From the NCBI GenBank assembly GCA_965237465.1, contig OZ250138.1, positions 1,340,110-1,404,109 on the forward strand: DNA of 64,000 nucleotides, read 5' to 3'. The notes under the pieces are model-generated. The model saw only the letters and a list, made by a program, of their open reading frames with translations. It did no database searches and was not told where the DNA came from. Both the position numbers and the translations under genes were made by a program. Positions within the stretch are counted from its first letter, which is position 1. The number at the start of each line of letters is the position of its first letter. Positions 1 through 64,000 of this stretch are shown here, piece after piece. Source of the DNA: Dehalococcoidia bacterium (lineage in GTDB: Bacteria; Chloroflexota; Dehalococcoidia; UBA6926).

Positions 1-237
1 GCTCATGGAATTGTCCATGATCTGGTCGAGGCCGCCCTGACCGAGGACAAGCAGCTGCGAGACCTGACGCTGGACGACTACCGTCGCGCCTCACCCCACT
101 TTGGGGAGGACGTCCTGACCATCTCGGTGGAGACAGCCATTGCCGCGCGCAACACCATTGGCGGCACGGCGCCGGAACGGGTGCGGGAGGCGCTGACCGC
201 CGCCCGCGCCCGGCTGGAATCGGACAGCGGCGTCTGA
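1..237 (+). CDS. argH: argininosuccinate lyase, C-terminal fragment (5' end outside window)
   Basis: Open frame from base 1 to TGA at 235-237. Translation (...AHGIVHDLVEAALTEDKQLRDLTLDDYRRASPHFGEDVLTISVETAIAARNTIGGTAPERVREAL...) matches the conserved C-terminus of ArgH/fumarate-lyase family. Confidence 0.75.
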   Translation, partial: AHGIVHDLVEAALTEDKQLRDLTLDDYRRASPHFGEDVLTISVETAIAARNTIGGTAPERVREALTAARARLESDSGV

Positions 238-249
238 CTGCCGCGAACG

Positions 250-942
250 ATGCAGCACACGCCCGCCATCAAAATTGCGCCATCGCTCCTGGCGGCGGAC
301 TTTGCCCGCCTCGGCGAGGAGACGGCAGCCGCGGCCAACGGCGGCGCGGACTATATCCATGTTGACGTGATGGACGGCCAATTCGTGCCGCCCATCACTT
401 TCGGCGCGCAGATGGTCGCCGCCATCAAGGCCCATGCCGGCGGCGCCCCGCTCGACGTACACATGATGATCAATGAGCCTGAGCGTCACGTGGCGGCCAT
501 GGCGGAAGCGGGAGCGGACATCATCGTCGTGCACGTAGAAGCCTCAAAGGACCTCCGCGCGACGCTCGCGGCGATCCGAAGCCACGGCGCGCGCCCAGGC
601 ATTGCCCTGCGCCCGGATACGCCGCTAAGCGCTGTTATGGATGTATTGGATCAGGCGAACCTCCTGTTGCTGATGACCGTACAACCGGGCTACGGCGGCC
701 AACCGTACATCGAAGAGGTTGAGCAAAAGGTCTTGGAGGCGCGAGGCATCATTGACGACCGAGGCCTCAACATAGAGATCGAAGTCGACGGCGGTATCAA
801 TGAGCGCACGGCCGCGCGGGCCGCCCAGGCCGGCGCGCACATCCTCGTCGCCGGTACGGCCATCTACGGCCTACATGAGCCCGTCAAAGACCGCATCGCC
901 TTACTCCGGCAAATTGCGTTATCGGGTCTGACAAGTGGCTAG
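250..942 (+). CDS. rpe: ribulose-phosphate 3-epimerase
   Basis: 230-aa ORF with hallmarks IAPSLLAADFARLGEE, DYIHVDVMDGQFVPPITFG and VDGGI. Length typical of Rpe. Confidence 0.9.
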   Translation: MQHTPAIKIAPSLLAADFARLGEETAAAANGGADYIHVDVMDGQFVPPITFGAQMVAAIKAHAGGAPLDVHMMINEPERHVAAMAEAGADIIVVHVEASKDLRATLAAIRSHGARPGIALRPDTPLSAVMDVLDQANLLLLMTVQPGYGGQPYIEEVEQKVLEARGIIDDRGLNIEIEVDGGINERTAARAAQAGAHILVAGTAIYGLHEPVKDRIALLRQIALSGLTSG

Positions 943-1040
943 CGCTCGACTGTGGCGATGCGCCGTTCTTGATCGCGTATGCCTCACTTAAACCGGACAG
1001 TGAGCTTTATGCGGGCGCGTAGGGGTCGTTTGATAGTGCT

Positions 1041-1445
1041 TCAGCCAAAAGGCCATATGCCAAGAATCCAGAACAGTACGCCGATGACAGGAAGCCATAT
1101 CGTGGCGATAACACCCCACCCTAAGGGGGGATATCTTCCTGTAAATGCGAATCGGAGAGTAAAGTGTAGTTCGTCAATTATTCTGCCGGCAGGCAAGAAC
1201 AATAGCCAAGTCCAAAAAGACGCATCGAATGATATTGCCAATCCTAGGGCAAGTCCACTCAATAGACCAGCCACGATCCATCCACCCGCTATGGACTGCT
1301 GGTGCAACTCTGAGCCCGAAGCCATACTGCCGCTCTCTAGCTGGGCATTAACTCGGACTGCCAGTGAGCCAAAAATCAGAGCAACTAGCACACCAGCGAC
1401 GAGTCCGCCAACAGTGCTTCCTATCACAACAAGAGCAGCTATCAT
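1041..1445 (-). CDS. hypothetical small integral membrane protein (lower-GC segment)
   Basis: 134-aa ORF, almost entirely hydrophobic (3-4 predicted TM helices). Its ATG overlaps the queG stop as ATGA (1442-1445), suggesting translational coupling. The competing + strand ORF 979..1629 is Pro/Ser-rich low complexity. Confidence 0.45.
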   Translation of the reverse strand: MIAALVVIGSTVGGLVAGVLVALIFGSLAVRVNAQLESGSMASGSELHQQSIAGGWIVAGLLSGLALGLAISFDASFWTWLLFLPAGRIIDELHFTLRFAFTGRYPPLGWGVIATIWLPVIGVLFWILGIWPFG

Positions 1446-2637
1446 AATGAGTGCGTTCTATCCGCCTTCGCCAACGCTGCCGCAATCTCCTCCAGCGCCG
1501 ACGTATCAGCCTCTGCCAGGCTCGCGGCCTCAAGCGCCGCGACCGCATCCGCCGTCCCAATGCGCCCCAGCGCCCATGCGGCGTGACCTCGCACAATTGG
1601 CGAGTCGTCGTGGCGAAGAACACGCCTAAGAGGGCCTACCGTCGTCGGGTCTGCGATGTTGCCGAGCGCTACGCAGACATTCCGGCGCATCCCCGCAGGC
1701 TTGGCGCGGAGGACGGCGCTCTGCCGGAACCGTTCCCGAAAGCCGTCGTCATCAAGCGAGAGCAGCTCGACCAGCTCAGGCCTGGCGCGCCCTTCCGCAT
1801 CGCGCGTCAGCTCCTCGTAGGCCTGGCCCACGCGCGCCTTGCGATTCACGGGGCAAACATCCTGACAGATGTCGCAGCCAAATATCCAGTCGCCGATCAG
1901 CGGCCGCAGCTCCGGCGGAATCGCCCCTCGATTCTCAATAGTCAGATAGGAGATACACCGACTGTTGTCCAGCACATAGGGCGCGACGATGGCGCCGGTG
2001 GGACATGCCTCAATGCACGCGGTGCACGCTCCGCACGTCTTCTTTAGCGGCTCATCAGGCTGCAGTTCAAGCGTCGTAATGATCTGGGCCAGCAACATCC
2101 ATGATCCCTGCGACGTCAGGATGTTCGTGTTCTTGCCGAACCAGCCGACGCCCGCCCTTTCGGCAACGGCGCGGTCCAACATCGGACCAGTGTCTGTATA
2201 CCAGCGAGTTTGCATCTCGGATCGCCAACGATGCCCGGCAACGTCTCAATAAACGATTTCACGCGGCGCGCAAACACGCGGTGATAATCCTCGCCCCACG
2301 CGTACCGGGCGATACGGCCTCGCGGCTGAGTGCCCGGAGGAGGTCCGTTACCCTCCGTTGTAACTGCGTCATCGTCATGGTGATAGCTGAGCGCGAGGGA
2401 GATGATGGAGCGAGCATTGGGCAACAGGTTGCGCGGATCCGCCCCGCGCTCCACTCGTTCCTCCGTAAACCAGGGAAGGCCGTCCATGAGGCCCTCGGAT
2501 ACGCGTCCTTTTGCCGTCTCGCCACGATCGGAAAACGCATCGGCGGACGTCACGCCGACAACATCAAAGCCGAACTGCGCGGCGGCGTCCTTGACGGCTT
2601 GCGTTACGTGGGCGGGATCGTTGCCAGTACTGTTCAT
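1442..2637 (-). pseudogene. queG: epoxyqueuosine reductase QueG, reading frame broken by a 1-nt frameshift (pseudogene or assembly indel)
   Basis: N-terminal part (MNSTGNDPAHVTQAVKDAAAQFGFDVVGV...RIARYAWGEDYHRVFARRVKSFIETL) reads in one frame from the ATG at 2635-2637. The C-terminal part (RWYTDTGPMLDRAVAERAGVGWFGKNT...CGACTACIEACPTGAI...CDICQDVCPVN plus HEAT-like tail) reads in the -1 frame and ends at 1442. Restoring one base in the TTT run at 2209-2211 (AAA on the coding strand) gives an uninterrupted ...DPRCKTRWYTDTGP... QueG. Confidence 0.8.
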
Positions 2638-2659
2638 TAGTCGGTGTGGCATTCTGGAT

Positions 2660-3511
2660 GTGGTCCGATTATGCACGCTTGGGAGGCCCGCCGTGGTTCT
2701 GGTTGATCCTGGCGCCCGGATATTCCTGGTCAATGTCGGCGTCAACGCCTCGCACGGCGCCCTGCGCAGCCCCATCTTTCCCGACGGAACCTTTGAGTTT
2801 CTGCCCATCCCGGAGGAGCGACGGCTGTGGTCGCCGACGCTCCCCGCCTACCCCAAGCTGGCCGCGTTCAATGACCCCGACAAGACCCTCGCGGACTACG
2901 CGCCCGTTTCGCGGTGGAATGACCGCCTGCATGATGATCCCGAGTTTCGCACGTTTACATACGGCGACAACCCGCAAACAACGGGCAGAGGGGCCGGTCT
3001 CAAGCAATGCGGGCCCGGCGACTACATTCTCTTCCTTGCCCGTCTTGTTCAGCACGACGGCGAGGCGAAATTCCATGGCCCGCCGGGATTCTACCTGGTT
3101 GGTTTCTTCCGTGTGTCGGAAGTTCTGCAGGACGTCAAAGCCTTCCCCACAGGGCGGGAATTCGCCGTGTTCGGGGCGAACGCCCACATCCGCCGCGCCG
3201 CCTACCACCCAAAGGACGCGCTTAACCTCTTCTGGGTCTGGAAGGGTGATCCGGACGCCTCGCTGAGACTGCCAATGGCCGTTCCTGTTAGCCGCTCGTT
3301 GGCGGAGGCGACGCTCCTCGATGCGCGTGGGCGAGACTGGAAGTGGGATACCGGTCGCTCAGAGTTGCAAACCATCGGCTCCTACACGAGATCCGGCCGC
3401 ATGGTCATTGACCCAGCCGCGCCGGGCGGGAAAGTTCGGGCGAACCGGCTCTGGCGGGCGATCATCGACATGAACCCTAACGTGACCGTTGGTGGAAGAG
3501 TCGGGGCGTAG
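2660..3511 (+). CDS. hypothetical protein (possible PUA/EVE-like beta fold); start uncertain
   Basis: Long ORF 2402..3511 whose 5' part is antisense to queG. First plausible in-frame starts after the queG start are GTG 2660 or GTG 2693. No family recognised. Segments GDYILFLARL...GFYLVGFFRVSEV resemble PUA-like strand patterns only weakly. Confidence 0.4.
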   Translation: MVRLCTLGRPAVVLVDPGARIFLVNVGVNASHGALRSPIFPDGTFEFLPIPEERRLWSPTLPAYPKLAAFNDPDKTLADYAPVSRWNDRLHDDPEFRTFTYGDNPQTTGRGAGLKQCGPGDYILFLARLVQHDGEAKFHGPPGFYLVGFFRVSEVLQDVKAFPTGREFAVFGANAHIRRAAYHPKDALNLFWVWKGDPDASLRLPMAVPVSRSLAEATLLDARGRDWKWDTGRSELQTIGSYTRSGRMVIDPAAPGGKVRANRLWRAIIDMNPNVTVGGRVGA

Positions 3512-3581
3512 GGGGTCACATCATTCGGGATGAGCCGCGCAACGGCGGCAGCCCGCCCCTATAATTGAATACGAGCGCCCC

Positions 3582-4502
3582 ATGTCTGCATTGTGCCCCT
3601 TCACCGTACGCGTGCCCGCCACGACGGCCAATTTCGGCTCTGCCTTTGACGCCATCGGCATGGCCCTTGACCTGTGGCTGGAGGCGCGCGTCGAGGAGTC
3701 CGCGACGCATCTCGTTGAGGTGCGCGGCGAGGGCAGCGACGCGCTCCCAGTCGGAGACAGGAATCTCATCCTCCGCGCCGCCGCATTCAGAGCGAACCGC
3801 CTCGGCATCAACCTGCCGTCGCTGCGTCTCACCGTCAACAACTCGATACCACTCACGCGGGGCCTTGGAAGCAGCGCAGCCGCCGTCGCCGCCGGACTCC
3901 TCATCGCCCAGATCATCGCCGGGCGTGACGCCGATCTGGACGTCCTGCTTGCCGATGCCTCTGAGCTGGAGGGCCATCCTGACAACGCGGCGCCTGCCCT
4001 CTTCGGCGGCGTCTGTCTCGCCATTCAGGCGGATGACGGCCCGCCCATCGCGAGGCAACTCCCCTTTCCTGACGGACTCGCCTGCGCCGCCTTTATTCCG
4101 GACGCCACGTTGTCCACGAGTCTCGCCCGCTCCGCGCTCCCGAAGCAGGTCCCCCTGCCGGACGCGACATTTAATCTCGCCCATGCAGCTCTCCTGGTCC
4201 GCGCCCTGATGACTCGCCAATGGCATGACCTTGCGCTGGCCACGGAGGACCGGCTGCATCAGCCCTACCGCGCCGATCTGGTTCCCGGCCTGGCCCCGCT
4301 CACCCGGGCGGCCAAGGAGGCCAAGGCATACACGGCGTTTCTCTCCGGCGCAGGACCGACGATCATGGCCCTGTCTGCGCCCGCCGATGCAGAAACCGTC
4401 GCCGCCGCTATGGGCGCGGCGGCGCGTTCTCTCGACATAGCGGGGCGCGTTCTGGCGCTGGCGCCCTCAGAGCTCGGCGCCCACGTCGTAGCGGAGTCGT
4501 AG
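3582..4502 (+). CDS. thrB: homoserine kinase (GHMP kinase family)
   Basis: 306 aa. GHMP motifs VPATTANFGSAFD and PLTRGLGSSAAAVAAGL. Immediately upstream of aspartate kinase. A perfect TATAAT hexamer sits at 3560-3565, 17 nt upstream of the ATG. Confidence 0.8.
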   Translation: MSALCPFTVRVPATTANFGSAFDAIGMALDLWLEARVEESATHLVEVRGEGSDALPVGDRNLILRAAAFRANRLGINLPSLRLTVNNSIPLTRGLGSSAAAVAAGLLIAQIIAGRDADLDVLLADASELEGHPDNAAPALFGGVCLAIQADDGPPIARQLPFPDGLACAAFIPDATLSTSLARSALPKQVPLPDATFNLAHAALLVRALMTRQWHDLALATEDRLHQPYRADLVPGLAPLTRAAKEAKAYTAFLSGAGPTIMALSAPADAETVAAAMGAAARSLDIAGRVLALAPSELGAHVVAES

Positions 4503-4507
4503 GTTCA

Positions 4508-5740
4508 ATGCTGCGCGTTCAGAAATACGGCGGCAGCTCAGTCGCTTCCGCCGATCACATCGCCCGGGTTGCGGAGCGCATCGCGCACGCCAGCGAGCAG
4601 GGCGACGATCTCGTCGTCGTCGTCTCCGCCATGGGTCAGACAACCAACCAGCTAATCGACCTCAGTCGCCAGATAACCTCCACACCGGAGCCGCGGGAGA
4701 TGGACCTGCTGTTGTCCACGGGAGAGCTTGTGTCCGGCGCCCTGCTGGCCATGGCGCTCCGAGCGCTCGGACATCCCGCCGTGAGCCTCAGCGGATTCCA
4801 GGCCGGCATCCGCACGGACACCCAGTACTCTCGCGCCCGAATCACGCAGATTGAGGCCCGACGCCTGCGCGATGAGATTTCACGCGGCAACATCGTCATC
4901 GTCGCCGGGTTTCAGGGCGCCACTGACGACCTTGAGATCACGACGCTTGGTCGCGGCGGCTCGGACACCACCGCCGTCGCTCTGGCCGCCGCCCTGGGTG
5001 CCCCGCTCTGCGAAATCTACACCGACGTTGACGGAATCTACACGGCGGATCCGCGCATTGCGCCGGACGCTCGCCGACTGCATGACATCGCCTACGATGA
5101 GATGCTTGAGATGGCCAGCGAGGGCGCAAATGTCATGCATAACCGCGCCGTGGAGCTTGGCTGGGTTTACGATGTGCCCATCCTCGTCGCGTCAAGCCTC
5201 GCCGATGAGGGCGGCGGCACGCGCATACATGGAGGAACGCTTATGGAAAATCGAAACAAGGTCCGCGGCATCGCCCATGACACGGACATCGCCCGCGTCA
5301 CGCTCCTCTCCGTGCCTGACCGCCCCGGCATCGCCGCGCAGGTCTTCTCGCCCCTCGCCGACGCCGGCATCAGCGTCGATATCATCGTCCAGAACGCCGG
5401 CCACGACGGGCTGAGCGATGTCTCATTCACCGTCACGCGCGCCGATCTGTCCGCCACCCTGACCCAGATCGAGGAGATCAGGCATGAGCTAGGCGCGGCG
5501 GGTGTCGCCGCAGATGAGCATCTCGCCAAGGTGAGCATCGTCGGCGCCGGGCTGACCAACTCCCCGGGCTACGCAGGCGCCATGTTTCGCGCTCTGCGGG
5601 ATGCCCAGGTCAATATTGAGATGATCACGACGGCGGAGATCAGCTTGACCTGCGTGGTGCGAGAGGATCGGCTGCAGGACGCCGTCCGCGCGCTGCACCG
5701 CGCATTCAGCCTTGAGACGCCGGATGAGACGCCGCTCTAG
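4508..5740 (+). CDS. lysC: aspartate kinase with C-terminal ACT domains
   Basis: 410 aa. N-terminal VQKYGGSSV, amino-acid kinase fold, two ACT-like repeats in the C-terminal third. Confidence 0.9.
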   Translation: MLRVQKYGGSSVASADHIARVAERIAHASEQGDDLVVVVSAMGQTTNQLIDLSRQITSTPEPREMDLLLSTGELVSGALLAMALRALGHPAVSLSGFQAGIRTDTQYSRARITQIEARRLRDEISRGNIVIVAGFQGATDDLEITTLGRGGSDTTAVALAAALGAPLCEIYTDVDGIYTADPRIAPDARRLHDIAYDEMLEMASEGANVMHNRAVELGWVYDVPILVASSLADEGGGTRIHGGTLMENRNKVRGIAHDTDIARVTLLSVPDRPGIAAQVFSPLADAGISVDIIVQNAGHDGLSDVSFTVTRADLSATLTQIEEIRHELGAAGVAADEHLAKVSIVGAGLTNSPGYAGAMFRALRDAQVNIEMITTAEISLTCVVREDRLQDAVRALHRAFSLETPDETPL

Positions 5741-5758
5741 ACGAGCCCGGCCTGCCCC

Positions 5759-6505
5759 ATGAGCGAATCCGACGCCTCTCCACCGCTCTCTATCGTTATT
5801 CCCGCCTACAACGAAGAAGCGCGTCTCCCCAAGACCCTGGCCTCCCTGACTGAATACCTAGACGAGGCCTGGCCGGACGCCGAAGTCATCGTCGCCAGCG
5901 ATGGCAGCACGGACTCCACCGATGCCATCACCCGCGAGTTCTCCGCGCTGTCGCCCCGCGTCCGCCTCCTCTCTCTCCCGCACCGCGGCAAGGGCCACGC
6001 AGTGCGACGCGGAATGTTGGAGGCTCGCGGCGCCGTCCGCATCTTCATGGACGCCGATCTCGCCGTGCCCGTCGAGACCATTGCCCAGTTCGTGGAGGAT
6101 ACACAGGAGGCGCATGTGGTCATCGGTTCCCGATCCATACCCGGGGCTGAACGCAGCGGCGAGCCGCTGACGCGCCGCGTCGGGGGGCGGGTGATCAGTC
6201 GCGCGACGCGGTTGATCCTGGGGTTGTCGACTACCGACACGCAGTGCGGATTCAAGGCGTTTCGCGCCGAGGCGGCGGAGCTTCTGTTTGGTGGACAGCG
6301 CGTGGACGGTTTTGCCTTCGACGCCGAGATTCTTTATCTGGCGAAGCGATGGCGACTACGCGTCATCGAACGACCGGTCACGTGGCGCTACGGCGAGATG
6401 AGCACCGTCCGCCTCCGCCACGGCCCTCAGACATTGGCGGAGATCATCCGCATAAGGCTGCGGGGCATGCCGAAGGATATTGCGATGCAGGGGTGGGATG
6501 AGTGA
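5759..6505 (+). CDS. family 2 glycosyltransferase (polyprenyl-phosphate hexosyltransferase-like)
   Basis: 248 aa. LSIVIPAYNEE, DGSTDST, DAD and QCGFKAF motifs of GT2/DPM1-like enzymes. Paralog of 57627..58388. Confidence 0.8.
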   Translation: MSESDASPPLSIVIPAYNEEARLPKTLASLTEYLDEAWPDAEVIVASDGSTDSTDAITREFSALSPRVRLLSLPHRGKGHAVRRGMLEARGAVRIFMDADLAVPVETIAQFVEDTQEAHVVIGSRSIPGAERSGEPLTRRVGGRVISRATRLILGLSTTDTQCGFKAFRAEAAELLFGGQRVDGFAFDAEILYLAKRWRLRVIERPVTWRYGEMSTVRLRHGPQTLAEIIRIRLRGMPKDIAMQGWDE

Positions 6506-6528
6506 GGGGAGAGCCGGATACGGTTGCT

Positions 6529-7602
6529 CTAGAGACTCCGAGACCACTCGCCGTACAGTTCGTTGCAAGTACCCCCAAGCCGTTTGCGTAGACTGTCGTC
6601 AAAGCTCATTCCAGATTCCACGTCGTCTACGATTGCATTGAGATGCTTGAGCCCGTGTTTCGCTTCAAGTGAACGGATAAACTCGTACGAGGTGCCGTAG
6701 AACAGCGCGATTTCGTCTTGGTCATTTCCCAGTTCAAAGCTACAGAACTCGGAGCCTGGAAGAAGTTGTTGACGATTGATCCAGACCACCAAGCGATTCA
6801 ACGCCCTGTAATGGTACTGCTTCCATCCCGTGTTCTGGTAACGCTCGGCCATCCCTTCGTGAAACCACCGCGCAATTGAATAGAATGAAGTCTGCCCCAA
6901 CTTCTGACACCAAGTGGCATGAACCATTTCGTGCATTTGCGTGCGCGACGCCGGCGACTCTGTGTACATGAAGGAGGCGTCTTCAAGGGGAACACCGACG
7001 GTTGCACCGCTTGGCAAGCAATATGCGTGGCCGCCTGCGTATTCGATGTCCCAATTCTCCCTTGTATAGTGCCTATACTCCCACTCGTCGCGGAAGAGGA
7101 AGAGAACAATGAGTGGGCTGGAGTCTGGAATCAACCATTGGTCACTCAGCTCTTGACGAGCCCTTTCAAACTCGGCCAATGTGCGTTCCAGATCGGCGGC
7201 ATCAATAGATGGTGCATGTGTTGGCAAGAATGACTGGAGAGCAGCCTCTGCATCTCGTGACCTTGACTGGTGGTCGATAACTGTTGGAGCCATCCCTATT
7301 CCCAGAATCAGTAGGAGAACGACGAGCAGAATGAAGGTGGCCTTACGATGGCGATTCTTGACTTGCTCACCGGACAACTCGTCAGGCTCAGCCTTGAATC
7401 GGGCCAGGATGTTGGCTATTAGGACTGTTATGGGCAACGCTATGAGAGGCACCACGGCTGCCACAATCAGTGCGAAGCGAGGCCCAAGCGATACAAGATC
7501 AATGACTGCTAGTTCAATGAACAAAGTGACCAAGGCCCACCCGAATATCCACCGTATGGCCGACCAGAGCAAGGCGAGGATTGCACGGGCCTGCGATATC
7601 AT
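6529..7602 (-). CDS. membrane-anchored putative zinc metallopeptidase (HExxH...E)
   Basis: Start moved to ATG 7600-7602 (MISQARAIL...), with GGGGTG 10 nt upstream; the longer track ORF would overlap the divergent MTase. Two N-terminal TM helices, then HEMVH followed 24 aa later by HEGMAE (gluzincin-like). Local GC about 50-55%, below the window average. Confidence 0.6.
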   Translation of the reverse strand: MISQARAILALLWSAIRWIFGWALVTLFIELAVIDLVSLGPRFALIVAAVVPLIALPITVLIANILARFKAEPDELSGEQVKNRHRKATFILLVVLLLILGIGMAPTVIDHQSRSRDAEAALQSFLPTHAPSIDAADLERTLAEFERARQELSDQWLIPDSSPLIVLFLFRDEWEYRHYTRENWDIEYAGGHAYCLPSGATVGVPLEDASFMYTESPASRTQMHEMVHATWCQKLGQTSFYSIARWFHEGMAERYQNTGWKQYHYRALNRLVVWINRQQLLPGSEFCSFELGNDQDEIALFYGTSYEFIRSLEAKHGLKHLNAIVDDVESGMSFDDSLRKRLGGTCNELYGEWSRSL

Positions 7603-7752
7603 TGTCAACCTAGACACCCCTTTCCATCTCCCATAGTGCTGATAGATCATACATACTATAGAACATGTGTGGCAATGTCTGGAGCAGTTTGGAATTAAAT
7701 CAGCGCTCCCTTGACACCCTATCCGCGCCCCCCATCCCCTATCATTAGCGCC

Positions 7753-9516
7753 ATGACCACCCCACACACCAACAAACTCCACTTCGGTGACAATCTCCCC
7801 ATCATGCGGGAGCACATCCCCGATGAGTCCGTCGATCTCATCTACCTTGATCCGCCGTTCAACTCCAACGCCACCTACAACATCCTGTTCCGCGAGCGCG
7901 ACTCCTCAGAGTCCGCCGCCCAGATACAGGCCTTCGACGATACATGGCACTGGAATACGGATGCTGAATGGCAATACCAACAGACCGTGACTAAAGGCCC
8001 CCGCAGACTCGCCCAAATGCTTGAGGCTATGCGAACGTTCCTCGGCCAGAACGACATGATGGCCTACCTGACCATGATGGCCCCGCGTATGGTGGAACTC
8101 CATCGCGTCCTCAAGCCCACCGGCAGCATCTACCTCCACTGCGACCCCACCGCCAGCCACTACTTGAAGCTGCTGCTTGACGCGGTGTTCGGAGCTGCAA
8201 ACTTTCGTAATGAAATCATTTGGCGTCGGACTGGCACGCACAACAAAATACAGCGTTTTGCTCCGATCCATGACACGATCTTGTTCTACGCGAAGAGTGA
8301 AGCGTACCAATGGCAAAATATTAAAAGGCCCTACATGAGCGGTCATGTTCAAGAATACTTCGTAGAAGATTCCCAAGGGTGGCGAACCAATTACTACGGG
8401 AATGTGCTGACGGGGTCAGGCACAAGGAATGGAGAATCCGGAAAACCCTGGATGGGTTTCGATCCAAGTGCGAAAAATCGACATTGGGCAATTCCCCGCA
8501 GACTGTTGCAGGATGTGGACGAGGATCTGTCGACGCTATCGCAACATCAAAAGCTCGACCGACTTTACGAGTTGGGCTACATCAAGATCCAAGAAGGCCA
8601 AGCTTGGCCAGTATATGAGCACTACATTGCACCAGACGACGGTCAACCTGTTCCCGATATATGGGCATACCAGCCCTACACGGACGGATCGGTCTTTGGG
8701 AGTGAGAGTGGAATCGACGCAGATGTGCGTTGGCTGTCACCAACTGACCAAGAGCGCCTCCATTACCCCACCCAGAAGCCCCAGGCCCTGCTTGAACGCA
8801 TCATCTCCGCGTCCAGCAATGAGGGCGATATCGTCCTTGACCCATTCTGCGGTTGCGGCACCGCCATCGCCGCCGCGGAGCGACTGAAGCGCAAATGGAT
8901 TGGCATCGACATCACCCATCTCGCCATCTCTCTCATGCGCAACCGACTGCGTGCCTTGCCAGTGGATCGCCTGTCCGACTATGAGGTCATCGGATCTCCT
9001 GCGGACGTTGAGAGCGCCCGCGCCCTCTCCAGGGAGGGCGGCAACACGGGCCGCTACCTGTTCGAATACTGGGCCCTCGGCCTTGTAGAGGCCCTCCCCG
9101 CGCGTGACATGAAAAAAGGCGCTGACGCAGGAATCGATGGCTACATCAACTTCTTCGACGGTAAATCTACCAAGGCAAAGACCGTAATTGTGCAGGTCAA
9201 GAGCGGTAAGGTGGGCAGCAACATAGTCAGAGACCTTCGTGGCGCGATGGAGCGCGAACGAGCGGAAATGGCTTTGCTCATCACACTTGAGCCACCCACC
9301 AAACCCATGGAAAATGAGGCAGTCACCGCTGGATTCTACACGTCGGAAGCCTTCCCGGCCCTCCGATACCCTCGCGTCCAGATCGCCACCATCGAAGACA
9401 TCCTCACCGGCAACGGCCCCCAAATACCCCGAGGACTAGGCCTCTCCGAAGACCCCACATTCCGCCGCACCCCCCGCCAACGCCGGGCGCAGGGCAGTTC
9501 CCGGCGGATGATTTAG
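7753..9516 (+). CDS. beta-class N6-adenine/N4-cytosine DNA methyltransferase fused to a C-terminal Mrr-like (PD-(D/E)xK) restriction endonuclease domain
   Basis: DPPF motif (LIYLDPPFNS) near the N-terminus and a later YPTQKP...DPFCGCGT SAM-binding region, the order typical of beta-class MTases (PF01555-like). C-terminal about 120 aa (GADAGIDGY...VIVQVKSGKVGSNIVRDLRGAME...ALLITL) match the Mrr catalytic fold (PF04471-like). Start at ATG 7753 chosen by alignment with the paralog at 58395..59858. Alternative ATG at 7711. Confidence 0.8.
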   Translation: MTTPHTNKLHFGDNLPIMREHIPDESVDLIYLDPPFNSNATYNILFRERDSSESAAQIQAFDDTWHWNTDAEWQYQQTVTKGPRRLAQMLEAMRTFLGQNDMMAYLTMMAPRMVELHRVLKPTGSIYLHCDPTASHYLKLLLDAVFGAANFRNEIIWRRTGTHNKIQRFAPIHDTILFYAKSEAYQWQNIKRPYMSGHVQEYFVEDSQGWRTNYYGNVLTGSGTRNGESGKPWMGFDPSAKNRHWAIPRRLLQDVDEDLSTLSQHQKLDRLYELGYIKIQEGQAWPVYEHYIAPDDGQPVPDIWAYQPYTDGSVFGSESGIDADVRWLSPTDQERLHYPTQKPQALLERIISASSNEGDIVLDPFCGCGTAIAAAERLKRKWIGIDITHLAISLMRNRLRALPVDRLSDYEVIGSPADVESARALSREGGNTGRYLFEYWALGLVEALPARDMKKGADAGIDGYINFFDGKSTKAKTVIVQVKSGKVGSNIVRDLRGAMERERAEMALLITLEPPTKPMENEAVTAGFYTSEAFPALRYPRVQIATIEDILTGNGPQIPRGLGLSEDPTFRRTPRQRRAQGSSRRMI

Positions 9517-9529
9517 CCCTGCCGTCCCT

Positions 9530-9540
9530 CCCCCCCCCCC
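9530..9540. repeat. homopolymeric C11 tract 14 nt downstream of the MTase-Mrr stop codon
   Basis: ccctc + 10 C at 9526-9540 read directly from the sequence. Intergenic. Confidence 0.9.
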
Positions 9541-9717
9541 TCTACCCAGCCCTTGACACGTATCGGACAATAAGTCTTGGACTGAGTTCGAAAAACAGAT
9601 ACGATGTGTCACGGAGAGTCGCACGCCCGGCAGTACAGTACGCAGCGAAACGCTCCGAAAGGCGCTATCAAACGCAAGGGCTGGGACGTTTTTCCCATAT
9701 GAGGCAGGTGAAACACT

Positions 9718-10641
9718 ATGATCGCCACGCAGACCGACGAACGGATACACGCCGCACAAATTAAGACCTTCACGGACTCGGCCATCGCCGCTGCGCTCAA
9801 GCATGATTGGGAGCAGGCTGTGGAAGCGAACACGGCCATCCTCCGGATTGCGCCAGACAGCATCGAGGCCCTCAACCGCCTCGCCAAGGCGCTGCTTGAG
9901 CTGGGCCGCCTGGCTCCGGCCAAGAACGCCGTCGACCGCGCCGTCGGGCTTGACTCGACAAACATGATTGCGCGGCGCAACGCGGATCGGCTCAGTCGCG
10001 CTGAGGGAGTCCAGAACACGCAACAGTCGCGGAAGCGCGCCAAGCGAGGCGCCGCCGGCCGTAGCAAGGGAGCTCGCAATGGCCGCCCGTCCAGTGGCGA
10101 CACGCCGAATACGTACTCCGGCCATCTTCTGATGAGGGAGGCCGGCAAAACCGCCATCGTGCGCCTTATAGAGGTCGTGGATTCACCCGCGCTTGAGCGG
10201 CTCACCGGCGGCGAGGCGCTGGCCCTGGAAGGCTCCGGCAGCCGGCTGATCGTCTCCTCAAGCCAGGGCGACTACATTGGCCGAGTGCACCCGCGCATGG
10301 CGCAGCGCGTGCTCAGCCTGATGGCGGAGGGCAACCGCTATGAGGCGGCGTTTCTGCGCGCCACGCCGGGCGAAAACGTGCAGATCATCATTGGCGAGTC
10401 ATATCAGCACCCAAGCCAGTCCGGCCGACCCTCATTCCCGCCTGGGAGTGACGGCGGGCTGCGTGGCTATGTCCGTGGGGGGCATGCCATCGCCAATCAC
10501 GATATGGGCGGTCCGCCCAGCCTCAACCCCGGCAAGGAAGAGGACAATGAGGTCCCGGAGCTGGACGCTCTGGTGCGGGCCCACGACGCCGCCAACGACG
10601 CGCCGCCACCCTTCACATCCGCCACAGACGACGACGATTAG
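9718..10641 (+). CDS. hypothetical protein with N-terminal TPR-like helical repeats and a basic low-complexity linker
   Basis: 307 aa. N-terminal ~95 aa helical repeat (AIAAALKHDWEQAVEANTAILRIAPDSIEALNRLAKALLELGRLAPAKNAVDRAVGLD). Arg/Lys-rich linker. C-terminal domain of unknown family. Confidence 0.6.
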   Translation: MIATQTDERIHAAQIKTFTDSAIAAALKHDWEQAVEANTAILRIAPDSIEALNRLAKALLELGRLAPAKNAVDRAVGLDSTNMIARRNADRLSRAEGVQNTQQSRKRAKRGAAGRSKGARNGRPSSGDTPNTYSGHLLMREAGKTAIVRLIEVVDSPALERLTGGEALALEGSGSRLIVSSSQGDYIGRVHPRMAQRVLSLMAEGNRYEAAFLRATPGENVQIIIGESYQHPSQSGRPSFPPGSDGGLRGYVRGGHAIANHDMGGPPSLNPGKEEDNEVPELDALVRAHDAANDAPPPFTSATDDDD

Positions 10642-11039
10642 CCGGCCGCGGGGACTCTCCCTCGCAGAATCAGGAACCTGCGCCGAGCGGCATGAGCCGG
10701 CTCAGCAAGCTGGATTGTCGTATGGCCGACGTCCCGCCAATTGGGTCGTCGGCTAACCTCATCCCCGCACATTGGGACCACCGCTTGACGTGGCTCTTCT
10801 AGCTGAATCCGCCAGGGCCCCTCGCGTGCCGGATCGGCGAACTGCGCAGAAACGCCAAACCGGACTGTCGCAATTCGCGCAGTGGGGGACGCCTCCGCGC
10901 CTCTCCGCCCCAACGTGCTAAGATTCTTGCGCGCCGGCCTCAAAGAACGGCGGCGCCTGGACGTACTAACTGCCGCCTCAACATGATCCTCTCCCTTCGA
11001 AACCTGCCCGCCGGCGATCATGGCTCGTTGTGAAACTCA

Positions 11040-12002
11040 ATGATTCAGCCTCGGACTGATACACAGACGCCCCCCACGCCCTCTGATGCCTCGTTCCCCG
11101 TTGTGGCGCGTGGACTGGAGAAGGCGTTTGGCAAGTTGATCGCCGTGCGGGGGATCGACTTTCACGTGCAGTCTGGAGAGTGCTTCGGATTCCTCGGCCC
11201 TAACGGCGCCGGCAAGACCAGCACCATGAGGATGATTGCCTGCATTTCACCCATCACCGCGGGAACGCTCCTGGTGAATGGCCTGTCCGTCCAGTCGGAT
11301 GCCCGCACAATCAAGGCGAGAATAGGCATTGTCCCGCAGGGCGACAATCTCGATGAGGAACTGTCTGTCTTTGACAATCTCAGGCTATATGCGGGGTATT
11401 TCGGCATCCCTACCGCCGAGTCCTTGCCGCGCGCCCGCAACGCCCTTGAGCTGTTTAGTCTGGCGGACCGCGCGGACTCCAAGGTGGATGAGCTCTCCGG
11501 CGGAATGAGACGCCGACTGCTCATCGCCCGGGGCCTCATCAACGATCCTTCGTTGCTGATACTGGATGAGCCGACAACCGGGCTTGATCCGCAGGCGCGG
11601 CACTTCGTCTGGCGCACGCTGCGCAGCCTGAAGGATCAGGGCGTCACCCTGCTCCTCACGACGCACTACATGGATGAAGCCGCCACGCTGTGTGATCGCA
11701 TCATCGTCATGCATGAAGGACGCATCCTCGCGGAGGGCGCTCCGGCAGAGCTTATCCGAAGCGTCGTCGGCGCGACAGTCGTTGAAGCTCAATCACTGGA
11801 TCCGGAGGCTCTCGGGCGAGCGGCGGAGCACCTCCGCGCGAGCGGCGCTGAGATAGAGCGGACGTCGGACACAGTACATGCATTCGGCCTCTCCGGTATC
11901 GATGCGGAGTTGCCGGCGATGCTCGACGCGCGCGCCTATGCCCGGCCTGGAAACCTTGAGGACGTCTTTCTGCGACTCACAGGCCGCGGGCTGGAAGAGT
12001 AG
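11040..12002 (+). CDS. ABC transporter ATP-binding protein (DrrA-like, ABC-2 exporter)
   Basis: Walker A GPNGAGKTS, signature LSGGMRRRL, Walker B LLILDEPTTGLD. Confidence 0.9.
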   Translation: MIQPRTDTQTPPTPSDASFPVVARGLEKAFGKLIAVRGIDFHVQSGECFGFLGPNGAGKTSTMRMIACISPITAGTLLVNGLSVQSDARTIKARIGIVPQGDNLDEELSVFDNLRLYAGYFGIPTAESLPRARNALELFSLADRADSKVDELSGGMRRRLLIARGLINDPSLLILDEPTTGLDPQARHFVWRTLRSLKDQGVTLLLTTHYMDEAATLCDRIIVMHEGRILAEGAPAELIRSVVGATVVEAQSLDPEALGRAAEHLRASGAEIERTSDTVHAFGLSGIDAELPAMLDARAYARPGNLEDVFLRLTGRGLEE

Positions 12003-12008
12003 CTGGGC

Positions 12009-12788
12009 ATGATCGGCATCACTCCAACAACAACGATTCCGCTCTCTTTGCGAGTGTGGCGCCGCAACTGGACGGTATTCCGCAAGTTTGCGCTTGCGGA
12101 GGTCGGGCCGTTGTTCGTGGAGCCGCTGGTGGTTCTGGGAGCGATGGGCCTGGGGCTCGGCGCATACGTCTCGCTAGACGGTGAGCGAAGCTATCTGGAG
12201 TTCATTGGGCCGGGGATCATAGGCGGGTACGCGCTCTTTGCCGCGGTGTTTGAATGCACATACGGGTCGTACACGCGAATGGCGATTCGCGGCTTATACG
12301 ACGCAATGATCGCCACGCCGCTTTCGATAGAAGACGTTATCACGGGGGAAGTGGCGTGGGGCGCGACACGCTCCGTCTTCAGCGCAACCGTCATCCTTTT
12401 TGTGCTGACGGTCTTTGGCCTGGTGGACTCGCCCTTCGCCCTGCTCATCATTCCCTTCTCATTCTTCGCAGGCGTCCTGTTCTCCTCGATGGCCCTCGTC
12501 GTCACCGCGTTCGCGCCGTCATTCTGGACATTCAACTACGCCATCACGCTTGGTGTGATGCCCATGTACTTCTTCGGCGGCGTCTTCTTTCCGTTGGATC
12601 GGTACCCGGACATCGTGGGCACGCTTGCGTGGCTCCTGCCGCTGACGCCATACGTGCACATCGTTCGGGAACTGGTGACCGGAAGCCTGACTCTGACAAG
12701 CCTGTGGGCAGGACTGTATCTGATAGCGCTGACCGCCCTCTTCTATATGTTCTCCGTCGCGCGGATGCGCGCCCGGCTCATCCGCTGA
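12009..12788 (+). CDS. ABC-2 type transporter permease
   Basis: 259 aa, six predicted TM helices, immediately downstream of the ATPase. Confidence 0.8.
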   Translation: MIGITPTTTIPLSLRVWRRNWTVFRKFALAEVGPLFVEPLVVLGAMGLGLGAYVSLDGERSYLEFIGPGIIGGYALFAAVFECTYGSYTRMAIRGLYDAMIATPLSIEDVITGEVAWGATRSVFSATVILFVLTVFGLVDSPFALLIIPFSFFAGVLFSSMALVVTAFAPSFWTFNYAITLGVMPMYFFGGVFFPLDRYPDIVGTLAWLLPLTPYVHIVRELVTGSLTLTSLWAGLYLIALTALFYMFSVARMRARLIR

Positions 12789-12793
12789 GCCAG

Positions 12794-13267
12794 TCAGTTC
12801 TCGCCGTAGCGTCTGGGGCCACTGCCCATCTGGATCTCATAAATCACGTGTGATTGGCGATCAAACGTCGCCTTGACCCACATGCCCTCTTTCATCCAGT
12901 CATACGCCCCACGGCGGGCGGGCACGGGGTCCAGTCGATATCTGATACCGCTGATGACGATGACAAGCACGGAATTGTAGCGCGGCTTTGACCACCCGCC
13001 CGATGCCTCCTGCGGGGCCTCAATGTCCTCAACGGTCATGCGATCGATTCGGCCCTCAAGCTCCGCAGGCTCCAGGAGCGGCGGAGCGGGCAGCGGCGGC
13101 GGCGGCAGCTCCGGCCGCGTCCGACGGAACACCGTCAGCAGGCCATACCCGAAGAGGATCGGCACGGCGAACAGCAAGAACAGATGGAGCTGTCCTGTCA
13201 GGAGTACAAAGAACGCCGTAAAGACGACGATTGTCAGAATCACATAGAAGCGGAATCCACCGGACAT
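12794..13267 (-). CDS. hypothetical membrane-anchored protein
   Basis: Start set at ATG 13265-13267 (MSGGFRFYVILTIV...). Two TM helices, then a Pro-rich stretch (PELPPPPLPAPPLLEPAE) and a ~90-aa soluble domain. Confidence 0.5.
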   Translation of the reverse strand: MSGGFRFYVILTIVVFTAFFVLLTGQLHLFLLFAVPILFGYGLLTVFRRTRPELPPPPLPAPPLLEPAELEGRIDRMTVEDIEAPQEASGGWSKPRYNSVLVIVISGIRYRLDPVPARRGAYDWMKEGMWVKATFDRQSHVIYEIQMGSGPRRYGEN

Positions 13268-13369
13268 AGAACTACGCTCCCCTAAACGGTTGCCCTGGCC
13301 CCGCGAATCGCATCGCCTCGCGCAGCTCGCGTCGAGAGGCGGCATATCCGCGGCGCCGCTATAGTAGCG

Positions 13370-14614
13370 GTGATGGTTGCCGCCACCCCATTAGCCGTTT
13401 CACGCGCCTCGGACCCATACCGGTTCGTCATTTATGCCCTCGTGGTATTGATGAACTTCACGCTGGGGCTCACGTTTCTTGCGCCGGCCTCCCTCTTGCC
13501 CTTGATCACGGATGAATACGGCCTGTCCCATTCGGGCGGCGCATTTGTTGTCACGAGCATCACTCTTGTATTCATGGCCGGCAGCCTTCCTGCCGCCATC
13601 ATAGTCTCACGGTGGAACATTCGCGCGGTCTACGGCATTGGCTGGGCGCTCATGGGCTGCGCTGTGCTGACTCCGTTCCTGGGCGGCTTCTGGGCCCTCA
13701 TCGGCATCCGCTGCGTTCAGGGGCTCGGCGCGTCCGCTCTGACACCGCTGACCGCCGCCATCATCATGCGATGGGCGCCGGCGCGGGAGGTGCCGATCGT
13801 CAACGCCTTAGCCCTTGCCACGTTGACGGTCGGCCTTGGCGCGTCCCTTTACATAGGACCGATTCTCGCAGGCAGGGTTGGCTGGGAGTGGGCCATCGGC
13901 ATTGAGGGACTTATTGCCATTGTCGGGGCTGCCCTCTGGTTCGTCCTCTGGCGGAAACGGCGGGTGGAGGGAACAGTCGCGGCGGAACCCGTCACGATGA
14001 CCGCCATCGTCTCCGTACTTCGTCGCCGTGAGACGTGGCTCCTCGCGATTGCCGTCATCGGCCCCTGGGCTCAATTCAACACGCTCAGCACCTTCCTGCC
14101 GACGTACTTTCAAGAGGTGCGAGGACTCAGCCTGCAGTCGGCGGGAAGCCTGGCGGCGATCTTCGCCTTCGCCGGCATACCCGCCAATATCCTCGGCGGC
14201 TTCATTGCGACAATCACGGGGCGCAGACGGCCCATACTGATTTGGTCGGGCTTATTCATCGGCGCGGCAGGCATGGCGATCCTATACGCGCCAGTCGGAA
14301 TCATCCTCTTAATCGCGGTCGTAACGGCCGGTTTCCTTCAGTGGGTGTATGAGCCGACGTTATTCACTGTGCCGATTGAACTACGGGGATCGTCTCCCGA
14401 GCGCGCCGGAGCCATTTGGGCGGCTATTCTCACGACCGGCAACGCATCCAGCTTCGTCGCCCCCGTCGTAGCCGGATACATCATTGATGGAACCGGCAGC
14501 TTCATCCTGGGCATCGGGAGCATCGCCGCGTTCTCATTCACAATGTTCTTTGCCGCCCTGTTGTTGCCGGAAACCGGGCCGGGCAGACTCAACGCCCCCA
14601 ACCCTGTCAACTAA
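13370..14614 (+). CDS. MFS transporter
   Basis: 414 aa, 12 predicted TM helices, typical MFS loop between TM2 and TM3. Confidence 0.8.
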   Translation: MMVAATPLAVSRASDPYRFVIYALVVLMNFTLGLTFLAPASLLPLITDEYGLSHSGGAFVVTSITLVFMAGSLPAAIIVSRWNIRAVYGIGWALMGCAVLTPFLGGFWALIGIRCVQGLGASALTPLTAAIIMRWAPAREVPIVNALALATLTVGLGASLYIGPILAGRVGWEWAIGIEGLIAIVGAALWFVLWRKRRVEGTVAAEPVTMTAIVSVLRRRETWLLAIAVIGPWAQFNTLSTFLPTYFQEVRGLSLQSAGSLAAIFAFAGIPANILGGFIATITGRRRPILIWSGLFIGAAGMAILYAPVGIILLIAVVTAGFLQWVYEPTLFTVPIELRGSSPERAGAIWAAILTTGNASSFVAPVVAGYIIDGTGSFILGIGSIAAFSFTMFFAALLLPETGPGRLNAPNPVN

Positions 14615-14689
14615 GCCAACCCTGGCTGGAGTGCTACACTACAGAACGATCACCCTGCCTATAGCTGAAACCCTTATGGAGTTCATTGC

Positions 14690-15361
14690 ATGACGTCATC
14701 GTCATCATCGCGTTCGGCGCTGCTCGGCCCTACGCCTGCGGCGCGACGCTACTTCCAACAGTTCCTGGGAGAACGCGCGGAGCTTTCCGAGGCCGAGGCT
14801 CGCATCGTCAACGCCATAGAGCCGCAGGGGCCCGAAGAGCTTCTTCAGGCCGGCGTCGCCGTGTATGACGCCATTTCGGCCGGCGACGCGCCGCTCCCCG
14901 CCTCGGATGCCGTGTCAGCCTTGCCCGATGACCTTGACGCCGCCGGCCTTCGAACCGCGCTCTATGTGATCATGGTCAACGCAGTCGCCATTGAGCTGGC
15001 CATAGACACGCCCGCCACCGTGCGCGCCGAGCAGGGACTGGCCATTGAGGGCGGCGTGCTGCCCCGGTTGGCGCATGATCACCTTGTCCTTGTGGCGCGG
15101 TTCTCATTGGACACAATCCAGTCTCCCAAGCCGCCTGATACGTTTCAGGGCCTGATAGATCTGACCGTGGAGCGTCTATCCTCGCTCGTGGAGTTGGCGT
15201 CTCAAGCGATGATGGGAGCGGACGTCGATCCATTCGAGACGTTCGAGCACCGCGACTGCGAGAAGTGCGGCCATTTGCTCCAGCTGCACGTCGGCTTTGA
15301 GAGCTGGGAAGACGTTCAGGCTGAGCACGACGCATGGTGCCCAAAACGCCGTGAGGCTTAG
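14690..15361 (+). CDS. hypothetical protein with C-terminal Cys/His cluster
   Basis: 223 aa, no recognised family. C-terminus HRDCEKCGHLLQLH...HDAWCP could bind metal. Confidence 0.5.
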   Translation: MTSSSSSRSALLGPTPAARRYFQQFLGERAELSEAEARIVNAIEPQGPEELLQAGVAVYDAISAGDAPLPASDAVSALPDDLDAAGLRTALYVIMVNAVAIELAIDTPATVRAEQGLAIEGGVLPRLAHDHLVLVARFSLDTIQSPKPPDTFQGLIDLTVERLSSLVELASQAMMGADVDPFETFEHRDCEKCGHLLQLHVGFESWEDVQAEHDAWCPKRREA

Positions 15362-15415
15362 GCGCCCGCCTGCCCGAAATATGCCGTCGCTGTTTCTTCA
15401 GGACCGGAATCTGCG

Positions 15416-15859
15416 GTGACAATGTCAGAGTCCGCCGCCGTTCGAGTGACGGCCCTGATCCTTGGTCAGGACTCCTTTCGTGATGAGCGCGGCCGCGCCC
15501 ACGTCATCGGCATCTTTGATACTGTCGGCGCGCAGCAGTTCCCTATGGCGTTCCAGTTCTCCATATATTGCCGCCTGCACGGCGAGGGCACGCATCAGCT
15601 GATCCTGCGCGTTCTTGACCCGCAAGGCATGGAAATAGTCCACAGCGAGCCGATCACAGCCAACCTGCTGCCGATTCAAGGCCACCAGTTCTTCATGAGC
15701 ATCGGAATCCAGGCGGAATCGGACGGCCTCTTTCTCGTGCAGGCCGTTGTCGATGGCCAGGTTGAACAAGAGGCGCCTCTCCTCGTTGAGGCCGGACAAG
15801 ATGAGTGGCATCAGGGCAATGACGGCAGTCCGCTTGCCGGACCGCCTCCCGTCCCCTGA
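15416..15859 (+). CDS. hypothetical protein
   Basis: 147 aa, no recognised family. Co-directional with the upstream hypothetical gene and the downstream hyuA. Confidence 0.45.
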   Translation: MTMSESAAVRVTALILGQDSFRDERGRAHVIGIFDTVGAQQFPMAFQFSIYCRLHGEGTHQLILRVLDPQGMEIVHSEPITANLLPIQGHQFFMSIGIQAESDGLFLVQAVVDGQVEQEAPLLVEAGQDEWHQGNDGSPLAGPPPVP

Positions 15860-15874
15860 CCGCGCGGCGCGCCC

Positions 15875-17866
15875 ATGATCGGCGTCGACACAGGCGGCAC
15901 GTTTACTGACCTTATCCGCTACGGCGACGACGGCGTAATGCGGATGATCAAAATCCCCTCCACGCCCGCCGACCCGGCGCAATCCTTCCTTGAGGGGATT
16001 CGCGAGATCAGCGAGGAACTCGCCAACGAGGACATCGTTCACGGCTGCACCGTCGGAGTAAATGCCGTCCTTGAGCGGCGCGGGGCGCGGACAGCGCTCG
16101 TGACAACGGCGGGGTTCGCGGATGTCATTGAGATTGGCCGTCAAACCCGCCCTGCGCTCTACGACCTGCACGTTCGCCGGCCAACCCCCCTCGTGCCCCG
16201 GAACCTGAGATTCCAGGTTGATGAGCGCGTTTCCTCAGAGGGTGTCGTCCTGCGTGCGCCGAGCGAGACGGACATGGAAGCCATCGCCGATGAAATCGCC
16301 AGATCCGGCGCGGAATCGGTCGCTGTTGTCCTGCTCTTCTCATTCCTCAGGCCAGAACAGGAGGGCCGCGTTCTGGAAGCGCTCCGCCAAAGGCTGCCTA
16401 CAGAAACGCAGATCTCCGTCTCCAGCGAGATTCTTCCTGAGTTCCGCGAATACGAGCGAACGTCCACGACCGTAATGAACGCCTACATCGCGCCGGTCAT
16501 GCAAACCTATCTGGGCGCGATTGATGAATCCATTCCCAATCCGGTTCGCATCATGTCGTCCGCGGGCGGCAGCATGACAATCGGCCAGGCGCGACGGCTG
16601 CCCGTGCATACCCTATTAAGCGGGCCAGCCGGGGGCGTGGTCGGGGCTTTTGAGGTGGCGAGAGCGGCGGGCATTGACCGGATCATGACGCTAGACATGG
16701 GCGGCACGTCCACGGATGTGTCCTTGTGCGAAGGCGAGATTCAGCGCACTTCGGAGGGGGCAATCGGCGGACTCCCCGTTCGCGTCCCGATGGTTGACAT
16801 TCATACGGTAGGCGCCGGCGGCGGCTCGCTCGCGTCCTTCGACGCGGGCGGCGCGTTGGCCGTCGGGCCGCAATCCGCCGGGTCCATCCCCGGTCCGGCT
16901 GCGTATGGGCGGGGCGGCGGCGCAACAGTCACGGACGCCAACATTATCCTGGGCCGGCTTCCTGCAGACAGGCCGCTCGCCGGCCGCCTTCAGTTGGACG
17001 GAAACGCAGCCCGCGACGCCTTCCAATCCATAGGCGGGACGCAGGGCATGAGCGCGGAGGAGTTGGCCGACGGCGTGGTCCGGGTGGCCAACGCGAACAT
17101 GGAGCGCGCCCTGCGCGTCGTCTCGCTTGAACGGGGCCATGACCCGCGCGACTTCACGCTGGTCGCGTTTGGCGGGGCCGGGCCGCTGCATGCATGTGAG
17201 CTGGCCGATGGCCTGGGCATGAAGCGCGTGCTTGTCCCCCGTTTACCGGGAGTGCTCTCGGCATGGGGAATGCTTATGGCGGACGTTACTCGGGATTACG
17301 CTCGGACTGTGTTGTTGAACACCGAAGATTCTTCTCCCGACTCACTGTCTCAGCTGCTCGCCGAGATGGAGACCGGCGCGCGGCGCGACTTGCAGGCCAC
17401 AGACCTGCCGGATTCCAGCGCCGTCCTCACCGCGTGGGCGGACATTAGATACGTCGGTCAGGGCTATGAGCTCTCCATACCTCTCGTCGCGGCCGATGGA
17501 CTGTCATTGCCGGACCGTTTTCACGCCGCGCATCAACGTCGATTCGACCACAGCCACGCAGGCTGGCCGACAGAGATTGTCACTTTGCGGCTGCGCGTAA
17601 CTATCAGCGTCCCCAAGCCTGAGACGCGTGTGGAGTCCGACGATGGCCCCGACAGCTCACACGCGGTACTCGGCACGACCCGGATCATGTTGGATACGGG
17701 CGAGGCAACTGTGCCGGTAATCAACCGCGAGGCGCTCAGGCCGGGCAACACGATCAGTGGGCCAGCCGTCCTGACCCAAACGGACGCGACGACCTGGCTC
17801 CCGCCGGAGTGGGGCGCGCGCGTCGATGGCCGCCTGAACCTCATCCTGGAGAGGACAGGATCGTGA
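15875..17866 (+). CDS. hyuA: hydantoinase/oxoprolinase family protein, A subunit
   Basis: 663 aa. N-terminal MIGVDTGGTFTDLI (ASKHA fold) and the full hydantoinase_A architecture. Confidence 0.85.
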   Translation: MIGVDTGGTFTDLIRYGDDGVMRMIKIPSTPADPAQSFLEGIREISEELANEDIVHGCTVGVNAVLERRGARTALVTTAGFADVIEIGRQTRPALYDLHVRRPTPLVPRNLRFQVDERVSSEGVVLRAPSETDMEAIADEIARSGAESVAVVLLFSFLRPEQEGRVLEALRQRLPTETQISVSSEILPEFREYERTSTTVMNAYIAPVMQTYLGAIDESIPNPVRIMSSAGGSMTIGQARRLPVHTLLSGPAGGVVGAFEVARAAGIDRIMTLDMGGTSTDVSLCEGEIQRTSEGAIGGLPVRVPMVDIHTVGAGGGSLASFDAGGALAVGPQSAGSIPGPAAYGRGGGATVTDANIILGRLPADRPLAGRLQLDGNAARDAFQSIGGTQGMSAEELADGVVRVANANMERALRVVSLERGHDPRDFTLVAFGGAGPLHACELADGLGMKRVLVPRLPGVLSAWGMLMADVTRDYARTVLLNTEDSSPDSLSQLLAEMETGARRDLQATDLPDSSAVLTAWADIRYVGQGYELSIPLVAADGLSLPDRFHAAHQRRFDHSHAGWPTEIVTLRLRVTISVPKPETRVESDDGPDSSHAVLGTTRIMLDTGEATVPVINREALRPGNTISGPAVLTQTDATTWLPPEWGARVDGRLNLILERTGS

Positions 17867-19506
17867 ACATCGACGCCGTTTCGCTGGAAGTCTTTCGTAA
17901 CCTTTTCGCCTCAATCGCAGAGGAGATGGGCGTAGCGCTCGGCCGAACAGCGTGGTCGCCAAACATCAAAGAGCGTCGCGACTACTCATGCGCGATATTT
18001 GACGCCAGCGGCAGGCTCATCGCTCAGGCGGAACACATTCCGGTGCACCTCGGCGCCATGCCCGCGTCCGTGCAGGCCGCCATCGAACGCTTTGACTCCT
18101 TTGAGCCGGGCGACATCATCGCCTTGAATGACCCGTATCTGGGCGGCACCCACTTGCCGGACCTCACGCTGATCTCGCCAACATTCGCGCCGTCCGAGCC
18201 ACATGATGGAGGCTCGGACGCGCTGGCCGGATTCGTAGCGACGCGCGCGCACCATGCCGACGTGGGCGGCATGGCCCCCGGCTCCATGCCCTCCTCCACA
18301 ACCATCTACCAGGAGGGCTTTATCATTCCGCCGATACGCCTCTCCCGCGCAGGCGTCATGAATGAAGAGGTCATTGAGCTGTTCATGCGCAACGTGCGCA
18401 CACCGGAGGAGCGGCAGGGGGATCTAGCCGCCCAGATCGCCGCCAATCACGTCGGTGAGACGCGATTCACCCAACTGATTTCCCGATACGGCAGTGAGAC
18501 CGTCGATGGCCATGCGGACGCGCTGATCGCCTATGCGGAGAGAATAGTTCGACATGCTCTGCGAAGCATCCCCGCGGGCGCCTACACGTTCGCCGACACT
18601 ATGGAGCCGCCAACGCCGGACTCAGACCCGCCCCGCATCGCTGTCACCATTACCAGCGATGGCGAAGGTTCCTTGACGGTGGATTTCTCAGGCACGTCGC
18701 CGGAGCAGCCGTTGAGCAATATCAACGCCGTTCGAGCAGTGACGGTCTCCGCAGTGCAGTACTGCGTACGATGCCTTGCTGGTCCGCGCGCGCCCGCGAA
18801 TCACGGCTCATTCGCCTCCGTAAACGTCATCACGCCGGAGGGATCCCTCGTGAATCCCCGACCACCTCGCGCCGTCGCGGCCGGCAACGTCGAAACGTCG
18901 CAGCGCATCGTTGACGTGGTGCTGGGCGCGCTTGCACCCGTTCTTCCGGACATTATTCCCGCCGCAAGCCAGGGCACAATGAACAACGTGACCATCGGAG
19001 GGACGGACCCCCGCACTGGCCACCCATTCGCCTATTACGAGACCCTTGCCGGCGGCGTCGGGGCCGGTCCTAACGGATCGGGCGAGTCCGCCATTCATAG
19101 CCACATGACCAACACGATGAACACGCCGGTCGAGGCGCTCGAGTTTCAGTTCCCGTTTCGCGTTATTGAATACGGGATCCGCCGCGAATCAGGCGGCGCG
19201 GGGAGATTCCGGGGCGGCGACGGACTGATAAGGACAGTCGAGTTTCTCGCGGACGCAACTGTTTCTCTCCAGACGGAGCGCCGATCTCAAGGACCGTGGG
19301 GCCTCGCAGGGGGCGATGACGGCGCGCCCGGACGCAACTCATTGCGTACAATAGAATCGCAAACGTATGATTCGATTCCGGCGAGCACGACGCTCAATGT
19401 TGCCGCCGGGGACTCGCTTCGGATTGAGACGCCGGGCGGCGGCGGATGGGGGCAACCTCAATCACCGCCCACTGACGAGGAGGGAATCAACCGCAGCCAT
19501 GACTAG
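17863..19506 (+). CDS. hyuB: hydantoinase B/oxoprolinase family protein, B subunit
   Basis: GTG start at 17863 overlaps the hyuA TGA (GTGA). Translation VNIDAVSLEVFRNLFASIAEEMG... is typical of hydantoinase_B. Confidence 0.85.
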   Translation: MNIDAVSLEVFRNLFASIAEEMGVALGRTAWSPNIKERRDYSCAIFDASGRLIAQAEHIPVHLGAMPASVQAAIERFDSFEPGDIIALNDPYLGGTHLPDLTLISPTFAPSEPHDGGSDALAGFVATRAHHADVGGMAPGSMPSSTTIYQEGFIIPPIRLSRAGVMNEEVIELFMRNVRTPEERQGDLAAQIAANHVGETRFTQLISRYGSETVDGHADALIAYAERIVRHALRSIPAGAYTFADTMEPPTPDSDPPRIAVTITSDGEGSLTVDFSGTSPEQPLSNINAVRAVTVSAVQYCVRCLAGPRAPANHGSFASVNVITPEGSLVNPRPPRAVAAGNVETSQRIVDVVLGALAPVLPDIIPAASQGTMNNVTIGGTDPRTGHPFAYYETLAGGVGAGPNGSGESAIHSHMTNTMNTPVEALEFQFPFRVIEYGIRRESGGAGRFRGGDGLIRTVEFLADATVSLQTERRSQGPWGLAGGDDGAPGRNSLRTIESQTYDSIPASTTLNVAAGDSLRIETPGGGGWGQPQSPPTDEEGINRSHD

Positions 19507-20095
19507 GAATCCACTCTTCCGCATCCTCTCGGGCGGCATCCTGTTGCTGTCGTTGGTGTTTGTCGCCATTGCATGCTCAACGGCGCCTGAGGAGGAGTCT
19601 GTCGAAACGTCGCCCGAGACGCCAACCGATGCACCCGCAGGGCCGACGGTCGGCGGCAGCGTCGGCGACCTCGCGCCGGACTTCTCGCTCTCTGCGACTG
19701 ACGGCCGTATGGCTTCGCTGACTGAATTCAAGCAAGCCAACCAGCCCGTTGTCGTGTATTTCTTCGCAACCTGGTGACCAACCTGTCGGTCCGAGTTGCG
19801 GGCCCTCAAGGAAATCTACCCCCAGTATTCTGATCAGGTCGCGTTTATCGGCGTCGACGTTGATCCCTCTGAGAGCGCTGAAAAGATCAGCGCATACGCA
19901 AGCGATCAGGGATACCCCTGGCCCATGGCTGAGTATGATCCCGACATCCTGGTGGACTATGGCATCCGATCCCAGGCCTCAAAAGTGATGATCGGCGGCG
20001 ACGGCGTGATCACATTCCGCGCCACGTCCAGCAAGACTCGTGACGACAAGTGGCACGAGGTGTTCCAGGAGGTCATCGCGCAATCTGCCGGATAG
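19499..20095 (+). CDS. candidate selenoprotein: TlpA/ResA-like thioredoxin-fold lipoprotein with U-P-T-C redox motif (in-frame TGA at 19775-19777)
   Basis: ATG 19499 (GAGGAGGG 15 nt upstream) overlaps the hyuB stop. Signal peptide MTRNPLFRILSGGILLLSLVFVAIAC. Codons around the TGA read VVVYFFATW-TGA-PTCRSELRALKE, the position where thioredoxin-like proteins carry WCPxC. The same frame continues 106 codons to TAG 20093-20095 (...GYPWPMAEYDP...VMIGGDGVITF...). Confidence 0.65.
19788..19804 (+). promoter_or_regulatory. candidate SECIS-like hairpin (GGUCCG-AGUUG-CGGGCC), starting 11 nt after UGA 19775
   Basis: 6-bp stem (one G-U pair) with a 5-nt loop. Position relative to the UGA matches bacterial SECIS placement. 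Also present in the paralog with a compensatory change. Confidence 0.4.
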
Positions 20096-20126
20096 TGGCG
20101 TAGGGAATCTCAAACATGACGCCCCA

Positions 20127-20151
20127 GTCATTCCGGCTCTCGCCGGAATCC
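20127..20151 (+). repeat. REP-like palindromic element copy (gtcATTCCGGCtctcGCCGGAATcc)
   Basis: 8-bp stem ATTCCGGC/GCCGGAAT. Same family as the copies at 21225, 47854, 52117 and 52200. Confidence 0.7.
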
Positions 20152-20230
20152 AGTGCTTCGGCTGCGGGCAGATTCCGCCTAGGCCCCTTGGCGGCAACGG
20201 CCAGCAGCATTCAAATGTAATGGACTCCTT

Positions 20231-21163
20231 TTGCATACAGAAAATCGCGAAATGACAAGCGCACAAATGTCCTCCGTCCTGCGCTCTTTCATGCGATGGC
20301 GGCGTCCGGGGATCATCACAGTTGCGCTCATTATCGTGGCCATCGCCGCGGCAGCAGCAGGATGCACGACCGCCGTGCAGACTTCGCCGGACGACAGCGG
20401 CCGGACGACGCTTGCGCCCACGTCCCAGGTTCAGATCACCACCTTGCCCGCCCCGGTAACAGGAGAGCAGGAGCCCGGAGACTCCGCCGCCTCGCCGACG
20501 GTCTCTCCAATGACCCCAACGCCCCCGACCGGGCAACGCTCAACCGCGGTCGCACCGGAACCGGCGGCCACCGATTCAAGCGGCGCCGGGAGTGCGGAGC
20601 CGACGGAGACGCCGGCGCTCCCAACGGCCACGCCCGCAAACGTCCCTGTGGAACCGTCCCCAACGAGCATCCCCCCGCCGCCGACAGCAACAACTGCCCC
20701 ACCCACCTCCACGCCAATTCCACTGCCGACAGGTCATCGCGTCGGCAACAGCGCCCCTGATTTCACGGTGGAAACCGTTGATGGCGTGACCGTCTCTCTA
20801 ACTGACTACAAGCAGGCCAACCAGCCCGTCGTTGTCTACTTCTTCGCAACCTGGTGACCAACGTGCCGGTCCGAGTTGCGGACCCTCAAGGACGTCTATC
20901 CCGACTACGCCGATCGCGTCGAGTTCATCGGCGTGGGCACGGATTTTGGGGAATCCGCAGCCGACGTGCGACGCTTTTCCAATGCGGAAGGCTACCCGTG
21001 GGACATGGCGCCGTGGGAATCATCCATCGTCGCCGACTATCGAATACTGAGTCAGTCATCCAAGGTAGCCATTAACGGCGACGGCGTCATCACATACCGC
21101 AGCGGATACGGCAGTCTCTCCTCCCGTGACTGGCGCAACATCTTCGAGGACCTGCTCGACTAG
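20231..21163 (+). CDS. candidate selenoprotein paralog: TlpA-like thioredoxin-fold lipoprotein with U-P-T-C motif (in-frame TGA at 20855-20857); start uncertain
   Basis: Signal peptide ...ITVALIIVAIAAAAAGC. Long Pro/Thr/Ala-rich linker, then HRVGNSAPDFTVETVDGVTVSLTDYKQANQPVVVYFFATW-TGA-PTCRSELRTLKD... continuing in frame to TAG 21161-21163. 5' end could be ATG 20231, 20252, 20267 or 20291. Confidence 0.6.
20868..20884 (+). promoter_or_regulatory. candidate SECIS-like hairpin (GGUCCG-AGUUG-CGGACC), starting 11 nt after UGA 20855
   Basis: Same stem-loop as at 19788, but the G-U pair is replaced by a U-A pair (G to A in the 3' arm). Confidence 0.4.
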
Positions 21164-21224
21164 GAAAACCCGAACCGCCGCGTCGGCAGGGGCGAAAACG
21201 CCCAACCTCGTCCGCTACGCCACC

Positions 21225-21249
21225 GTCATTTCGGCGAAAGCCGGAATCC
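21225..21249 (+). repeat. REP-like palindromic element copy (cgtcATTTCGGCgaaaGCCGGAATcc)
   Basis: Stem with one U-G wobble and a GAAA tetraloop. Lies in the intergenic space between the selenoprotein 2 stop and the stop of the giant helicase gene. Confidence 0.7.
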
Positions 21250-21281
21250 AGCCGGGCGCCGGCGCACTCATTCCCCCGACA

Positions 21282-24200
21282 CTACTCATTCGGCTCGAAC
21301 ACCAGCTCCGGGATCACGACTTCCCAAGAATCGCACTGTAGGCGGTCCCGGTACTCAGGCTCCGAACGCTCACGGTCCCAGCCAGCGATGGCGAAGACCG
21401 TGGCATACGAGCAGCGCATGCCAGACGGCGGCTCGAAACCACCGGCAAGCTGTCCCACCACCGTCCCGTTGCGATCCAAGAGCTCCCACCGACTTGACCT
21501 GAGCCGCAAATCCAGCAGATCGCCCGGCGAGAGCGAGGCAATGGCGTGATGAACCGGATGGCCTGAGGCTTGGTATCCCGCATAGCTCAGAAAGACGTCG
21601 CTCAGGCTGAGTCGCCGATAACGGCGAGCGAGTTCCGGCGCAGGCGGCGGAAGGTTGAGGGGCTCCCGGCGCAGCACCGATGGCGCCGCCCGCAAGGCGC
21701 CCTGGAGCGGGTGCGCCCGTGCAAAGCTCGCGAGGGCTAAAGTCTGCCGCGCACGGGTCATGGCCACGTAGTACAGTCGGCGCGGGGCATCCGCATCCCC
21801 GTCGTCGCCAATGCGATCCCAGGCTCCGTCCAGCACAATCACGTGGTCGAACTCCAGGCCCTTGGCGCGATGGGCGGTGAGCAGCAGCAGCCCGCGTTGG
21901 CGGCGCCGTACTTCCCGCGCCCACTCGGCCAGCCATTCAATGCACGCATCAACCGGTGTTTCGGCGCCTCCGGTTTCCATCGCGTACTCGGTTATCGCTT
22001 CTTGAAGCAGTTCAATCCAGGGGCCTGGAGATTGGTTGCCCACCCAGTCATTCAGATCCCCGCTCTTCACCAGGAGGGAATCCCGCCCACGCAGCCAGTT
22101 CACAAGAGCCCTGGTCTCACGCAAATGCCAGATGCCGGTGAAATCCTCGTTTGCCATCTGCACGGGGATACCCTCAAGTTCGCAGAGGCTGCGCACCGCA
22201 TCCAGATAGCTCCATTCACGCGCCACCACCGCGCAGGCGGACCACTCCCAGTCAGGAGCGAGGCCGGACAATCGCTTCAATTCTGCGACGACCACCTGTG
22301 CTTGGGAGATGGGAGTGTCGCCCGTCTGTAGTATTTGGACCTGGCCACGAGCCACCGGGTCTATGGTGGTCCACGCGCCGCCGGGCGGGTCCTTCGTTCG
22401 ACTCTGGTTTACGCCGATGGGATGCCCGGCCTTCATTCGGCCCCGAGCCGGTTCAATCACAGCATTGGCCGCCTTGATGATGTGCCCTGTGGAGCGATAG
22501 TTGTCTGTCAGGAAGGCGGGCTTTGCGCCATAATCCTCTTCGAAGCGCTGGATAAACGCCGGTGACGAGCCATTGAAGGCGTAGATGTTCTGGTCATCGT
22601 CGCCGACGGCCAGCAGACCGAGCTTGTCGTCCGGATCGGAAAGCGTTCTGCCTGCCAAGGCGGAAATCAGCTCATATTGATCCGGGCCAATGTCCTGGTA
22701 CTCGTCCACCAGAATCCATCGGAACCCCGACAACAGTCGTTCTCGATACTCGTCCGCTTCATCGGGCGGCAATCCTTCTCCTCGCAACATAGCCGTCGCC
22801 TCCTGAAGCAACTTCTGGAAATCCGTGTCCTCCGGACGATTGGCAGGCCCCGTGAAACTGGCGCCCACCAGCCGCATGGCGAGGGCGTGACAGGTGAGCA
22901 CGATCACTCCGCGGGCGTCGTCGCCTATCAGCTCTGCGAGGCGGCGGCGAATCTCGACTGCGGCATGCCGGTTGTAGGCAAGGGCCACGATGGAGCGGGG
23001 ATTCTCTCGCTTGACCCGTATCAGATAGGCGATGCGATGCACCAACACCCGCGTCTTGCCTGACCCGGGACCGGCCAGCGCCAGCACGTTCGTCTGTTCC
23101 CGGTCGTCCGTCACAATGCGGCGCTGGTCAGGATTGTTCAGGCTTTCGACGATCGTTCGCCACGATTCCGGCGTGGTCTGCCGCGATGTCTCCCTCTCTC
23201 GATCCGGCAGCCAGCGGCGCAGAAAGTCTTCTCGACGACTGCTGAAATAGTCCACGATCAGGCGTAGGGCATCGGCCATGGCCTGAAGCCCCCGCCGTAC
23301 GAACTCCGCCATCACGTGGATCTGCAGCACCTGTTCGTCGTAATGGAGCTTGAGGGATGCAAAGTCGGTCTGGGCAAATCCGCGCCTCTCCGGCTTCAAG
23401 CGGATGGTCATAGCCGGGCGGAAAACTGCCAGGCCCTTGTTCAGCCGAATGACCTCTTGCTCATGCAGCCAGAGCAGGGCGCGATCCATCAGCTTGGCGG
23501 GAGCCCTGTCGGTGCTCCCCAGCAACATGTCAGACTTGATCGCCTCCAGCAGCTTGCCCAGCGTCGTCTCTGCCAGCAGGTCCGTGCCCCGACTCCCCTG
23601 AGGCAGGCATGTGAGTAGGTGCTGCAACAGCCGCCCGGCTCCTGCGCGCCGCAGCTCGGCGGTCTTCTCAAGGTCTCCCCACTCCCGCCGTAATGTGACG
23701 TAGATCGTGTCCGCATCACGCCCCCGAACGCTGAGGCTTCCCCCGTCGCCCCCATCGCCGCGCCCGTCAGCGGCAATGCTGCGGATGATGCGCCTTACGC
23801 GTTCCGGCAGCGCGTAAGAATAACCTTCGTCCTTGAGTCGTTGAGTGGCGAGGCGGAGATGCAGCGGGTAGGATTCGCCCTTGCTCATATCGGGGGCCAT
23901 CTCGCGCATGAGGGAAATCAGGCCTTGCTCCAGCGCCGCCGCCTCATCGAGTCGTCTCCGGGAGGAGTGTTCCATCCTCCCTGTATGGACAAAAGCGGTC
24001 AACACCGTATCGTTGCTGGCGATGCCTAGTCGCTCCAGGTCGTAGAGCGCGGCCCGCACTCCCTCTGAGTTCAGGCCCGACACGGTCATCAACTCGTCAG
24101 TGGTGATTCCTTCGTCCGCATTCGCCTCGATGAGCGTCTCGGAAATGGTCGCCAGCTGGCGGCGATAGGCATGGGCGATTTCGACCTTTCCAAGCTTGAC

Positions 24201-26369
24201 GCGGGCTTCTTCCTTTGAGTTCACCCGCAAGGAGGACGGGAACACCTGCACCTGGTTCTCTTCTCGGGTCAGCAGCTCGGCCTGTTCCAGCCAGGACACT
24301 GCCGTGCGAACCCGGTTGTCATCGGTTGCGGAATCTCGCACGAATGCGTTGTCGTCGTCCTCTCCAAGGATCTCGCCGGCGGTGGCGACTACTTCGCCGT
24401 CCAGGCGCCCCTTTCGATCAAAATTCCGCAGCGCCCTGAGCACTCCGTGGATTTCCCGTCGCGTGAGACGGGAACGCGCCGACATGCCGAACTGCCGCTC
24501 CACGTCGTCCGGCGTGTAGAGCAGCACACAGCGGGCCGCCTGTTGATCACGTCCGGCACGGCCCGCTTCCTGAAGGTAGTTCTCCAAAGAACCGGGGATG
24601 TCGGCGTGAATAACCACCCGTACGTCCGGTTTGTCTATGCCCATGCCAAAGGCGTTGGTGGCGACTATTGCCCGCAGATCGCCGCGGATGAAGCTCTGTT
24701 GGACATCCTTTTTGGTCTCCGACGGCAGTCCCGCGTGGAAGTAGTTCGCCTGCATCCCTTTTGCCTGCAAGAACGCCGATATCTCTTCGGCCTGCCGCCG
24801 CGTCGCGCAATAGACGATGGCGCCGCCCGGTTCATCCCTCGGCAGATCGGCCTCCAGGATCTGGTGGATATGAGCCAGCTTTTCTTCGTTGCTGGTCTGC
24901 GCCACAACAAATTCTAGGTTGGCGCGTTGGGCGCCGCCGTTGAAGACCTTCAGTTGGATGCCCAACTCTTTCCGGAAGTAGTCCACGATCTCCGTCTCCA
25001 CGTCCGGCTTGGCGGTCGCGGTCAGACACAATACGGGAGGCGGCGGTTCCGTTCCCGACCTCTCACGGATGAAGCGCCCCACGTAACGGTAATCTGGCCG
25101 AAAGTCATGTCCCCACCGTGAGAGGCAATGAGCCTCGTCCAGCACCCAGCCGCCAATCTCCCGTTGCGCCAGAACACGACGCACGGACACGCTACGGAGT
25201 TGCTCCGGAGAGATGATAAGGATGCCGGCATCACCCAGCCGCACCCGATCCAGGGCATCGGCCCGTTCCGGCATGGACAGTAGCCCGTTGATGGTGACGC
25301 AGGAATCGATTCCGCCTGCCTTGAGCCCCTCCACCTGGTCAGCCATGAGGGCAACCAGAGGCGAGATCACAACGGTCAGCGCGCCGGTCTTGTCGTATCG
25401 GGAAAGGGCCGGCAGCTGGTAGCAAAGCGATTTTCCAGCGCCGGTGGGCAGGATTGCCAGGACGTGCTCTTTGCCCAACGCCGCTTCGACGACGGACTGC
25501 TGCATAGGCTGCCCGGCATCTTCGTCCTCCGGCTCAGGCCGGAAGCTGTCAAAGCCGAACCAGCGGGCGAGCTCCTTGCGGGCATCGTGCTGTTCCCGAC
25601 ACCAGTCGCAAGCGCGATCAACGCAGGCTGTATCGCGCAAACGGCGGATCAACCGCCCTGCCTCGGGAAACTGATGCCGAACCCAGGGAGGCAAGACCGA
25701 ATTGCCCCCGGACACCGACAGCCACGCCAAGGCGTATGCAAGCGCCCACCCGTACTTGCCTACATCCTCCATGACCTCGCGCGTGTGCGTCTGGCAGGCG
25801 TTTCCGGTCAGACGTCTGCGAATCGCATCATGCGCGTCCGCGTCGGATGGCTTTGGCGCACCTCGTATTGACGTGAATATCTGGTCGAATCCTGCGCCAT
25901 CATCCGCGCTGGTCAGCCAATGCCAGGCCATCAACAGGTCCGCTTCACCATCGCTCAGCGCCCTTTGCTGATTCTCGAATACCTCGAGCGTCAGTCTCGC
26001 ATCCAGTTCCGGATCGTTAATGCGCCCACGTTTAAGTTGTCCGTCCTGGTAATGCTTCACCAGGTGGTGATAGGGGTTGCGGGGGAAGGCCAGGGGATTA
26101 AGTCTAAGCGTGTCCACTGCCGGCAGCCGCAGTAACCGCAAGCTGGGATTTGCGGCTTGAAGGTGGGGCACATCGAAATCTACCAGATTGTGGCCCAGCA
26201 GAAAGTCCGCTCCATCGGCAAGGGCGTCCAGATCGACCAAAGCCTGGTCAAGGCTGCTGCCTGTTCGGGGGAACGTCAGGGACTGATCAGTATCCGGGCG
26301 CACTCCCGCGAATGCGTGGATGCGGCTGTCCCGGACCCCGACTTCCAGATCCACCGACAGGGGCCGCAA
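21282..26369 (-). CDS. giant multidomain protein: DEDDh 3'-5' exonuclease + RecQ-family SF2 helicase + UvrD/PcrA-family SF1 helicase
   Basis: 1695-aa uninterrupted ORF (TTG start at 26369; no ATG/GTG further upstream in frame). Residues 1-150: DnaQ-like exonuclease motifs (SVDLEVGV, GHNLVDFDVPHL). Residues ~290-640: RecQ motifs (ILPTGAGKS, VLDEAHCLSRWGHDFRPDY, VLCLTATA, IVATNAFGMGIDKPDVRVVIH, QEAGRAGRD). Residues ~1090-1695: UvrD motifs (ALAGPGSGKT, ILVDEYQD, VGDDDQNIYAFNGS, DNYRSTGHI, LLTAHRAKGLEFDHVIVL, YVAMTRARQ). Confidence 0.85.
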   Translation of the reverse strand: MRPLSVDLEVGVRDSRIHAFAGVRPDTDQSLTFPRTGSSLDQALVDLDALADGADFLLGHNLVDFDVPHLQAANPSLRLLRLPAVDTLRLNPLAFPRNPYHHLVKHYQDGQLKRGRINDPELDARLTLEVFENQQRALSDGEADLLMAWHWLTSADDGAGFDQIFTSIRGAPKPSDADAHDAIRRRLTGNACQTHTREVMEDVGKYGWALAYALAWLSVSGGNSVLPPWVRHQFPEAGRLIRRLRDTACVDRACDWCREQHDARKELARWFGFDSFRPEPEDEDAGQPMQQSVVEAALGKEHVLAILPTGAGKSLCYQLPALSRYDKTGALTVVISPLVALMADQVEGLKAGGIDSCVTINGLLSMPERADALDRVRLGDAGILIISPEQLRSVSVRRVLAQREIGGWVLDEAHCLSRWGHDFRPDYRYVGRFIRERSGTEPPPPVLCLTATAKPDVETEIVDYFRKELGIQLKVFNGGAQRANLEFVVAQTSNEEKLAHIHQILEADLPRDEPGGAIVYCATRRQAEEISAFLQAKGMQANYFHAGLPSETKKDVQQSFIRGDLRAIVATNAFGMGIDKPDVRVVIHADIPGSLENYLQEAGRAGRDQQAARCVLLYTPDDVERQFGMSARSRLTRREIHGVLRALRNFDRKGRLDGEVVATAGEILGEDDDNAFVRDSATDDNRVRTAVSWLEQAELLTREENQVQVFPSSLRVNSKEEARVKLGKVEIAHAYRRQLATISETLIEANADEGITTDELMTVSGLNSEGVRAALYDLERLGIASNDTVLTAFVHTGRMEHSSRRRLDEAAALEQGLISLMREMAPDMSKGESYPLHLRLATQRLKDEGYSYALPERVRRIIRSIAADGRGDGGDGGSLSVRGRDADTIYVTLRREWGDLEKTAELRRAGAGRLLQHLLTCLPQGSRGTDLLAETTLGKLLEAIKSDMLLGSTDRAPAKLMDRALLWLHEQEVIRLNKGLAVFRPAMTIRLKPERRGFAQTDFASLKLHYDEQVLQIHVMAEFVRRGLQAMADALRLIVDYFSSRREDFLRRWLPDRERETSRQTTPESWRTIVESLNNPDQRRIVTDDREQTNVLALAGPGSGKTRVLVHRIAYLIRVKRENPRSIVALAYNRHAAVEIRRRLAELIGDDARGVIVLTCHALAMRLVGASFTGPANRPEDTDFQKLLQEATAMLRGEGLPPDEADEYRERLLSGFRWILVDEYQDIGPDQYELISALAGRTLSDPDDKLGLLAVGDDDQNIYAFNGSSPAFIQRFEEDYGAKPAFLTDNYRSTGHIIKAANAVIEPARGRMKAGHPIGVNQSRTKDPPGGAWTTIDPVARGQVQILQTGDTPISQAQVVVAELKRLSGLAPDWEWSACAVVAREWSYLDAVRSLCELEGIPVQMANEDFTGIWHLRETRALVNWLRGRDSLLVKSGDLNDWVGNQSPGPWIELLQEAITEYAMETGGAETPVDACIEWLAEWAREVRRRQRGLLLLTAHRAKGLEFDHVIVLDGAWDRIGDDGDADAPRRLYYVAMTRARQTLALASFARAHPLQGALRAAPSVLRREPLNLPPPAPELARRYRRLSLSDVFLSYAGYQASGHPVHHAIASLSPGDLLDLRLRSSRWELLDRNGTVVGQLAGGFEPPSGMRCSYATVFAIAGWDRERSEPEYRDRLQCDSWEVVIPELVFEPNE

Positions 26370-26842
26370 CTGTATTCGGCTTTCTTCGTTAGCCAGCAGA
26401 GTGAAGTGCCTCCGGCTTCAGTCGATTATCCGGGCCTGTAGTGTCGTATTGCTCGGCGTCCATCCGGTTGCAATTGGCAAACGTCATCCCGCCTCCACTA
26501 CAGCGAGTATACAGAATGGGGTCACGGCCAAGTCTGTGCGTGGGCTGCCCCTATTCAGGCAGCACCGCGACGCGCCCTGCTGCCGATGATGAAGCCTGAT
26601 CTTCCCCGACAGGCTGCGAGACTGCGTTTCGCGGCGTTGCCGGGTACATACCCGGGGCGTCGCCAGGGAATCGCAAACTTCTTGCAATAGGCGGGCCCGC
26701 TTGATTTCAACTGGTCGCAGGATTTTCGAGCCGTGGCCGATGGAAGTCGAGGCCACGGTCGCTGGGAGTTGCGCCGCCGCGTTAGAGGGCTTAGGCGCGC
26801 GAAGGCCCGACTACAACGTGTGAGCAGCGCTGGGATTAAATC

Positions 26843-26877
26843 AAAGAGGGCCGAGGATTCACCCTCGGCCCTCTTTT
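26843..26877 (-). terminator. bidirectional rho-independent terminator hairpin downstream of the collagen-like gene
   Basis: Perfect 11-bp GC-rich stem GAGGGCCGAGG/CCTCGGCCCTC (26846-26856/26863-26873) with 6-nt loop. Flanked by AAA on the left and TTTT on the right, giving U-runs on both strands. Confidence 0.7.
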
Positions 26878-26996
26878 GCCCTAAGGAGACTCTGAACTAA
26901 CCGCCAACGCTTCCTTCTGCTCTATCCGACCACCCCTAAACCTGGCGGGGCCTCAACAGCGGTCAGAAAGCGCCATGTGCGGTATTTGTCCTCGTT

Positions 26997-27974
26997 CTAG
27001 TCAGACGCAATCGCGCAGATCACATGGACGCTAAGCCGCCACGAATCGGTTACTGCGCCGACTTCCTTGGCCACCCCTGTCCATGAGGGAGACTTCTCTC
27101 CCGTCAGCCCGCTTGGATACGAGGCCACGATCGCTACGCCCGCAGGAATCTCGGCATCGGCAGAACCGATCGCTCCCAAGACTCGCGCGCCGCCGCCCGT
27201 CGCAACCTTGCCTCCGGCGCATCGGACAGTCATGGCCTTGTCGGTGCTGTTCGCTGCCGTGACCTGTACCACGATCTCAGACCCGCTTATGCCTGGAGGT
27301 CCCTGTTGCCCTTGAGGACCATGAGGCCCTGCCTCGCCCTTCGGGCCTGCAACACCACGCTGGCCTGCAGATCCGGGAGCCCCTTCAGGTCCCCTGGGGC
27401 CTGGAGGTCCTACATTACCCGCCGGTCCTACCGGCCCTACTTGCCCTTGAGGCCCCAGCGGTCCTGGCGGGCCCTGTGGTCCAGTTTCACCCTGCAGACC
27501 CTGCGGTCCTTGAGGACCTGTGTCGCCCTTTTGTCCGGAGTCCCCGATCTGTCCCTGCGAACCAACCGGACCCTGCGGACCTACTGGCCCTGGAGGTCCA
27601 CCGGGATCGCCCTTGGCTCCATCCTGGCCAGGCGTTCCGATATCGCCCTTCTCACCCTGAGGCCCCTGAGGTCCCTGGGCTCCCTGGGGACCCTGTAGTC
27701 CCTGTAATCCCTGGATTCCCTGTGGCCCTCCCGGGTCACCTTGGTTTCCCTTGTCTCCATTGTCACCTTGCGATCCCTGTGGTCCTGCGGAGCCTGCCGG
27801 ACCTGCCGGTCCTATTGGCCCCTGAGAACCTGCAGGGCCAATGGCGCCGGCGGGACCCTGGGAGCCTTGGTCCCCTTGAGGACCGGCATCGCCTGCGCAA
27901 CCAACAGCCACAAGTGTGACTCCTATCAAAATCGATATGACGCCGAGTCGCTTCCATCCGAAACCGACGGTCAT
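26997..27974 (-). CDS. collagen-like triple-helix repeat (GXY) lipoprotein with C-terminal globular domain
   Basis: Signal peptide with Cys ([14 protein letters not shown]). Then about 70 uninterrupted Gly-X-Y triplets rich in Pro/Gln ([31 protein letters not shown]...). Then a ~100-aa non-repetitive C-terminal domain. Confidence 0.8.
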
Positions 27975-28212
27975 CCATCACCTCCCGCTGGGCAGCATTC
28001 ATGAAGTTTGCATCGGTGCTTATTGTACCGTCCTGAAAATGATGTGGCAACTGCCCGCAGCCACTAAATGGCCTGTTAAGAAAACGTTTTTGACGAGATT
28101 TAAAGTTGTGGGGCGTCCCTCCTAGACCGGCCCCCGCAAGGCTGCCGACACTCGCGGAGGGTGAAACGCAGCCTGAAATCACTTTCCGAGGCCGCCCGAG
28201 CCCTGTTCGTTC

Positions 28213-28689
28213 GTGACTATGCTCAGCGGGGCCGGACTCATTTCGCAGCCTTCAGTACGTGGAGCGTCCTCAGCGCATTGGCTCCGTTCCATCGCCGTGA
28301 GAGGCGCAAGGCCGAGAGCAAAATTCCATTTCATGGATAACACCCCAGAAACGGATTGCGGCGCCGGCCTCAGAACGGCGAACAATGACTTCATGCACTC
28401 GGGAACTATTCTCGCGCTCGCCGATACTGCTCAGGCATGTGCAACGGTCGGCGCCTACCGGAGTGAGTTAGCGCAGGACGAGATCCCCGTCGCCGTGTTC
28501 GTCTCCAGCCAGATCGTGTCCAATGCGAGCGAGGGGCGGCTGGTCGCGGTGGCGACGGCGCAGCGCCTCGGCCGCGCGTTGACGGCGGCGTCGAGGCGTG
28601 CAACGGATGAAAACGTGCAGCTGATCACGCTCGGTAACTCCAACCCACCATTCCGTTCGACAGACTTGAACGACGTAAACGACCGTTGA
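28213..28689 (+). CDS. hotdog-fold thioesterase (PaaI-like); start uncertain
   Basis: Motif HSGTILALADTAQACA (the HGG...LAD motif of PaaI/4HBT). C-terminal GRLVAVATAQRLGRALTAASRRATDENVQLITLG fits the strand-turn-strand of the family. Alternative start at ATG 28333. Confidence 0.5.
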   Translation: MTMLSGAGLISQPSVRGASSAHWLRSIAVRGARPRAKFHFMDNTPETDCGAGLRTANNDFMHSGTILALADTAQACATVGAYRSELAQDEIPVAVFVSSQIVSNASEGRLVAVATAQRLGRALTAASRRATDENVQLITLGNSNPPFRSTDLNDVNDR

Positions 28690-28710
28690 ACTCGCCTAAC
28701 CCGCTTAACC

Positions 28711-31344
28711 CTAATCCGCGTGATTGCGCTGCGCAGAGCGAGGCCGCCTGCGACGTGCCATGGCGACAAGCCCGAGCAGGAGGCCGCCAATAATCAGAAC
28801 ATCCGACGTTGCCCCGCCGATGCCGCATCCTCCGGAGCCATTGTCGGAATCCGTCGCGGATCCACCGTTGTCTCCGACCCCTGGGGTGGAGGCTGCGCCG
28901 GTCGCCGAGGCCTCCACGGTGAGCAGACGCTCAGCGACGGTAGACAGTTCATCGCTATAGGCAGTTAAGGAAAGGCGATACAGGCCGGGGGCGAGCGCAG
29001 CCGTTTCACCGGCGCTGAAGGAGACCGAAAACGCGCCTGAGGCGTCGGGCCCGGTTGCTTCGCCGGCCTTGACGACGTTGCCTGTCGCGGGATCTGCCCA
29101 GACGTAACGCAGGCCAAGGACGCCGGGGCCATCCGCCGTCACCAGGACATCCAGCGGCTGGCCAATGGTGATCGCCTGTGCGCCGGACGGCTGCAGACTA
29201 ATGCCTTGGGCAGCGCCGAAGTACCAGTCACCCGGCTTAAAAGGATAGTCGGGATGCCGAAACGCGCGCAGCTCGGCGAATTGGGCAGGCGGGTCAAATC
29301 TATGCAGCTGGAACGGGCCATTGCTGATAACCATCAGGCCAAATTCATCAAACCAGGCCTGCGCGGCCTGATATCGCGCAATCGCCTCCTCCTCAGTCAC
29401 GTAGGTTTCTCCGCCGAAAGTCAGCGCATCTGTCGGGACGAACCCGTCTCTCTCCAACTGGCCTAGCGTCCTGTCCACGGTGCGCGCGTCTCGATCTTGT
29501 ACAAGACTGAGCCACGGGACGCCGAAACGCTGTGCGGAGGTGTTGCTATACGCGGCGCGACGCTGATTGAACACGACGTCATCCATGGCGGCGTACACCT
29601 CCCATGGCATGCTCAAGCCCGTCGGCACGGCGTATTCGGCAATGTAGTCGTCCACAAAGTGCCAGTAGTCCACGTAGACTTCGATGTGGTTTTCGTCAAT
29701 GATCCGGTAACCGCGGAAGGTGTCCAGCAGCGGCTTGGTAACAGTCGACAGCGCGAATTCAATCTGGGACTTCTCCGGACCATAGACCAGGTCGTTCGTT
29801 TGGTAGATGCCATAGATGACGTCCGCCATTGAGATCTGCTGCCCGTGGTGCCAGGGCGCCTGGAAGTACTTGCTGTAGTCAAAGACGACCCTTGATCTGG
29901 CCTCTACACCCGATCCAACGTTCGTCCACTGCTTGGTCTCGGCGTTCCACATCTGGGCGTCAGAGGGCACCGGCAGCCTGCCGGACGGGCCCGCCGTCTC
30001 AACGACATATGAGGCGCGCATTGGTATTGGCGTGCCTGTGAATGGATGGCGAGTGACGGCGGGATCAACAAGGTTGCGCCACACGTCGCTGCTATAGACA
30101 TCTCCGAATCCGGATACCGGGTTCCACGTGCTGCGCTCCGTCCACACCCAAAGGTGGCCGACGGTCAGCGTGTCCTGGCCCGGAATGTAGGCCTCACGGA
30201 ACGTCCATTGCAGCTTGGGTCCGGCGGAAACGTCCTCCGTCACGCCGACAATGTCCGTATCCGACGGGAACGTCGTCACGATCGTCGCGAGCCAGATACG
30301 GATGGAATCCTCAACGGAAATCCGGGTCGCCTCTTGATAGAGCACGTCACGTTCCGCCTGATCCTGGAAGTCGCCCTTGAATATCCGCTGGCCGATGTCA
30401 TCCAGCCGCGCATTCTCATACTGCCAGAAACCGCCCTCCTGCCACCCCGGCATGTTGCCGAGCCAGGGCGCGGCCATCTGGTTGATGGTGGCGGAGTCAT
30501 AGCGCTCCGCTGCGCCGCGTCCCCACCCCTCCGTGTACAGGTGCCACTCAAACAGCTGCGGGTCCGTGCTGTAGACCTTGAGAATGGCCGGACCGAACTG
30601 ATGGTATATGGGCGATATCAGAAATCCGGCGCCCTCCAGCTCCGCGCGAATCAGGTCGCCCACGTCGCGCCTCTCATCCTCAACGCGAATGATGAATTGC
30701 AGGCGAATCGGCTCTCCGTTAAAGTTCCACGCGCCATCGACCATTTCCGCTCCGGCGCCCTGCATGGCGTCCGCAATAGCGGCGCGAGCGCGCTCCGGAT
30801 CATACGTGAGATCCTGCCGGGCAAGCATCTCCGCAATGACCGTGTAGTCGAAGTCGAACGGGTTGACGTGCGTGTACATGGCGCGCGCGAGACCTTTGTA
30901 AATCTCCTGCGTGATGAAATCACGATTCACCAGGTGCTGGATCGCCCGGCGGACCTCCGGAATGGAGAAGGGATTGAGTTGGCCCTCCGGAGCCGGCGCC
31001 GGATTCAGGACCAGAGAGATCGTGGACGCGGGCGCTTCGTACAGTTTGATTGTTGGATCGTCGCGGAGGGCCTGAGCCGCATCCGTCTTGAGGTTGAAGA
31101 TGTACATGTCCATCGCGTCCCGCTGCAATTCCTGCGGGGCGAGGTCCACGTTGAACGATCGATATTGGAGCGTGTCCACCGCCGGGCCGGGGCGGTCATG
31201 AGGCGGCTCATACGAGCCGGCATCCTGGCCGAGCGCCGTGCCGCTGCCGACAAGCGCTGACAGAATGAGCACGGCGATAAGAGCCGCCAGGAGTGGGAGA
31301 GTCCTCCACAAGGGTCTGCGGTGTTTCACTGAAACGCTACGCAT
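28711..31344 (-). CDS. family-5 ABC substrate-binding protein homolog with long C-terminal extension and a GGC-TM-Arg-rich C-terminal sorting tag
   Basis: Start set at ATG 31342-31344 (GGAGA 8 nt upstream); ATG 31359 is an alternative. Signal peptide WRTLPLLAALIAVLILSALVG. SBP_bac_5-like core. C-terminus ...GSGGCGIGGATSDVLIIGGLLLGLVAMARRRRPRSAQRNHAD. Confidence 0.7.
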   Translation of the reverse strand: MRSVSVKHRRPLWRTLPLLAALIAVLILSALVGSGTALGQDAGSYEPPHDRPGPAVDTLQYRSFNVDLAPQELQRDAMDMYIFNLKTDAAQALRDDPTIKLYEAPASTISLVLNPAPAPEGQLNPFSIPEVRRAIQHLVNRDFITQEIYKGLARAMYTHVNPFDFDYTVIAEMLARQDLTYDPERARAAIADAMQGAGAEMVDGAWNFNGEPIRLQFIIRVEDERRDVGDLIRAELEGAGFLISPIYHQFGPAILKVYSTDPQLFEWHLYTEGWGRGAAERYDSATINQMAAPWLGNMPGWQEGGFWQYENARLDDIGQRIFKGDFQDQAERDVLYQEATRISVEDSIRIWLATIVTTFPSDTDIVGVTEDVSAGPKLQWTFREAYIPGQDTLTVGHLWVWTERSTWNPVSGFGDVYSSDVWRNLVDPAVTRHPFTGTPIPMRASYVVETAGPSGRLPVPSDAQMWNAETKQWTNVGSGVEARSRVVFDYSKYFQAPWHHGQQISMADVIYGIYQTNDLVYGPEKSQIEFALSTVTKPLLDTFRGYRIIDENHIEVYVDYWHFVDDYIAEYAVPTGLSMPWEVYAAMDDVVFNQRRAAYSNTSAQRFGVPWLSLVQDRDARTVDRTLGQLERDGFVPTDALTFGGETYVTEEEAIARYQAAQAWFDEFGLMVISNGPFQLHRFDPPAQFAELRAFRHPDYPFKPGDWYFGAAQGISLQPSGAQAITIGQPLDVLVTADGPGVLGLRYVWADPATGNVVKAGEATGPDASGAFSVSFSAGETAALAPGLYRLSLTAYSDELSTVAERLLTVEASATGAASTPGVGDNGGSATDSDNGSGGCGIGGATSDVLIIGGLLLGLVAMARRRRPRSAQRNHAD

Positions 31345-33730
31345 CGGAATCGTCTCCATTTTGCGCCCGCCGACGACGCCGTGAGTTTAGTTGCGCGGCG
31401 CCGATGATGCCGAGCGCCAGTAGACCGACGAGCGCCATATCGGCCGTCGCGTTGCCGGTGCTGCAGCCGCCGGAGGAACCATTGGATCCGCCGCCAGCGC
31501 CGGATTCCTCAATTCGATTGAGGGCCTCGCGAATATCTGCAAGCGTCTCAGCGCTCAGAGCCTCCTTGATCAACTCCACGTCGCGAGCCGTTTGAGCGAT
31601 GTTGTCGAAACCGAACTCGTTGTAGAAGGACGCGATGGCGGAGTTTCCTGAGGCGTCAAGCGCCGCAACGGTCTGCGCCCCCTCGCCTGCGATCGGGAAG
31701 AAGAGTTGCGTGCTGAATCGGCCCTCCGAGTTGGTTTCCAGCTGCGACACCAGGACGCCGCCGACGAGGATGTACACATCCTGATCCGCCTGGTAGTTGA
31801 ATCCCTGGACAGTGACGGGCGTGGCGGACGCGCCGCGTGATGGACTAAGGAAGATGGACGGGCTGGGCATCTGTCTCATGCGGGCGAACCCGATCTTCTG
31901 ATTCGTTCCCTGGAACTCGCCCAGCCGCGTGTCCGCCCACACCATGTAGACGTCCTCATCCGTCGCGTCCAGCCCAAAGTAGTCGCCAATGAACTGCCCT
32001 CCTGGGAACCCGTAGTTCGGGTTGGAGGAGGAATCCGTCACTCGGGAGTTGATGCCGAATGATTGCCCGTTGTCCTCAGAGACGGCGTAGTAAATGTGGT
32101 AGCGAAGATCTATGCCGGGGTCGTCGCGGGTGTCGCCCCACATGACGTGGACATTGCCGTTCGGCGAGACGTCCACTGCGGGAAAGAACTGTACACCGGA
32201 CGTCTCATCGTCATTCACCCTGATCTGCCGACTCCACGTTGCGCCTCGGTCCATGGAGCGGACCATGTAAACATCGGAATCATCTGACGGGTCGCCAGAC
32301 GGGGCCGCGCAGAAAATCAGGTAAAGCTGTCCCTCAGGCCCTACCGCGAGGCGTGAGAAAGAAGAGCCCCAGAATCGGAAGAAGGTGCTGCGAGGGGTGT
32401 AGCCCAGCTCAAGGAAATTAGCGGCGCGGCGTCCATCTTCAAACGATTCTCCGCCGTCCTTTGATTCAGCAACGTAGATCTGCGCAAGACCCTCAAACGG
32501 CCCGTCATCGGTGGAATCCATCCATGACACGTAGACCGTGCCGTCCGTGTGCGTGGCCACGTAAGAGCCCTGGAGTATTCTCTTGCGGCTCTCGATGACC
32601 TGCCCGTTGGGGATTATGTCCGGCGATTGCAGGTCGGCCGCAGTCTCGTCAGGATCGGCCTGGCCCTGCCCGTTGACGTCAAACACCTGCCGTATGATGG
32701 GGCTGACAACCTGCGGCAGCGACCACGTGATGCCGCCGTTTTCAGACTTGACCATCTCAATTGTCGTTTCGAGGACAGGCGTAGTGAGAAACGCGAGCTC
32801 ATCAGTGTAGGCGATGCGGTAGGTCGTGTTGAAGTTGGTGTACGTGATGTAGATGATGTCCGAATCCGGCTCATCAGGATTCGGGCCGATGGCCAGCCAG
32901 GGCTTGTCCAGGAAGCTGACAGAGACCGAGCCGCGAGTTCTGCCTTGGGCATCCAGTTCGAACTCGGATGACACCTGGCTGCGCACTGCGGGGGAGCCCT
33001 CAGTCCACGTGAAGCCGCCGTCAGACGATGCGCTGAGCGCCATGCTGGAAACCGTTGCGGCGCCGATGAGATTCCCGACGGTGAACTCCTCCACGTCGAG
33101 CGAGATGAACGTCGCAAATACGTTTCCTTCGCGATCGAAGGCCAAGACCGGGTCCCCGGCCGCGCCCAATTCCTCTCTGGGGCGCTTGATCACGGTCGGT
33201 CCTTCCCAGGTCACGCCTCCGTCGTACGTGACATACGTGGTGATGCCGGGGAAGTTGTAGTCGATCATGCCCGCGATGATGTGATCCGAGTCAGCGGGAT
33301 CAACCGTCAAATGCGGCTCCGTCTGGAGCGGCGCCGTACTGAAGTCCGTTGGGATCAGGATATTACGGCTGAATCGCGCGGAGGGATCGCGGTACGGCAC
33401 AAGGACGCCGCCCTGCACGGAGGGGGCAGACGGCTGCGCCGTCACTGGGCCGCTGCTCCCCGCTTGCTGCGCCCCCCAGCCGGCCGATGCCGGGTCCAGT
33501 CCCTGCGCAATGAGCGACGCGCGGCCGGAGAGCAGCAGCGTTGTCCTCTCGCGAAAGGCGAGGACGTCAGGGGCGAGATAGGGGTAGTCCGGCGTCAGGA
33601 TGCTGGACAGATTGGCCGGCCGTTCCGCGCCGTTGCCGTCGTCCGCAATTACGGAAGCGGACTGGGAAACAGCTAACAGAGACAGGACCACAGCCGTTAG
33701 TAGAATAAGACGGGTGGGATTCCGCCACAT
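31337..33730 (-). CDS. secreted BNR/Asp-box repeat protein (sialidase/glycosidase-like beta-propeller) with the same GGC-TM-Arg-rich C-terminal sorting tag
   Basis: Start at ATG 33728-33730 (MWRNPTRLILLTAVVLSLLAVSQSA; GGAGGTG 9 nt upstream). At least six S-x-D-x-G-x-T-W/F boxes (YDGGVTWEG, SSDGGFTWTEG, SENGGITWS, SKDGGESF, SMDRGATWS, SEDNGQSF). C-terminus ...GSSGGCSTGNATADMALVGLLALGIIGAAQLNSRRRRRAQNGDDSDA. Confidence 0.7.
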   Translation of the reverse strand: MWRNPTRLILLTAVVLSLLAVSQSASVIADDGNGAERPANLSSILTPDYPYLAPDVLAFRERTTLLLSGRASLIAQGLDPASAGWGAQQAGSSGPVTAQPSAPSVQGGVLVPYRDPSARFSRNILIPTDFSTAPLQTEPHLTVDPADSDHIIAGMIDYNFPGITTYVTYDGGVTWEGPTVIKRPREELGAAGDPVLAFDREGNVFATFISLDVEEFTVGNLIGAATVSSMALSASSDGGFTWTEGSPAVRSQVSSEFELDAQGRTRGSVSVSFLDKPWLAIGPNPDEPDSDIIYITYTNFNTTYRIAYTDELAFLTTPVLETTIEMVKSENGGITWSLPQVVSPIIRQVFDVNGQGQADPDETAADLQSPDIIPNGQVIESRKRILQGSYVATHTDGTVYVSWMDSTDDGPFEGLAQIYVAESKDGGESFEDGRRAANFLELGYTPRSTFFRFWGSSFSRLAVGPEGQLYLIFCAAPSGDPSDDSDVYMVRSMDRGATWSRQIRVNDDETSGVQFFPAVDVSPNGNVHVMWGDTRDDPGIDLRYHIYYAVSEDNGQSFGINSRVTDSSSNPNYGFPGGQFIGDYFGLDATDEDVYMVWADTRLGEFQGTNQKIGFARMRQMPSPSIFLSPSRGASATPVTVQGFNYQADQDVYILVGGVLVSQLETNSEGRFSTQLFFPIAGEGAQTVAALDASGNSAIASFYNEFGFDNIAQTARDVELIKEALSAETLADIREALNRIEESGAGGGSNGSSGGCSTGNATADMALVGLLALGIIGAAQLNSRRRRRAQNGDDSDA

Positions 33731-33941
33731 AAAATCGACACCTCCGCGGGCTCGGCCCGCTTGAACTGGACGAAAGCGAAAAGACAACCGCTGCTGGATC
33801 ATTTGGTAACGGAATCCAACACGTATCATAATAGTTGAATTGACCCCCTACGATACATCGTTCGCGGCTCGCACATAATCAATCTTGGGAGAATGCACTG
33901 TGCCAAAGGTGCTCGGTAGTCGCAACCTCAGGCGACATTTC

Positions 33942-36185
33942 ATGGCCCTGTTCGGTCTTGCCATCTCGCTTGCGTTTCTCCTGGCTGCGTGTCAGGGAAC
34001 CGAAGACGCTTCAGAGGAAACGCCGACGCCCGGAACGGTCGTTCCCGCAACGGCCACGCCGGCTTTGACTCCCGTGCCGGTTCCGGCAACGATCGTCGCG
34101 CCGTCGCCCACGGTCGTCCCTGCACTTACTGGAACGGCTGAAAACCCCGAAACGCAAGCACCTATTAGCGGGGAATTCAGGACGTATCACGATGGCCTGT
34201 ACGGATACTCCGTTCGCATCCCTGAAACATGGACAGCGTCGCGCCCCACAACGGGGCCACGGGGCGTCGTCACAGAATTTGACACTGGGGATGAGGACGT
34301 GGAGGTGCGAATCCTTGTCCTTTACCGCGAGGAGCCAACGCCAGCTGATGAGGTCGCCATGGATCAAGTAAACTCGCTAGCCGGCCTCAGCGGATTCAGA
34401 ACGATTACCGAAGCGTGGCTCGCGATAGAGGACGGGGCGGAGGTTTACCAGACCCTGTATGGATTCGGCACAGGCTCAAATGAGGTGCGCGGCGTCCTTA
34501 CCTTTGTGGCGGAGGGAACTGTAAACATCGGCCTGCAAGTGCAGGCCCCCCGCATCAAGTATGAACGCAACTTTGATGCCCTGGACGAGTTTGCAACCAG
34601 TCTCGCAATCGCCGACCTGCAGCCTTTTGGCGTCCAACGTGAAGAGGCGCTTGTCCTTTACCTTGACTTTGGCCCTCTGACAATGGACCCCGCCCTGGCC
34701 ACTGAGTCAGGATCGGCACAGTACATCGGCCACATTTTCGGCGGCCTCGTGCGGCTTAATGACGATCTTGAGCCCGCCGAGGATCTCGCGACGTGGACGG
34801 TGTCCGACGACGGCCTCACGTACACATTCGCGATCAAGGAAGGCGCCACGTTCCATGACGGCACGTCCGTGACTGCGAATGACGTCGTGTATTCATGGGA
34901 GCGCGCGCTCAGCCCGGACCTGACGATCCCCGGCGGAGCGCTCCCCTACCTCGATGACATCGTCGGCGCCCGCGAGTACGCCGCAGGCGAGGCTGACTCC
35001 ATATCAGGAGTGACGACGCAGGACGACGACACCCTCATTGTCACCATCGATGCTCCGAAGAGCTACTTTCTCTCCAAGCTCTCGCATACCTACGCGTCCG
35101 TCCTCAAGGAGGACAACGTGTACGAAGCGCAACCAACGCCCCCGAGCTCGGAAACGGATGCTGAAGATAGCGACGTTGAAAACCCGTGGTGGCACGCGGC
35201 AATCGGAACGGGTCCATATCGGCTTGAAGATTTCATTCAGGGCCGGGCGATGCACCTGCGCGCATACGAGGGCTATCACGGCGAACAGCCCAACGTGAGA
35301 AATGTTGTGTACCTGTTCCACTCCGGACTGCCCATTCCCATGATCCAGGAAGGCGTCGTCGATGCCACGACCCTTTCTTTGCGGAGCTACCAGGCTCTTC
35401 AAGAGGAAGAAAGCCCGCTTCTTGACAACGTAGCCGTAACGCCGGCTCTTAGCGTCTCCTATCTGGGATTCAATACCGCCATAGCTCCATTCGATGATCA
35501 GGACGTCCGCAGGGCCTTTCTGTGGTCTCTGGACCGCGAGGCAATCTATGGGGACGACGCGGAGGAAGTGGCGATTGCGCAGGGCTTCATGCCGCCGGGC
35601 CTGCCCGGCTACGATGAGAATATCGCGCCGATTCCGTACACCCCGGAGCGCGCGAAGGCTCTGTTTGACAGCACCGAGTACGGGCAAATGGAGGACAGGC
35701 CGGCCATCTTTGTCGCCCTCGGCGGCTCGATCAACCCCGTCCAGCGCGCCGCATTCGCCATGTGGGAGGAAAATCTGGGCGTGCGGATTGTGTATCAGGA
35801 GTTTGGGCAGTCCTACTTCTACGGCCTGTCGAGGATTCTCGAAGGTAACGAAGAGATCATGGGCGCAAACATGTACGAGTACGGATGGATAGCGGACTAC
35901 CCGGACGCGCACAATTTCCTCGATACGCTGTTCCACACTGGGTCCGAAAAGAACGCCGGAAAGGCAGGTTCTCCGGAAATCGACGCTCTCCTGGAGGAAG
36001 CCCGCACCGCCGGCGATGATCGCCTAGAGCTGTACCAGCAGATTGAACGCGCGCTGGTGGAGGAAGCGGTTGCTGTGCCCCTCCAGTTTGGCGCCGACTA
36101 CCTGCTTGTTGCCGATCGGGTGCGCAATCTCTTTGTGAACGCACAGGGCTTCCTGAACGTCAGTGACGTCGAGCTGGACAGCTAG
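33942..36185 (+). CDS. family-5 ABC substrate-binding lipoprotein with ~250-aa N-terminal extra domain
   Basis: ATG 33942 gives the lipoprotein signal MALFGLAISLAFLLAAC. C-terminal 500 aa are a classic SBP_bac_5 (peptide/nickel type). The caller's TTG 33885 start is less likely. Confidence 0.8.
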   Translation: MALFGLAISLAFLLAACQGTEDASEETPTPGTVVPATATPALTPVPVPATIVAPSPTVVPALTGTAENPETQAPISGEFRTYHDGLYGYSVRIPETWTASRPTTGPRGVVTEFDTGDEDVEVRILVLYREEPTPADEVAMDQVNSLAGLSGFRTITEAWLAIEDGAEVYQTLYGFGTGSNEVRGVLTFVAEGTVNIGLQVQAPRIKYERNFDALDEFATSLAIADLQPFGVQREEALVLYLDFGPLTMDPALATESGSAQYIGHIFGGLVRLNDDLEPAEDLATWTVSDDGLTYTFAIKEGATFHDGTSVTANDVVYSWERALSPDLTIPGGALPYLDDIVGAREYAAGEADSISGVTTQDDDTLIVTIDAPKSYFLSKLSHTYASVLKEDNVYEAQPTPPSSETDAEDSDVENPWWHAAIGTGPYRLEDFIQGRAMHLRAYEGYHGEQPNVRNVVYLFHSGLPIPMIQEGVVDATTLSLRSYQALQEEESPLLDNVAVTPALSVSYLGFNTAIAPFDDQDVRRAFLWSLDREAIYGDDAEEVAIAQGFMPPGLPGYDENIAPIPYTPERAKALFDSTEYGQMEDRPAIFVALGGSINPVQRAAFAMWEENLGVRIVYQEFGQSYFYGLSRILEGNEEIMGANMYEYGWIADYPDAHNFLDTLFHTGSEKNAGKAGSPEIDALLEEARTAGDDRLELYQQIERALVEEAVAVPLQFGADYLLVADRVRNLFVNAQGFLNVSDVELDS

Positions 36186-36223
36186 GAACAGGCGCAAGAA
36201 TTAGAATCGGAGAGGAGACGATA

Positions 36224-36598
36224 GTGCCGAGACCTATCGCACACTTTGAGATCGCCGCGCGCGACGCCAGGGCGTTGCAGGACTTTTACGGGAAGCTCTT
36301 TGATTGGCCGATCGACGCTGACAATCCGATGTCGTACGGCCTCGTCAGCGCCAAGGACGGCGACGAGGGCATCAACGGCGCCATCTACAACCATGACAGG
36401 GAGAATGAGCAGGACAAGCCCGGTATCCGCCTCTACATGGAGGTTGATGACGCGGACGCGTATGCGGCGCGGGCCATTGAGCTTGGTGGACAGTCCCATG
36501 GACCGGCGCAAGAGGTCCCCGGATTCGGAATAAAGGTGGGCGGCCTGGTTGATCCTGAGGGCAACATCATCGGCGTCATTCAACGCGTGGAAGAGTAG
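36224..36598 (+). CDS. VOC/glyoxalase-bleomycin resistance family protein
   Basis: 124 aa, glyoxalase-like beta-alpha-beta-beta-beta repeat (HFEIAARDARALQDFYGKLFDW ... GFGIKVGGLVDPEGNIIGV). Confidence 0.75.
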   Translation: MPRPIAHFEIAARDARALQDFYGKLFDWPIDADNPMSYGLVSAKDGDEGINGAIYNHDRENEQDKPGIRLYMEVDDADAYAARAIELGGQSHGPAQEVPGFGIKVGGLVDPEGNIIGVIQRVEE

Positions 36599-36643
36599 CT
36601 GCCGAGTTGCCTCTGTGCGCGCATCCGGGCCGATGGGATTGAA

Positions 36644-36720
36644 TGGAGGCGACGGCGGGATTCGAACCCACGAATAGGGGATTTGCAGTCCCCCGCCTTA
36701 AACCACTTGGCTACGTCGCC
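36644..36720 (-). tRNA. tRNA-Cys (anticodon GCA), CCA encoded
   Basis: Reverse complement GGCGACGTAGCCAAGTGGTTTAAGGCGGGGGACTGCAAATCCCCTATTCGTGGGTTCGAATCCCGCCGTCGCCTCCA. 7-bp acceptor stem, anticodon loop CUGCAAA, T-loop GTTCGAATC. Confidence 0.9.
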
Positions 36721-36788
36721 CTTGGCCTGACGCCCTTCATCCTGCGTCGCGCCTGCGCCCTGATTTTGCTGCCCCAATGTCCTGAGGG

Positions 36789-36875
36789 TGGTGCCGAGGA
36801 GGAGATTTGAACTCCTACGAGCTTTCGCCCACTGCCCCCTCAAGACAGCGTGTCTACCGATTCCACCACCTCGGC
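36789..36875 (-). tRNA. tRNA-Leu (anticodon GAG), long variable arm, CCA encoded
   Basis: Reverse complement GCCGAGGTGGTGGAATCGGTAGACACGCTGTCTTGAGGGGGCAGTGGGCGAAAGCTCGTAGGAGTTCAAATCTCCTCCTCGGCACCA. Anticodon loop UUGAGGG, class II variable arm. Confidence 0.9.
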
Positions 36876-36942
36876 TTGCGTCCGTATTCGCTGGCCCGCC
36901 CGTTGACGCGTTACGGAAACTGAGACAGGGCGTGCGGCGCGC

Positions 36943-37022
36943 TGGCAGGAGCGGAGGGATTCGAACCCCCGACCAACGGTTTTGGAGACCGTCGCTCTTC
37001 CGGGCTGAGCTACGCTCCTACC
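36943..37022 (-). tRNA. tRNA-Trp (anticodon CCA)
   Basis: Reverse complement GGTAGGAGCGTAGCTCAGCCCGGAAGAGCGACGGTCTCCAAAACCGTTGGTCGGGGGTTCGAATCCCTCCGCTCCTGCCA. Anticodon loop CUCCAAA. Terminal CCA not followed by an encoded CCA, so the 3' end is approximate. Confidence 0.85.
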
Positions 37023-37061
37023 ACAGTCGCTCCCAAATTATGCCGAGGACGGTCTGGAGCG

Positions 37062-38180
37062 TCAAACCTTCGGCCCATCATCCGGGGCATCGACGGCCTC
37101 CGTCGTCTGGCCTTCAGCGGCCTCCGCTCGTTGGCGCCCCTCTTCTCCATACAGGTGGCACTCCACCATGCGCTGCGGCTCAATCTCCATGAGCTTGGGC
37201 GAGACAACGTCACAAAGGCCTGGCATGAATGCGGGGCATCGGGGGTGGAATCGGCACCCGGTCGGAATGTTCGCCGAGCTGGGGGCCTCGCCGGCGATGA
37301 CAGGCCGCTCGCTCAGCCTGTTGGCGGGATCGGGGTCCGGCACAGCATCCAGCAGTCCCCTGGTGTATGGATGCAGAGGATTGTTGATCAACTCCGCCGT
37401 CGGTCCTTGCTCAACGATGCGGCCCAGGTACATGACGGCGGCCGTTGGCGCAAAGTGCCGCGCCGTCGCGATGTCATGCGTGATGTAGAGGTAGCCGATC
37501 CTGTGTCGCTCCTGCAGCTCGCCCAGGAGCGTGAGAATCTCTGCCCGGCTTGAGGCATCAATCATGGACACCGGCTCATCCGCCAGCATGTAGTCGGGAG
37601 TCAGGACAAGCGCCCTGGCGATTCCCACGCGCTGCCGTTGGCCTCCGGACAAGACATGCGGAAAACGGTCAAGGAACTCTGCGGCGGGACGGAGTCGGAC
37701 CTCGTCAAGAGCCCACTCCACCCGCTCACGCCGTTGTGCGCCGGATCCCGCATTGTGGATGACCAACGGCTCCTCGACGATCTGCCGAATGGTCATGTAG
37801 GGATCAAGGCTGCTGAACGGGTCCTGAAAGATGCCCTGCGCGCGACGCCGGAAGACCTTGAGGTGGCGCTCCGGCAGGTCGGTCACGTCCTCGCCGTCAA
37901 ACACGACGCGCCCCGATGTCGGCGCCAATAGCCTGAGCGAGACGCGACCAAGCGTCGTCTTGCCGCATCCTGACTCGCCCACGATTGCCACGGTTTCGCC
38001 CCGGTCCAGAGACAGTGAAACGCCGTCCAGAGCCTTCACGATGGACGTGCGAAAGCGTTGCCCGCGAGAACGAAAATGCATCGATATGTCATCAAGCTCC
38101 AACATCGGCGGAGCCCCCGATTGACGTTGACCGGGGCGAGATTGATCGGTCACGAGGTCGCCTCGTCCAGCAGCCAGCAT
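37062..38180 (-). CDS. oligopeptide/dipeptide ABC transporter ATP-binding protein (DppF/OppF-like)
   Basis: Walker A GESGCGKTT, signature LSGGQRQRV, Walker B, C-terminal oligopeptide-transporter extension with Cys residues. The start overlaps the upstream ATPase by 31 nt. An internal ATG at 38105 is an alternative. Confidence 0.8.
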   Translation of the reverse strand: MLAAGRGDLVTDQSRPGQRQSGAPPMLELDDISMHFRSRGQRFRTSIVKALDGVSLSLDRGETVAIVGESGCGKTTLGRVSLRLLAPTSGRVVFDGEDVTDLPERHLKVFRRRAQGIFQDPFSSLDPYMTIRQIVEEPLVIHNAGSGAQRRERVEWALDEVRLRPAAEFLDRFPHVLSGGQRQRVGIARALVLTPDYMLADEPVSMIDASSRAEILTLLGELQERHRIGYLYITHDIATARHFAPTAAVMYLGRIVEQGPTAELINNPLHPYTRGLLDAVPDPDPANRLSERPVIAGEAPSSANIPTGCRFHPRCPAFMPGLCDVVSPKLMEIEPQRMVECHLYGEEGRQRAEAAEGQTTEAVDAPDDGPKV

Positions 38181-39142
38181 CTGGCCAGAGACTCGCCGCT
38201 TTTCGTAGTGAATGCGGGCGGCGTTTCTTGCCTGCAGCGGTCAAATGCGAATTGGCACCGCGGATGGAAGCTGCATCCCTGCGGCGGATCGGACAGATCG
38301 GGGGGCGCGCCCGGTATGAACTCAAGCGGGGCATCGGAACGCAGGCGCGGGATGGCCGCCAGAAGCCGCTGAGTGTAGGGGTGCGACGGAGAGAGGAGAA
38401 TGTCCTCCGACGGCCCGATCTCAACAAGGCGTCCCGCATACATGACGCCAATGGTATCCGCCAGATCGCTCGCCAACGCGATGTCATGCGTGATAAACAC
38501 GGATGCGATGTCCAGGTTCGCCTTGAGTCGCTTGAAGAGATTCATGATCTGCGCCTGAACTCCGACGTCAAGGGCGGACGTCGGCTCGTCCAGCAGAATC
38601 AGCGCCGGGTCAAGCGCCAGAGCCGATGCGACGGCGATGCGCTGCTTCATCCCTCCACTCAGCTCATGCGGGTAGCGGCTGAACGTCTCAGGCGGGAGAC
38701 GAACCATCTCCAACAGGCTGCGCGACTTCTCATCTGCCTCTGATCGTGAGTAGTCTCCGCGCGCCGTCAACGTCTCCCCAATCTGGCGTCCGACTCGGTA
38801 GACGGGATTCAGGGACTCCGTCGCGCCCTGGAAGACCATGGATATCTGTTTCCATCGCACGGATTCTCGAAAGGCATTGTCGGAGAGGCTCATGCACTCC
38901 TGGCCCTGGAGCAGGATTGAGCCTTCAAAGCGAGAGACATTGCGCGGGAGAAGTCGCAGGAGGGCGAGCGCAAGGCTAGTCTTCCCGGAGCCGGATTCCC
39001 CGACAATCGCCAGCGTCTGCCCCGCCTTCAGGTCAAAGGAGACTCCATCAACCGCCCGTACATCGTTGCGCTCCGCGGCATAGGACAGGTGCAGGTCCCG
39101 CACGGAAAGCAGCGGTTCGCCGTTGTCGGGGCGCTCGCTCAT
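38150..39142 (-). CDS. oligopeptide/dipeptide ABC transporter ATP-binding protein (DppD/OppD-like)
   Basis: Walker A GESGSGKTS, LSGGMKQRI, ILLDEPTSALD. Typical C-terminal HPYT...CxFxxRC tail. Confidence 0.85.
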   Translation of the reverse strand: MSERPDNGEPLLSVRDLHLSYAAERNDVRAVDGVSFDLKAGQTLAIVGESGSGKTSLALALLRLLPRNVSRFEGSILLQGQECMSLSDNAFRESVRWKQISMVFQGATESLNPVYRVGRQIGETLTARGDYSRSEADEKSRSLLEMVRLPPETFSRYPHELSGGMKQRIAVASALALDPALILLDEPTSALDVGVQAQIMNLFKRLKANLDIASVFITHDIALASDLADTIGVMYAGRLVEIGPSEDILLSPSHPYTQRLLAAIPRLRSDAPLEFIPGAPPDLSDPPQGCSFHPRCQFAFDRCRQETPPAFTTKSGESLARCWLLDEATS

Positions 39143-40572
39143 GTCGCTCGACTCCTTAGTCGTGGATTAAGCACGGGCTCCATCGCAAGCGCAAGCAGGA
39201 CGAATGTCATGGCCGTGATGACAATAAGGATGCCGGGCGGGAGTATCCACCACCAGTATCCAACGAATATGGCGCCCGTGCGGAAGCCCTGCTCAAGGAT
39301 TTGCCCCCACGTGGGCAGGGATGGATCGCCGAGGCCGAGAAAGCTCAGGCCCGCCTCCGCGAGGATGGCCGCCGGAGTGAAGAAAATCATCTGCGCCACG
39401 ATGAAGGGCGCCATCTGAAAGAGAACATGCCGAAACATGATGCGCCATCGAGAAGCCCCCAGCGCCTGCGTCGCTTCAACAAGCTGGCCCGATCGCACTT
39501 GTAGGACCATCGATCTGAGGATGATCGTCAGACCCGGCCAACCGAATATCACGAGTATCGTCATTACAAGCCACAGTTTTTGGCCCAGCACAAAGATCAG
39601 GAAGATCAGGATGGGCAGCAGGGGGATGTTGGTCATCACATCGGACAGGCGTTGGATGATTGTATCCGTCTTGCCGCCGGAGAATCCGCTAAGGATGCCG
39701 AAGAAGGTTCCGAGTATGGTTGCCGCCACGCTGGTGATGACGCCGATTAGCAGCGCCACAGGAAAACCGAATAGCAGACCGGTCGCGAGATTGCGCCCTT
39801 GCGTATCAGTCCCCATTAGGCCAAAGACGCCGCCCGCCGCCACAAACCGGACGCTCTCAACGCTGTCCCGCGGATCATACGTCACGATGCGAATTGTCGC
39901 GGTGTAGTCGCCTCGAAGCGGCGTGAATCCATCCTCGACATCCGGCGAGGGCGAACCGAACAGCACGCTCTGCAATTGTCCCTGCAGTTCCGATGCCGAG
40001 AGGCGAACGCCAAACTCCCGCATCAGGAATTCCGAGGCAGCCGTGATGGCGTTCTGATCGCCGGAGAGAAATATCCGATGCGGATCTTCAGCAAAGCGCG
40101 TGACTGGCAGCGTCTCGTCCGGCCTGCGGCCCCGCAGGCTCTCCTGCAGCACGGTTGCCGCCCGCCCATCCGGCCGCGTCAACGTCATAGACAGCACGGG
40201 AGGACGATCATGGAACGTCACGGCGCCGACGGAGACGGAGAGGAAGGTTGGCGGCTCTTCCGCCTGGTAGTCGAATGGGAACGAGTAGATGTGGGTCTGC
40301 GCGGCGGCTGAATCGATGACCTGTGAGGGTTCGTCCGCGTCAAAGACCCGATGCCGCGGCGCCTCATCGCTGAACAGCGCTGTCCATGCCGGCGGCACGG
40401 CCTTGGGGTTGTCTGCCCACGCAATTGGGTTGTTCCAGAACCGCAGGCCAAAGTCCAGGGGGTAGAAAAAGGGCACTGCTACGGAGACCAGCACGAGGAC
40501 AACGAGCATTCCTGCGCCGAGTCGACCGGATCCGGACCGGAGGACAACGCGCAACGCCTCCCCCGGCCTCAT
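39139..40572 (-). CDS. ABC transporter permease (DppC/OppC-like) with long N-terminal periplasmic extension
   Basis: 477 aa. C-terminal half has the BPD-transport permease signature region. Overlaps its neighbours by 4 nt at each end. Confidence 0.8.
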   Translation of the reverse strand: MRPGEALRVVLRSGSGRLGAGMLVVLVLVSVAVPFFYPLDFGLRFWNNPIAWADNPKAVPPAWTALFSDEAPRHRVFDADEPSQVIDSAAAQTHIYSFPFDYQAEEPPTFLSVSVGAVTFHDRPPVLSMTLTRPDGRAATVLQESLRGRRPDETLPVTRFAEDPHRIFLSGDQNAITAASEFLMREFGVRLSASELQGQLQSVLFGSPSPDVEDGFTPLRGDYTATIRIVTYDPRDSVESVRFVAAGGVFGLMGTDTQGRNLATGLLFGFPVALLIGVITSVAATILGTFFGILSGFSGGKTDTIIQRLSDVMTNIPLLPILIFLIFVLGQKLWLVMTILVIFGWPGLTIILRSMVLQVRSGQLVEATQALGASRWRIMFRHVLFQMAPFIVAQMIFFTPAAILAEAGLSFLGLGDPSLPTWGQILEQGFRTGAIFVGYWWWILPPGILIVITAMTFVLLALAMEPVLNPRLRSRAT

Positions 40573-41657
40573 TGCGCCGTGTACCTCACGCGCGGATCAA
40601 GGACGACATACAGCACCTCAAGGACAAACCGCGCCACGATGTACATCAGCGTGAACAGGAAGGTCAGCGCGACAATGACGGCTTCGTCAGCCGTCGTGAT
40701 GGCGTCGAAATAGAGGCGGCCCATTCCCGGCCAGTTGAAGACCGTCTCCGTCAGTATTGCGCCGCCGATGGAGCCAGTGAGAGCGAGGATGATATTCGTT
40801 GCAATGGGCGGGGCGGCCACTCTGAGGATGTGTCGTCGCATGACCTGGCCCTCCGGCAACCCCCTCGCCCGCGCCGCCGTGACGTGAAACTCCTGCGCCG
40901 TGTTGAGAAGCATGGTTCGAACCACATACGTCCATGCGCCAACCGACACAACGACGAGCGTCAGGATGGGCAGCGCGGCATGCCACAAAAGGTCCATGAA
41001 TCGCAGCAAGCCACCTTCTGCGGGAGGAGAGCTGTAGAGCCCGCCGGACGGAAATATATGAAGCTGGAATGACAGGACGAGGATGAGCAGAATCCCAGCC
41101 CACCACGCCGGAAGCGCATTGGATGCGGCGGCCAGATAGGAGGCGAACTTGTCGCCGGCCGTTCCGACGCGCGTGGCCAGTTTGGCGCCAACCCAGAGCC
41201 CGATAACGGCCGTGATCACAAGCGAGGTCGTAACGAGCATGATCGAATAGGGAACGCGCTCCAGAACAATGTCGATGACGCGCGACGACCCGTCAAAGCT
41301 GCGGAGGTTGCGGGCAGAGCCAAGATCAAGCGTCAGCACCCGACCAACCATCCCCGGCAGCCGCGTATACCAGGGCCGATCCAGGCCGTAGAACTCCTCC
41401 AGCTCCGCGCGCCGCTCTGTCAGCGTCTCCTCAAGCCGCGCCGGGTCCTTGATGGTTTCCGCCAGAGCCTGACGCGTTCCCCGCATCTCCTCGGAGACGA
41501 TGGCCGTGAGCATGCGGTCAGAAAAGCCCGTCGCGCCGAGGGTGACGACAACTAGGAGCAGTACAACAAGCAGCACCCCAAATAGGCTGAGGGCGCGCAA
41601 TCCTAATGTGTAAGCTAAGGCCATAAGAATCGGAGGGATTCCGTGTCCCCCCAGCAT
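40569..41657 (-). CDS. ABC transporter permease (DppB/OppB-like)
   Basis: 362 aa, 6 TM helices, first gene of the minus-strand transporter operon. Confidence 0.8.
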   Translation of the reverse strand: MLGGHGIPPILMALAYTLGLRALSLFGVLLVVLLLVVVTLGATGFSDRMLTAIVSEEMRGTRQALAETIKDPARLEETLTERRAELEEFYGLDRPWYTRLPGMVGRVLTLDLGSARNLRSFDGSSRVIDIVLERVPYSIMLVTTSLVITAVIGLWVGAKLATRVGTAGDKFASYLAAASNALPAWWAGILLILVLSFQLHIFPSGGLYSSPPAEGGLLRFMDLLWHAALPILTLVVVSVGAWTYVVRTMLLNTAQEFHVTAARARGLPEGQVMRRHILRVAAPPIATNIILALTGSIGGAILTETVFNWPGMGRLYFDAITTADEAVIVALTFLFTLMYIVARFVLEVLYVVLDPRVRYTAQ

Positions 41658-42163
41658 ACGCCAGCGGACGAAGGATCACGGGACGCCCGTAGGCGCCGGG
41701 CCACCATCGCGAGGCGCCCGGCGCGGCTTTTCGCTCATCCACCTTGCCATTCCCGCAAATGCACGGCTCATTCGTCGCAGGGCGACGCCATGTCGGTTGA
41801 TGCGCCCAAACTAGTTGACAGGCGTTATTAGCCGGAAAATAGGCGCTCTCCGAAAACCGCTGCCGGCATATCGTATTAAAGGAAGAGAAACGCTGCATGT
41901 GCAGCTGATTACCCCAAAGAGGTGTATGATATATGACATAACATGCCCTTATGCGGGCTCCGTCAAGATATGAAGCCTCTGGGCCGCCAGGCGACGGCGT
42001 GCGCGCGCATGAATGGCCAGCCCACGTGGTTTCCCGCCAGCAATTGCGAGCGGGCCTTGTGGAGAGGATTGATTCGGCGTCGGCGTTATGGTAGGTTTTT
42101 GTCGCGGGTTCTCATGATCCGCATCGTTTCGTTGGATGGGAATTGAGTGATAGGAGGTCCACG

Positions 42164-42466
42164 ATGGCGCAGACAGTTCGCAAGAGCGATCTTTCCGGCA
42201 TCGTCGCGCAACGCATGGGCGGGACACGCTCCTCGGGCGAGACCGCGCTTAATGCGGTGACGTCGGCGATTCAGGAATCCCTGGCCCGCGGCGATCGCGT
42301 TGTGATCACTGGATTCGGCAGCTTTGAGATCCGCAAGATCAAAGAACGGACGGTGCGCCCGCTGTGGGGCCCGCAAGCCGGCCAGCCCACCGTCGTCAAA
42401 GCCCATGATCGAGTCGGGTTCTCCCCCGGCACGGAGCTCTCGACAGCCGTCAAAGGCGGGAGCTAG
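42164..42466 (+). CDS. HU/IHF family DNA-binding protein
   Basis: Start at ATG 42164 with AGGAGG 6 nt upstream (track ORF starts 21 nt earlier). MAQTVRKSDLSGIVAQRMG...GFGSFEIRKIKERTVRP...GQPTVVKAHDRVGFSPG matches the HU fold with the beta-arm GRNPxTG-like segment. Confidence 0.8.
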   Translation: MAQTVRKSDLSGIVAQRMGGTRSSGETALNAVTSAIQESLARGDRVVITGFGSFEIRKIKERTVRPLWGPQAGQPTVVKAHDRVGFSPGTELSTAVKGGS

Positions 42467-42633
42467 TAAACTGCTCGGCAGCCTGTGGCGCAGGGCGACG
42501 ACTCTGCGCCACAGGTATTTCTTGACACTGGGCGCAGTCCGCGCCCCATGAAGATCCGGGCTTTCGCCTGAATGGCGACGTTAGCCCAGGGAAATCCCGC
42601 TGACAGGTTGCCGGCCTGATGCCGGCAAGTTAG

Positions 42634-43110
42634 CTACTCGCGCCTGATAGCAGGCAGCAGGCGGGCCATTTCTATGGCGGCCACGGCTGCATCATAGCCG
42701 CGGTTGCTGTGAGGGGCGCCGGAGCGCGCCAGCGCCTGGTTCATCGTGTCCGTCGTCAGGACGCCGAAGAGGCAGGGGACGCCCGTGTCCAGCGCCACAC
42801 GGTTGACGCCCTGCGTCACGGCCATGGAGACGTAGTCGAAGTGGGACGTCTCGCCCCGGACGACGGCGCCAATACAAACGATGGCGTCGTAGCGGCCTGA
42901 GCTCGCCATCGCCATCGCGGCGGAGGCAATCTCAAACGAGCCCGGCACGTGGGCAACGTCAACCATATCGTCGGCGACGCCGTGCTCCCGCAGGGCGATC
43001 AGCGCGCCGTCAGCCAGACGGTCGGTTATCAGCTCATTGAATCGCGCAATGATGACGCCGATCCGCAGTCCGGCGCCAGCGTGGGAGGCCTCTATCTGAT
43101 TCGGGGCCAT
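42634..43110 (-). CDS. ribH: 6,7-dimethyl-8-ribityllumazine synthase
   Basis: 158 aa. LRIGVIIARFNELITDRL...GVADDMVDVAHVPGSFEIASAA...AIVCIGAVVRGETSHFDYV. Confidence 0.9.
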   Translation of the reverse strand: MAPNQIEASHAGAGLRIGVIIARFNELITDRLADGALIALREHGVADDMVDVAHVPGSFEIASAAMAMASSGRYDAIVCIGAVVRGETSHFDYVSMAVTQGVNRVALDTGVPCLFGVLTTDTMNQALARSGAPHSNRGYDAAVAAIEMARLLPAIRRE

Positions 43111-43149
43111 GGTTATAGCGAGCTTAGGCGCGAGCGTGGTTGAGCGTAT

Positions 43150-44400
43150 TCAGGATTCATCCGGGGGCGCGACTTGCTCGCGTGGGGAAGCGATGCCGGC
43201 CATGCCGGGCAGGATGTGGCCCATCTTGTCGCGCTTCGTTTCCAGGTAGCGCCGATTGAACGAGTTTGGCGGGATCTCAATCGGCACGCGCTCAACTAGC
43301 TCCAGGCCGAATGCGTCAAGACCGACGATCTTGCGCGGGTTGTTCGTCATGAGCTTGAGCTTGCGCACCCCGAGATCGACGAGGATTTGCGCGCCGATTC
43401 CATAGTCGCGCAGGTCCGGCTGGAAGCCGATGCGGACGTTGGCTTCCACCGTGTCCAGGCCGGAGTCTTGAAGGGCATAGGCGCGCAGCTTGTTGTGGAG
43501 GCCGACGCCCCGGCCTTCTTGTCGCATATACAAAAAGACGCCGCTGCCCGCCGCGGCGATCTGTTGCAGGGCCAGATCAACCTGCTCCCCGCAGTCGCAG
43601 CGCATTGACCCGAACACGTCGCCGGTCACGCATTCGCTATGGACGCGGGTCAGCACAGGCTCGTCGGCGCTGATATCGCCCATCACCAGCGCAACGTGCT
43701 CCTTTGCGTCGGTGACGCTCGCATAACCGTAGGCGCGAAAAATGCCGTGTTGGGTGGGAAGATCAGCAACGCCGCGCCTTTCCACCAGAAATTCTCGCTG
43801 CCTGCGGTACTCAATAATCTGAGCGATGCTGACGATGGGGATATTCCATTGCTCGGAGAGTATCTCCAGGTCCGGCATCCTCGCCATTGTCCCGTCATCA
43901 TTCATGATTTCGCAGATAACGCCCGCAGGGTGGAGTCCGGCTGCCCGCACGAGATCAATCACCGCTTCCGTATGACCGGTTCGGACCAACACGCCGCCAT
44001 CGCGGTATCGAAGCGGGAAGATGTGGCCGGGTCGGGCCAGATCGTCAGGCTTTGTGTCCGGGTGTGCAAGGGCTTTCACGGTGTTGGCGCGATCGGCGGC
44101 GGAGATGCCGGTGGTGACACCGACCTTGGCGTCGACGGTCTCGGTGAATGCCGTTGCGAACTGAGTCGTATTGTCATTGACCATCAGCGGCAGGTTAAGT
44201 TCATCAAGACGGTCGCCGAGCATCGGCACGCAAATCAGCCCGCGGGCATTCTTCGCCATGAAATTGATCTTCTCAGGCGTCACGACATCCGCGGCCATGC
44301 AGAGATCGCCCTCGTTCTCACGCTCCGCGTCGTCGACAATAATGACGAACTCGCCGCGCCGGAGCTCGTTGGCTGCCTGCTCTACGCTTACGATGCTCAT
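43150..44400 (-). CDS. ribBA: bifunctional 3,4-dihydroxy-2-butanone-4-phosphate synthase / GTP cyclohydrolase II
   Basis: 416 aa. N-terminal DHBP synthase ([15 protein letters not shown]), C-terminal GTP cyclohydrolase II (CDCGEQ zinc motif). Confidence 0.9.
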
Positions 44401-45014
44401 CCTGTAGCCTTCCCGGTCAGAGCCGACATTCCTTCTCGTTCGCCGTGCAACAGCCGTTCCGTGTATTTCGCCAGTATGTCCGTCTCAAGATTGACCGGCA
44501 TTCCCACGTAGGCATCGCCAAGGTCAGTGTGCTCATATGTATGGCGCACCAGGGAAACGTTGAATGAATCCTCATCCAACGCCATCACTGTGAGGCTGAT
44601 GCCGTTGACGGCGATGAAAGCCTTTTCCACCAGATAACGCATCACCTCAGGCGGGGCGGAAATACGCACAACGCGCGCGTCCCCTTCCGGCGTGATCTCC
44701 GTGACAGTTCCGGTGCCGTCCACATGCCCCTGGACAAGGTGCCCGCCCAGGCGGGTGTTCATCGTGACGGCGCGCTCAAGGTTCACGGCGCCGCCCGCGC
44801 CCAGCGATTCCAACGCGGTTCGCCGCATGGTCTCCGGCATCATGTCAAAAGAGAATCGGCCATCGCGCATCTCCGTCACCGTGAGGCATGCGCCATTCAC
44901 AGAAAGGCTATCGCCGATCTGGGTATCGGCCAGGGTGATGTCCGCCTCTACGATCAGGACTCCCTCGCCGATCACCGAGACCCGCCCAACCTCCTCCACA
45001 ATTCCTGTGAACAT
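44397..45014 (-). CDS. ribE: riboflavin synthase (alpha subunit)
   Basis: Start at ATG 45012-45014 ([10 protein letters not shown]...) rather than the caller's extended start. Internal lumazine-binding repeats. Confidence 0.85.
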
Positions 45015-45112
45015 CGGCGCCGCTCCGCTGATTGATCGTTGATTGCGTCTGCACACGCCGGCCGCCGACGGATGGCCGCGGCCAGTGAACCTGCATTATA
45101 CGCCGCCCGACT

Positions 45113-46246
45113 CTACTCCGTTTCTCCGTCCCACCTGCGAAGGACGCCGTGCGCCACGATGTCCGCGCCGATGCGCTCAATGGACATGGTCTGGAAGCGT
45201 CGCGCGTCGCCAACGTCGGCGACTCCGGAGCCGCCGACGGGCCCGCGGGCGTCTCGTCCGCCGATTACCAGCGGCGCAATGTAGATTTCCGCCTGATCAA
45301 CGAGACCTTCGTCAAAGAATGCGCCCAGCAGGGCCTCGCCCGCCTCCGTCATAACTTGAAGAGCGCCCTCTTGCCCTAGGTGGCGGAGGAGAGCGGGCAG
45401 ATCGACGCGACCCTCTTCGCCGGGGAATGCGACGGTGGATACATTTTCGCCAATCTCCCTGAATGGGCGACATGCGTCATCTGAGGCCGTCGCGACGAGA
45501 ACGCGTCCCGGCTCATGGAATACGCGGGCATTCGTTGGCGCCCGTCCGTGGCTATCCGCGATCACCCGCAATGGCTGACGATCCAGCGGACGACCGTCGC
45601 CGTCGCGCGCGGTGAGCTGCGGGTCATCCTGGCTGAGCGTCCCGGCGCCGGTGATGATGGCGTCAACAGTGGAGCGCAGCTCATGGACGCGGGCTCGCGC
45701 ATCCTCTCCGGTGATCCATTGAGAACTGCCCGTGTAAGTTGCGATCTTGCCGTCGAGGCTCATCGCATACTTTGCGATGACGAGGGGCATCCCTGTCGCA
45801 ATGCGCTTGAAATAGCCTTGGAAATGCAGCCGCGCCTCGTCCGCGCACTGGCCGACGCGCGTAGTGATGCCGCTCTCCTCCAACGCGCGCCGCCCTGTGC
45901 CGTTGACCAGGGGATGCGAATCCAGCACGGCGAACTCAACGGCGTCCAGCCCGGCCTCGATCATGGCTTCCACGCACGGCGGCGTCCGACCATGGTGAGA
46001 GCACGGCTCCAGCGTGGTGTACATCGTGGCGCCCTGAGCCAGGTCTCCGGCTTGCTCAAGAGCGACAATTTCCGCGTGCCGGCCTCCGTGCTCCTGCGTG
46101 AAGCCTTCGCCGACGATCTCGCCATCACGCACGATGACGGCCCCGACGGCGGGATTCGGGCTGGAGAGGCCGAGGGCTCGCCTGCCAAGCTCAAGCGCCC
46201 GCTCCATGGGTGACGCATCCATGGTCGAGTGCTGTTCGACGCTCAC
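45113..46246 (-). CDS. ribD: bifunctional diaminohydroxyphosphoribosylaminopyrimidine deaminase / 5-amino-6-(5-phosphoribosylamino)uracil reductase
   Basis: Deaminase zinc motifs HAEIVAL and PCSHHGRTPPC, C-terminal reductase domain. GTG start overlaps the dcd stop (GTGA). ATG 46222 is an alternative. Confidence 0.85.
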   Translation of the reverse strand: MSVEQHSTMDASPMERALELGRRALGLSSPNPAVGAVIVRDGEIVGEGFTQEHGGRHAEIVALEQAGDLAQGATMYTTLEPCSHHGRTPPCVEAMIEAGLDAVEFAVLDSHPLVNGTGRRALEESGITTRVGQCADEARLHFQGYFKRIATGMPLVIAKYAMSLDGKIATYTGSSQWITGEDARARVHELRSTVDAIITGAGTLSQDDPQLTARDGDGRPLDRQPLRVIADSHGRAPTNARVFHEPGRVLVATASDDACRPFREIGENVSTVAFPGEEGRVDLPALLRHLGQEGALQVMTEAGEALLGAFFDEGLVDQAEIYIAPLVIGGRDARGPVGGSGVADVGDARRFQTMSIERIGADIVAHGVLRRWDGETE

Positions 46247-46842
46247 TCGTTGGTCCGGAAGTCGCGGTATGCACGGCTCGGCGTCGGTTCTGCCTGTCCC
46301 TGATATTTGCTGCCGAGTTGGGCCGAGCCGTACGGTCGTTCAGCCGGTCCGGTCAGTTGAGAGAACGAGACCTGGCCGATGGGCATCCCGCTATACAGGG
46401 TAATGGGCAGGTTGTTGACGTTGCTGAGCTCAAGCGTCAGGCGGCCGCGCCAGCCTGGGTCAACGTAGCCGGCGGTGGAATGGATGAGCAGGCCGATGCG
46501 CCCGAGGGAGCTCTTGCCCTCCAGCCGCGCCACAAGATCATCAGGCAAGCCGATCTCCTCTATGGTGCTGCCCAGGACAAACTCGCCGGGATGAAGCACA
46601 AACGGGGCGTCGTCCCGAATGTCCACCATCTCAGTGAGGTCGCTCACATCCTCACGGATGTCGATAAACGGTCGTCTTGAGTTCCGAAAGACAAGTATCT
46701 TGCCGCTCAGGTGGACATCGACGCTCGCAGGCTGGATATCCTCCTGTTTAAGAGGGTCGATTATCACCCGGCCGCGCTCGATCTCAGCGCGAATATCACG
46801 ATCATTGAGGACCAAGAAAGGCCCCTTCCCCCAGTGTGGCAA
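46243..46842 (-). CDS. dcd: dCTP deaminase
   Basis: 199 aa. LNDRDIRAEIERGRVIIDP...GYVDPGWRGRLTLELSN. A TTG nine codons downstream would give the canonical M(I)LSDRDI-type N-terminus. Confidence 0.85.
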   Translation of the reverse strand: MPHWGKGPFLVLNDRDIRAEIERGRVIIDPLKQEDIQPASVDVHLSGKILVFRNSRRPFIDIREDVSDLTEMVDIRDDAPFVLHPGEFVLGSTIEEIGLPDDLVARLEGKSSLGRIGLLIHSTAGYVDPGWRGRLTLELSNVNNLPITLYSGMPIGQVSFSQLTGPAERPYGSAQLGSKYQGQAEPTPSRAYRDFRTNE

Positions 46843-46920
46843 CGCTGTCGCTACTATAGCGCACCGCCGCCTATGGGGAGAATCCCCGACCGGCGGCGGC
46901 AGTCAGACAACGTCCTCTGT

Positions 46921-47679
46921 TCAGTTGATTCCGTAACCGACGCGCACGTAGATTATGACGTCCTGCTCACCGACCTGAATGGGAGTCGCCGCGAAGTCAA
47001 CCGAAGCGGCCGTTGAACGCATAAGTTCAGCAGACTCGTTGAAGATGGGCGCGGCGCCCGACTCGACAATTGAGAACGGCTCGCCAAGTTCAAGGCCGGC
47101 AGCCTCGGCGAGCTGCGATGCCTGCTCCAGCGCGGCGGACATTGCCAGGACTCTGGCCTCTCGTTCGGCGTTGGCGGGGTCCTCAACCTGAAACGACAGG
47201 TTGTGAATACGGGCGGCGTCTCCGCCGGCCGTCACTGCGGAGTCGATGACACCGCCGATGGAGTCCAGATCCCGCACTTCCACCGTTACGATGTTGGACA
47301 CCGCGAATCCAGTCATCTCGCTTCTGCGGAGCAAATCGTTCCACTCGCTACGGGTGGAGACGCTGAAATGACGCGTCTGGATGTCTTCCTCCGGGACCCC
47401 GGCTGCGAGAAGGCTATCAATGACCGCCTGCATTGACCGGGCGCCGCCTGCAAGCGCGTCGCTGACTGTGTCGGCCTCAAACTCGACGCCAAGAGACAAG
47501 ACGGCGAGGTCAGGCGTAGCGGCCATGCTGCCCGCGCCTGTCACCCAAATGCCCTGCGAGGAGTCCGAGTCAGGCGTCTCAGAAATGCACGCCACGGCGC
47601 CCGTCAGGATCAGGGCAATCAGTCCGATCGCTCCGGCCATCCCCCAACGCAGTCCGCCAATCCGTCCTGTGTTCAACAC
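46921..47679 (-). CDS. SIMPL (DUF541) domain lipoprotein
   Basis: Signal peptide with Cys (AIGLIALILTGAVAC). Body matches the SIMPL/26-kDa periplasmic immunogenic protein family. Confidence 0.65.
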   Translation of the reverse strand: MLNTGRIGGLRWGMAGAIGLIALILTGAVACISETPDSDSSQGIWVTGAGSMAATPDLAVLSLGVEFEADTVSDALAGGARSMQAVIDSLLAAGVPEEDIQTRHFSVSTRSEWNDLLRRSEMTGFAVSNIVTVEVRDLDSIGGVIDSAVTAGGDAARIHNLSFQVEDPANAEREARVLAMSAALEQASQLAEAAGLELGEPFSIVESGAAPIFNESAELMRSTAASVDFAATPIQVGEQDVIIYVRVGYGIN

Positions 47680-47853
47680 ACGCCGCTCCTCTTCCCCGTA
47701 GGGATCTCCGCCTTCTGGTTCACTGATGTCAACCCGCGGCTGTCTTGTCGTTCCGCTCTATTATCTCTGTCCATTCCCTAAACGCGCGGCGGCGCAACAA
47801 GATAGCTCACACCCAGAGGCGCGAGCCCGATTGCCAGTCAATATCTCCCCATT

Positions 47854-47879
47854 CGTCATTCCGGCGAAAGCCGGAATCC
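47854..47879 (+). repeat. REP-like palindromic element copy (cgtcATTCCGGCgaaaGCCGGAATcc, consensus form)
   Basis: Perfect 8-bp stem and GAAA loop. Translating it gives the VIPAKAGI artefact at the 5' end of track ORF 47726..48484. Confidence 0.75.
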
Positions 47880-47941
47880 GGGCGACCCGCCGACGACGCT
47901 ACGGATGGTCACGCGCAGACGTGTCCCGTACGCTCTCACAC

Positions 47942-48484
47942 ATGACGGCGGAAGAATTCATCATCGCGTCCGTGCGCATTGCGGGCGCCCTGCTTGTTCT
48001 CCGATGGGCGTTTGCCGGCTCCCTCGCCGCCATCCTGATTGACTTCTCCGACCTGTTCATGATGAACCTCCTGGATATGGGAGGCGTGCGAAACTATCAG
48101 GCGCTCGACAAATGGCTCGACCTCGCCTACATGCTGACGTTCCTCTGGGTCGCCCTCCGGTGGAGCGGCCCGCCCCGGAACATCGCGGCAGCACTGTTTG
48201 CATTTCGCATCATCGGCGTCATTGCCTTTGAAGCGATAGGCAACCGATGGGTGCTGCTGCTGTTTCCAAATGTCTTCGAGTTCTGGTTCGTCTTCGTGGC
48301 GGGCGCGCGCCTATTCGCGCCGGAGTATGAACTGACCTGGCGCCGATCTCTGGTCTGGCTGATCCCGCTGACAGCGCTCAAAGAGGCGCAAGAGTACGTG
48401 CTTCACGGCGGTCGTTGGCTTGATAACTACCGCGCCGTGGACGTCGTAGCCGATGCCTGGCGATGGTTGCGGGGAGCGGGATAG
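47942..48484 (+). CDS. hypothetical integral membrane protein
   Basis: Start moved to ATG 47942 (MTAEEFIIASVRIAGALLVL...), downstream of the REP copy. 4-5 predicted TM helices. Confidence 0.55.
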   Translation: MTAEEFIIASVRIAGALLVLRWAFAGSLAAILIDFSDLFMMNLLDMGGVRNYQALDKWLDLAYMLTFLWVALRWSGPPRNIAAALFAFRIIGVIAFEAIGNRWVLLLFPNVFEFWFVFVAGARLFAPEYELTWRRSLVWLIPLTALKEAQEYVLHGGRWLDNYRAVDVVADAWRWLRGAG

Positions 48485-48762
48485 CAGAGGGGCCGCAAAC
48501 CTAGCCCACGTAGGGCGTGAGGACCCGCGGGTGAGGCAGGGGCCTACAATGCCATCATAGGCGTCGATCCCGGTCCTGTGGACAGGCAGCGCAATAGGCG
48601 GCACGCAGAAGGAGCGGCAGAAGGACACCCGAAGAGGACAGTACGCGAACGAATGAAGGCGTCTTCGACGAGTTCGTTGAGCATATTCTGACTCGGTCGG
48701 GTATTTCGGTCATTGGGGAACCGATTGAGCATCTACTGGAGACTATCGAATCCGGCGAGGCT

Positions 48763-50380
48763 ATGGCGGAAACTGCTCTCAACATGATTGCCACGGCCCA
48801 CGTGGCGTACATGTTCACCGACGTCTTTAGCCCATATGACGAGCCGGAATGGACTGAGCGGCTCAAGCAATTGCGACCCAGAATCGAACGCGTACTGCGC
48901 ACATGCCCTGATCTCCTGGAAGATTACCTGGTCGACGAGGATAAGGACAACGCCCCTCCTTTGGGCTCGTATTTCTCAGACGGCTGGGAAGTATATCGCG
49001 AATACGACATCAGTTCACCTGGAAAGGAAGCAAGCCGAGGTCTGCTTCAATACGGCTTTATTTTTGACCTGCTCTTTCAATCGCAGCGAGACAAGTTCAG
49101 GGCCGAAGGGAGTGAAGATGCAAACACGTATCTCGGATTTCTCGCACGTTTCGGGCAGCGTTGGGATGGGCAGGTCTCGGCTGGCATCGCCATCTTACAA
49201 GCGCCGCAATTCGCGAGCTTCTTGACTCCCCGAGGACCCTCAAGTCCTTTGAATGGTGCGCGATCGTGGACATGTGCGCTGCACTCATGGCGTCGGCCAA
49301 GGAAAAGGAGGGTGACTGGCTTGACGACACATATCCCAACAGTGACCCTGACATTTCGGTGACTTCTCCTCAGCACTGGGCATGGGAGTTTGGCCAAGTT
49401 GCAGCCACTTGGCCGCTCATCAAATTGACTGAGGACGAAATGTATCACGGCGTTGATATTCACACGTTCATTGACTGGCAAAGCGGCTTCATCGCCAAGG
49501 CTCTCGCATACGAAGCCCAGCTCCTGGCACGTCCTGTCGAGCCAATTGACCGGGAAGACATTGGTTGGGCTGAAATCTATACAGGTTTATCGTACGGCGG
49601 ATCAAGTGCTGCCGATCATGGGGCTATGCCCAGATACCCCCATGAATTCCAGTCCGGCCATCAGAATTACTGGCTAATGCGCCTTGGACTGCTCAATGGC
49701 TTTAGCAAGTTGGAGCGCGAATGGAGGGGACAATGGGCCAAAAAACGACCGCCGGAGCAACCCTCAGTCGCCGATAGCGCGACACCTCCTGCAGCTACCG
49801 AGACCGCCAACAACATGTTGATGGTCGGGCCCTCTTCAGAACTTGGACAGGCCGGCATCCGTGCCATAGAGGAAGTGAAACGCCAGCGCGCGGAGCAAAA
49901 CAAGTCTGAGCTCGTAGAGCGCCTGGGGAACTCTGGGAGCAGCTGCCACAAGACGCGCGCGAGTACTTGACAGCAGCCCAGCAGGCCCTTTCGAACGGAC
50001 CTGGATTCAGCAGTGGCGCAAGTCTTGGGTTCGCCAAAGCCGTCGAAGTGGTCCTAGAGGATTGGCTTCCGGCACCAAAGGGGCAGAGAGGCTGGACTGA
50101 CCGCACTATTGGCAAGTGGGCCGGCACCATTGGCAGAATGACTAGCCCAAAGGAGAGGCGGGCCCCCCTTGATCCGGTCCTGCGCAGACAGTTCAACGCC
50201 CGCTACGAAAAGGAGCTTGCCGAGGCCCTCGACATACTCGGAGATCTTCGCGCCCGCGAAGCTCACCACGGCAGGGAGGTGCCGCGCCCTCAACTCGTAC
50301 GCAAATACGTGCTAGGCACGGAGACGCGTCTCAGCATCTTTGAGCTTATTCTCCGATTTGCCAAGCGAATGCGGGATTAG
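48763..50380 (+). pseudogene. hypothetical gene of lower GC, disrupted by two frameshifts
   Basis: Three consecutive ORFs in frames 1, 0 and 2 (48763..49362, 49161..49970, 49967..50380) read as one protein if single-base indels are assumed near 49150-49165 and in the G4 run at 49910-49913 (cgcctggggaactc; ...VERLG/ELWEQLPQDAREYLTAAQQ). Upstream frame 1 is also open from 48598 with protein-like sequence but no start codon. GC visibly below the window average. Confidence 0.6.
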
Positions 50381-50451
50381 CTTCCAACAGCACCCTATCT
50401 GCACCTCAATCCGTTGCCGAAAATGAGTGGAGGCGTTCGGCCCCCCTGCCC

Positions 50452-51297
50452 CTACACCCCTAGAAATCCTCGTGTCACTTCGATGAACTCTTGCGGCTTG
50501 TCTACTGTCACGACGTGACCGGCATTCGGGACGTCTATCCATGTAAGGTTCTTGGCCGTCGCGATCATCTTCTGCTTCAGCGTCTCATCCAGAAGGGGGC
50601 TTTCCAGCCCGCGCACTTCCAGGATCGGCTGCTCGATTGTCTCCAGCGCCTTCCAGTAGCGGTTGATCAGCGTCTCGTCCGTGCCGTCCTTGAGGGGCGA
50701 CGTAAACAGCTCATCGTCCGCCTTCCATCCCCAGGTTCCGTCCGGAGCCTGACGCAGCTTGTCCTCCGTGTCCTTGCGCAGCCGCTGCTCCGTCGCCCAC
50801 GGGTTGCCGGATCGCGCCCAGTCAAAGGCCTCTTCAAAGCTGCCGAATGACAGCGGCGCCGGCGGACGGTCTCCCCACTCCACCTTGGCCCTCTCGCTCG
50901 ATTCCGGCCCGATGTCGACGATGACGATCCGCTCAACCTTCTCCGGGTGCTTCTCGCCCGTATAGAGCAGAGAGTGCCAGCCGCCCATGGACAGTCCGAC
51001 CAACACGAACCGGTCAAATCCGAGGGCCACGACAAGCTCATCAAGGTCCTCGACGAACCGATCTCGGTCATAGCCGGTCGAAGCGTGCTCGCTCTCGCCA
51101 TGGCCTCGCTGATCGACGGTCACGACATGGAAGTTGGGCGCCATCGCCTCCGCGAATTCCTCCCAGATGCCCGCCTGCCCCGTGTGGCCGTGCAGGCACA
51201 CCATGGGCATCTTGCCCTCAGAGCCCCAATCGAAATAGCGCAACCGAACGCCGTTTACCGTGACATGCTTCTCTTGAGCCTTCGTCGTAGTCATCAT
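50452..51297 (-). CDS. alpha/beta hydrolase fold protein
   Basis: 281 aa. HG oxyanion motif (MVCLHGHTG), nucleophile elbow GLSMGG, C-terminal His. Confidence 0.8.
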   Translation of the reverse strand: MMTTTKAQEKHVTVNGVRLRYFDWGSEGKMPMVCLHGHTGQAGIWEEFAEAMAPNFHVVTVDQRGHGESEHASTGYDRDRFVEDLDELVVALGFDRFVLVGLSMGGWHSLLYTGEKHPEKVERIVIVDIGPESSERAKVEWGDRPPAPLSFGSFEEAFDWARSGNPWATEQRLRKDTEDKLRQAPDGTWGWKADDELFTSPLKDGTDETLINRYWKALETIEQPILEVRGLESPLLDETLKQKMIATAKNLTWIDVPNAGHVVTVDKPQEFIEVTRGFLGV

Positions 51298-51385
51298 TCA
51301 CTCCCTCCTACTCCCCAATCCACCCGCGTCATTCTACCAGTCATCGCTCTGGGGCACGGGGCCTCTGTCCAGTACAATCACATAC

Positions 51386-52111
51386 ATGAGCACGGATTCG
51401 CGAGCAATCGCTATGCTGATCGACGGAGACAATGCTCAGCCGTCCCTTATTGAGCATGTCCTGGCTGAAACAGCCAAATATGGGCAGGTTACTACCCGCC
51501 GCATCTATGGTGACTGGACCGAGCAGAACATGTCCGGCTGGAAAGACACCTTGCACACCCACGCCATTCAGCCGACTCAGCAGTTCCGATATACGACCGG
51601 CAAGAATGCCACCGATAGCGCACTAATCATCGACGCCATGGACCTGTTGCATGGTGGCACGGTTCAGGGATTCTGCATCGTCTCCAGTGACAGCGATTTC
51701 ACCCGATTGGCGACGAGAATTCGTGAACAAGGGCTGTTTGTGATGGGCATCGGCAGGTCCCAGACGCCAGACGCGTTTGTTAAAGCCTGCGAGGTGTTTG
51801 TGTACGCGGAGAACCTGGGACCGCAGAACAAGCCCAATGTTCAAAGAACCAGGAAAGCCAAGACTGATGAGCCTCCTGCCTGGATTGAAATGGTCGCTCG
51901 CACCATAGAGGAAACCGCTCAGGAAGATGGCTGGGCTGACCTAGGCAACATCGGTAGCTACTTGCGCCAATTGGACCCAGCTTTTGACACGCGCACGCAC
52001 GGTCACAAACAGTTGTCGCAACTCATCAGGAGCCGCTCAGACTTATTTGAGTTGCGTGAGACCAAGCCCGGAGGCGGGGCTACCGTGTTTCACGTAAGGC
52101 TCAAGACCTAG
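51386..52111 (+). CDS. NYN (LabA-like) domain protein with C-terminal OST-HTH/LOTUS domain
   Basis: N-terminal AMLIDGDNAQPSLIEHVL...IVSSDSDFTRLATRIRE (NYN/PIN-like RNase fold). C-terminal WADLGNIGSYLRQLDPAFDTRTHGHKQLSQLI (OST-HTH). Confidence 0.75.
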   Translation: MSTDSRAIAMLIDGDNAQPSLIEHVLAETAKYGQVTTRRIYGDWTEQNMSGWKDTLHTHAIQPTQQFRYTTGKNATDSALIIDAMDLLHGGTVQGFCIVSSDSDFTRLATRIREQGLFVMGIGRSQTPDAFVKACEVFVYAENLGPQNKPNVQRTRKAKTDEPPAWIEMVARTIEETAQEDGWADLGNIGSYLRQLDPAFDTRTHGHKQLSQLIRSRSDLFELRETKPGGGATVFHVRLKT

Positions 52112-52116
52112 CGCCT

Positions 52117-52142
52117 GGATTCCCGCTTTCGCGGGAATGACG
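52117..52142 (-). repeat. REP-like palindromic element copy in inverse orientation (ggATTCCCGCtttcGCGGGAATgacg)
   Basis: Reverse complement is cgtcATTCCCGCgaaaGCGGGAATcc, consensus with a CGGC to CCGC stem variant. Forms the left terminal inverted repeat of the composite element 52117-52225. Confidence 0.7.
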
Positions 52143-52155
52143 GGTGGACAGCGTT

Positions 52156-52193
52156 TGCAGAGGCGTTGTGCGTGTGGCGCAGGGCCTTTGGCG
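52156..52193. repeat. perfect 14-bp inverted repeat hairpin (TGTGCGTGTGGCGC...GCGCCACACGCACA) with 10-nt loop
   Basis: Arms 52156-52169 and 52180-52193 are exact reverse complements. Sits between two oppositely oriented REP-like copies. Confidence 0.85.
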
Positions 52194-52199
52194 CCACAC

Positions 52200-52225
52200 G
52201 CACAGTCATTCGTCATTCCGGCAAA
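52200..52225 (+). repeat. REP-like palindromic element copy (cgtcATTCCGGCaaaaGCCGGAATtc)
   Basis: Preceded by a tandem duplication of GTCATTC (52194-52200). Confidence 0.7.
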
Positions 52226-52263
52226 AGCCGGAATTCATGTCCTCGCTTCGTAGATCCCGCCCT

Positions 52264-53367
52264 TCAACCCTCGTACACGCTCGTGTCCGGGAAGAGATCA
52301 ACCCATGCGAACCAGAAGGATGGAGTTGCGGGGAACTGGGTGAGGCGCGCGCCAGTCAACGGTCCGCCTGTCGCTTCCCCGCCGGAGGTCGTCCACATGC
52401 TGCCTGTCTCGGCGTCCCGCATCAGAAGACTCTTGTCACCGGAATCCTCAACACTTTCGAAGGTCAACAGCCTGCCATCAAGAGTCCGGCGCCAGGCCAC
52501 CGCTGCGCCCGCCGCGGCATCATATGTGACGACGATGTCCTCATCGCCAAGCGTGTCGTTCACGATGGGCGACTCAATCAGCGCAGCATACGGGTAGGCC
52601 CGTTTGGCTGTCCCGACCTCCAGCCCCAGGACAAACTCCTTGGCGGCGAGACGGTCATCCTGAACCAGTCGCCCCAGGACGCCGGACCGCGAGTCAGCGT
52701 AATAGGAGTCATATGTATCCACTCGGTAGAGGCCCTGTTTGTCCAGCACGAGGGTCTGCGGATACAATTCCTCCCACGCCTCCCACGCCATGAGCCGCGA
52801 CGGGATCAGGTCAAGAACGGCGCCTTCATGCGAGCCAGCAATGGCCCTGCCATACGCCTGGCTCCACTCGGAGTCCGTCTGGTCATCAAACATCACCAGG
52901 TTGTTGAGGATCAGCTTTCCGGAGACGCCGAAGGTCAGCGTGTCGCCGTCCACCTCTCGGCCATACACGATGGCCGTGTAGCACAGGGGTCACCACGTAA
53001 CGGCGATGGGCGCGCCACCGAGGACGTCATTGACGATCTCATGCCTGCTGAGCATGGCCGTGGGATAGGCGCGCGCCTCGCCGTCGATCTCCACGCCGAT
53101 GACCGGCTCCTCCGCCTCCATCCACGCCTCAGCGTCGGCGGCGTTCACGAACTCCGGATCTCTGATCGCGGGAATCGCGTCCTTGCTGGTCACCGTGAAC
53201 ACCTGCAGATTCCGATCAACGGCGCGCGGCGTGGCTGCCGCATCGCGCTCATCGGCAACCGGATCAACCGTATACGGAACCTCAATCTCATCCTGGCCAA
53301 TGCCGCCGGGATTGCAGGCTAGCGCGACCAGGATGGCCACGCCCACCGCAGCAATGGCGGTTGCCAT
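52264..53367 (-). CDS. candidate selenoprotein: DUF3179 family exported protein with U-P-L-C motif (in-frame TGA at 52990-52992)
   Basis: Track ORFs 52990..53424 and 52264..52968 are in the same frame, separated only by TGA. Translation ...HEIVNDVLGGAPIAVTW-TGA-PLCYTAIVYGREVDGDTLTFGVSGKLILNNLVMFDDQTDSEWSQ... spans the conserved CPLC region of DUF3179. Start at ATG 53365-53367 gives the signal peptide MATAIAAVGVAILVALAC. Confidence 0.6.
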
Positions 53368-53615
53368 CCTGCCAGCGAAGACCTGTCGCCGAGCGCCGTC
53401 AGTCAAACCATGTCTAAGTCGCATTGAACCAGTCTATCCACGAACGAAGCAGGGGACGACCAACTGCGAAACGAGGCGGATTCCTCCGGAGATTTACGTC
53501 GCAATAGGTGGAAAATGGCTTCGGATCATGTGTGCAAAGGTTGGCGGGATTTGGTAACCTAGGGTTTTCCGGCACGTCCTGCGCCGGGAGACAGCGGCCC
53601 TGTAGCACCTGGAAG

Positions 53616-55037
53616 GTGGCTGTGGACGACGTAGAGTTGCATGACGCTTGCGGCGTCGTCGGCGCGTATCTCCCGCACGGCGACGCAGCCCGAGTAACTT
53701 TTTTCGGTATCTTCTCCCTTCAACACCGCGGCCAGGAAAGCGCTGGCATCGCCACCGCCGATGAAAACGGCAGAATCCACCTCCACCGGGCCCTTGGCCT
53801 TGTCAATGCCGTCTTTGATGAAGAGACGCTGGACGTCCTGCCAGGCAAGCTGGCCATCGGACACACCCGATACTCAACCACCGGCTCCTCCACGCTAGCC
53901 AACGCCCAGCCGCTCACCGCCAAGGGGCCTCTTGGCGAGATATTGGTCGCCCACAACGGCAACATCGTCAACTCCGAGCTCCTCCGCAACGAGGCAATTG
54001 AGTTAGGCGCCGACTTTGTCACCACGACGGACACGGAAGTCATCGCGCAGCTTATTGCCGTGTCCCCCGGCGATAGGTGGGAGGACAAGATCGCCTTTGC
54101 GATGCGAAGGTTGGAGGGCGCCTACAGTCTGACCATCCTCACAAAGGACGCAGTTTTTGTGGTCCGGGACCCGCACGGGTTCAGGCCTCTCTGCCTTGGA
54201 CGCCTGGATGGCGGATGGATGGCGGCGTCAGAGACGTGCGCGCTGGAGAATGTGGCCGCCGAGTTTGTGCGGGACATTGAGCCCGGCGAGATCGTGCGGA
54301 TTGACAGGAACGGCGTCACGTCAACAATGTCGCAACGTCGCGAGACGCGCGCGCTCTGCATCTTTGAGCACATCTATTTCTCCCGCCCGGATTCCCTTCT
54401 TGAGGGTCGGCGCGTCTACATGAGCCGCGAGGCGATGGGCAAGGAGCTGGCGCGAATTCACCCAGTGGAGGCGGACATCGTGAGCGCCGTTCCGGATTCG
54501 GCGACGGCCGCCGGCATTGGCTACGCCCACGGCTCCGGCATCCCGTTCTTTGAGACCATGGTTAAGAATCGGTACGTGGGGCGCACGTTCATTCATCCGG
54601 ACCAGCGGCTGCGCGACCAGGGCGTGCGCCTGAAGCTGACTCCCATGAAAGAAGTCATTGAGAACAAGCGCCTTGTAATGGTCGACGACAGCATCGTGCG
54701 GGGCACAACGACAAGGCGCGTGGTGGACCTTCTCCGAGGCGCAGGCGCAAAGGAGATACACCTGCGCGTGTGCGCGCCGCCCATCCGTTTCCCGTGTCAC
54801 TACGGCATCGACATGCCAAATCGCGAGGAGCTGCTGGCGGCCAATTCCAGCGTGGAAGAGGTGCGGGACGAGCTTGGCGTCGACAGCCTGGGCTTCCTTG
54901 ACGTCCCAGCCCTGTACAGGTCCGTCGCGCAGGAGGGACCGGGGTTCTGCGTGGCGTGCTTCACGGGGGAATATACGGTGCCCGTACAGGTCCAGCTCGA
55001 TAAATTCTCATTGGAGCGCGTCTCCCTGCGTGCCTGA
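53616..55037 (+). CDS. purF: amidophosphoribosyltransferase with short N-terminal propeptide
   Basis: The catalytic Cys codon (TGC 53649) is preceded by in-frame GTG 53616/53622 or TTG 53637 and no ATG, implying a ~5-11 aa propeptide as in B. subtilis PurF. GAT domain CGVVG, PRT domain, and a 4-Cys cluster in the C-terminal half. Confidence 0.8.
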   Translation: MAVDDVELHDACGVVGAYLPHGDAARVTFFGIFSLQHRGQESAGIATADENGRIHLHRALGLVNAVFDEETLDVLPGKLAIGHTRYSTTGSSTLANAQPLTAKGPLGEILVAHNGNIVNSELLRNEAIELGADFVTTTDTEVIAQLIAVSPGDRWEDKIAFAMRRLEGAYSLTILTKDAVFVVRDPHGFRPLCLGRLDGGWMAASETCALENVAAEFVRDIEPGEIVRIDRNGVTSTMSQRRETRALCIFEHIYFSRPDSLLEGRRVYMSREAMGKELARIHPVEADIVSAVPDSATAAGIGYAHGSGIPFFETMVKNRYVGRTFIHPDQRLRDQGVRLKLTPMKEVIENKRLVMVDDSIVRGTTTRRVVDLLRGAGAKEIHLRVCAPPIRFPCHYGIDMPNREELLAANSSVEEVRDELGVDSLGFLDVPALYRSVAQEGPGFCVACFTGEYTVPVQVQLDKFSLERVSLRA

Positions 55038-56067
55038 CCAGCGATCTTCCTACGCCTCCGCAGGCGTCGATATAAACGCCGGCCAGGAGGCCGTCCGCCT
55101 GATGCGCCCTCACGCGCAGTCCACCTACAATTCCCGCGTGCTTGGCGACATCGGCGGATTCGGCGGCCTCTTCAAGCTGGACGGCTACCGCGAGCCTATT
55201 CTCGTCGCGAGCACGGACGGCGTCGGCACCAAGATCAACATTGCCATGGCGATGGACTCTTTCGCCAGCGTCGGCGCGGACCTCGTGAACCACTGCATCA
55301 ATGATCTGTGGGTGCAGGGCGCGGACCCACTGTTTTTCCTGGACTATATCGCAACGGGCCAACTGGAACCCCGCCATGCCGCGGAGCTGGTGCGCGGGAT
55401 GTCGGAGGCATGTCTCGCCGCTGGCTGCGCCCTGATCGGGGGCGAAACGGCGGAGATGCCCGGGACATATCAGGAGGGCAAGTACGACGTCGCCGGATTC
55501 ATGGTCGGAGCAGTCGAGCGCTGGGACCTAATTGACGGCTCAGGCATTCGCGCCGGGGACATCCTGATCGGATATCCATCCAACGGCCTGCACACGAACG
55601 GCTACTCGCTCGCGCGCCGCGCGTTCGGGATTGATGAGGATCCGCAACGCCTGACCGAGCGGCCGCTTGAGCTGGGCGGAGAGACGCTGGGTGAGGCCCT
55701 CCTCGCAGTACATCGGCCCTATTACCAGACGCTCAAGCCGGTGCGCCGCCGCCTCAGAGCGCTCGCGCACATCACCGGCGGCGGCTTTCCTGAGAATGTG
55801 CCGCGCATCATGCCGGACCACCTGCAGGCCGTTATTGATTGCGCCTCATGGGACGTTCCTGCAATCTTTCGACTCATTCGGGAGCGCGGTGAGATCGACA
55901 ATGAAGAAATGTACACGGTCTTCAACATGGGGATCGGCATGGTGGCGGTCACTCGACCCGCAGACGCGGAGTCGGCCCTGTCTGCAGTGGAGGGGGCTGT
56001 GCTGATCGGCGCCGTGCAAGAACGGCCGGAAGGCGGGGAGCATGTCGTCCTCCGCATGGATTCATAG
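55030..56067 (+). CDS. purM: phosphoribosylformylglycinamidine cyclo-ligase (AIR synthetase)
   Basis: GTG 55030 gives (M)PDQRSSYASAGVDINAGQ, the canonical PurM N-terminus. Overlaps the purF stop by 8 nt. The caller's longer ORF is antisense-frame overlap of purF. Confidence 0.85.
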   Translation: MPDQRSSYASAGVDINAGQEAVRLMRPHAQSTYNSRVLGDIGGFGGLFKLDGYREPILVASTDGVGTKINIAMAMDSFASVGADLVNHCINDLWVQGADPLFFLDYIATGQLEPRHAAELVRGMSEACLAAGCALIGGETAEMPGTYQEGKYDVAGFMVGAVERWDLIDGSGIRAGDILIGYPSNGLHTNGYSLARRAFGIDEDPQRLTERPLELGGETLGEALLAVHRPYYQTLKPVRRRLRALAHITGGGFPENVPRIMPDHLQAVIDCASWDVPAIFRLIRERGEIDNEEMYTVFNMGIGMVAVTRPADAESALSAVEGAVLIGAVQERPEGGEHVVLRMDS

Positions 56068-57627
56068 ATGACGTTTCAAGCGCTTTTCAGCATGTCAGAC
56101 AAGGTCCGCGCCGCCGACCTCGCCCGGGGTCTCGTTGGCCTTGGCTGGAACATCTGCTCAACCGGCGGCACGCATCGCGCCTTGACTGAGGCCGGCATAG
56201 AGGCCATGCCCATTGAGACGCTTACGGGATTCCCGGAAATGCTGGACGGTCGCGTCAAGACCTTGCACCCGCGCGTCTACGGAGGAATCCTGGCGCGGCG
56301 AGAGGATCCCGACCACGTCGCGCAGCTGCAACAGCATGACATCGCCACGATAGACCTCGTGGCCGTGAACCTGTATCCATTCGTCGAGACCGTATCGCGG
56401 CCGGACGTCCAGCTGATGGATGCATTGGAACAGATCGACATCGGCGGCCCTTCGCTGCTGCGCGCCGCGGCCAAGAATTTCCCCGCCGTTATCGTCCTGA
56501 CCGACCCCGCCGACTATGCTCCGGTGCTTGAGATGCTGCAGGCGGGAGTCGTGCCGCTGGCGGAGCGCCGCCGCCTCGCGCGAAAGGCGTTTCAGCATGT
56601 CTCCGCCTATGACACGGCCATCTCGCAGTATCTGGCCCGCGATATGGATGTTGCCGGCATGGGCGATGAGACGGCGGAGCTGCCAAATGAGCGTGTTCTT
56701 GCGCTGCAGGCCGTACAGCGCACGCGATACGGCGAAAACCCTCATCAGTCTGCGGCGCTTTACACGGCGTTTAATCCGGGCCGCCAAGCTGAGGGCATCC
56801 CCTCCGCGAGGCAGCTGCACGGACTGGAGCTATCGTTCAATAACATCCTGGACGCCGACGCCGCCTGGAACATCGTGTGCGATTTCCCGGATCAACTGAC
56901 GGTTGCCGTTATAAAGCACGGCAACCCGTGCGGGCTGGCCACGGCGCCGGACCTTTCGACGGCCTTTCAGCGCGCATTTGCCGGCGATCCCGTGTCCGCG
57001 TTTGGCGGCATCATTGCTTCGAATCGCGCCATGGATCGCGAGACTGCGGAGATTATCAACGATGGATTCTATGAAATAGTAATCGCGCCGTCGTTTGATG
57101 ACGACGCGCTGGCCGTTTTGACCCGAAAGCGCAATCTACGGCTGCTCGAAATGGGCGATGCGACACCACCGGGGCCGAGTCTGGAGGTCCGAACTGTCCG
57201 CGGCGCGCTGCTCCTGCAGACGGCGGATCTCGGCGAGGATGGGTACTGGCGGATCGTGACCGAACGGGCGCCGACCGACGCCGAGATGTCCGACCTTCGA
57301 TTCGCGTGGAAGGCCGCGCGGCACGTGAAATCGAACGCCATCGTCATCGTCAAGGACGGCGCGCTTGCCGGCATGGGCGCCGGCCAGCCAAACCGCCTGA
57401 TCAGCGTTGAGCTTGCACTAAAGCTGGCGGGCGAGGAGGCGCACGGCGGGGTGTTGGCGTCCGATGCCTTTTTCCCGTTCGCGGACGGCCTGGAGACGGC
57501 ACTGAATAGCGGCGTAACGGCCGCAGTCCAGCCCGGCGGCTCAGTGCGTGATCAGGAGGTCATTGACGCCGCCAATCGCGCCGGCGCCGCAATGGTCTTC
57601 ACGGGCGTTCGACACTTCAGACACTGA
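56068..57627 (+). CDS. purH: bifunctional AICAR transformylase / IMP cyclohydrolase
   Basis: 519 aa, N-terminal MGS-like domain, C-terminal AICARFT domain. ATG directly follows the purM TAG. Confidence 0.9.
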   Translation: MTFQALFSMSDKVRAADLARGLVGLGWNICSTGGTHRALTEAGIEAMPIETLTGFPEMLDGRVKTLHPRVYGGILARREDPDHVAQLQQHDIATIDLVAVNLYPFVETVSRPDVQLMDALEQIDIGGPSLLRAAAKNFPAVIVLTDPADYAPVLEMLQAGVVPLAERRRLARKAFQHVSAYDTAISQYLARDMDVAGMGDETAELPNERVLALQAVQRTRYGENPHQSAALYTAFNPGRQAEGIPSARQLHGLELSFNNILDADAAWNIVCDFPDQLTVAVIKHGNPCGLATAPDLSTAFQRAFAGDPVSAFGGIIASNRAMDRETAEIINDGFYEIVIAPSFDDDALAVLTRKRNLRLLEMGDATPPGPSLEVRTVRGALLLQTADLGEDGYWRIVTERAPTDAEMSDLRFAWKAARHVKSNAIVIVKDGALAGMGAGQPNRLISVELALKLAGEEAHGGVLASDAFFPFADGLETALNSGVTAAVQPGGSVRDQEVIDAANRAGAAMVFTGVRHFRH

Positions 57628-58388
57628 TGGCGACGCAGCACGATGGCGACAGCCGACCAGCGTGGACGGCCGACATCGTCATCCCTGTGTACAACGAGGA
57701 ACATTCCCTGCCCGGCTGCCTTGAGACCCTGCTGCCATTCTGTCGCGAACACCTAGCGGACTACCAATGGCGCGTCGTCATTGCCGATAACGGATCCATT
57801 GATGCGACGCATGAAGTGGCATTGGGCCTGCAGGGGCAGTATCCGGATGAGGTCGGCGTGACCCACCTGGATCAGAAGGGGCGAGGGCGGGCGCTCAAAC
57901 GTGTGTGGCTGGAAAGCGAGGCGGACATTCGCGCCTATATGGATGTCGACCTCTCCACAGACATCAACCGGATCCCCGACCTGCTTGGCGCGATCGCCGA
58001 GGGGCACGACGTTTCCACAGGCTCCCGCCTCAAGCGAGGCGCGGAGACGACGCGCTCCTTCAAGCGGGAATTCGTCTCGCGTTCATACAACCTGATCATC
58101 AAGGCCATGTTCTGGAATCACTTCTCGGACGCGCAATGCGGATTCAAGGCCATCAGCCGCAGGGCCGCCGAGGACCTGATCCCCCTGGTCAAGGACAACG
58201 CCTGGTTCTTTGACACGGAGCTTCTGCTCCTTGCGGAGAAGAACGGCTACCGCATCGCCGACATACCCGTCAGCTGGCGCGAGGACACCGACACGCGCGT
58301 AAAGATCGCCTCCACCGCAATGGAAGACTTGAAAGGCTTGGCGCGTTTGAGGTTTGGCGGGATGCCGAGGGTGGGGAACAGGGAGTGA
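57627..58388 (+). CDS. family 2 glycosyltransferase (polyprenyl-phosphate hexosyltransferase-like), paralog of 5759..6505
   Basis: ADIVIPVYNEE, DNGSIDAT, DVD and QCGFKAI. ATG overlaps the purH stop (ATGA). Confidence 0.8.
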   Translation: MATQHDGDSRPAWTADIVIPVYNEEHSLPGCLETLLPFCREHLADYQWRVVIADNGSIDATHEVALGLQGQYPDEVGVTHLDQKGRGRALKRVWLESEADIRAYMDVDLSTDINRIPDLLGAIAEGHDVSTGSRLKRGAETTRSFKREFVSRSYNLIIKAMFWNHFSDAQCGFKAISRRAAEDLIPLVKDNAWFFDTELLLLAEKNGYRIADIPVSWREDTDTRVKIASTAMEDLKGLARLRFGGMPRVGNRE

Positions 58389-58394
58389 CTAGCC

Positions 58395-59858
58395 CTAGCT
58401 GTTCAGCTGGGCGAGGAGATACTCTTGTGGGCGGTCACCCTTAATGCGGTTGCAATGGGAACAAAGAAGTTGGAGGTTGTCCAGGTGGTCCGTCCCGCCT
58501 CGTGAACGCGGAACGACATGATCCACTTCCATAACTTTGAATGGGAAATCCATCTTACACCCTGAGCAGCGGCCTTCCTGTTGTCCATAAAGAACGTGCC
58601 TGTTCTTGCGGTAATGGATAGGCGCGCCAATATCTGTCCGCCGCGGGATGTCTGTCCGAGCCGTTACCAACCGGTCGTGAAATAGGCCGCCCATGGACTG
58701 TCGCAGCCGGTGATTCACGAGTTCAGTCGCCTTCGGCGATATATCTACGCCAACCCATTGTCGGCCCAAGTTCTCGGCTGCCACACATGCGGTAGCGCAA
58801 CCGCAGAAGGGGTCCAGTACAACGTCACCCTCATTGCTTGAAGCGAGAATAACGCGCTCAAGCAACGCCAAGGGCTTCTGTGTTGGGTAGCCAATTCGCT
58901 CATTACCCAAAACGGGCGCAATATCATCCCACAAGTCCTGGAGGGGAACCCCGGGCATGTCCACTGCGAATTGCATTAGCCGTGGCATTCCGGTCTCCCT
59001 GTGAACCAACTTTCCGTGATTCCAGAATGCGACCAGATTAGACATCGAATACGCCCAAAATCTGCCACTGTATGGGACTACAGCCTTGTACTCCCAACCT
59101 GGCTGAGGAATTTGGAACTCGTTGCTTAGGTCGGCCATCCACCTAGTCTTCTTATGCAGGGGCCGCTTGACGTGCCATTCATATGCTGTGTCGCCACCAG
59201 GCTTTGCGGCAGTTACGTCGGTCTCTTTATACCGCCGGCCGTCAGGAGCGGTGTGTCGGTATTCTGCTTGCAAGTAATCGTCCGTGTATGACATATATTG
59301 CGGGTTCCAAGTGTATTTGTGGGCCCGTGTATAGACCAGCAAGACATCTCGTATCTTGCCCGCCCTGCGCATTCCCTGCCTTGTGTCACTGTGGGCGCTG
59401 GAGCGTTTCCATGTCATCTCATTCAGGAACAGGCGAGAGCCGAATATCGCGTCCATCAAGAGCTTGAGGTAGTGCGAAGCAGTGGGGTCGCAGTGCAGAT
59501 AGATGCTCCCTGTCGGCTTGAGAATGCGGCGCAGCTCAAGCAGTCGGACGGCCATCATGCACAGGTAAGACTGCATTCCCTTGCCGTGCGTCAGGCTGGA
59601 TGCCTCAATAGTCCGGTAGATGGCGGGCTGCTCGTCGGCAATTAGTCCCATCCACGCGACGTCAAGGTCAGAAAGCGTCCATGCGTCCTTGAATGCGGCG
59701 CCGGCTGCCTTGCTACCCACGGGCGCCTCATAGTTGCGGTTGGAATTAAATGGCGGGTCGAGGTAGATGAGGTCGACTGTTTCCGAGTTCACGCCTCGAA
59801 GGACATCCAGGTTGTCCCCCGTCCAAATTGTCCTGTTCGTAAAGTTCGGCTCTGCCAT
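58395..59858 (-). CDS. beta-class DNA methyltransferase fused to a C-terminal HNH endonuclease domain
   Basis: N-terminal MTase core paralogous to 7753..9516 (identical block SIYLHCDPTASHYLKLL; DPPFNSN; YPTQKP; DPFCGCAT). C-terminal ~70 aa CSGCKMDFPFKVMEVDHVVPRSRGGTDHLDNLQLLCSHCNRIKG = HNH motif. Lower-GC patch. Confidence 0.8.
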   Translation of the reverse strand: MAEPNFTNRTIWTGDNLDVLRGVNSETVDLIYLDPPFNSNRNYEAPVGSKAAGAAFKDAWTLSDLDVAWMGLIADEQPAIYRTIEASSLTHGKGMQSYLCMMAVRLLELRRILKPTGSIYLHCDPTASHYLKLLMDAIFGSRLFLNEMTWKRSSAHSDTRQGMRRAGKIRDVLLVYTRAHKYTWNPQYMSYTDDYLQAEYRHTAPDGRRYKETDVTAAKPGGDTAYEWHVKRPLHKKTRWMADLSNEFQIPQPGWEYKAVVPYSGRFWAYSMSNLVAFWNHGKLVHRETGMPRLMQFAVDMPGVPLQDLWDDIAPVLGNERIGYPTQKPLALLERVILASSNEGDVVLDPFCGCATACVAAENLGRQWVGVDISPKATELVNHRLRQSMGGLFHDRLVTARTDIPRRTDIGAPIHYRKNRHVLYGQQEGRCSGCKMDFPFKVMEVDHVVPRSRGGTDHLDNLQLLCSHCNRIKGDRPQEYLLAQLNS

Positions 59859-59866
59859 GCAACACT

Positions 59867-60610
59867 CTACGCCGCCGCCGGCATCTCTTGCCAGACTCTC
59901 CCGTCGATGACGGCCTCATTGCCGGAGCGCTTGCCGCGGCGGCCGCCCCATTGCTTGAAGAAGAAGTCCACGTCCGCATCGGTGGACTGGTCGCGTAGGG
60001 CGAGGGCCCACTCTTCTTCCATCGGACGCGCACGCGGGCCGCTCTCGCCTCCCGCAATGACCCACTGGAGCGTGTCGTCCTCCAACCAGCGTGTCAGATC
60101 CAGCGACCCCAGCAGAGGCTCCGCGGAAACGAAGCGGATGCGAGCCGGTATGCGCCCTAATACCGTTAGGCGTGGGGCGTATTTCTGGTTTTCAACCGAT
60201 GTGCCGATCCACACGTTGGCTGGCCACTCGTCAAATTCTCTCGTCCCGCACTTGTCCCACCACCCCACCGCACGGCCCGGTCGCTTGGTCAAGACCTGAA
60301 ATATGTGCTGTGGCGCCCGCCGCATGACGTCAAAGACTTGCGACACGAATTCAAACGTAACGTGCGGATGGAAAAGGTCGGACATGCTGTTCACAAAGAC
60401 GCGGCGAGGTGTCTTCCACGACAATGGCGCGTTCAGGCGGTTCGGTAGCATCTGCACGATGTCCGGCGCGGCCTCATACCCGGGCACGCCCATCGCGTGG
60501 AGGCGTGGATAGAGAGCAAACATGTAGCAGTTGTCGCAGCCGGGGGAGACGCGAGTGCAGCCAGTGACCGGATTCCACGTCTCATCTGTCCACTCGATTG
60601 ACGACGCCAT
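59867..60610 (-). CDS. phage Gp37/Gp68-like (PF07505-like) three-Cys-motif protein
   Basis: Start at ATG 60608-60610 with AAGGGGAGG upstream. N-terminus MASSIEWTDETWNPVTGCTRVSPGCDNCY matches the family's IEWT...WNP..GC....GC..CY signature. 8-nt gap to the MTase-HNH gene on the same strand. Confidence 0.65.
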   Translation of the reverse strand: MASSIEWTDETWNPVTGCTRVSPGCDNCYMFALYPRLHAMGVPGYEAAPDIVQMLPNRLNAPLSWKTPRRVFVNSMSDLFHPHVTFEFVSQVFDVMRRAPQHIFQVLTKRPGRAVGWWDKCGTREFDEWPANVWIGTSVENQKYAPRLTVLGRIPARIRFVSAEPLLGSLDLTRWLEDDTLQWVIAGGESGPRARPMEEEWALALRDQSTDADVDFFFKQWGGRRGKRSGNEAVIDGRVWQEMPAAA

Positions 60611-60700
60611 GTTCCGCCTCCCCTTAGCCGCAGCTCTTGTTACGACGTGAAAGTAGCACATCCGATCTATCTCGTCAAGGCGAGGTGGATCGCGCTGTGC

Positions 60701-61027
60701 TTAGCCGCCGCTGCCGGGTGGAGGCAGGAAGGCGATTAGGCCGCTAAGGGCCAACGCCAGGGCGAGAAAGGCCATGACGGCAAAGACCATTATCTGGCTG
60801 AAGCTGGGCCGCTGGCCCTTCTTGCGCCGCGCGCCGCGTTGACGGGTATCGTTGCGCATCCCGGGAGGCGCCGCCGCCTGAACCCTCGCAGGCACACGCA
60901 TGCGCTCGATAAATGAAGGGCGGCCGCCCTCTATAGCGTCATTGGGTCCCGGCGTCGGGCCGCGTCCTCGCTTGCCTCCGCCGCCGCTATTGCCCGGCCG
61001 AGGCGTCTGTCCTCGTCTCCTACTCAT
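60701..61027 (-). CDS. hypothetical small basic protein with C-terminal TM helix
   Basis: 108 aa. Arg/Gly-rich N-terminus and hydrophobic C-terminus (IMVFAVMAFLALALALSGLIAFL). ATG overlaps the tilS stop (ATGA at 61024-61027), suggesting it is translated. Confidence 0.4.
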   Translation of the reverse strand: MSRRRGQTPRPGNSGGGGKRGRGPTPGPNDAIEGGRPSFIERMRVPARVQAAAPPGMRNDTRQRGARRKKGQRPSFSQIMVFAVMAFLALALALSGLIAFLPPPGSGG

Positions 61028-62511
61028 GACCTAATAGTACCTTGAATCGCCCGATTCGTTGAGCCATCTCCTGGTCCTGCGGCGACGGCAACGCCCGCGA
61101 GCCACAGAATCTCACCAGTCGCATTATCGCAGACCACAGGGATGTGATCCCGCCACGCCCGCGGAACCTTCAGATCCGTCAATACATCCTGCACCTTTCT
61201 CGAGCCCCCCGTCAGCCGAATGCGGTCGCCGCGTTGCCGTCGGCGCACTGAAAACATGAAGGGTGATCCAGACAGCGGTAGAGTAGCAGTCAACGGCCCT
61301 GAAAGCCGATCAACGCCGTCGCCCTTTGCCTCCACCGTGACGCCATGTTCCGACGAGGGGCGCGCTGTCAGCTCCCAATCCCCGGCGCGCGTCAGGCCTG
61401 GCACGCATAGCACGGCAGGCGAAAGTCGCGGCAAGGGAACGGGCAGCGGTCCAATGGATAGCGCCGCCTCTTCACTGCTCACGCGGGTCATTCGCAGGCC
61501 GCGCGGCAGGTCCAGTTGGGCCCCGGTCCGTCCAGTCATCAGGAGATCATCCATCGCCGTCCAGTGTGCCCGACTCAGCCCTTCAGTCGAGCCGTTCAAA
61601 GAAGACACCGCATGTTCCAGGACGTTGTGCCTGAGGACGGCGTGACCGCCTGCGTAGGTCACAGGGTCGATCCGAACGGCGTTGGCGTCAGCGTCAACGG
61701 CCAGCACTGCCGCCCGCACGGATTCCGCCTGCCCCTCGACGTACTGGAGCGTGCTTCGGGCGTCTGCCGAGGCGCGCAGCACTGCCTCGGACGCCCCGCG
61801 TCTGATCTCCTCCAGGAGCGGCGCGAGCTCATGCCGTATGCGATTGCGCGAGTGGGCGGGATCGCGATTCGATGGATCATCGCGAGGCCGGAGGCGCCTG
61901 GAGGCAATGTAGTCGCTGATGTCCGAACGCGGCAGGTTGAGCAGCGGACGCAGCAACGAGATCCGAGCTTGGTCCGACTGACCATCCGAGGCTGACTGGA
62001 ACGGTGACGCGGCCACGGCCGCCATGCCGGCAAGGCCCCGTAAACCTGTCCCCCGTAGAAGATTCAGCAGCACCGTTTCGACCTGATCATCCGCATTGTG
62101 GCCGAGCACGATCACCTCTGCGTTCATGGCGGTGGCTGCATCAAGATAGGCTGCATGGCGGGCATTCCGGGCCGCCTCTTCAATGGACGTTCGGTCAAGC
62201 TCGCGCAACGCAGGAACATCAACATGTCGAACCGATACCGGCACGCCCCACCTGGCGCCGAGTCGTCGGACGTAGGCAGCATCACGTCTTGATTCAGGCC
62301 GCAGAGCGTGGTCGACATGGATCACATGCAGATCAAGCCGGCAGTCCTCTCGCAGCTCGACGAGAGCGGACATGAGGGCAGTGGAATCGGGGCCGCCGGA
62401 GACGCCCACCAGTAGGCGCGCGCCGCGTCCCGCGTAGCCGCGCCTTGCCAGCATGTCCCGCACATGACCCACAAGTCTGTGTTCGCCGCCTGGCCCGGGA
62501 TTACGCGCCAT
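61024..62511 (-). CDS. tilS: tRNA(Ile)-lysidine synthetase
   Basis: PP-loop LVGVSGGPDSTAL, HVDHALRPES, C-terminal TilS substrate-binding domain. Confidence 0.85.
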   Translation of the reverse strand: MARNPGPGGEHRLVGHVRDMLARRGYAGRGARLLVGVSGGPDSTALMSALVELREDCRLDLHVIHVDHALRPESRRDAAYVRRLGARWGVPVSVRHVDVPALRELDRTSIEEAARNARHAAYLDAATAMNAEVIVLGHNADDQVETVLLNLLRGTGLRGLAGMAAVAASPFQSASDGQSDQARISLLRPLLNLPRSDISDYIASRRLRPRDDPSNRDPAHSRNRIRHELAPLLEEIRRGASEAVLRASADARSTLQYVEGQAESVRAAVLAVDADANAVRIDPVTYAGGHAVLRHNVLEHAVSSLNGSTEGLSRAHWTAMDDLLMTGRTGAQLDLPRGLRMTRVSSEEAALSIGPLPVPLPRLSPAVLCVPGLTRAGDWELTARPSSEHGVTVEAKGDGVDRLSGPLTATLPLSGSPFMFSVRRRQRGDRIRLTGGSRKVQDVLTDLKVPRAWRDHIPVVCDNATGEILWLAGVAVAAGPGDGSTNRAIQGTIRS

Positions 62512-62520
62512 CGTCTTGTC

Positions 62521-63168
62521 CTAGCCGGCGTCGGCGACAGGAGGAGGCATGACGTTGAGGCTCGTCAGCGCCCAATGCACCTCATCCGCAGGTCCGATGA
62601 CATTCGCGGTTCGAGAGACAAGCAGGCTCACCGAACCGGGCCCCAAACGGAGCCTCCCGTAGTTGGCGAGCGGCATCCCAAGCGCTCTGCACATCATCGA
62701 GTAGATGGCAAAGGCATGGGACACCAGAATGATATTGGCGTTCGGCTCGTGCGAGCGAGTGATGGACTCAACCAGCGCCCACGCGCGATCCTGCAGAGCG
62801 CGCAGCGTCTCGCCTCCGTCGGGAAAGACCGCGGTCTCCGGATCACGCGTCCAATGTTCGAAAAAGTCCGGGTATAGGCTACGCATTTCACGGAGGGGCG
62901 CGCCGTCAAGCCCGCCGAAATCCAGCTCCAGCAGGGCATCGTGGCCCGTGGCCTCAAGGCTGTGCGGCGCCGCGATTACATCCGCAGTCTGTCTTGCTCG
63001 TTTCGCACTGCTTGAGAAAATCGACGTGATGGGCGTGGTTGCAAAGTGGGCGCTGAGCGCCTGCGACTGCGCGCGTCCTTGATCGTTCAGCGAGATGTCC
63101 GCGCGACCCTGCGCCCGCCCCTCGCGATTCCAATCAGTTTCGCCGTGGCGAATCAGATAGAGATTCAT
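62521..63168 (-). CDS. histidine phosphatase (phosphoglycerate mutase) family protein
   Basis: Start at ATG 63166-63168 (MNLYLIRHGETDWN, RHG catalytic motif; GGAAGGG upstream). The caller's 33-codon N-terminal extension is unlikely. Confidence 0.75.
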   Translation of the reverse strand: MNLYLIRHGETDWNREGRAQGRADISLNDQGRAQSQALSAHFATTPITSIFSSSAKRARQTADVIAAPHSLEATGHDALLELDFGGLDGAPLREMRSLYPDFFEHWTRDPETAVFPDGGETLRALQDRAWALVESITRSHEPNANIILVSHAFAIYSMMCRALGMPLANYGRLRLGPGSVSLLVSRTANVIGPADEVHWALTSLNVMPPPVADAG

Positions 63169-63214
63169 GCCGCCCTTCCCGTTCCGACTGCGCGCGCGGA
63201 GCGCGGCGGGCGCA

Positions 63215-64000
63215 TCATTGCGTGTCCTCTGTTCGCACGGTGACTTCATCAATCCGCGCACCCTGCATGTGGTCCACCGTGATGGAGTAGGAGCCGTGCA
63301 CGACTACATCTCCCTCTTCCGGGATTCGGCCCAACTGCTTGAGCACAAAACCCGCAATGGTCTCGTATTCGCCATCACCGTCCGGCAGGTGAATGTCCAG
63401 CTGCTCGGCAAGTTCCTCAATGTGGAGTATTCCATCCACGCGCACCGTGCGCTCATCCACGGCCTGGAACGCCTGCGGGTCGCCGGGATCGTCAACGCGG
63501 CCGACTATCAGCTCGATGACCCTGCTCAACGTGACCAGTCCGGATATTTCCCCAAACTCATCAACAACCATCACCATGCGGGAGCGATGCGCCCGCATCT
63601 CATCCATCAGGTCATCAATGCGCTTTGTCTCCGGCACAAAGTGGGTGTCCCTCAGGTCAGTCGTCACTGAGCTGTTCATGGTGAGCGGTCCGGTCGCGTG
63701 CTTCTGGAGGACCGTCTTGATGGACAGAATGCCCGCGACGCCAACGGGGTCCTCCGCCGCAACGGGGAAATGGGAATGCGTGTGCTGGGCGTAGACTTCC
63801 AGAAACTCCGCCAGCGTGGTCCCGTTGCGCACCCAGACGATCTCCGTCCGCGGCGTCATAACCTCACGGACCATGCGGTCCCCGAATTCGAACACCTTCT
63901 GAACGAGTTGCGCTTCTCGCTCTTCCACCGTGCCCTCTTCAACGCCGGTGCGCACGAGCGTGCTCAACTCGCTCAGATCCACCAGAGTGTGCCTCCTGCC
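63215..64000 (-). CDS. CorC/HlyC family protein (CBS pair + transporter-associated domain), N-terminus outside window
   Basis: Two CBS motifs (VREVMTPRTEIVWV..., RSRMVMVVDEFGEISGLVTLSRVIE) and a CorC_HlyC C-terminal domain. Frame remains open to the window edge, so the DUF21 membrane part probably lies beyond 64000. Confidence 0.7.
   Translation of the reverse strand, partial: GRRHTLVDLSELSTLVRTGVEEGTVEEREAQLVQKVFEFGDRMVREVMTPRTEIVWVRNGTTLAEFLEVYAQHTHSHFPVAAEDPVGVAGILSIKTVLQKHATGPLTMNSSVTTDLRDTHFVPETKRIDDLMDEMRAHRSRMVMVVDEFGEISGLVTLSRVIELIVGRVDDPGDPQAFQAVDERTVRVDGILHIEELAEQLDIHLPDGDGEYETIAGFVLKQLGRIPEEGDVVVHGSYSITVDHMQGARIDEVTVRTEDTQ

Follow-up and report, generated by a model that had tools for sequence, protein, structure and literature searches.

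A beta-class DNA methyltransferase carrying a C-terminal Mrr-family nuclease domain, a candidate single-chain restriction-modification enzyme

A single open reading frame in the window, the 64,000-nucleotide stretch of Dehalococcoidia DNA analysed here, encodes a 587-aa protein in which a beta-class DNA methyltransferase (MTase) is joined to a C-terminal Mrr-family PD-(D/E)xK nuclease domain. We predict from its sequence, as an even call, that this protein acts as an ATP-independent single-chain restriction-modification (RM) enzyme, combining Type IIG-like logic with a Type III-Mod-like beta MTase and a C-terminal nuclease. Slightly more tentatively, the whole family, spread over hundreds of species and temperate phages, may represent an unrecognised class of single-chain, ATP-independent RM enzymes ('beta-type IIG'), which would have arisen by fusion of a Type III-Mod-like beta MTase to an Mrr-family nuclease, with at least 14 groups of target-recognition domains (TRDs) among 197 members swapped naturally on a constant catalytic scaffold. 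Both catalytic centres have intact motifs, and the single-chain RM enzyme LlaGI provides, by analogy, a precedent for such use of an Mrr-family nuclease; the obligate fusion, the lack of a partner gene, TRD diversity, phage copies in lysogeny regions and signs of horizontal acquisition likewise argue for the RM reading.

Domain organisation of the protein

The reading frame starts with ATG and stops with TAG, and its product is a 100% match to the public protein P0001. An in-frame TTG at 7711 is a possible alternative upstream start; the start at 7753 is favoured because it agrees with the N-termini of homologues and with the public gene call. A scan for promoters and terminators near the gene returned nothing exceeding chance, the single consensus promoter match in the upstream intergenic stretch being a chance-level one on the minus strand, and a search for phase-variation repeats of the kind known from Type III mod genes detected none. 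The features are as follows.

7603..7752, no strand: presumed promoter region, a 150-bp AT-richer divergent intergenic stretch (GC 0.49)
7753..9516, + strand: complete ORF, beta-class DNA MTase with C-terminal Mrr-family nuclease domain (587 aa plus stop)
7771..8322, + strand: MTase N-terminal part (aa 7-190), with the catalytic motif IV region, a helical region and core strands
7849..7860, + strand: motif IV DPPF, catalytic loop (aa 33-36)
8323..8742, + strand: central TRD, variable cassette (aa 191-330)
8743..8967, + strand: SAM-binding lobe with motif X and motifs I-III (aa 331-405)
8839..8862, + strand: motif I DPFCGCGT, SAM binding (aa 363-370)
8968..9051, + strand: conserved helical lead-in or linker (aa 406-433)
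9052..9417, + strand: Mrr-family PD-(D/E)xK nuclease domain (aa 434-555)
9064..9066, + strand: motif I glutamate E438 of the nuclease, on helix alpha-1
9118..9141, + strand: motif II G-A-D458-A-G-I-D462-G, the Mrr-specific D-x-G-x-D (aa 456-463)
9193..9201, + strand: motif III Q481-V-K483 (aa 481-483)
9232..9234, + strand: D494, candidate relocated carboxylate, in the helix after motif III
9418..9513, + strand: disordered basic C-terminal tail (aa 556-587)

A Pfam scan of the protein detected the MTase and nuclease domains only. The MTase match (PF01555, N6_N4_Mtase) covered aa 27-389 with an E-value of 1.3e-45 and 156.5 bits (cut-off 26.7), and the early DPPF and late DPFCGCGT on which the original prediction had based a beta-class MTase were both confirmed. 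The MTase was assigned to the beta class because motif IV precedes motif I with the TRD in between, and methylation at adenine N6 is probable given that motif IV reads DPPF. This motif was kept in 80/80 sequences, as were the D, P, F, G and G of motif I. The N-terminal part was 54-64% identical to 79 distant family members and resembles Type III Mod and beta-class MTase structures, while the SAM-binding lobe was the best-conserved segment (70% identity to distant members), with M.BceJIV, CcrM, M.MboIIA and M.RsrI as its sequence matches in the PDB. The best structural matches of the whole model were Type III Mod (EcoP15I Mod, 6k0w, 7dsu), and PADLOC, which scored the protein as an MTase only, matched it with its MTase_III profiles at ~1e-38 to 3e-38. 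No ATPase domain was detected by Pfam, NCBIfam or PADLOC scans, and an ATPase motor cannot fit because the protein has just 587 aa.

The linker that leads into the nuclease contains the invariant residues G414, P416, A422 and L425, and its helix at aa 419-427 was modelled with high confidence by AlphaFold2. The tail that follows the nuclease was modelled at a pLDDT of 33-38, and its consensus TFxRAPRxRR is partly kept across the family.

The nuclease active site

The C-terminal domain matched both PF04471 (Mrr_cat; aa 450-523, 33.4 bits, cut-off 21) and PF22722 (NA-iREase1; aa 454-524, 35.2 bits, cut-off 27) in Pfam. AlphaFold2 modelled it as an alpha-beta-beta-beta-alpha-beta core of the PD-(D/E)xK fold with a pLDDT of about 80-97, and the best solved structures retrieved by Foldseek were the nuclease domains of MspJI and AspBHI, followed by BamHI, EcoO109I and EcoT38I. 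The Mrr-type domain that had been proposed, with its motifs GADAGIDG (aa 456-463) and QVK (aa 481-483), was thereby supported by profile search, in which PF01555 and PF04471 both exceeded their cut-offs, as well as by structure prediction, and neither of the outcomes named beforehand as refuting it, a mismatch to Mrr_cat or loss of the catalytic residues, occurred, with D458, D462 and K483 kept and E438 present. Its placement in the last ~120 aa held for the C-terminal position and was corrected in extent, as the domain spans about aa 434-555, with the tail (aa 556-587) after it and the lead-in (aa 406-433) before it.

The nuclease domain was 53% identical to that of distant members. D458 and D462 were present in 120/120 close homologues, in 80/80 sequences of a distant set that includes phage copies, and in 146 of 147 diverse representatives, drawn from clusters at 50% identity; K483 was present in 120/120, 80/80 and 145/149, respectively. 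Over ~350 sequences from many phyla, the D, D and K that correspond to the essential residues of LlaGI vary little or not at all, and the protein displays the hallmarks of the Mrr family, a D-x-G-x-D, in which a Gly-linked supplementary Asp precedes the catalytic one by four residues, and a Q-x-K. Position 438 was more variable, with 71 E and 49 Q among the 120 close homologues and 33 E and 103 Q among the diverse representatives, and position 481 is Q or S, with S-x-K at motif III in about half of the diverse members; in this diverse set, most members replace the E of motif I by Q and the Q of motif III by S. In LlaGI, D74, D78 and K94, which correspond to D458, D462 and K483, are essential for cleavage, whereas the mutants E38A and Q92A, at positions equal to E438 and Q481, retain partial activity. 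The pattern of essential and dispensable residues in LlaGI matches the conservation pattern of the present family, in which E438 (E/Q) and Q481 (Q/S) are the only motif positions to vary.

With Q and S prevailing at motifs I and III of the diverse set, catalysis could be weak or altered, a point against the RM reading. S-x-K sites are active in Cfr10I, NgoMIV and SsoII through a relocated carboxylate, and three conserved acidic residues here, D494, E502 and E522, could play that part. D494, which is D or E in 84% of 150 representatives, lies 11 residues past K483, a position comparable to that of Mrr E231, 10 residues past K221, and we infer that it may be the relocated carboxylate.

These observations bear on an alternative that we regard as unlikely, if credible, namely that the protein is an orphan DNA MTase in which the REase-fold domain, as an accessory module, assists non-specific DNA binding, dimerisation or positioning, with a role like that of the extra C-terminal domain of CcrM; foreign DNA would not be restricted, and methylation would serve gene regulation or shield a mobile element from host RM. 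The Q at motif I in most diverse members and the S-x-K in about half fit this alternative, as does the match to NA-iREase1 ('inactive REase', 35 bits), which scores as well as Mrr_cat and counts against the RM reading. Beyond the score, however, the protein departs from the NACHT-associated inactive REase 1 in retaining D, D and K and in having an MTase, not NACHT, as partner. The near-absolute D-x-G-x-D and K over ~350 sequences are hard to explain without catalysis, a DNA-binding-only remnant not being expected to retain exactly such a pattern, and S-x-K with D494, E502 or E522 supplying the carboxylate could still be active. The scores against the NCBIfam equivalogs of CcrM (95.9 versus a cut-off of 830) and YhdJ (PRK11524; 97 versus 292) were also far too low for an orphan MTase of either kind.

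Exchange of the TRD and spread of the gene

The TRD had a mean identity of 21% to distant members, compared with 61-70% for the catalytic core and SAM-binding lobe. Among 197 members, TRDs fell into ~14 groups as against one group of nuclease domains when a pairwise identity matrix was clustered by average linkage; single linkage misleadingly chained all TRDs into one cluster. In 84 pairs of members, the nuclease domains were at least 85% identical and the TRDs less than 35%. Paralogues within the same genome had nuclease domains 92-99% identical and TRDs 26-32% identical, and two genomes carried two copies each that differed essentially in the TRD alone. Sequence comparison thus indicates that TRDs are shuffled on a constant scaffold, and the TRD is the sole candidate sequence reader in the protein. 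Such shuffling, with copies of several TRDs per genome, is typical of defence and not of regulatory MTases with a fixed target, which argues further against an orphan MTase.

The architecture is no oddity of the window: the family is very large, with more than 8,000 homologues spread over the genomes of at least 596 species from many phyla, as well as temperate phages and plasmids, and the cultured hosts with members include Paenibacillus protaetiae, Sphingomonas koreensis and Mesorhizobium japonicum MAFF303099 (pMLa). The nuclease domain was C-terminal in 150/150 of the best relatives. Shorter proteins with the C-terminal domain were considered as other architectures and rejected, most being metagenome fragments of this fusion cut short at the N-terminus; PF01555 lay upstream of the nuclease domain in 8 of 9 sampled, mostly as truncated fragments. 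The fusion is obligate, this nuclease subfamily being found only joined to the MTase. The homologues are publicly annotated solely as "DNA methyltransferase" or 'site-specific DNA-methyltransferase', which favours an orphan MTase; this annotation, together with the absence of beta MTases from REBASE Type IIG despite the cultured hosts, weighs against the RM reading. Literature searches for the domain pair returned no characterised family member and none shown to cut DNA. Two candidates were set aside, namely Haloferax HVO_A0006 ('MTase-related PD-(D/E)XK protein'), which is unrelated and a piece of a conventional Type IIG gene, and the single-subunit restriction system gp28 of mycobacteriophage Panchino, described with Type I-like R, M and S domains in a different architecture.

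As the original prediction stated, the gene stands without a separate specificity or Res subunit: no specificity, Res or helicase gene was found among the called genes within 10 kb on either side on the source contig, where the adjacent genes encode a peptidase-MA-like membrane protein and a TPR protein. When 1,299 flanking ORFs from about 80 loci (80-81) were clustered all against all, no conserved partner gene emerged, the biggest cluster being an ABC ATPase at 14 loci, and Pfam and PADLOC scans of the 144 nearest ORFs gave no recurrent REase, helicase, Res or defence partner, only 2 of the 144 matching an REase model. The window locus and two close homologues had neighbours unrelated to each other. 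Flanking genes are mostly housekeeping rather than parts of defence islands, which would suit an orphan MTase and counts against the RM reading. Toxin-antitoxin genes lay near one homologue.

The gene has a GC content of 0.57, falling to its lowest value in the TRD (0.52; 0.517), versus 0.65-0.66 in the flanks, and an 80%-identical homologue was found elsewhere in a different genomic context; both are signs of horizontal acquisition. A search for island boundaries (tRNA, integrase, flanking direct or inverted repeats) found none of note. It is improbable, in our view, that the gene is a selfish addiction or competition module rather than a host defence, in which a stable nuclease and labile methylation would lead to post-segregational killing, or host or competitor DNA would be degraded during phage development. 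Its copies on plasmids and in temperate phages, the low-GC islet, the toxin-antitoxin genes by one homologue and its mobility as a single gene across phyla could be read this way, but such a module would be a variant of the RM reading with the same biochemistry, and many copies sit amid housekeeping genes without mobile-element hallmarks.

Relation to known systems and predicted action

Like Type IIG, IIC and IIL enzymes (MmeI, BpuSI, Eco57I and the Thermus TspGWI/TaqII family), the protein unites putative R and M domains and a TRD in one chain that lacks an ATPase motor; a single TRD would guide methylation and cleavage alike, and specificity would evolve through TRD changes. In those enzymes, a PD-ExK nuclease at the N-terminus is followed by a gamma-type (class A) MTase and then by the TRD at the C-terminus, whereas in the present protein the MTase is of the beta type, the TRD is internal to it, and the predicted nuclease, which bears the Mrr D-x-G-x-D and Q-x-K, is C-terminal. 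REBASE annotates all Type IIG enzymes with class A (gamma-like) MTases; its beta MTases belong to Type II and Type III systems. The layout of a beta MTase, central TRD and C-terminal nuclease is that of no characterised RM subtype, which bears out the earlier view that it lies outside the standard RM schemes, and of the functions then proposed, a Type IIG-like enzyme with reversed domain order is the one that the evidence favours.

The Type ISP enzymes LlaGI and LlaBIII also combine an Mrr-family motif (E; D-x-G-x-D; Q-x-K) with an MTase in a single polypeptide. LlaGI, however, translocates DNA and carries the nuclease motif close to its N-terminus (residues 38-104), while the protein here is without an ATPase domain and has its nuclease C-terminal to a beta MTase. 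The LlaGI motor is an SF2 helicase-like ATPase, and its MTase belongs to the gamma class. With Type III Mod (EcoP15I Mod; 6k0w, 7dsu), the protein shares a beta-class MTase with a central exchangeable TRD, and the mod genes of Type III systems are known to shuffle TRD alleles; these systems depend on a separate Res subunit (helicase ATPase and PD-ExK nuclease), whereas here a nuclease is fused to a Mod-like protein. FokI-type Type IIS enzymes consist of a sequence-reading module and a C-terminal non-specific PD-(D/E)xK domain on a linker, and the FokI-like layout of the present protein suggests, by analogy, that cutting would take place beside the site and require dimerisation. Whereas FokI recognises DNA through a domain of its own and is paired with separate MTases, the recognition module here is the MTase itself.

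Type IV Mrr and MspJI/AspBHI have a homologous or structurally similar catalytic domain with a D...QxK site, but they consist of a nuclease and an N-terminal domain without an MTase and cut modified DNA only. Modification sensing in MspJI and Mrr is the job of these N-terminal domains, SRA-like in MspJI and a winged helix in Mrr. In the present protein, Pfam sees an MTase and no sensor domain N-terminal to the nuclease. The earlier suggestion of a modification-sensing defence protein is unsupported because Pfam detects nothing besides MTase and nuclease, and, contrary to the premise of the original prediction, an Mrr catalytic domain does not in itself imply cutting of modified DNA: the same motif serves the single-chain RM enzyme LlaGI, and Avs, Lamassu and NLR-related systems use it as a generic effector nuclease. 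A defence of the modification-dependent or 'mark-then-cut' kind, cutting foreign-modified or self-methylated DNA in a Pgl-like or abortive-infection manner, is accordingly very improbable, even though the closest relatives of the catalytic domain in sequence and fold, Mrr and the MspJI family, are modification-dependent, as cutting its own methylation product would be lethal for a constitutive chromosomal or prophage gene.

In the predicted single-chain RM enzyme, the MTase would methylate the target of the TRD and so protect host DNA, and the tethered nuclease would cut at or near the site once the MTase/TRD module sits on an unmethylated target. Judging by Type IIS, IIG and III enzymes, cutting would probably require a pair of protein molecules or a pair of sites. 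Swapping of the TRD cassette would create new specificities while the MTase core and nuclease stay constant, and the gene moves by horizontal transfer, as one unit, into chromosomes, plasmids and prophages. Against the RM reading, newly replicated DNA would need to escape self-cleavage.

If the nuclease is active, thousands of "DNA methyltransferase" genes are complete one-gene RM systems that censuses of defence systems would be overlooking, and RM classification would need a subtype with a beta MTase and C-terminal nuclease. A modular TRD on a constant scaffold of ~580 aa would be attractive for discovering and engineering cleavage specificities, as for the MmeI family, and a true 'beta-type IIG' would supply new restriction specificities in compact form, possibly open to re-engineering. 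If the nuclease has no part in restriction, it would itself call for explanation that an Mrr active site is so strictly conserved within an MTase.

Prophage copies of a single-chain RM enzyme would offer a simple route for a lysogen to exclude other phages and be shielded from them. Orphan MTases are common in phages, as the many phage MTase matches in the search illustrate, which would suit an orphan MTase here, and, as a point against the RM reading, prophage orphan MTases too can adjoin repressors. In two of the three temperate phages examined (mycobacteriophage Amgine, where it is gp37, and MPV1), the gene is carried on the repressor's strand in the immunity region; it lies directly downstream of, and co-directional with, a CI-like repressor in MPV1 and near the integrase in Amgine. 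In the third, Hippo, the gene adjoins the integrase.

Domain architecture and nuclease active site

The MTase–nuclease gene forms a single intact frame, as the original prediction had it, with a start at 7753 backed by the public gene call and the N-termini of homologues; an alternative in-frame TTG start is possible upstream at 7711. Three Pfam domains exceeded their curated cut-offs in the protein, confirming the proposed combination of an MTase and an Mrr-type domain in one chain, and each of the four motifs on which the proposal was based was located.

Features of the MTase–nuclease gene and its product
7753..9516, + strand: intact ORF, ATG start, TAG stop, 587 aa
aa 27–389: PF01555 N6_N4_Mtase (Pfam; 156.5 bits, cut-off 26.7)
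aa 450–523: PF04471 Mrr_cat (Pfam; 33.4 bits, cut-off 21)
aa 454–524: PF22722 NA-iREase1 (Pfam; 35.2 bits, cut-off 27)
aa 33–36: MTase motif DPPF
aa 363–370: MTase motif DPFCGCGT
aa 456–463: nuclease motif GADAGIDG
aa 481–483: nuclease motif QVK
aa 556–587 (9418–9513, + strand): disordered, arginine-rich C-terminal tail, with TFxRAPRxRR partly conserved across the family

Motif IV comes ahead of motif I, and 140 residues are inserted between the two, which indicates a beta-class MTase layout with a central TRD. Among PADLOC profiles the protein matched only MTase_II and MTase_III, and it scored far under the cut-offs of the NCBIfam equivalogs CcrM and YhdJ. The arginine-rich tail may contact DNA or serve as a regulatory or degradation signal.

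A full-length AlphaFold2 model built from a 44-sequence family alignment reached a mean pLDDT of 74, with loops, a TRD portion and the final 30 residues poorly modelled. Modelled separately, the C-terminal domain reached 83 (90–98 in the core) in the order helix (bearing E438), strand, strand (beginning right after D462), strand (Q481-x-K483), helix and strand, so the predicted fold is a PD-(D/E)xK core. In Foldseek comparisons with solved structures, the full model matched best the Type III Mod subunits 6k0w and EcoP15I Mod 4zcf, followed by small beta-class MTases such as M.BceJIV, CcrM, M.RsrI and M.MboIIA, while the C-terminal model matched best the nuclease domains of MspJI (E=4e-4) and AspBHI, and further BamHI, EcoO109I, EcoT38I, HamA, Can2 and Avs4.

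The Mrr-family signature defined on LlaGI comprises a Glu (motif I), D-x-G-x-D, in which an extra Asp lies four residues ahead of the catalytic Asp via a conserved Gly (motif II), and Q-x-K (motif III); D74A, D78A and K94A abolish LlaGI cleavage, whereas E38A and Q92A leave partial activity (Smith et al. 2009). The query counterparts are E438, D458, D462, Q481 and K483. D458, D462 and K483 are all invariant in 120 close homologues (≥57% identity) and in 80 members at greater distance, three of them from phages, and nearly so in 150 representatives of 50%-identity clusters (146/147, 146/147 and 145/149, respectively), so the catalytic residues are not lost on alignment. Only positions 438 (E or Q) and 481 (Q or S) vary, the two whose LlaGI equivalents are dispensable. 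Cfr10I, NgoMIV and SsoII are active with S-x-K sites, their carboxylate relocated to the next helix (Smith et al. 2009). Conserved acidic residues follow motif III in the family at D494 (84% D/E), E502 (91%) and E522 (97%); D494 lies 11 residues past K483, and in Mrr, for comparison, E231 lies 10 past K221. This conservation suggests, short of proof, selection for catalysis. Two close homologues, P0036 (500 aa) and P0071 (497 aa), end a few residues past Q-V-K in unrelated tails, as if their nuclease domains had been frameshifted or truncated; the nuclease half may thus be lost now and then from a protein whose MTase remains whole.

Family distribution and TRD exchange

A protein search returned at least 8,000 matches, 117 of the best 120 carrying all three Pfam domains, and a genome scan placed the family in at least 596 species genomes of Chloroflexota, Planctomycetota, Acidobacteriota, Alphaproteobacteria, Actinomycetota, Verrucomicrobiota and others. 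The query is an ordinary member of a sequence family well populated in databases. Searched alone, the C-terminal domain gave 2,408 representative clusters (E ≤1e-3). In the best 150 of these it was always C-terminal, and PF01555 lay upstream in 8 of 9 sampled shorter proteins, which are either incomplete pieces of this fusion or MTases whose TRD is shorter; in neither sample did the nuclease subfamily stand alone or join another partner. Full-length copies also occur in temperate phages and on plasmids of Cellulosimicrobium, Mesorhizobium japonicum (pMLa), Bradyrhizobium, Rhizobium and Microbacterium.

Divergence within the family is concentrated in the TRD.

Mean identity of each segment to the query, 79 distant members
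N-lobe: 64%
helical region: 54%
core: 61%
TRD: 21% (range 7–64%)
SAM lobe: 70%
nuclease domain: 53%

By average linkage, the TRDs of 197 members fall into ~14 groups at ≥35% identity and 35 at ≥50%, and their nuclease domains into a single group. Among these members, 84 pairs have nuclease domains ≥85% identical with TRDs <35% identical, and 2,463 pairs have TRDs ≥65% identical with nuclease domains <55%. Proteins from Paenibacillus and SAR202 share the query's own TRD type at ~70% identity, with nuclease domains only ~49% identical to the query's. Two genomes hold two copies each: P0002 and P0046 on one 2.41-Mb contig (nuclease 99%, SAM lobe 88%, TRD 32% identity), and P0084 and P0106 on one 1.89-Mb contig (92%, 96% and 26%), a pattern suggesting that the TRDs were recently replaced or that the scaffold underwent gene conversion. 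Specificity modules that recombine independently while the catalytic scaffold stays constant are characteristic of restriction systems, among them Type I HsdS, Type III Mod and the MmeI family; we know of no such behaviour in fixed-target regulatory MTases.

Gene neighbourhoods and functional reading

The window neighbours are a TPR protein gene and a divergent gene:

6529–7602, − strand: membrane-anchored, peptidase-MA-like protein with HExxH

Aspartate kinase, glycosyltransferase and ABC transporter genes lie further out, which bears out the earlier remark that no separate specificity or Res subunit is nearby. Clustering of 1,299 flanking ORFs from 81 loci revealed no family common to more than 14 loci, the largest cluster being an ABC ATPase (14 loci) at variable distance. 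Given that REases are too diverse to be detected by clustering, the 144 nearest ORFs of 73 loci were also scanned, of which only two matched Type II REase profiles. One, in a Dehalococcoidia genome (locus L016), probably belongs to a separate RM system:

L016 6504–7112, + strand: BglII-like Type II REase, ~3 kb upstream of the family member

The remaining nearest ORFs are mostly housekeeping genes, plus scattered unrelated defence genes. Close homologues at 80% and 67% identity occupy two loci with wholly different contexts, indicating that the gene travels and works alone. The locus of the 80%-identical P0002 (L085) also holds a 161-aa ORF without a Pfam match (4494–4979, + strand), ending 22 bp upstream of the MTase–nuclease gene on the same strand and lacking a counterpart in the window, and, at 222–1965, two HicB-like antitoxin genes and a BrnT/BrnA pair within 4 kb of the gene.

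In Marinitoga phage MPV1 the family gene lies directly downstream of a CI-like repressor and co-directional with it; in mycobacteriophage Amgine, gp37 lies on the repressor's strand between integrase and lysis genes, opposite to both lytic gene blocks; and in Streptomyces phage Hippo a serine integrase adjoins it. Such positions are the usual place for genes expressed in the lysogen and fit exclusion of incoming phages; orphan MTases can occur there too.

The most economical reading, whose chances we put at about even, is a one-protein RM enzyme, drawing on intact catalytic signatures in both halves, obligate fusion, the lack of a partner gene, TRD shuffling and gene mobility. The Type III-Mod-like MTase/TRD module would recognise a site and methylate it, protecting host DNA, and the tethered Mrr-type nuclease would cleave if the site were unmethylated, a Type IIG/IIS-like logic since the protein contains no ATPase. 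The nuclease would be active and would act on unmethylated sites; cleavage would need two molecules or two sites, and the role would be defence.

Type IIG/IIC enzymes are most similar in this proposed working, but the query does not fit the way they are structurally defined; REBASE annotates every Type IIG enzyme as class A (gamma-like) and every Type III MTase as class B (beta). With Type ISP LlaGI it has the nuclease family and the single-chain design in common, but no motor; its MTase is of the kind found in Type III systems, without Res, and its nuclease is that of Type IV Mrr and MspJI, without a sensor. The literature searched, with much subscription literature and REBASE outside it, gave no characterisation of such a fusion, and prior knowledge is possible; any novelty would lie in the functional class, not the sequence family.

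The main alternative, which we consider rather unlikely, is that the protein is an orphan MTase and uses its REase-fold domain as an accessory module for DNA binding or dimerisation. Four points favour it: the drift from E to Q and from Q to S in the nuclease motifs, the score with NA-iREase1, neighbourhoods of housekeeping genes and the lack of reported restriction from carrier hosts. The near-invariant catalytic residues and the TRD exchange speak against it. The originally offered modification-sensing defence protein is very improbable, as no sensor domain was detected and its premise, that an Mrr nuclease implies cutting of modified DNA, is mistaken: the same catalytic domain is used by the single-chain RM enzyme LlaGI and is a generic defence effector. 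In Mrr and MspJI modification dependence resides in the N-terminal domains, in agreement with the published domain layout.

Local composition and surroundings

The MTase–nuclease gene has a GC content of 0.569 (0.517 in its TRD part) and the divergent peptidase-like gene 0.53, against 0.65–0.66 in the flanking genes, and GC3 gave the same contrast. The two genes form a low-GC islet of ~3 kb (6529–9516; 0.53–0.57 versus 0.65–0.66), which we take as a sign of acquisition; no tRNA, integrase or flanking repeats were found around it. Simple-sequence repeats suggestive of phase variation were likewise not found, and a promoter/terminator scan gave no signal beyond chance. Elsewhere, the peptidase-MA-like gene is not beside family members. 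Two other features of the window were recorded; for the first and its neighbour, the coordinates derive from the genes tabulated for an identical public contig:

about 2693–3511, + strand: Nmad3-domain protein (PF18754, nucleotide-modification-associated domain 3), adjoining a QueG-like epoxyqueuosine reductase gene (1441–2652, − strand)
36644–37019, − strand: three-tRNA cluster (Cys-GCA, Leu-GAG, Trp-CCA)

Follow-up and report, generated by a model that had tools for sequence, protein, structure and literature searches.

Two adjacent genes on the plus strand of the window (the whole 64-kb stretch of DNA analyzed here), at positions 19499-20095 (gene 1) and 20267-21163 (gene 2), are very probably tandem selenoprotein genes for membrane-anchored, extracytoplasmic thiol:disulfide oxidoreductases of the TlpA/ResA/CcmG-like type, with selenocysteine (Sec, U) at the nucleophilic position of the CxxC motif. 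Sequence comparisons leave little doubt that the in-frame TGA is a selenocysteine codon, the product being a thioredoxin-like redox protein anchored to the membrane. Selenocysteine had been put forward for gene 1 in the original prediction, and this reading is now backed by the conservation of the TGA, purifying selection downstream of it, the alignment of U with Cys, a covarying hairpin and the regular use of TGA as a stop codon in other reading frames of the window.

Gene 1 encodes a TlpA/ResA-like (AhpC-TSA/Redoxin) lipoprotein of 198 residues, including Sec, with a U-P-T-C redox motif. Its start ATG (19499-19501) shares nucleotides with the TAG that ends the preceding hydantoinase-B gene (ATGACTAG), and positions 19499-19576 specify, by pattern match only, a signal peptide with a lipobox (…LVFVAIA-C26). 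The TGA at 19775-19777, the proposed Sec codon, joins two halves in the same frame, and both its coordinates and its frame were reproduced. The same applies to its context, VVVYFFATW-TGA-PTCRSELRALKEIYP, which corresponds to the W-C-x-x-C active-site region and places the TGA where WCxxC has its first, nucleophilic Cys. The frame 3' of the TGA remains open, as had been claimed, for 105 sense codons up to the TAG at 20093-20095, and the Pfam alignments to AhpC-TSA (E=5.8e-18) and Redoxin (1.6e-14) span the TGA.

Gene 2, the tandem paralog, encodes a lipoprotein in which a Pro/Thr-rich linker of around 130 residues precedes the same U-P-T-C domain as in gene 1, with its proposed Sec codon at 20855-20857. 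The start at 20267 is that of the public gene call; it could also lie at 20252 or 20231. Both genes show W-U-P-T-C at the redox center, and their AhpC-TSA scores (65.5 bits for gene 1 and 66.6 for gene 2) lie well above the Pfam gathering cut-off of 26. A lipobox (…AAAAG-C) was also detected in gene 2 by pattern match, and the same kind of search, again a pattern match only, found lipobox-type signal peptides in 25 of the 26 gene copies surveyed, the exception being L017a, where the automatically chosen start gives no clean signal peptide. The lipoprotein reading of gene 1 fits with these signal peptides, detected in nearly all copies.

The public gene calls for the ENA assembly cut gene 1 at the TGA into pieces of 92 and 99 amino acids. 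It could be argued from these calls that the locus holds two separate small genes, one for each piece, the more so as a TTG at 19796 could initiate the second open reading frame. We consider this highly improbable, since the split would break one thioredoxin fold apart right within the active site, the Pfam and PDB alignments run continuously over the TGA, the proposed internal start falls within a conserved hairpin, and the Cys ortholog is a single protein. This syntenic ortholog (P0001, from locus L028) has a TGC codon and a WCTTC motif within one continuous protein, and its nucleophilic Cys matches the U of the window genes; the alignment with Cys homologs, which had been suggested as a check, therefore agrees with the selenocysteine reading. 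All the close full-length homologs inspected (P0002-P0030) have WCxxC at the U site, and U also aligns with the first Cys of solved chains of the ResA/CcmG type in the PDB, the best structural matches being 2ls5 (1.5e-15), ResA 4nmu (2.4e-11) and CcmG 2g0f/3k8n. A word-index homolog search with gene 1 returned one match only, as the Sec forms are represented by short fragments in the index.

The conservation of the pair was analyzed in related genomes. The same tandem pair is present in 19 Dehalococcoidia genomes, and the TGA is kept in all 40 copies from 20 genomes (the two window copies plus 38 from these 19), with proteins that are only 45-62% identical. Downstream of the TGA, the differences at the first, second and third codon positions number 7651, 6304 and 14099, respectively, and 41% of the differing codons are synonymous; by this comparison purifying selection acts in frame downstream of the TGA, in such a way that the region evolves as coding sequence. 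The C-terminal part has a constant length of 101-105 codons and ends at TAG or TAA in 25 of the 26 surveyed copies. These data bear on the idea that a nonsense mutation knocked out a Cys-type TlpA-like gene and left a pseudogene, as could be proposed from the gene callers breaking the gene at the TGA and from the lack of Sec machinery in the window. A TGA placed exactly at the catalytic Cys codon in 40 of 40 copies from 20 genomes speaks against it, as do the downstream purifying selection, the constant C-terminal length and the covarying hairpin, none of them expected in a decaying gene, and we regard the pseudogene as effectively refuted by the comparative data.

A sequencing or assembly error hiding a true TGC or TGT was also considered, given that the window belongs to a long-read metagenome contig with a coverage of around 9x. 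The probability of such an error is negligible, as the identical TGA appears in both paralogs, in 19 other genomes and, at the gene 1 codon, in short reads assembled independently from another strain (L026, with 31 mismatches in 968 nt).

A SECIS-like hairpin follows the TGA in both genes. In gene 1 it occupies 19788-19804, with the stem strands GGUCCG (19788-19793) and CGGGCC (19799-19804) enclosing the loop AGUUG (19794-19798); a 10-nt spacer (19778-19787) precedes it, so that the hairpin begins at the 11th nucleotide past the UGA, just where it had been predicted, and has a 6-bp stem. In gene 2 the hairpin at 20868-20884 reads GGUCCG/AGUUG/CGGACC, a U-A pair taking the place of the U-G pair of gene 1. 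Folding of the gene 1 hairpin as a single sequence is not thermodynamically unusual (z=-0.55, with 62 of 200 shuffles folding equally well), and for this reason the significance of the element comes entirely from comparison. In the comparative alignment the helix is paired in 99% of 210 cells, and compensatory changes were found at three of the six pairs, in such a way that pair 30-44 has the composition GC 24, CG 5 and UA 5, and pair 33-41 the composition UA 22 and CG 13. The covariation score of 0.380 was reached by none of 500 shuffles (0.167±0.020), and in slid-partner controls merely 34-55% of the cells pair. Several of these pair changes alter the amino acid (R to Q, T to N/S), and pairing is thus maintained at the expense of the protein. 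The hairpin is absent from the Cys-form syntenic ortholog in L028.

Bacterial SECIS elements, as described for E. coli fdhF and in the bSECISearch model, are hairpins directly 3' of the UGA, consisting of a minimal stem-loop from around nucleotide 11 and an apical loop with G or GU, at a distance of 16-37 nt between the UGA and the loop. The window element resembles them in being embedded in the coding region, in its start at nucleotide +11 and in its AGUUG loop, which begins 16 nt past the UGA and includes GU. It differs from them by its short stem of 6 bp, the lack of a conserved bulged U, and an AUUUG loop in 14 related copies; these are "b" copies of relatives, and the first two positions of their loop have no G. 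No Rfam family matches the SECIS regions, a permissive scan having given chance-level matches only.

In order to know how TGA is otherwise used, the whole window was scanned. TGA is an ordinary stop that ends around 20 of its 46 long open reading frames, and the tRNA-Trp has the normal CCA anticodon. A change in the meaning of TGA throughout the genome, to Trp or Gly as in genetic codes 4 and 25, is at odds with both observations, with the GC-rich genome (61.7%) and with the restriction of in-frame TGAs to redox Cys positions in three genes; nothing specific to the window counted in its favor, and its likelihood is close to nil. The scan for in-frame TGAs was very noisy given the GC-rich sequence, and the two thioredoxin-like genes and a gene for a DUF3179 protein stood out. 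The other matches were rejected as antisense shadows or as neighboring genes sharing a frame by chance.

The machinery for Sec decoding was searched for in the same region. No tRNA-Sec was found by ARAGORN and Rfam in the 64-kb window, or by ARAGORN in the 19 related loci with their 20-kb flanks. Searches by tblastn with the E. coli SelA, SelB and SelD proteins against the window and all the related loci gave no matches, and no selA, selB or selD gene was identified among 10 large window ORFs (NCBIfam) or in the public gene calls, which span most of the window. Rare UGA recoding systems that depend on a hairpin and insert a residue other than Sec have been proposed from metagenomes. If the UGA were read in this manner, as Cys by a Sec-like tRNA and a SelB-like factor, or as Trp or Cys by near-cognate read-through, a full-length selenium-free protein would be made, and the TGA, the hairpin and the Cys alignment would appear identical; the absence of selA, selB, selC and selD from the window and from the 20-kb flanks in the relatives fits with it as well. 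We still consider this improbable, as canonical Sec decoding is a known, widespread mechanism with exactly such a signature, catalogs of predicted selenoproteins include both gene families, and a Sec pathway and large selenoproteomes are documented in Dehalococcoidia: members of the class are included in a database limited to species with the Sec pathway, and some of its MAGs are reported to have 46-49 selenoprotein genes (PMC13326102). Such a non-Sec system is not addressed in PMC5424206.

The third candidate selenoprotein gene, which is unrelated to the pair, lies on the minus strand at 52264-53424 and encodes a DUF3179 lipoprotein with a W-U-P-L-C motif. It matches Pfam DUF3179 over the whole profile (1-292 of 292, E=2e-92) across its in-frame TGA (52990-52992, minus strand), which is conserved in 21 of 21 orthologs. 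Its candidate SECIS (52958-52976, minus strand; CGGCCAU/CGUGU/AUGGCCG, with UACACG/GCCAU/CGUGUA as an alternative register) sits in a 23-nt stretch that is invariant across 21 genomes, synonymous sites included. DUF3179 (PF11376, UxxC/T) is catalogued as a predicted selenoprotein family (PMC9312934, PMC13188914), and the window gene matches this family end to end, with U-P-L-C and with no defining feature that differs. In the relatives the DUF3179 gene adjoins the tandem pair, and distances of 2-5 kb separate the three genes in the 19 Dehalococcoidia genomes. The gene is unannotated, and the public gene calls break it in two. These data support Sec decoding in the window organism. Neither the tandem paralog (20267-21163) nor this minus-strand gene (53424-52264) had been mentioned in the original prediction.

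We compared genes 1 and 2 with known families. Thioredoxin-fold proteins with UxxC had been cited beforehand as an established class of selenoproteins, and PMC9312934 bears this out. The closest entry is the "Prx-like thiol:disulfide oxidoreductase" (PF00578, UxxC/UxxU), a predicted selenoprotein family (PMC9312934, PMC13188914) that is graded "predicted with high confidence" (PMC13188914) and represented by WP_010940744.1 (PMC9312934, Table 1). The window genes share with it the AhpC-TSA domain, the U at the first Cys of UxxC and the existence of Cys homologs, and they carry a hairpin immediately 3' of the TGA; they differ, in a comparison made with the description of the family, in the tandem arrangement, the lipoprotein anchor and the long Pro/Thr linker of copy b. 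They also resemble the Cys enzymes ResA, CcmG (DsbE), StoA and TlpA, which are membrane-tethered, exported thioredoxin folds with a W-C-x-x-C center, whereas the window genes have the proposed Sec in place of the nucleophilic Cys. The scores with the NCBIfam models of these enzymes remain well under every curated cut-off (55.2 against 170 bits for ResA, 51.1 against 123 for DsbE and 27.7 against 230 for TlpA), and no ccm, res, ccdA or DsbD genes were found near the pair in the public gene calls of the window (covering around 1-22.8 and 41-64 kb), in the scanned ORFs in between, or in L028.

If the hairpin is a bacterial SECIS, SelB-GTP-Sec-tRNA(Sec) would be brought by it to a ribosome that has halted at the UGA, and Sec would be inserted. 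The pre-protein would then leave the cytoplasm in an unfolded state, acquire its lipid at the lipobox Cys and remain at the outer side of the cytoplasmic membrane, where its selenenylsulfide/selenol-thiol couple could reduce disulfides of exported client proteins and be re-reduced by a membrane electron shuttle of the CcdA/DsbD type. Compared with Cys, Sec would offer greater nucleophilicity and resistance to irreversible over-oxidation. All three candidate selenoproteins are exported by prediction, and in these Dehalococcoidia selenocysteine seems to be used in redox proteins that are exported and anchored to the membrane. It is conceivable, and on present evidence rather unlikely, that the two TlpA-like lipoproteins and the DUF3179 lipoprotein, all with U-x-x-C, work together as an extracytoplasmic redox relay that is based on selenium and specific to this lineage, with DUF3179 as client or partner of the TlpA-like reductases. 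Were this relay true, a thiol/selenol system at the cell surface might fit an oxic, host-associated habitat; by their names alone, some of the related MAGs presumably resemble sponge-metagenome bins.

As UxxC thioredoxin-like selenoproteins of bacteria are already known, the locus represents a missed annotation and not a new kind of system, and current understanding is not overturned by any of these results. The public calls of the ENA assembly split all three window genes wrongly, an error that can be corrected, and a standard gene caller would split in the same way the orthologs in the 19 Dehalococcoidia genomes, which have the same in-frame TGAs. The 40-copy alignment provides a clear-cut case of a putative minimal SECIS inside a coding sequence, with covariation paid for in part by amino-acid changes, and it is useful for improving bacterial SECIS models, because around 13% of the selenoprotein entries in BSepDB have no canonical SECIS. 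The locus also records Sec/Cys interconversion among close relatives, L028 having Cys in its TlpA-like gene and TGA in DUF3179.

Two further differences were noticed around the redox center. The Trp preceding U is replaced by Thr in fourteen relatives, and a Q-x-S-K-V segment has Ala or Ser in the window copies versus Pro in the "a" copies of the relatives, at a position where, we suspect, thioredoxin-fold enzymes have their cis-Pro loop.

The gene 1 open reading frame was found on the forward strand from the ATG at 19499 to the TAG at 20093-20095 and, as described in the original prediction, contains an in-frame TGA (19775-19777) beyond which the frame remains open. The sequence …NQPVVVYFFATW precedes this TGA and continues in frame as PTCRSELRALKEIYP…, 105 codons to the TAG. 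When Cys was placed at the stop, the product matched the Pfam profiles AhpC-TSA (E=5.8e-18) and Redoxin (1.6e-14), with unbroken alignment over the TGA. The start codon shares bases with the TAG stop of the hydantoinase-B gene (ATGACTAG, 19499-19506), suggesting that gene 1 is co-transcribed or translationally coupled with the hydantoinase/oxoprolinase A/B pair. The order hydantoinase-gene 1 is kept in the two related loci inspected, L028 and L009.

Directly 3' of gene 1 lies a tandem paralog, gene 2 (about 20267..21163, forward strand), which the original prediction had missed. It encodes a lipobox lipoprotein signal and a Pro/Thr-rich linker of ~130 residues, followed by the same redox domain, and its in-frame TGA (20855-20857) has a context identical to that of gene 1, VVVYFFATW-TGA-PTCRSELR. 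The hairpin that follows, GGUCCG-AGUUG-CGGACC, has a U-A pair where gene 1 has U-G.

The conservation of both genes was studied in orthologs from a scan of a species-representative genome collection, which gave 19 MAGs of Dehalococcoidia/Chloroflexota, many of which are closed chromosomes of 1.8-2.4 Mb. These relatives share a synteny of hydantoinase A/B followed by the thioredoxin-like genes, with the tandem pair present in 19/19, and TGA occupies the active-site codon in all 38 of their copies as well as in both copies of the window, even though the proteins are only 45-62% identical to those of the window. On the 3' side of the TGA, differences at third codon positions (14099) are about twice those at first (7651) and second (6304) positions, and 41% of the differing codons are synonymous. 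Apart from one copy, all of the 26 surveyed have a C-terminal part of 101-105 codons with TAG or TAA as its stop. In L014 (about 10133 onward), the first copy of the pair lacks the usual TAG and its frame is open for 224 codons past the Sec codon; this may be a fusion of the two copies or an assembly error. A variant context, YFFSST-U-PIC (YFFSST-TGA-PIC), in which the Trp preceding the active site, near-universal otherwise, is replaced by Thr, was detected in 14 second copies (L001-L008, L011-L014, L016 and L018, at about 10.8-11.4 kb, or about 2.0-2.4 kb in L007). Another strain, with 31 mismatches over 968 nt, also has the TGA in an independent assembly built from short reads.

The hairpin reported after the gene 1 UGA, GGUCCG-AGUUG-CGGGCC, is indeed located at 19788-19804 of the forward strand, ten nt past the TGA. 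Taken alone it is unremarkable in sequence of 62% GC (z=-0.55), so the single-sequence observation is correct, yet not compelling by itself. In the alignment of 40 copies, pairing of the 6-bp helix was kept in 99.0% of 210 cells, with exchanges at pairs 30-44 (G-C in 24, C-G in 5, U-A in 5), 33-41 (U-A in 22, C-G in 13) and 29-45 (G-C, A-U or G-U). The covariation score was 0.380 versus 0.167±0.020 in shuffles, none of 500 reaching that value, and pairing fell to 34-55% when the partner was slid by 1-3 nt. Several compensatory changes are non-synonymous (R to Q, T to N/S), which argues for selection on the hairpin sequence as RNA. The loop is AUUUG instead of AGUUG in the 14 Thr-variant copies.

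Only one close full-length database homolog was found, P0001, which lies in the syntenic locus L028 and has a TGC codon in W-C-T-T-C; the +11 hairpin cannot form in the sequence 3' of that TGC. An exhaustive HMMER search with P0001 gave 30,545 relatives, only 12 of them at E<=1e-30, and every full-length top match inspected had W-C-x-x-C. Several entries stop at '…ATW' or start just past the active site, and look like further Sec forms split at the TGA. More distant entries (P0004, P0089) end in '…FFAATW' or '…YFYATW', or consist of a C-terminal fragment fused to the N-terminal part of the next copy, suggesting that TGA-containing tandem arrays of this family occur in other lineages too.

A scan of the window for in-frame TGAs yielded a third candidate on the reverse strand (53424..52264), likewise absent from the original prediction, a full-length DUF3179 gene (PF11376, E=2e-92, profile 1-292/292) with a lipobox signal and AVTW-TGA-PLC (TGA 52992-52990), followed by a hairpin. 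A 392-aa forward-strand ORF (52144..53322) was rejected as an antisense shadow of this gene. Orthologs of the DUF3179 gene lie 2-5 kb from the thioredoxin-like pair in 19/19 relatives and in L028; in the window, 32 kb separate the gene from the pair. TGA was found at W-U-P-L-C in 21/21 DUF3179 genes; the 23-nt stretch 3' of it (ACGGCCATCGTGTATGGCCGAGA) is invariant even at synonymous sites and can form a perfect 7-bp hairpin, which in the relatives extends to a long stem (z=-3.7). In L028 the thioredoxin-like gene (10001-10567) is a single-copy Cys form with TGC and no hairpin, and the DUF3179 gene (13146-14306) keeps its TGA, a Sec/Cys interchange, as read from these sequences, between close relatives inside one conserved neighbourhood.

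The genetic code is standard, and TGA is otherwise an ordinary stop in the window, where it terminates about 20/46 long ORFs and tRNA-Trp has the anticodon CCA. In three genes of two unrelated families, TGA occupies the codon of a redox Cys and a hairpin follows where a SECIS would lie; this makes a strong, if indirect, case for the decoding of UGA as Sec in this organism. Neither the 64-kb window nor the 20-kb regions flanking the loci of the relatives yielded a tRNA-Sec, selA, selB or selD; in a stretch of only 64 kb, such a lack carries little weight for or against the trait. BSepDB, which is limited to species with a Sec pathway, credits 46 and 49 selenoprotein genes to two MAGs of Dehalococcoidia, supporting the Sec trait at class level (PMC13326102). 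We consider it very probable that the in-frame TGA encodes Sec in the thioredoxin-like lipoprotein genes; the candidate selenocysteine lipoprotein originally proposed is supported by TGA conservation, downstream coding, hairpin covariation, Cys correspondence and the lipobox.

Its closest known counterparts place the redox domain among extracytoplasmic thiol-disulfide reductases. In its PDB matches (2ls5, 1.5e-15; ResA 4nmu, 2.4e-11; CcmG/DsbE), the alignment proposed as a check places U at the N-terminal nucleophilic Cys, so that the window genes would have Sec where ResA and CcmG(DsbE) are Cys enzymes. The NCBIfam matches (ResA, DsbE, StoA, TlpA) all score well under the cut-offs curated for equivalogs, and the neighbourhood of the pair has no ccm/res/ccdA genes; therefore, the genes were not assigned as ResA or CcmG. 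In the mechanism with most support, Sec would be inserted at the UGA by SelB, steered by the +11 hairpin, and the protein, which has a lipobox, would be exported and lipid-anchored on the membrane's outer face. There, by cycling between selenol/thiol and selenenylsulfide, it could reduce disulfides of exported clients, as expected from the family, and be re-reduced by a CcdA/DsbD-type shuttle; no such electron donor was found in the gene neighbourhood.

The three genes, all split in public gene calls, are unannotated members of known selenoprotein families. Particular to this lineage are the tandem pair, the lipid anchoring (lipobox) of all three proteins, the Thr-for-Trp replacement in 14 relatives and an unusually clean record of SECIS covariation. 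It seems unlikely that the TlpA-like pair and DUF3179 are linked in an extracytoplasmic relay dedicated to selenoproteins.

The ~29-kb block between the pair and the DUF3179 gene, a gap of 2-5 kb in relatives, has at its left edge a gene (21282..26369, reverse strand) for a very large 1695-aa protein with RecQ-type DEAD/Helicase_C and UvrD-helicase domains. The window also contains two genes for N6/N4 DNA methyltransferases (58395..59858, reverse; 7711..9516, forward), one fused to an HNH nuclease domain with weak matches to IscB/Cas9 HNH domains and the other to Mrr-type restriction endonuclease domains.

Follow-up and report, generated by a model that had tools for sequence, protein, structure and literature searches.

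Tandem UGA-interrupted thioredoxin-fold genes in a Dehalococcoidia bacterium: probable UxxC selenoproteins with a compact SECIS-type hairpin

The tandem gene pair and its setting

The window, i.e. the whole 64-kb stretch of DNA that was analysed, contains two tandem plus-strand genes (copies 1 and 2, Table 1), each with an in-frame TGA followed by a short hairpin. A hydantoinase A/B (hyuA, hyuB) pair lies directly 5' of this tandem pair, the ATG of copy 1 (19499-19501) overlapping the 3' end of hyuB by 8 nt (hyuB stop, TAG 19504-19506). The frame of copy 2 is open from TTG 20231 and closes with TAG at 21161-21163; by comparison with orthologues (P0069, P0070) its start is likely ATG 20252 or ATG 20267, rather than the TTG. 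An initial annotation, made from the window sequence, had described the W-TGA-PTC arrangement of copy 2 and the same-frame continuation to 21163, both of which are borne out. The local sequence around the TGA reads VVVYFFATW-TGA-PTCRSELR[A/T]LK in both copies, which are nearly identical over approximately 90 nt around the UGA.

Table 1. Positions of the gene pair, its elements and other features of the window
Feature	Position	Strand	Description
Hydantoinase A/B pair	15875-17866, 17809-19506		directly 5' of the tandem genes
Copy 1 gene	19499-20095	+	tandem paralogue without the long linker; ends TAG; gene calls in L080 and L081
Copy 1 in-frame UGA	19775-19777	+	probable Sec; W-TGA-PTC arrangement as in copy 2
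Copy 1 SECIS-type hairpin	19788-19804	+	GGUCCG-AGUUG-CGGGCC; U·G at third pair
Copy 2 gene	20252-21163	+	thioredoxin-fold (AhpC/TSA-Redoxin, TlpA/ResA-like) probable selenoprotein, predicted exported, lipobox-bearing; read through TGA 20855
Copy 2 signal peptide (predicted)	20252-20365	+	lipobox-like AAAG-C, Cys38 codon 20363-20365; read from translation
Pro/Thr/Ala-rich linker	~20366-20731	+	copy 2 only; ~120 residues between signal peptide and domain
Copy 2 in-frame UGA	20855-20857	+	first Cys position of WCxxC active site; probably read as Sec
Copy 2 SECIS-type hairpin	20868-20884	+	GGUCCG-AGUUG-CGGACC; 17 nt, 6-bp stem, 5-nt loop, within R-S-E-L-R-T codons
Possible lower helix around copy 2 hairpin	20861-20867 with 20890-20895	+	tentative; predicted fold
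Helicase ORF	21282-26369	-	single 1695-aa ORF
Collagen-like protein	26997-27974	-	325 aa
DUF3179 gene	53424-52264	-	interrupted by TGA 52992-52990
Methylase genes with fused nuclease	7711-9516; 58395-59858	+; -	N6/N4 DNA methylase with Mrr_cat; with HNH
REP-like repeat copies	20127-20153, 21225-21251, 47855-47881, 52115-52141 (-), 52212-52238		palindromic repeat

The products of both genes are predicted to be exported, on the basis of signal-peptide and lipobox-like features in their translations. The signal-peptide-like N terminus of copy 1 ends in a lipobox-like VAIAC, and relatives have LAVAC or LAVGC where copy 2 has its lipobox-like Cys. The linker, which the initial annotation had correctly assigned to copy 2 only, is conserved in the copy 2 orthologues P0066-P0070.

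The hyuA-hyuB-Sec-Sec gene order is kept in close relatives and is absent at distant loci of the Sec form. A functional link to hydantoinase A/B was considered and rejected, the synteny being limited to close relatives and no neighbour being conserved family-wide. The minus-strand ORF listed in Table 1 as a helicase has DEAD/Helicase_C and UvrD-helicase domains (Pfam hits to its orthologues as called in L080 and L081), and the region is called as two genes in L081 and L084. Other Dehalococcoidia loci carry three tandem Sec-type copies (L004, 2457-4091) or two (L006, 3127-3936), each copy with its own hairpin; from these layouts, tandem amplification evidently recurs independently in distant members of the group.

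A REP-like palindrome, GTCATTYCGGC-NNNN-GCCGGAATCCAG, occurs five times in the window, against none expected by chance, with one copy just 3' of each thioredoxin-like paralogue. Its fold is a hairpin of 8 bp capped by four loop nucleotides (GAAA, TCTC or AAAA); at 52115 the stem is a compensatory CCCGC/GCGGG. Spurious ORFs reading VIPAxAGIQ arise from the repeat. Other features of the window include a bacterial collagen-like protein, whose sequence has four stretches of collagen triple-helix repeats (Pfam Collagen, E 9e-34), and the two methylase genes with fused nucleases, which may be restriction-modification or defence genes.

The UGA codon and the domain that crosses it

When Cys is placed at the TGA, the copy 2 translation matches Pfam AhpC-TSA (E 2.6e-18) and Redoxin (E 1.5e-13), with both matches crossing the TGA. 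The PF00578 scores are 66.6 bits for copy 2 and 65.5 bits for copy 1, against a gathering cut-off of 26, and a single AhpC-TSA/Redoxin domain crosses the UGA in both (E ~1e-18). In each copy the motif at the CxxC site would thus be a UxxC, W-U-P-T-C. The closest solved structures are those of ResA, DsbE/CcmG and TlpA-like thioredoxins; the corresponding NCBIfam scores for copy 2 are below the curated cut-offs (ResA, 53.7 versus 170; DsbE, 37.8 versus 123; TlpA, 21.6 versus 230).

The UGA of copy 2 aligns with a Cys in P0003, P0005, P0007 and P0018, and in 60 genome loci. A protein search returned full-length Cys forms (WCTTC, WCPVC, WCPTC), together with dozens of clusters that stop exactly at ...YFFA[ST]W, and matching C-terminal fragments; the clusters with this ending come from genomes of ~2 Mb, one being source-labelled Dehalococcoidia bacterium. 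The pattern used in the scan of genome contigs contained 'WC', returning mostly Cys forms, which served as the control set, with a second pattern returning Sec forms. Among the 79 loci of the genome scan, 18 have TGA at the Cys position, all of them from Dehalococcoidia, SAR202 or Chloroflexota, and 60 have Cys; the motifs of the Sec forms include W-U-TTC, F-U-GTC and T-U-GVC. TGA is also found at the Cys site in four close relatives and in three metagenome contigs, from a metagenome search that yielded 4 loci; these contigs were not used to define the RNA structure.

Downstream of the UGA the frame is, judged by codon substitution, under purifying selection: dN/dS values against orthologues are 0.09-0.29 (0.21-0.29 for copy 2), similar to those in the 45 codons 5' of the UGA. 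This result, and the continuity of the domain, bear on the proposal that the UGA is a true stop, such that the locus would encode separate N- and C-terminal small proteins, the latter starting from the loop TTG, or decaying pseudogenes. Public gene predictions are in line with such a stop, in that they split every family member at the UGA, e.g. into P0001 and P0033, or into P0070 and a 95-aa ORF. Against it, one thioredoxin-fold domain crosses the stop, neither half being a complete fold, the UGA falls exactly on the catalytic Cys, and over 30 diverged sequences retain the interruption, with the low downstream dN/dS values given above. The specificity of the hairpin for UGA forms, described below, likewise speaks against termination, which is considered extremely unlikely.

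One relative departs from the single-domain layout. In P0006, a 682-nt ENA contig, the C-terminal half of a first domain reads on uninterrupted, across a Pro/Thr-rich linker, into a second domain, which ends ...YFYATW (UGA); the complete fusion would carry two selenocysteines.

The hairpin, its homologues and the Cys controls

In copy 2 the stem begins at the 11th base after the UGA, following 10 intervening bases (20858-20867), with arms at 20868-20873 and 20879-20884 and an AGTTG loop at 20874-20878; the hairpin sequences and the 11-nt placement given for the two copies by the initial annotation agree with this. The isolated 17-mers have predicted folding energies of -9.2 kcal/mol (copy 2, z -3.4) and -8.6 kcal/mol (copy 1, z -2.8), and 43-nt segments of -14.1 and -13.5 kcal/mol, respectively. 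In contexts of 40-50 nt, z values for both copies are only -0.5 to -1.6. From the window alone, the hairpin is not clearly beyond chance; since the longer folds are unremarkable, the two copies cannot separate selection on RNA from coding constraint, and the significance of the hairpin comes from its homologues.

The single stem difference between the copies is G19802 (copy 1) versus A20882 (copy 2), opposite U19790 and U20870, giving U·G in one and U-A in the other. This change had been described as compensatory, and taken as a sign of a functional RNA element. The difference itself is real, but it is not a compensation: only one side has changed, both states pair, and the substitution is non-synonymous, GCC (Ala) in copy 1 becoming ACC (Thr) in copy 2, so that comparison of the copies alone is weak evidence for selection on RNA. 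Moreover, copy b of the relative L087 has a G-A mismatch at this same pair. The conclusion that the argument was meant to support is nevertheless upheld by the homologues.

Stem statistics were calculated for 31 distinct UGA-containing cassettes from Dehalococcoidia/SAR202 (186 stem cells). In every Sec form RNAfold predicts, in an identical register after the UGA, a stem of 6-7 bp closed by AGUUG or AGUUA, and RNAalifold independently recovers the same helix from the alignment. Paired cells make up 96.8% of the 186, versus 72% in column shuffles, none of 500 shuffles reaching the observed value, and versus 29-54% in slid registers. Both sides have changed in four of the six pairs (e.g. G-C/C-G, C-G/G-C, G-C/U-A and C-G/U-A), and the covariation score is 0.63, compared with 0.20 in shuffles; because the 31 cassettes are phylogenetically related, the shuffle statistics overstate their independence. 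The initial annotation had proposed a covariation analysis over more homologues, naming loss of the pairing, or of its position relative to the UGA, as the outcome that would count against a functional element; the opposite was found.

Distinct stems include GGUCCG/CGGRCC, GCGCCG/CGGCGC, GCUCCG/CGGAGC and GCGCUG/CAGCGC, and also CCGCCG/CGGCGG, GCUCUG/CAGAGC, CUGUUG/CAGCAG and UUGCUG/CAGCGA. In the loop, the A, U and U of alignment (A6) columns 35, 37 and 38 never vary, and the G of column 36 hardly does. The exceptions, in addition to the L087 mismatch, are one stem mismatch in the second copy of L006, a 6-nt loop in L015, and an AUUUG loop, which lacks G at positions 1 and 2, in copy b of L086. 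The possible lower helix (Table 1) is weakly supported, with 69% of its cells pairing across the 31 homologues.

The stem lies in codons for [R/T]-[A/S/V]-E ... [R/Q]-[R/S/A/T/Q], and it might be that the hairpin, with no RNA function, is a by-product either of coding constraint on a C-R-[AS]-E-L-[RQ]-x-L peptide or of gene conversion between the paralogues. The peptide is indeed conserved and the genome GC-rich, the window copies are closely alike around the UGA, and the only stem difference between them alters an amino acid. A codon null, in which the peptide was fixed and synonymous codons were redrawn either by window codon usage or uniformly, gives the 6/6 stem in only 0.6-3% of draws, not exceeding 3% for any peptide variant, while it is observed in 29 of the 31 sequences. 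Furthermore, silent third bases vary in step with partner positions that are non-synonymous: the third base of codon 5 is U alongside CAG (Gln) at codon 8 and C alongside CGG (Arg), and that of codon 4 is G where codon 9 reads GCC or ACC, and C or U where it reads CGC, AGC, CGG or CAG. The loop codon, where it encodes Leu, is always TTG or TTA, TTR accounting for 75 of 655 Leu codons among window genes; L015 alone has Phe (TTC). A by-product is also at odds with the relatives L086 and L087, in each of which the copies differ in stem sequence yet keep the pairing.

The Cys forms provide a matched control. None of the 60 Cys homologues from the genome scan has the 6/6 stem in the UGA register, the mode being 1/6, and none of 64 overall, including a syntenic Cys orthologue, has the full stem. 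Homologues with similar peptides (CRAELQH, CRPELRR and CRAEFRV) have broken stems, which likewise speaks against a by-product. In the syntenic orthologue (L092), where hyuA-hyuB is followed by a single WCTTC copy, 2/6 pairs form and the fold is -3.3 kcal/mol; this Cys-type gene (3001-3567), which lacks the hairpin and has a DUF3179 gene nearby, makes a natural Sec/Cys orthologue pair with the window genes, suited to work on how Sec is gained or lost. Other near Cys forms (L093, L094/L095 and L008) have 4-5 of 6 pairs, and their stems look decayed. As judged from 31 versus 64 sequences, the full stem is found in UGA forms only, never in Cys forms, and a by-product without RNA function is accordingly rated highly improbable.

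The hairpin was compared with the published model for bacterial SECIS (bSECIS) elements, which specifies 3-9 nt in the apical loop, 4-16 bp in the upper stem, 16-37 nt between UGA and loop, a minimum free energy of no more than -7.5 kcal/mol, and a G in the first or second loop position, usually followed by G or U (PMC13188914). Copy 2 falls within these limits: it has a 5-nt loop and a 6-bp stem, as do 30 of 31 homologues; its loop, A-G-U-U-G, has G at the second position; its spacing of 16 nt (20858-20873), identical in all homologues, is at the lower limit; and the 17-mers of both copies are below the energy threshold. Rfam searches, of the whole window at gathering thresholds and of 19400-21300 at permissive E-values, returned no SECIS family.

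Probable Sec decoding and relation to known systems

A third window gene, encoding a DUF3179 protein, is also interrupted by UGA. Its match to PF11376 (E 2e-92) covers profile positions 1-292 of 292 across the stop, the motif at the UGA is VTW-U-PLC, the N terminus has a lipobox-like VALAC, and 13 nt beyond the UGA there is a hairpin, CGGCCAU-CGUGU-AUGGCCG; a spurious plus-strand ORF (52144-53322) overlaps the gene. DUF3179 (UxxC/T) figures among the selenoprotein families listed in PMC13188914, and Dehalococcoidia metagenome-assembled genomes are among the most selenoprotein-rich of bacteria, with 46-49 such genes (PMC13326102). The interrupted DUF3179 gene and the richness of the lineage lend indirect support to Sec decoding by this organism, the genome of which is presumed to be Sec competent.

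Hairpins 3' of stop codons can promote read-through in general, and a further proposal is that the UGA is read without Sec, whether through an altered code (Trp/Gly), or through hairpin-stimulated near-cognate read-through or Cys insertion. It draws some support from searches for the Sec machinery: Pfam scans of ~50 ORFs of the 64-kb window, and of the fetched loci, gave no selA, selB or selD, and ARAGORN gave no tRNA-Sec in the window or any fetched locus. (An AIRS-domain protein at 54874-56067 was considered as SelD and rejected, its purF-purM-purH context identifying it as PurM.) Against the proposal, TGA terminates 16 of 37 Pfam-supported window genes and is thus an ordinary stop, which excludes a change of code; the position requires a redox-active Cys or Sec; the hairpin fits the SelB-type bSECIS model, including in its loop G-U and its spacing; and both the known selenoprotein richness of the lineage and the similarly interrupted DUF3179 gene favour Sec. 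Read-through without Sec is therefore regarded as very unlikely.

The UGA very probably encodes Sec in both copies, with the 17-nt hairpin acting as a bacterial SECIS element. The initial proposal of a UxxC selenoprotein paralogue with a SECIS-type hairpin is thus supported, by the pairing in homologues, the specificity for UGA forms and the covariation at synonymous sites. Each copy would be translated as one protein, with Sec at the attacking position of the UxxC motif; the hairpin, with G-U in its 5-nt loop, would recruit SelB·GTP·Sec-tRNA(Sec) to the ribosome while it pauses at this codon. The encoded proteins would be lipoproteins, or membrane-anchored extracytoplasmic thiol-disulfide oxidoreductases of the TlpA/ResA/DsbE type, the Pro/Thr-rich tether of copy 2 holding its domain away from the membrane. 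For both copies, we infer SelB binding, selenium insertion, export and substrate.

In the Sec forms, Ala (GCN) is found with Arg or Gln (Cxx), and Ser (UCN) with Ser, Thr or Ala (AGC, ACC, GCC). Residues +5 and +9 after Sec would co-vary in this way, through RNA pairing, because the SECIS element sits in the codons for the helix after the active site. A broader proposal is that these are exported, membrane-tethered selenoproteins specific to Dehalococcoidia/SAR202, occurring in tandem (2-3 copies) and sometimes as fused two-Sec forms, which together could act as an extracytoplasmic thiol-disulfide relay based on selenium, the short and long Pro/Thr tethers giving different reach from the membrane, and RNA pairing dictating residues +5 and +9. 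This composite picture is tentative and, taken as a whole, rather doubtful; if true, the setting of residues +5/+9 by RNA pairing would be a clear example of how RNA structure can limit the evolution of a protein sequence.

Several consequences would follow from the selenoprotein assignment, although no new mechanism is revealed. The gene pair and its Dehalococcoidia/SAR202 relatives, each at present called as two fragments, should be annotated as single selenoproteins. The compact bacterial SECIS described here, with its 17-nt length, minimum spacing, covariation and matched Cys controls, should be useful for training SECIS predictors, and the case illustrates how an RNA element within a coding region may shape the choice of both codons and amino acids.

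Comparison with the Escherichia coli fdhF SECIS is instructive. That element, as reviewed in PMC8659212 (which cites Liu et al. 1998), is a 40-nt hairpin that can be reduced to a functional minimum of 17 nt; this upper stem-loop lies 11 nt from the UGA, has G23/U24 in its loop and carries a bulged U17. The window hairpins are similar: they too are 17-nt stem-loops inside coding sequence, they start at the 11th base after the UGA, and their apical loop presents G-U. By contrast, they have no bulged U, their loop is AGUUG rather than GGUCU, and their lower helix is weakly supported.

With respect to ResA, DsbE (CcmG) and TlpA, which gave the best structure and NCBIfam matches, the window proteins share the WCxxC site, the fold and an N-terminal signal for membrane anchoring. 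They differ in the probable presence of Sec in place of Cys and in scores far under the family cut-offs. Their genes lie beside hyuA, hyuB and a gene for a RecQ-UvrD-type helicase, with no cytochrome c maturation or CcdA/DsbD genes nearby.

The closest precedent lies among selenoproteins. The table of prokaryotic selenoproteins in a 2026 review (PMC13188914) includes a Prx-like thiol:disulfide oxidoreductase (PF00578, UxxC/UxxU), graded 'predicted with high confidence', and the GOS selenoproteome contains 'Prx-like 1' (pfam00578, UxxC) in abundance (PMC2398784); neither window copy is covered by an NCBIfam selenoprotein model. Judged by domain and motif, both genes belong to this already known class (PF00578, UxxC), with which they share the AhpC/TSA-Redoxin fold, Sec for the first Cys of a CxxC motif, many Cys homologues and a bacterial SECIS-like hairpin after the UGA. 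By contrast with the Prx-like selenoproteins described to date, the comparison being one of descriptions, the present proteins come from the Dehalococcoidia/SAR202 clade, have a lipobox N terminus, and occur in tandem arrays of 2-3 copies and, in at least one relative, as a fused two-domain form.

What the first reader, a model, noticed from the sequence alone, without database searches (positions are those of the whole stretch)
21282..26369. 1695-aa single ORF fusing DEDDh exonuclease, RecQ helicase and UvrD helicase modules
The three modules are in tandem in one uninterrupted frame. Exo-RecQ alone recalls the eukaryotic WRN architecture. Appending a complete SF1 UvrD/PcrA helicase (including motifs VI and the C-terminal 2B region) to a complete SF2 RecQ helicase in one polypeptide is something I cannot place in any characterised repair or defence protein. 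A ~450-aa linker (residues ~640-1090) has no recognisable domain. The gene is flanked by a REP-like copy and a strong terminator. It sits in an accessory-looking neighbourhood (selenoprotein tandem, collagen-like gene). It could be a novel repair machine or a standalone nuclease-helicase defence protein.
Basis: partly seen in the sequence, partly recalled or inferred. Interest (0 to 1): 0.7.

Follow-up and report, generated by a model that had tools for sequence, protein, structure and literature searches.

The report
Exonuclease–RecQ–UvrD triple-fusion helicase gene
A real 1,695-residue gene joins an exonuclease-like domain, a RecQ-type motor, four DNA-binding winged-helix domains and a UvrD-type motor in one protein; the family is widespread and horizontally spread, but I found no study of it.

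Summary
The ORF (21282..26369, minus strand) is real and uninterrupted. It is not an assembly chimera. Hundreds of full-length homologues of about 1,600-1,900 aa share the architecture, in at least ten phyla, on plasmids and, very abundantly, in gut Bacteroidales. Databases call them only "RecQ family ATP-dependent DNA helicase".

Both motor cores keep all catalytic motifs. The N-terminus is a confident DnaQ/DinG-type exonuclease fold with the four acidic residues. Its catalytic His is an invariant Asn, so it is not a canonical DEDDh, and it is not WRN-like. The "450-aa linker" is a conserved, well-folded array of about four winged-helix domains. Four invariant cysteines suggest a metal site.

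No partner gene is conserved. Identity between phyla is 60-80%, although the gene diverges about as fast as, or slightly faster than, its neighbours within lineages. That points to horizontal transfer. Outside sponge symbionts the gene often lies beside restriction-modification, Wadjet, CRISPR or toxin-antitoxin genes. In sponge symbionts and in this window it does not.

My best reading is a standalone two-motor nuclease-helicase acting on foreign or branched DNA. An accessory fork-repair role is nearly as likely. I found no characterised equivalent.

The parts
21282..26369 (-). Whole gene, 1695 codons plus stop (TAG at 21282-21284); TTG start at 26367-26369
   Evidence: Full-length homologues at 60-80% identity in 80 loci, and more distant ones at 31-43%.
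25950..26369 (-). Residues 1-140: DnaQ/DinG-type 3'-5' exonuclease fold. Acidic tetrad D7, E9, D66, D123, with invariant N118 where DEDDh enzymes have His. Invariant loop P99-Y100-H101..K105-H106-Y107.
25575..25949 (-). Residues 141-265: conserved Trp-rich helical domain with four invariant cysteines (C192, C249-x4-C254-x2-C257) and a nearly invariant H261. Putative Zn or Fe-S site just before RecQ motif 0.
24495..25574 (-). Residues 266-625: RecQ-type SF2 motor (two RecA lobes). Motif 0, Walker A PTGAGKS 308-314, DEAH 411-414, SRWGHDFRPDY, TATA, QEAGRAGRD. No RQC zinc subdomain and no HRDC.
   Evidence: the alignment to E. coli RecQ stops at its residue 345. Conservation.
23160..24494 (-).
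21705..23159 (-). Residues 1071-1555: UvrD/PcrA/Rep-type SF1A motor. Q motif, Walker A GPGSGKT 1100-1106, DEYQD 1222-1226, GDDDQNIY, NYRS, a ~190-residue insertion at the 2B position, motifs V and VI (VAMTRAR).
   Evidence: Conservation.
21285..21704 (-). Residues 1556-1695: C-terminal domain of unknown fold. It is the least conserved part (44% mean column identity) but is under purifying selection in most pairs.
   Evidence: no PDB or Pfam match.
21225..21249 (-). REP-like palindromic 25-mer, 33 nt downstream of the stop codon. It is a genome-wide repeat and not specific to this gene.
   Evidence: copies at 47855, 52117 and 52212; 0 expected by chance.

Best explanation
The gene encodes a standalone, horizontally mobile, single-chain nuclease-helicase.

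Shown. It contains two catalytically intact ATP motors of different superfamilies: a RecQ-type SF2 motor and a UvrD-type SF1A motor. An array of four winged-helix domains joins them. A DnaQ/DinG-type exonuclease-fold domain with an intact metal-binding tetrad, plus a four-cysteine metal site, sits at the N-terminus. A domain of unknown fold sits at the C-terminus. No partner gene is conserved.

Inferred mechanism. The winged-helix spine holds duplex DNA. The two motors, both 3'->5' by family, each take a single strand of a branched or end-containing substrate such as a fork, a bubble or a free end. Because the strands are antiparallel, the motors would either pull the two arms through the protein or unwind in both directions. 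A freed 3' end would be fed to the exonuclease-like domain. That domain either degrades the end, using a base other than the missing His, or merely captures it.

Inferred role. The protein attacks or disables incoming plasmid or phage DNA, or its replication intermediates, as a one-gene defence. This is comparable in logic to RecBCD/AddAB and to nuclease-helicase defence proteins. The biochemical picture is much better supported than the biological role.
For: Architecture and motif integrity.

Standalone: no neighbour of 80 aa or more is conserved across 81 loci, and no conserved small ORF lies next to the gene.

Accessory and mobile:
- The family is patchy: 215 of 185,579 GTDB species in the close-relative scan.
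- It is present on 27 plasmid records.
- An identical 'MULTISPECIES' protein occurs across Bacteroidales on hundreds of contigs.
- Identity between phyla is 60-80%, yet within syntenic lineages the gene diverges about as fast as, or slightly faster than, its neighbours (dS within the flanking genes' range, dN toward the upper end of theirs). So the cross-phylum similarity reflects transfer and not extreme constraint.
- L015 and L016 share the gene at 91% identity but none of their flanks.
- dS is mosaic along the gene, for example 0.94 in one segment against 0.06 in another within a single pair.

Defence-type company outside the sponge clade:
- Type III R-M plus MksE/DUF3584 (Wadjet-like) immediately downstream in Bacteroidales.
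- Type I R-M and an integrase on Allochromatium pALVIN01.
- SNF2/DUF1156/DUF499 plus HEPN-MNT plus a transposase in Sterolibacteriaceae.
- WYL and Cas6 on the Thiothrix plasmid.
- A methylase plus helicase plus transposase on Nostoc pNPUN02.
- Toxin-antitoxin genes nearby in four more contexts.

The RecQ module scores at least as well against PADLOC DpdF and PsyrT models as against RecQ itself, and the UvrD module matches GajB. There is no LexA box upstream.
Against: In this window and across the sponge-symbiont clade the neighbours are mostly metabolic. Of 120 immediate neighbours only a handful are defence-like, and four are Ogt, a DNA-repair protein. Telluria, Glaciimonas and the B. finegoldii plasmid show no canonical defence system or toxin-antitoxin pair nearby (Telluria has only a lone PIN-domain gene). 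Within lineages the gene sits stably in a syntenic locus. Its base composition matches the host. No full-length model exists in PADLOC 2.0. No homologue was found in 50,697 phage records, which is neutral. The only nuclease-like domain lacks the canonical general base, so DNA destruction is unproven. No experiment exists. The defence-context tally (5 of 12 with canonical systems) has no background control.
Confidence: 0.42

Rival explanations
1. It is an accessory genome-maintenance enzyme. The combined RecQ, UvrD and exonuclease activities would process stalled or damaged replication forks, gaps or bulky adducts in the host's own DNA. This resembles RecQ with RecJ, UvrD, WRN, or the Bacillus MrfA helicase with the MrfB DEDDh exonuclease. 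The gene would be acquired horizontally and then kept because it improves survival in DNA-damaging niches.
For: All six regions are under purifying selection, with omega 0.14-0.33 overall. Loci are stable and syntenic, and divergence matches the neighbours within lineages. Base composition is host-like. Neighbours in this window and in the sponge clade are housekeeping or metabolic, with Ogt next to the gene in 4 of 120 cases. Both parent families are classical repair helicases. The closest structural relative of the N-terminus is the exonuclease of the repair helicase DinG.
Against: The distribution is patchy and crosses phyla, with plasmid carriage and the same protein spread across many Bacteroidales species. 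Several lineages have adjacent R-M, Wadjet, CRISPR or toxin-antitoxin genes. Upstream regions show no consistent LexA box: only 3 scattered matches, and none in Telluria, Massilia or Methylococcus. The RecQ module lacks the RQC and HRDC domains used by repair RecQs for substrate choice.
Confidence: 0.35
2. The protein serves mobile elements and not the host. It could be a replication, conjugative-processing or anti-defence helicase-nuclease carried by plasmids and integrative elements. It might, for example, protect or process the element's own DNA ends or counteract host nucleases.
For: It is found on 27 plasmid records, 13 of them conjugative or mobilizable. On the B. finegoldii plasmid, SSB and ParA genes lie a few kb downstream. 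An identical protein is shared across Bacteroidales species. Integrase or transposase genes lie nearby in several loci.
Against: Most copies are chromosomal, with no mobile-element genes within 10 kb, and are inherited with their flanks. None occurs in phage genomes. Relaxase, T4SS and replication-initiator genes are not consistent neighbours.
Confidence: 0.1
3. It is an artefact: an assembly chimera, or a read-through of two or three adjacent genes after a sequencing error.
For: On Nostoc pNPUN02 a distant relative is annotated as three consecutive genes (RecQ family, UvrD-helicase domain, '3'-5' exonuclease') separated by 24 and 36 nt. So the parts can exist as separate ORFs or decay into them.
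Against: The same continuous architecture and length (about 1,600-1,900 aa) is seen in hundreds of independent assemblies. These include closed chromosomes and plasmids of cultured strains such as Telluria, Thiothrix, Allochromatium, Cereibacter and Methylococcus. The junction regions are as conserved as the motors.
Confidence: 0.01

Closest known systems
Staphylococcus aureus / Bacillus-type DinG (N-terminal DnaQ-like exonuclease fused to a helicase)
   Different: DinG's helicase is XPD/Rad3-type, not RecQ-type. DinG has a single motor and no winged-helix array, and its exonuclease keeps the catalytic His that is Asn here.
Bacterial RecQ (E. coli RecQ) and the RecQ family
   Same: The SF2 core has all RecQ motifs, including motif 0 and the aromatic-rich loop region. 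It passes NCBIfam recQ_fam, and E. coli RecQ structures match at E=1e-65.
   Different: The zinc-binding subdomain after lobe 2 and the HRDC domain are absent (the alignment ends at RecQ residue 345). It falls far below the RecQ equivalog cut-off (340 against 640 bits). It carries three further catalytic or binding modules.
UvrD / PcrA / Rep (SF1A helicases) and Gabija GajB
   Same: It has a complete SF1A core with an insertion at the 2B position, and partial PADLOC matches to GajB.
   Different: It scores far below the UvrD, PcrA and Rep equivalog cut-offs (about 165-170 against 911-1144 bits). It has a different C-terminal domain. There is no GajA-type partner gene.
Human WRN (exonuclease plus RecQ helicase)
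   Same: The domain order is the same, a 3'-5' exonuclease fold N-terminal to a RecQ core. The WRN helicase core matches at E=2e-51.
Two-motor helicase-nucleases RecBCD, AddAB and AdnAB
   Same: Two helicase motors and a nuclease work as one machine on DNA ends. This is the closest match in logic for how the protein might work.
   Different: Those enzymes are multi-subunit, use SF1 motors only (of opposite polarity in RecBCD) and use RecB-family PD-(D/E)XK nucleases. Here there is one chain, one SF2 and one SF1A motor of the same nominal polarity, and a DnaQ-fold domain.
RecQ-like defence helicases (DpdF of the Dpd system; PsyrT/RqlH of PsyrTA/RqlHI)
   Same: The RecQ-type core scores 382 bits against a PADLOC DpdF model and 304 bits against PsyrT.
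   Different: The matches cover only the motor core. NCBIfam DpdF gives 216 bits against a cut-off of 550. No dpd genes and no PsyrA/RqlI partner lie nearby.

Membership tests
RecQ family helicases | SF2 DEAH core with RecQ motifs 0-VI | tested here: met
   TIGR00614 recQ_fam 304 bits against a cut-off of 219.8; E. coli RecQ E=1e-65; motifs conserved in 87 homologues.
RecQ family helicases | RecQ-C-terminal region with a Zn-binding subdomain directly after lobe 2 | tested here: not met
   The alignment to RecQ structures ends at E. coli residue 345. There are no cysteines in residues 626-700. The first winged-helix domain could be a diverged RQC winged helix, but this cannot be shown.
RecQ family helicases | HRDC domain | tested here: not met
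Bacterial RecQ orthologue (equivalog) | Score above the TIGR01389 / PRK11057 cut-offs | tested here: not met
   340 against 640 bits, and 262 against 1015 bits.
UvrD/PcrA/Rep SF1A helicases | SF1A core motifs Q, I, Ia, II-VI | tested here: met
   Pfam UvrD-helicase 138 bits, AAA_19, UvrD_C, UvrD_C_2; UvrD E=6e-39; motifs conserved.
UvrD/PcrA/Rep SF1A helicases | Orthology to UvrD, PcrA or Rep (equivalog cut-offs) | tested here: not met
   164-170 bits against cut-offs of 911-1144.
DEDDh (DnaQ-like) 3'-5' exonucleases | RNase H-like DnaQ fold | tested here: met
DEDDh (DnaQ-like) 3'-5' exonucleases | Four invariant acidic metal ligands (Exo I D-x-E, Exo II D, Exo III D) | tested here: met
   D7, E9, D66 and D123 are invariant in 39, 4 and 87-sequence alignments.
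DEDDh (DnaQ-like) 3'-5' exonucleases | Catalytic His five residues before the last Asp (H-x4-D) | tested here: not met
   An invariant Asn118 occupies that position and aligns with the His of S. aureus DinG.
DEDDh (DnaQ-like) 3'-5' exonucleases | 3'-5' exonuclease activity | not testable with these tools
   Needs biochemistry. Invariant H101, K105, H106 and Y107 in a nearby low-confidence loop could substitute for the His.
WRN-type exonuclease-RecQ proteins | RNase D-like DEDDy exonuclease plus RQC plus HRDC | tested here: not met
Dpd system (DpdF) | DpdF equivalog score and dpd gene cluster | tested here: not met
   NF041063 216 bits against 550. No dpd neighbours in the window or in 80 loci.
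Gabija (GajB) | UvrD-like GajB encoded next to an OLD-family GajA | tested here: not met
   Only partial GajB matches to the SF1 module. No GajA-like gene in the window. AAA_15/DUF2813 neighbours occur in only 2 of 120 cases.
PsyrTA / RqlHI | RecQ-like toxin with an adjacent PsyrA/RqlI partner | tested here: not met
   The PsyrT model matches the motor core only (positions 23-377 of 689). No conserved neighbour, large or small.
RecBCD/AddAB/AdnAB helicase-nucleases | RecB-family PD-(D/E)XK nuclease domain and a multi-subunit complex | tested here: not met
   No such Pfam domain. AddA and RecB models match only the SF1 core at 41-72 bits against cut-offs of 696-860. It is a single gene.
Anti-phage/anti-plasmid defence genes in general | Enrichment next to known defence systems | tested here: inconclusive
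   Canonical defence systems lie within 10 kb in 5 of 12 non-sponge contexts, and toxin-antitoxin genes in 4 more. Few occur among 120 sponge-clade neighbours and none in this window. No background control was run.

The most novel reading that the evidence does not exclude
The family is a previously unrecognised one-gene immune system against phages or plasmids. It would combine an SF2 and an SF1 motor with a non-canonical DnaQ-fold nuclease and a winged-helix DNA-sensing spine. It spreads between phyla and is among the commoner accessory genes of gut Bacteroidales and of marine-sponge symbionts.
Probability: 0.35. Interest if true: 0.8.

Novelty: new variant of a known kind. Interest (0 to 1): 0.62.

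Why it matters
Single chains that carry two helicase motors from different superfamilies are, to my knowledge, rare. How two motors with the same 3'->5' polarity cooperate on one substrate is a mechanistic question that this protein makes directly testable. The family is large, is exchanged across at least ten phyla, and is very abundant in human-gut Bacteroidales, yet it carries only a generic 'RecQ family' label. Anyone relying on that label would assume it is the housekeeping RecQ, and it is not. If it is a defence protein, it adds a new one-gene system. If it is a repair enzyme, it is a bacterial counterpart of WRN-like nuclease-helicases that arose independently. The invariant His-to-Asn change in an otherwise intact DEDD site, and the four invariant cysteines, are specific and testable biochemical puzzles.

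Tried and rejected
1. Assembly chimera or hidden frameshift: rejected. The architecture recurs in hundreds of independent assemblies, including closed genomes.
2. A conserved partner gene or small adjacent ORF such as an antitoxin or sensor: none found. The one apparent 37-locus cluster of small upstream ORFs was the gene's own N-terminus.
3. SOS regulation: no consistent LexA box of either common type upstream.
4. WRN homology: rejected in favour of a DnaQ/DinG-type exonuclease.
5. 'Unusually slow evolution' as the cause of 60-80% identity between phyla: rejected. Within syntenic pairs the gene's dS lies within its neighbours' range and its dN is at or slightly above theirs, and omega is an ordinary 0.14-0.33.
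6. A sponge-specific gene: rejected. Close relatives occur in soil Oxalobacteraceae, Methylococcus, Competibacter and Syntrophales, and on plasmids of many Proteobacteria.
7. Sequence searches for the middle region and the C-terminal tail against PDB and Pfam gave nothing.
8. Technical dead ends:
- The afdb50 fold library was unavailable.
- Exact-sequence look-ups of the window protein and of P0134 found nothing.
9. Literature: ARMADA II is unrelated. A Desulfonema 'RecQ with only the ATPase domain' that is 78% similar to a mussel-symbiont protein (PMC6390638) may belong to this family, but I did not verify it.
Full report
**1. The observation**

The window holds one uninterrupted reading frame of 1695 codons at 21282..26369 on the minus strand. 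It starts at a TTG only six codons before the first conserved catalytic residue. There is no other start codon upstream in frame. GC content across the gene (0.61-0.65) is the same as in the flanks.

Pfam finds DEAD and Helicase_C at residues 288-608. It finds UvrD-helicase, AAA_19, UvrD_C and UvrD_C_2 at residues 1079-1548, and nothing in residues 1-250 or 640-1075. NCBIfam puts the first motor in the RecQ family: TIGR00614 scores 304 bits against a cut-off of 219.8. The protein is far below the cut-offs for the RecQ, UvrD, PcrA or Rep orthologue models. Against solved structures, residues 272-623 match E. coli RecQ (E=1e-65), then BLM, RECQ5, RECQ1 and WRN. Residues 1074-1312 match UvrD, UvrD1, PcrA and Rep.

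**2. It is not a chimera, and it belongs to a large family**

The first protein search returned 120 full-length proteins of 1642-1739 aa at 74-79% identity. A scan of one genome per GTDB species found 215 species with a relative. The best 80 loci cover essentially all 1695 residues at 60-80% identity. Their hosts are:
- Chloroflexota (Dehalococcoidia, Caldilineaceae)
- Poribacteria
- Latescibacterota
- Acidobacteriota
- Gemmatimonadota
- Acidimicrobiia
- Alpha- and Gammaproteobacteria
- Candidatus Synechococcus spongiarum
- Telluria and Massilia

Most of these are taxa that I know as marine-sponge symbionts (my own knowledge). The window's closest relatives are Dehalococcoidia MAGs at 79-80%.

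The family is not confined to sponges. Searching from the Telluria protein found Massilia, Noviherbaspirillum, Glaciimonas, Actimicrobium, Methylococcus capsulatus, Competibacter, Sterolibacteriaceae and Syntrophales.

The middle region alone finds 27 plasmid records. These are Thiothrix (67% identity), Cereibacter, Rhizobium, Microvirga, Paracoccus, Croceicoccus and Sulfitobacter (about 50%), Allochromatium (36%), Bacteroides and Phocaeicola (24%), and Nostoc (22%). No phage record matches.

A 1624-aa Bacteroidales version (31% identity, same architecture) is extremely abundant. It forms clusters of up to 5362 member sequences, and one 'MULTISPECIES' protein is seen on hundreds of contigs.

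A profile of the middle region, searched against 1.84 billion cluster representatives, finds 1177 proteins. The full-length ones are about 1,670-1,910 aa and carry that region at about residues 600-1170. So the middle region occurs only in this architecture. Every source that names the protein calls it a RecQ family or RecQ helicase, or simply a helicase.

**3. Anatomy**

Conservation is high along the whole chain, including the supposed linker.

(a) Residues 1-140. D7, E9, H60-N61, D66, D86-T87-L88, a P99-Y-H-x-L-V-K-H-Y107 loop, N118 and D123 are invariant or nearly so. This holds even in Allochromatium and Bacteroides. A profile hits only the S. aureus DinG exonuclease in the PDB (E=0.0018). 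In that alignment N118 lies opposite DinG's catalytic His, and D123 lies opposite the last Asp.

The domain is therefore a DnaQ/epsilon-type exonuclease fold with an intact two-metal site. It lacks the canonical general base. Whether it cuts DNA is unknown.

(b) Residues 141-265 form a Trp-rich helical domain. It has four invariant cysteines (C192, C249, C254, C257) and a nearly invariant H261. These are conserved across the whole superfamily. One distant cysteine plus a tight cluster of three is compatible with a structural zinc site or an Fe-S cluster. I could not tell which.

(c) Residues 266-625 are the RecQ motor, with motifs 0 to VI. The alignment to RecQ ends before the zinc subdomain, and no HRDC domain is found.

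(e) Residues 1071-1555 are a complete SF1A motor, with an insertion of about 190 residues at the 2B position.

(f) Residues 1556-1695 match nothing in PDB or Pfam.

**4. Context and evolution**

No neighbouring gene is conserved across the 81 loci. Synteny exists only within lineages. No small ORF accompanies the gene. The ten flanking ORFs scanned with Pfam include hydantoinase/oxoprolinase subunits, a thioredoxin-fold candidate selenoprotein, a collagen-repeat protein, solute-binding proteins and a BNR-repeat protein (three had no Pfam match); none shows a defence or mobile-element domain.

Among 120 immediate neighbours in the sponge-dominated loci, the commonest families are metabolic. A few are defence-like (HsdM twice, OLD-like AAA_15/DUF2813 twice, MNT twice), and four are Ogt.

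Outside that clade the picture differs.
- Canonical defence systems lie within 10 kb in 5 of 12 contexts examined. These are type III R-M plus MksE/DUF3584 in Bacteroidales, type I R-M plus an integrase on pALVIN01, SNF2/DUF1156/DUF499 plus HEPN-MNT plus a transposase, WYL and Cas6, and a methylase plus helicase plus transposase.
- Four further contexts have only toxin-antitoxin genes.
- Three contexts have none.

No control for background frequency was run, so this tally is only suggestive.

Selection is purifying in every region, with omega 0.14-0.33 overall. In syntenic species pairs the gene's dS (0.19-0.34) lies within the range of its flanking genes (0.12-0.99), while its dN (0.037-0.052) sits toward the upper end of theirs (mostly 0.005-0.08). 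The gene is therefore not unusually slow-evolving. The 60-80% identity between phyla is best explained by horizontal transfer, followed by retention within lineages.

Three further observations support transfer.
- The protein tree is not congruent with the species tree: Poribacteria are 75% identical to Chloroflexota, a Caldilineaceae copy is nearest to Alphaproteobacteria, and a cyanobacterial copy is nearest to Acidobacteria.
- L015 and L016 share the gene at 91% identity but not their flanks.
- dS is strongly mosaic along the gene within single pairs, which suggests recombination between alleles.

No consistent LexA box lies upstream.

**5. How it most likely works**

Shown: two intact motors, a winged-helix array between them, an exonuclease-fold domain with metal ligands, and no partner gene.

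From family knowledge, RecQ and UvrD/PcrA/Rep both move 3'->5' on single-stranded DNA. The two motors therefore cannot form a RecBCD-like bipolar pair on one DNA end.

I infer that each motor engages a different strand of a branched or melted substrate while the winged-helix spine holds duplex DNA. On antiparallel strands, two 3'->5' motors move in opposite directions. This would either enlarge a bubble in both directions or reel in two arms of a fork. A liberated 3' end could then be handed to the N-terminal domain, for degradation or for capture.

For the biological role I favour action on foreign DNA (confidence about 0.4). The reasons are the accessory, mobile, plasmid-borne distribution and the defence-type neighbours in several lineages. 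An accessory fork- or lesion-processing enzyme is nearly as likely (about 0.35). That reading is the better fit for this window's own surroundings. A function that serves mobile elements themselves is a minor third option.

**6. Comparison with known systems**

The closest structural relative of the N-terminus is the exonuclease-helicase DinG. The closest sequence relatives of the motors are RecQ and UvrD. The closest analogues in logic are WRN (an independent fusion with a different exonuclease clade) and the two-motor helicase-nucleases RecBCD, AddAB and AdnAB (different nuclease, multi-subunit).

The protein passes the RecQ-family test on the motor core alone. It fails the tests for RecQ orthologue, UvrD, PcrA or Rep orthologue, canonical DEDDh, WRN-type, DpdF, GajB, PsyrT and RecB-type membership. 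PADLOC 2.0 has no full-length model. Six full-text searches found no paper on this architecture. One paper describes a Desulfonema 'RecQ' with only the ATPase domain that is 78% similar to a protein of a mussel symbiont (PMC6390638). It may be a member of this family, but I did not verify that.

**7. Verdict**

Three corrections apply: an Asn replaces the catalytic His, a winged-helix array replaces the 'linker', and no terminator is found on the gene's strand.

The copy in this window is an ordinary member of a large family that already sits in the databases under a generic name, so the gene itself is not a discovery. The family, however, appears to be functionally uncharacterised. It has an unusual two-superfamily motor design, spreads across phyla, and is very abundant in gut and sponge microbiomes. 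I rate it a new variant of a known kind (nuclease-helicase DNA-processing enzymes), with interest 0.62.

Noticed in passing
window 20231-21163 (+): A thioredoxin-fold (AhpC/TSA or TlpA-like) ORF is interrupted by one in-frame TGA at 20855-20857, inside the redox motif ...YFFATW-TGA-PTCRSE... This gives a U-x-x-C in place of C-x-x-C, and the frame continues for 100 more codons. It is a candidate selenocysteine protein, convergent with the helicase gene. No SECIS element was searched for.
   Followed up: partly
window 21225-21249, 47855-47879, 52117-52141, 52212-52236: A palindromic REP-like 25-mer (GGATTCCGGCTTTCGCCGGAATGAC and variants) occurs four times in the window, with none expected by chance. 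One copy lies 33 nt after the helicase stop codon.
   Followed up: partly
window 26997-27974 (-): A 325-aa protein upstream of the helicase gene has collagen triple-helix repeats (Pfam Collagen, E=9e-34, four stretches). It is separated from the helicase gene by a 627-nt non-coding gap.
   Followed up: no
L032 vs L036, L015 vs L016, L013 vs L042, L021 vs L054 (helicase gene): Synonymous divergence is strongly mosaic along the gene within single species pairs. In L032/L036, dS is 0.94 in the exonuclease segment against 0.06-0.07 in the RecQ and winged-helix segments. This suggests recombination between alleles from different lineages.
   Followed up: partly
L082 (Nostoc punctiforme pNPUN02) 7171-12189: A distant relative is annotated as three consecutive genes: RecQ family 1021 aa, UvrD-helicase domain 373 aa, and '3'-5' exonuclease' 256 aa. 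They are separated by 24 and 36 nt and lie next to an ISNCY transposase. This is either a decaying copy or a naturally split version.
   Followed up: no
L086 (Bacteroidales metagenome contig) 10001-24875: The 1624-aa Bacteroidales version is followed directly by a type III restriction-modification set (N6_N4_Mtase, EcoP15I C-terminal domain, ResIII plus endonuclease) and by MksE and DUF3584 genes (Wadjet-like). The same arrangement was seen in 23 further contigs.
   Followed up: partly
L092 (Syntrophales) 11519-12052: About 3.5 kb from that organism's copy of the helicase gene lies an AhpC/TSA gene split into 101-aa and 74-aa products. This is reminiscent of the TGA-interrupted thioredoxin-fold gene beside the helicase gene in this window. 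It is probably coincidence.
   Followed up: no
window 15875-19506 (+); L087 7397-9866: An oxoprolinase/hydantoinase gene pair (HyuA/HyuB type) lies near the helicase gene in this window. In Methylococcus, genes with CT_C_D, CT_A_B and LamB_YcsF domains (by my own knowledge the PxpBCA-type 5-oxoprolinase) lie directly upstream of the homologue. The two enzyme families are unrelated but have a similar function. This is likely chance.
   Followed up: no
L004 4611-5963 (+): A second, roughly 450-aa ORF about 4 kb upstream of the full-length gene clustered with the family in the all-against-all BLAST. It could be an extra helicase paralogue or a gene fragment.
   Followed up: no
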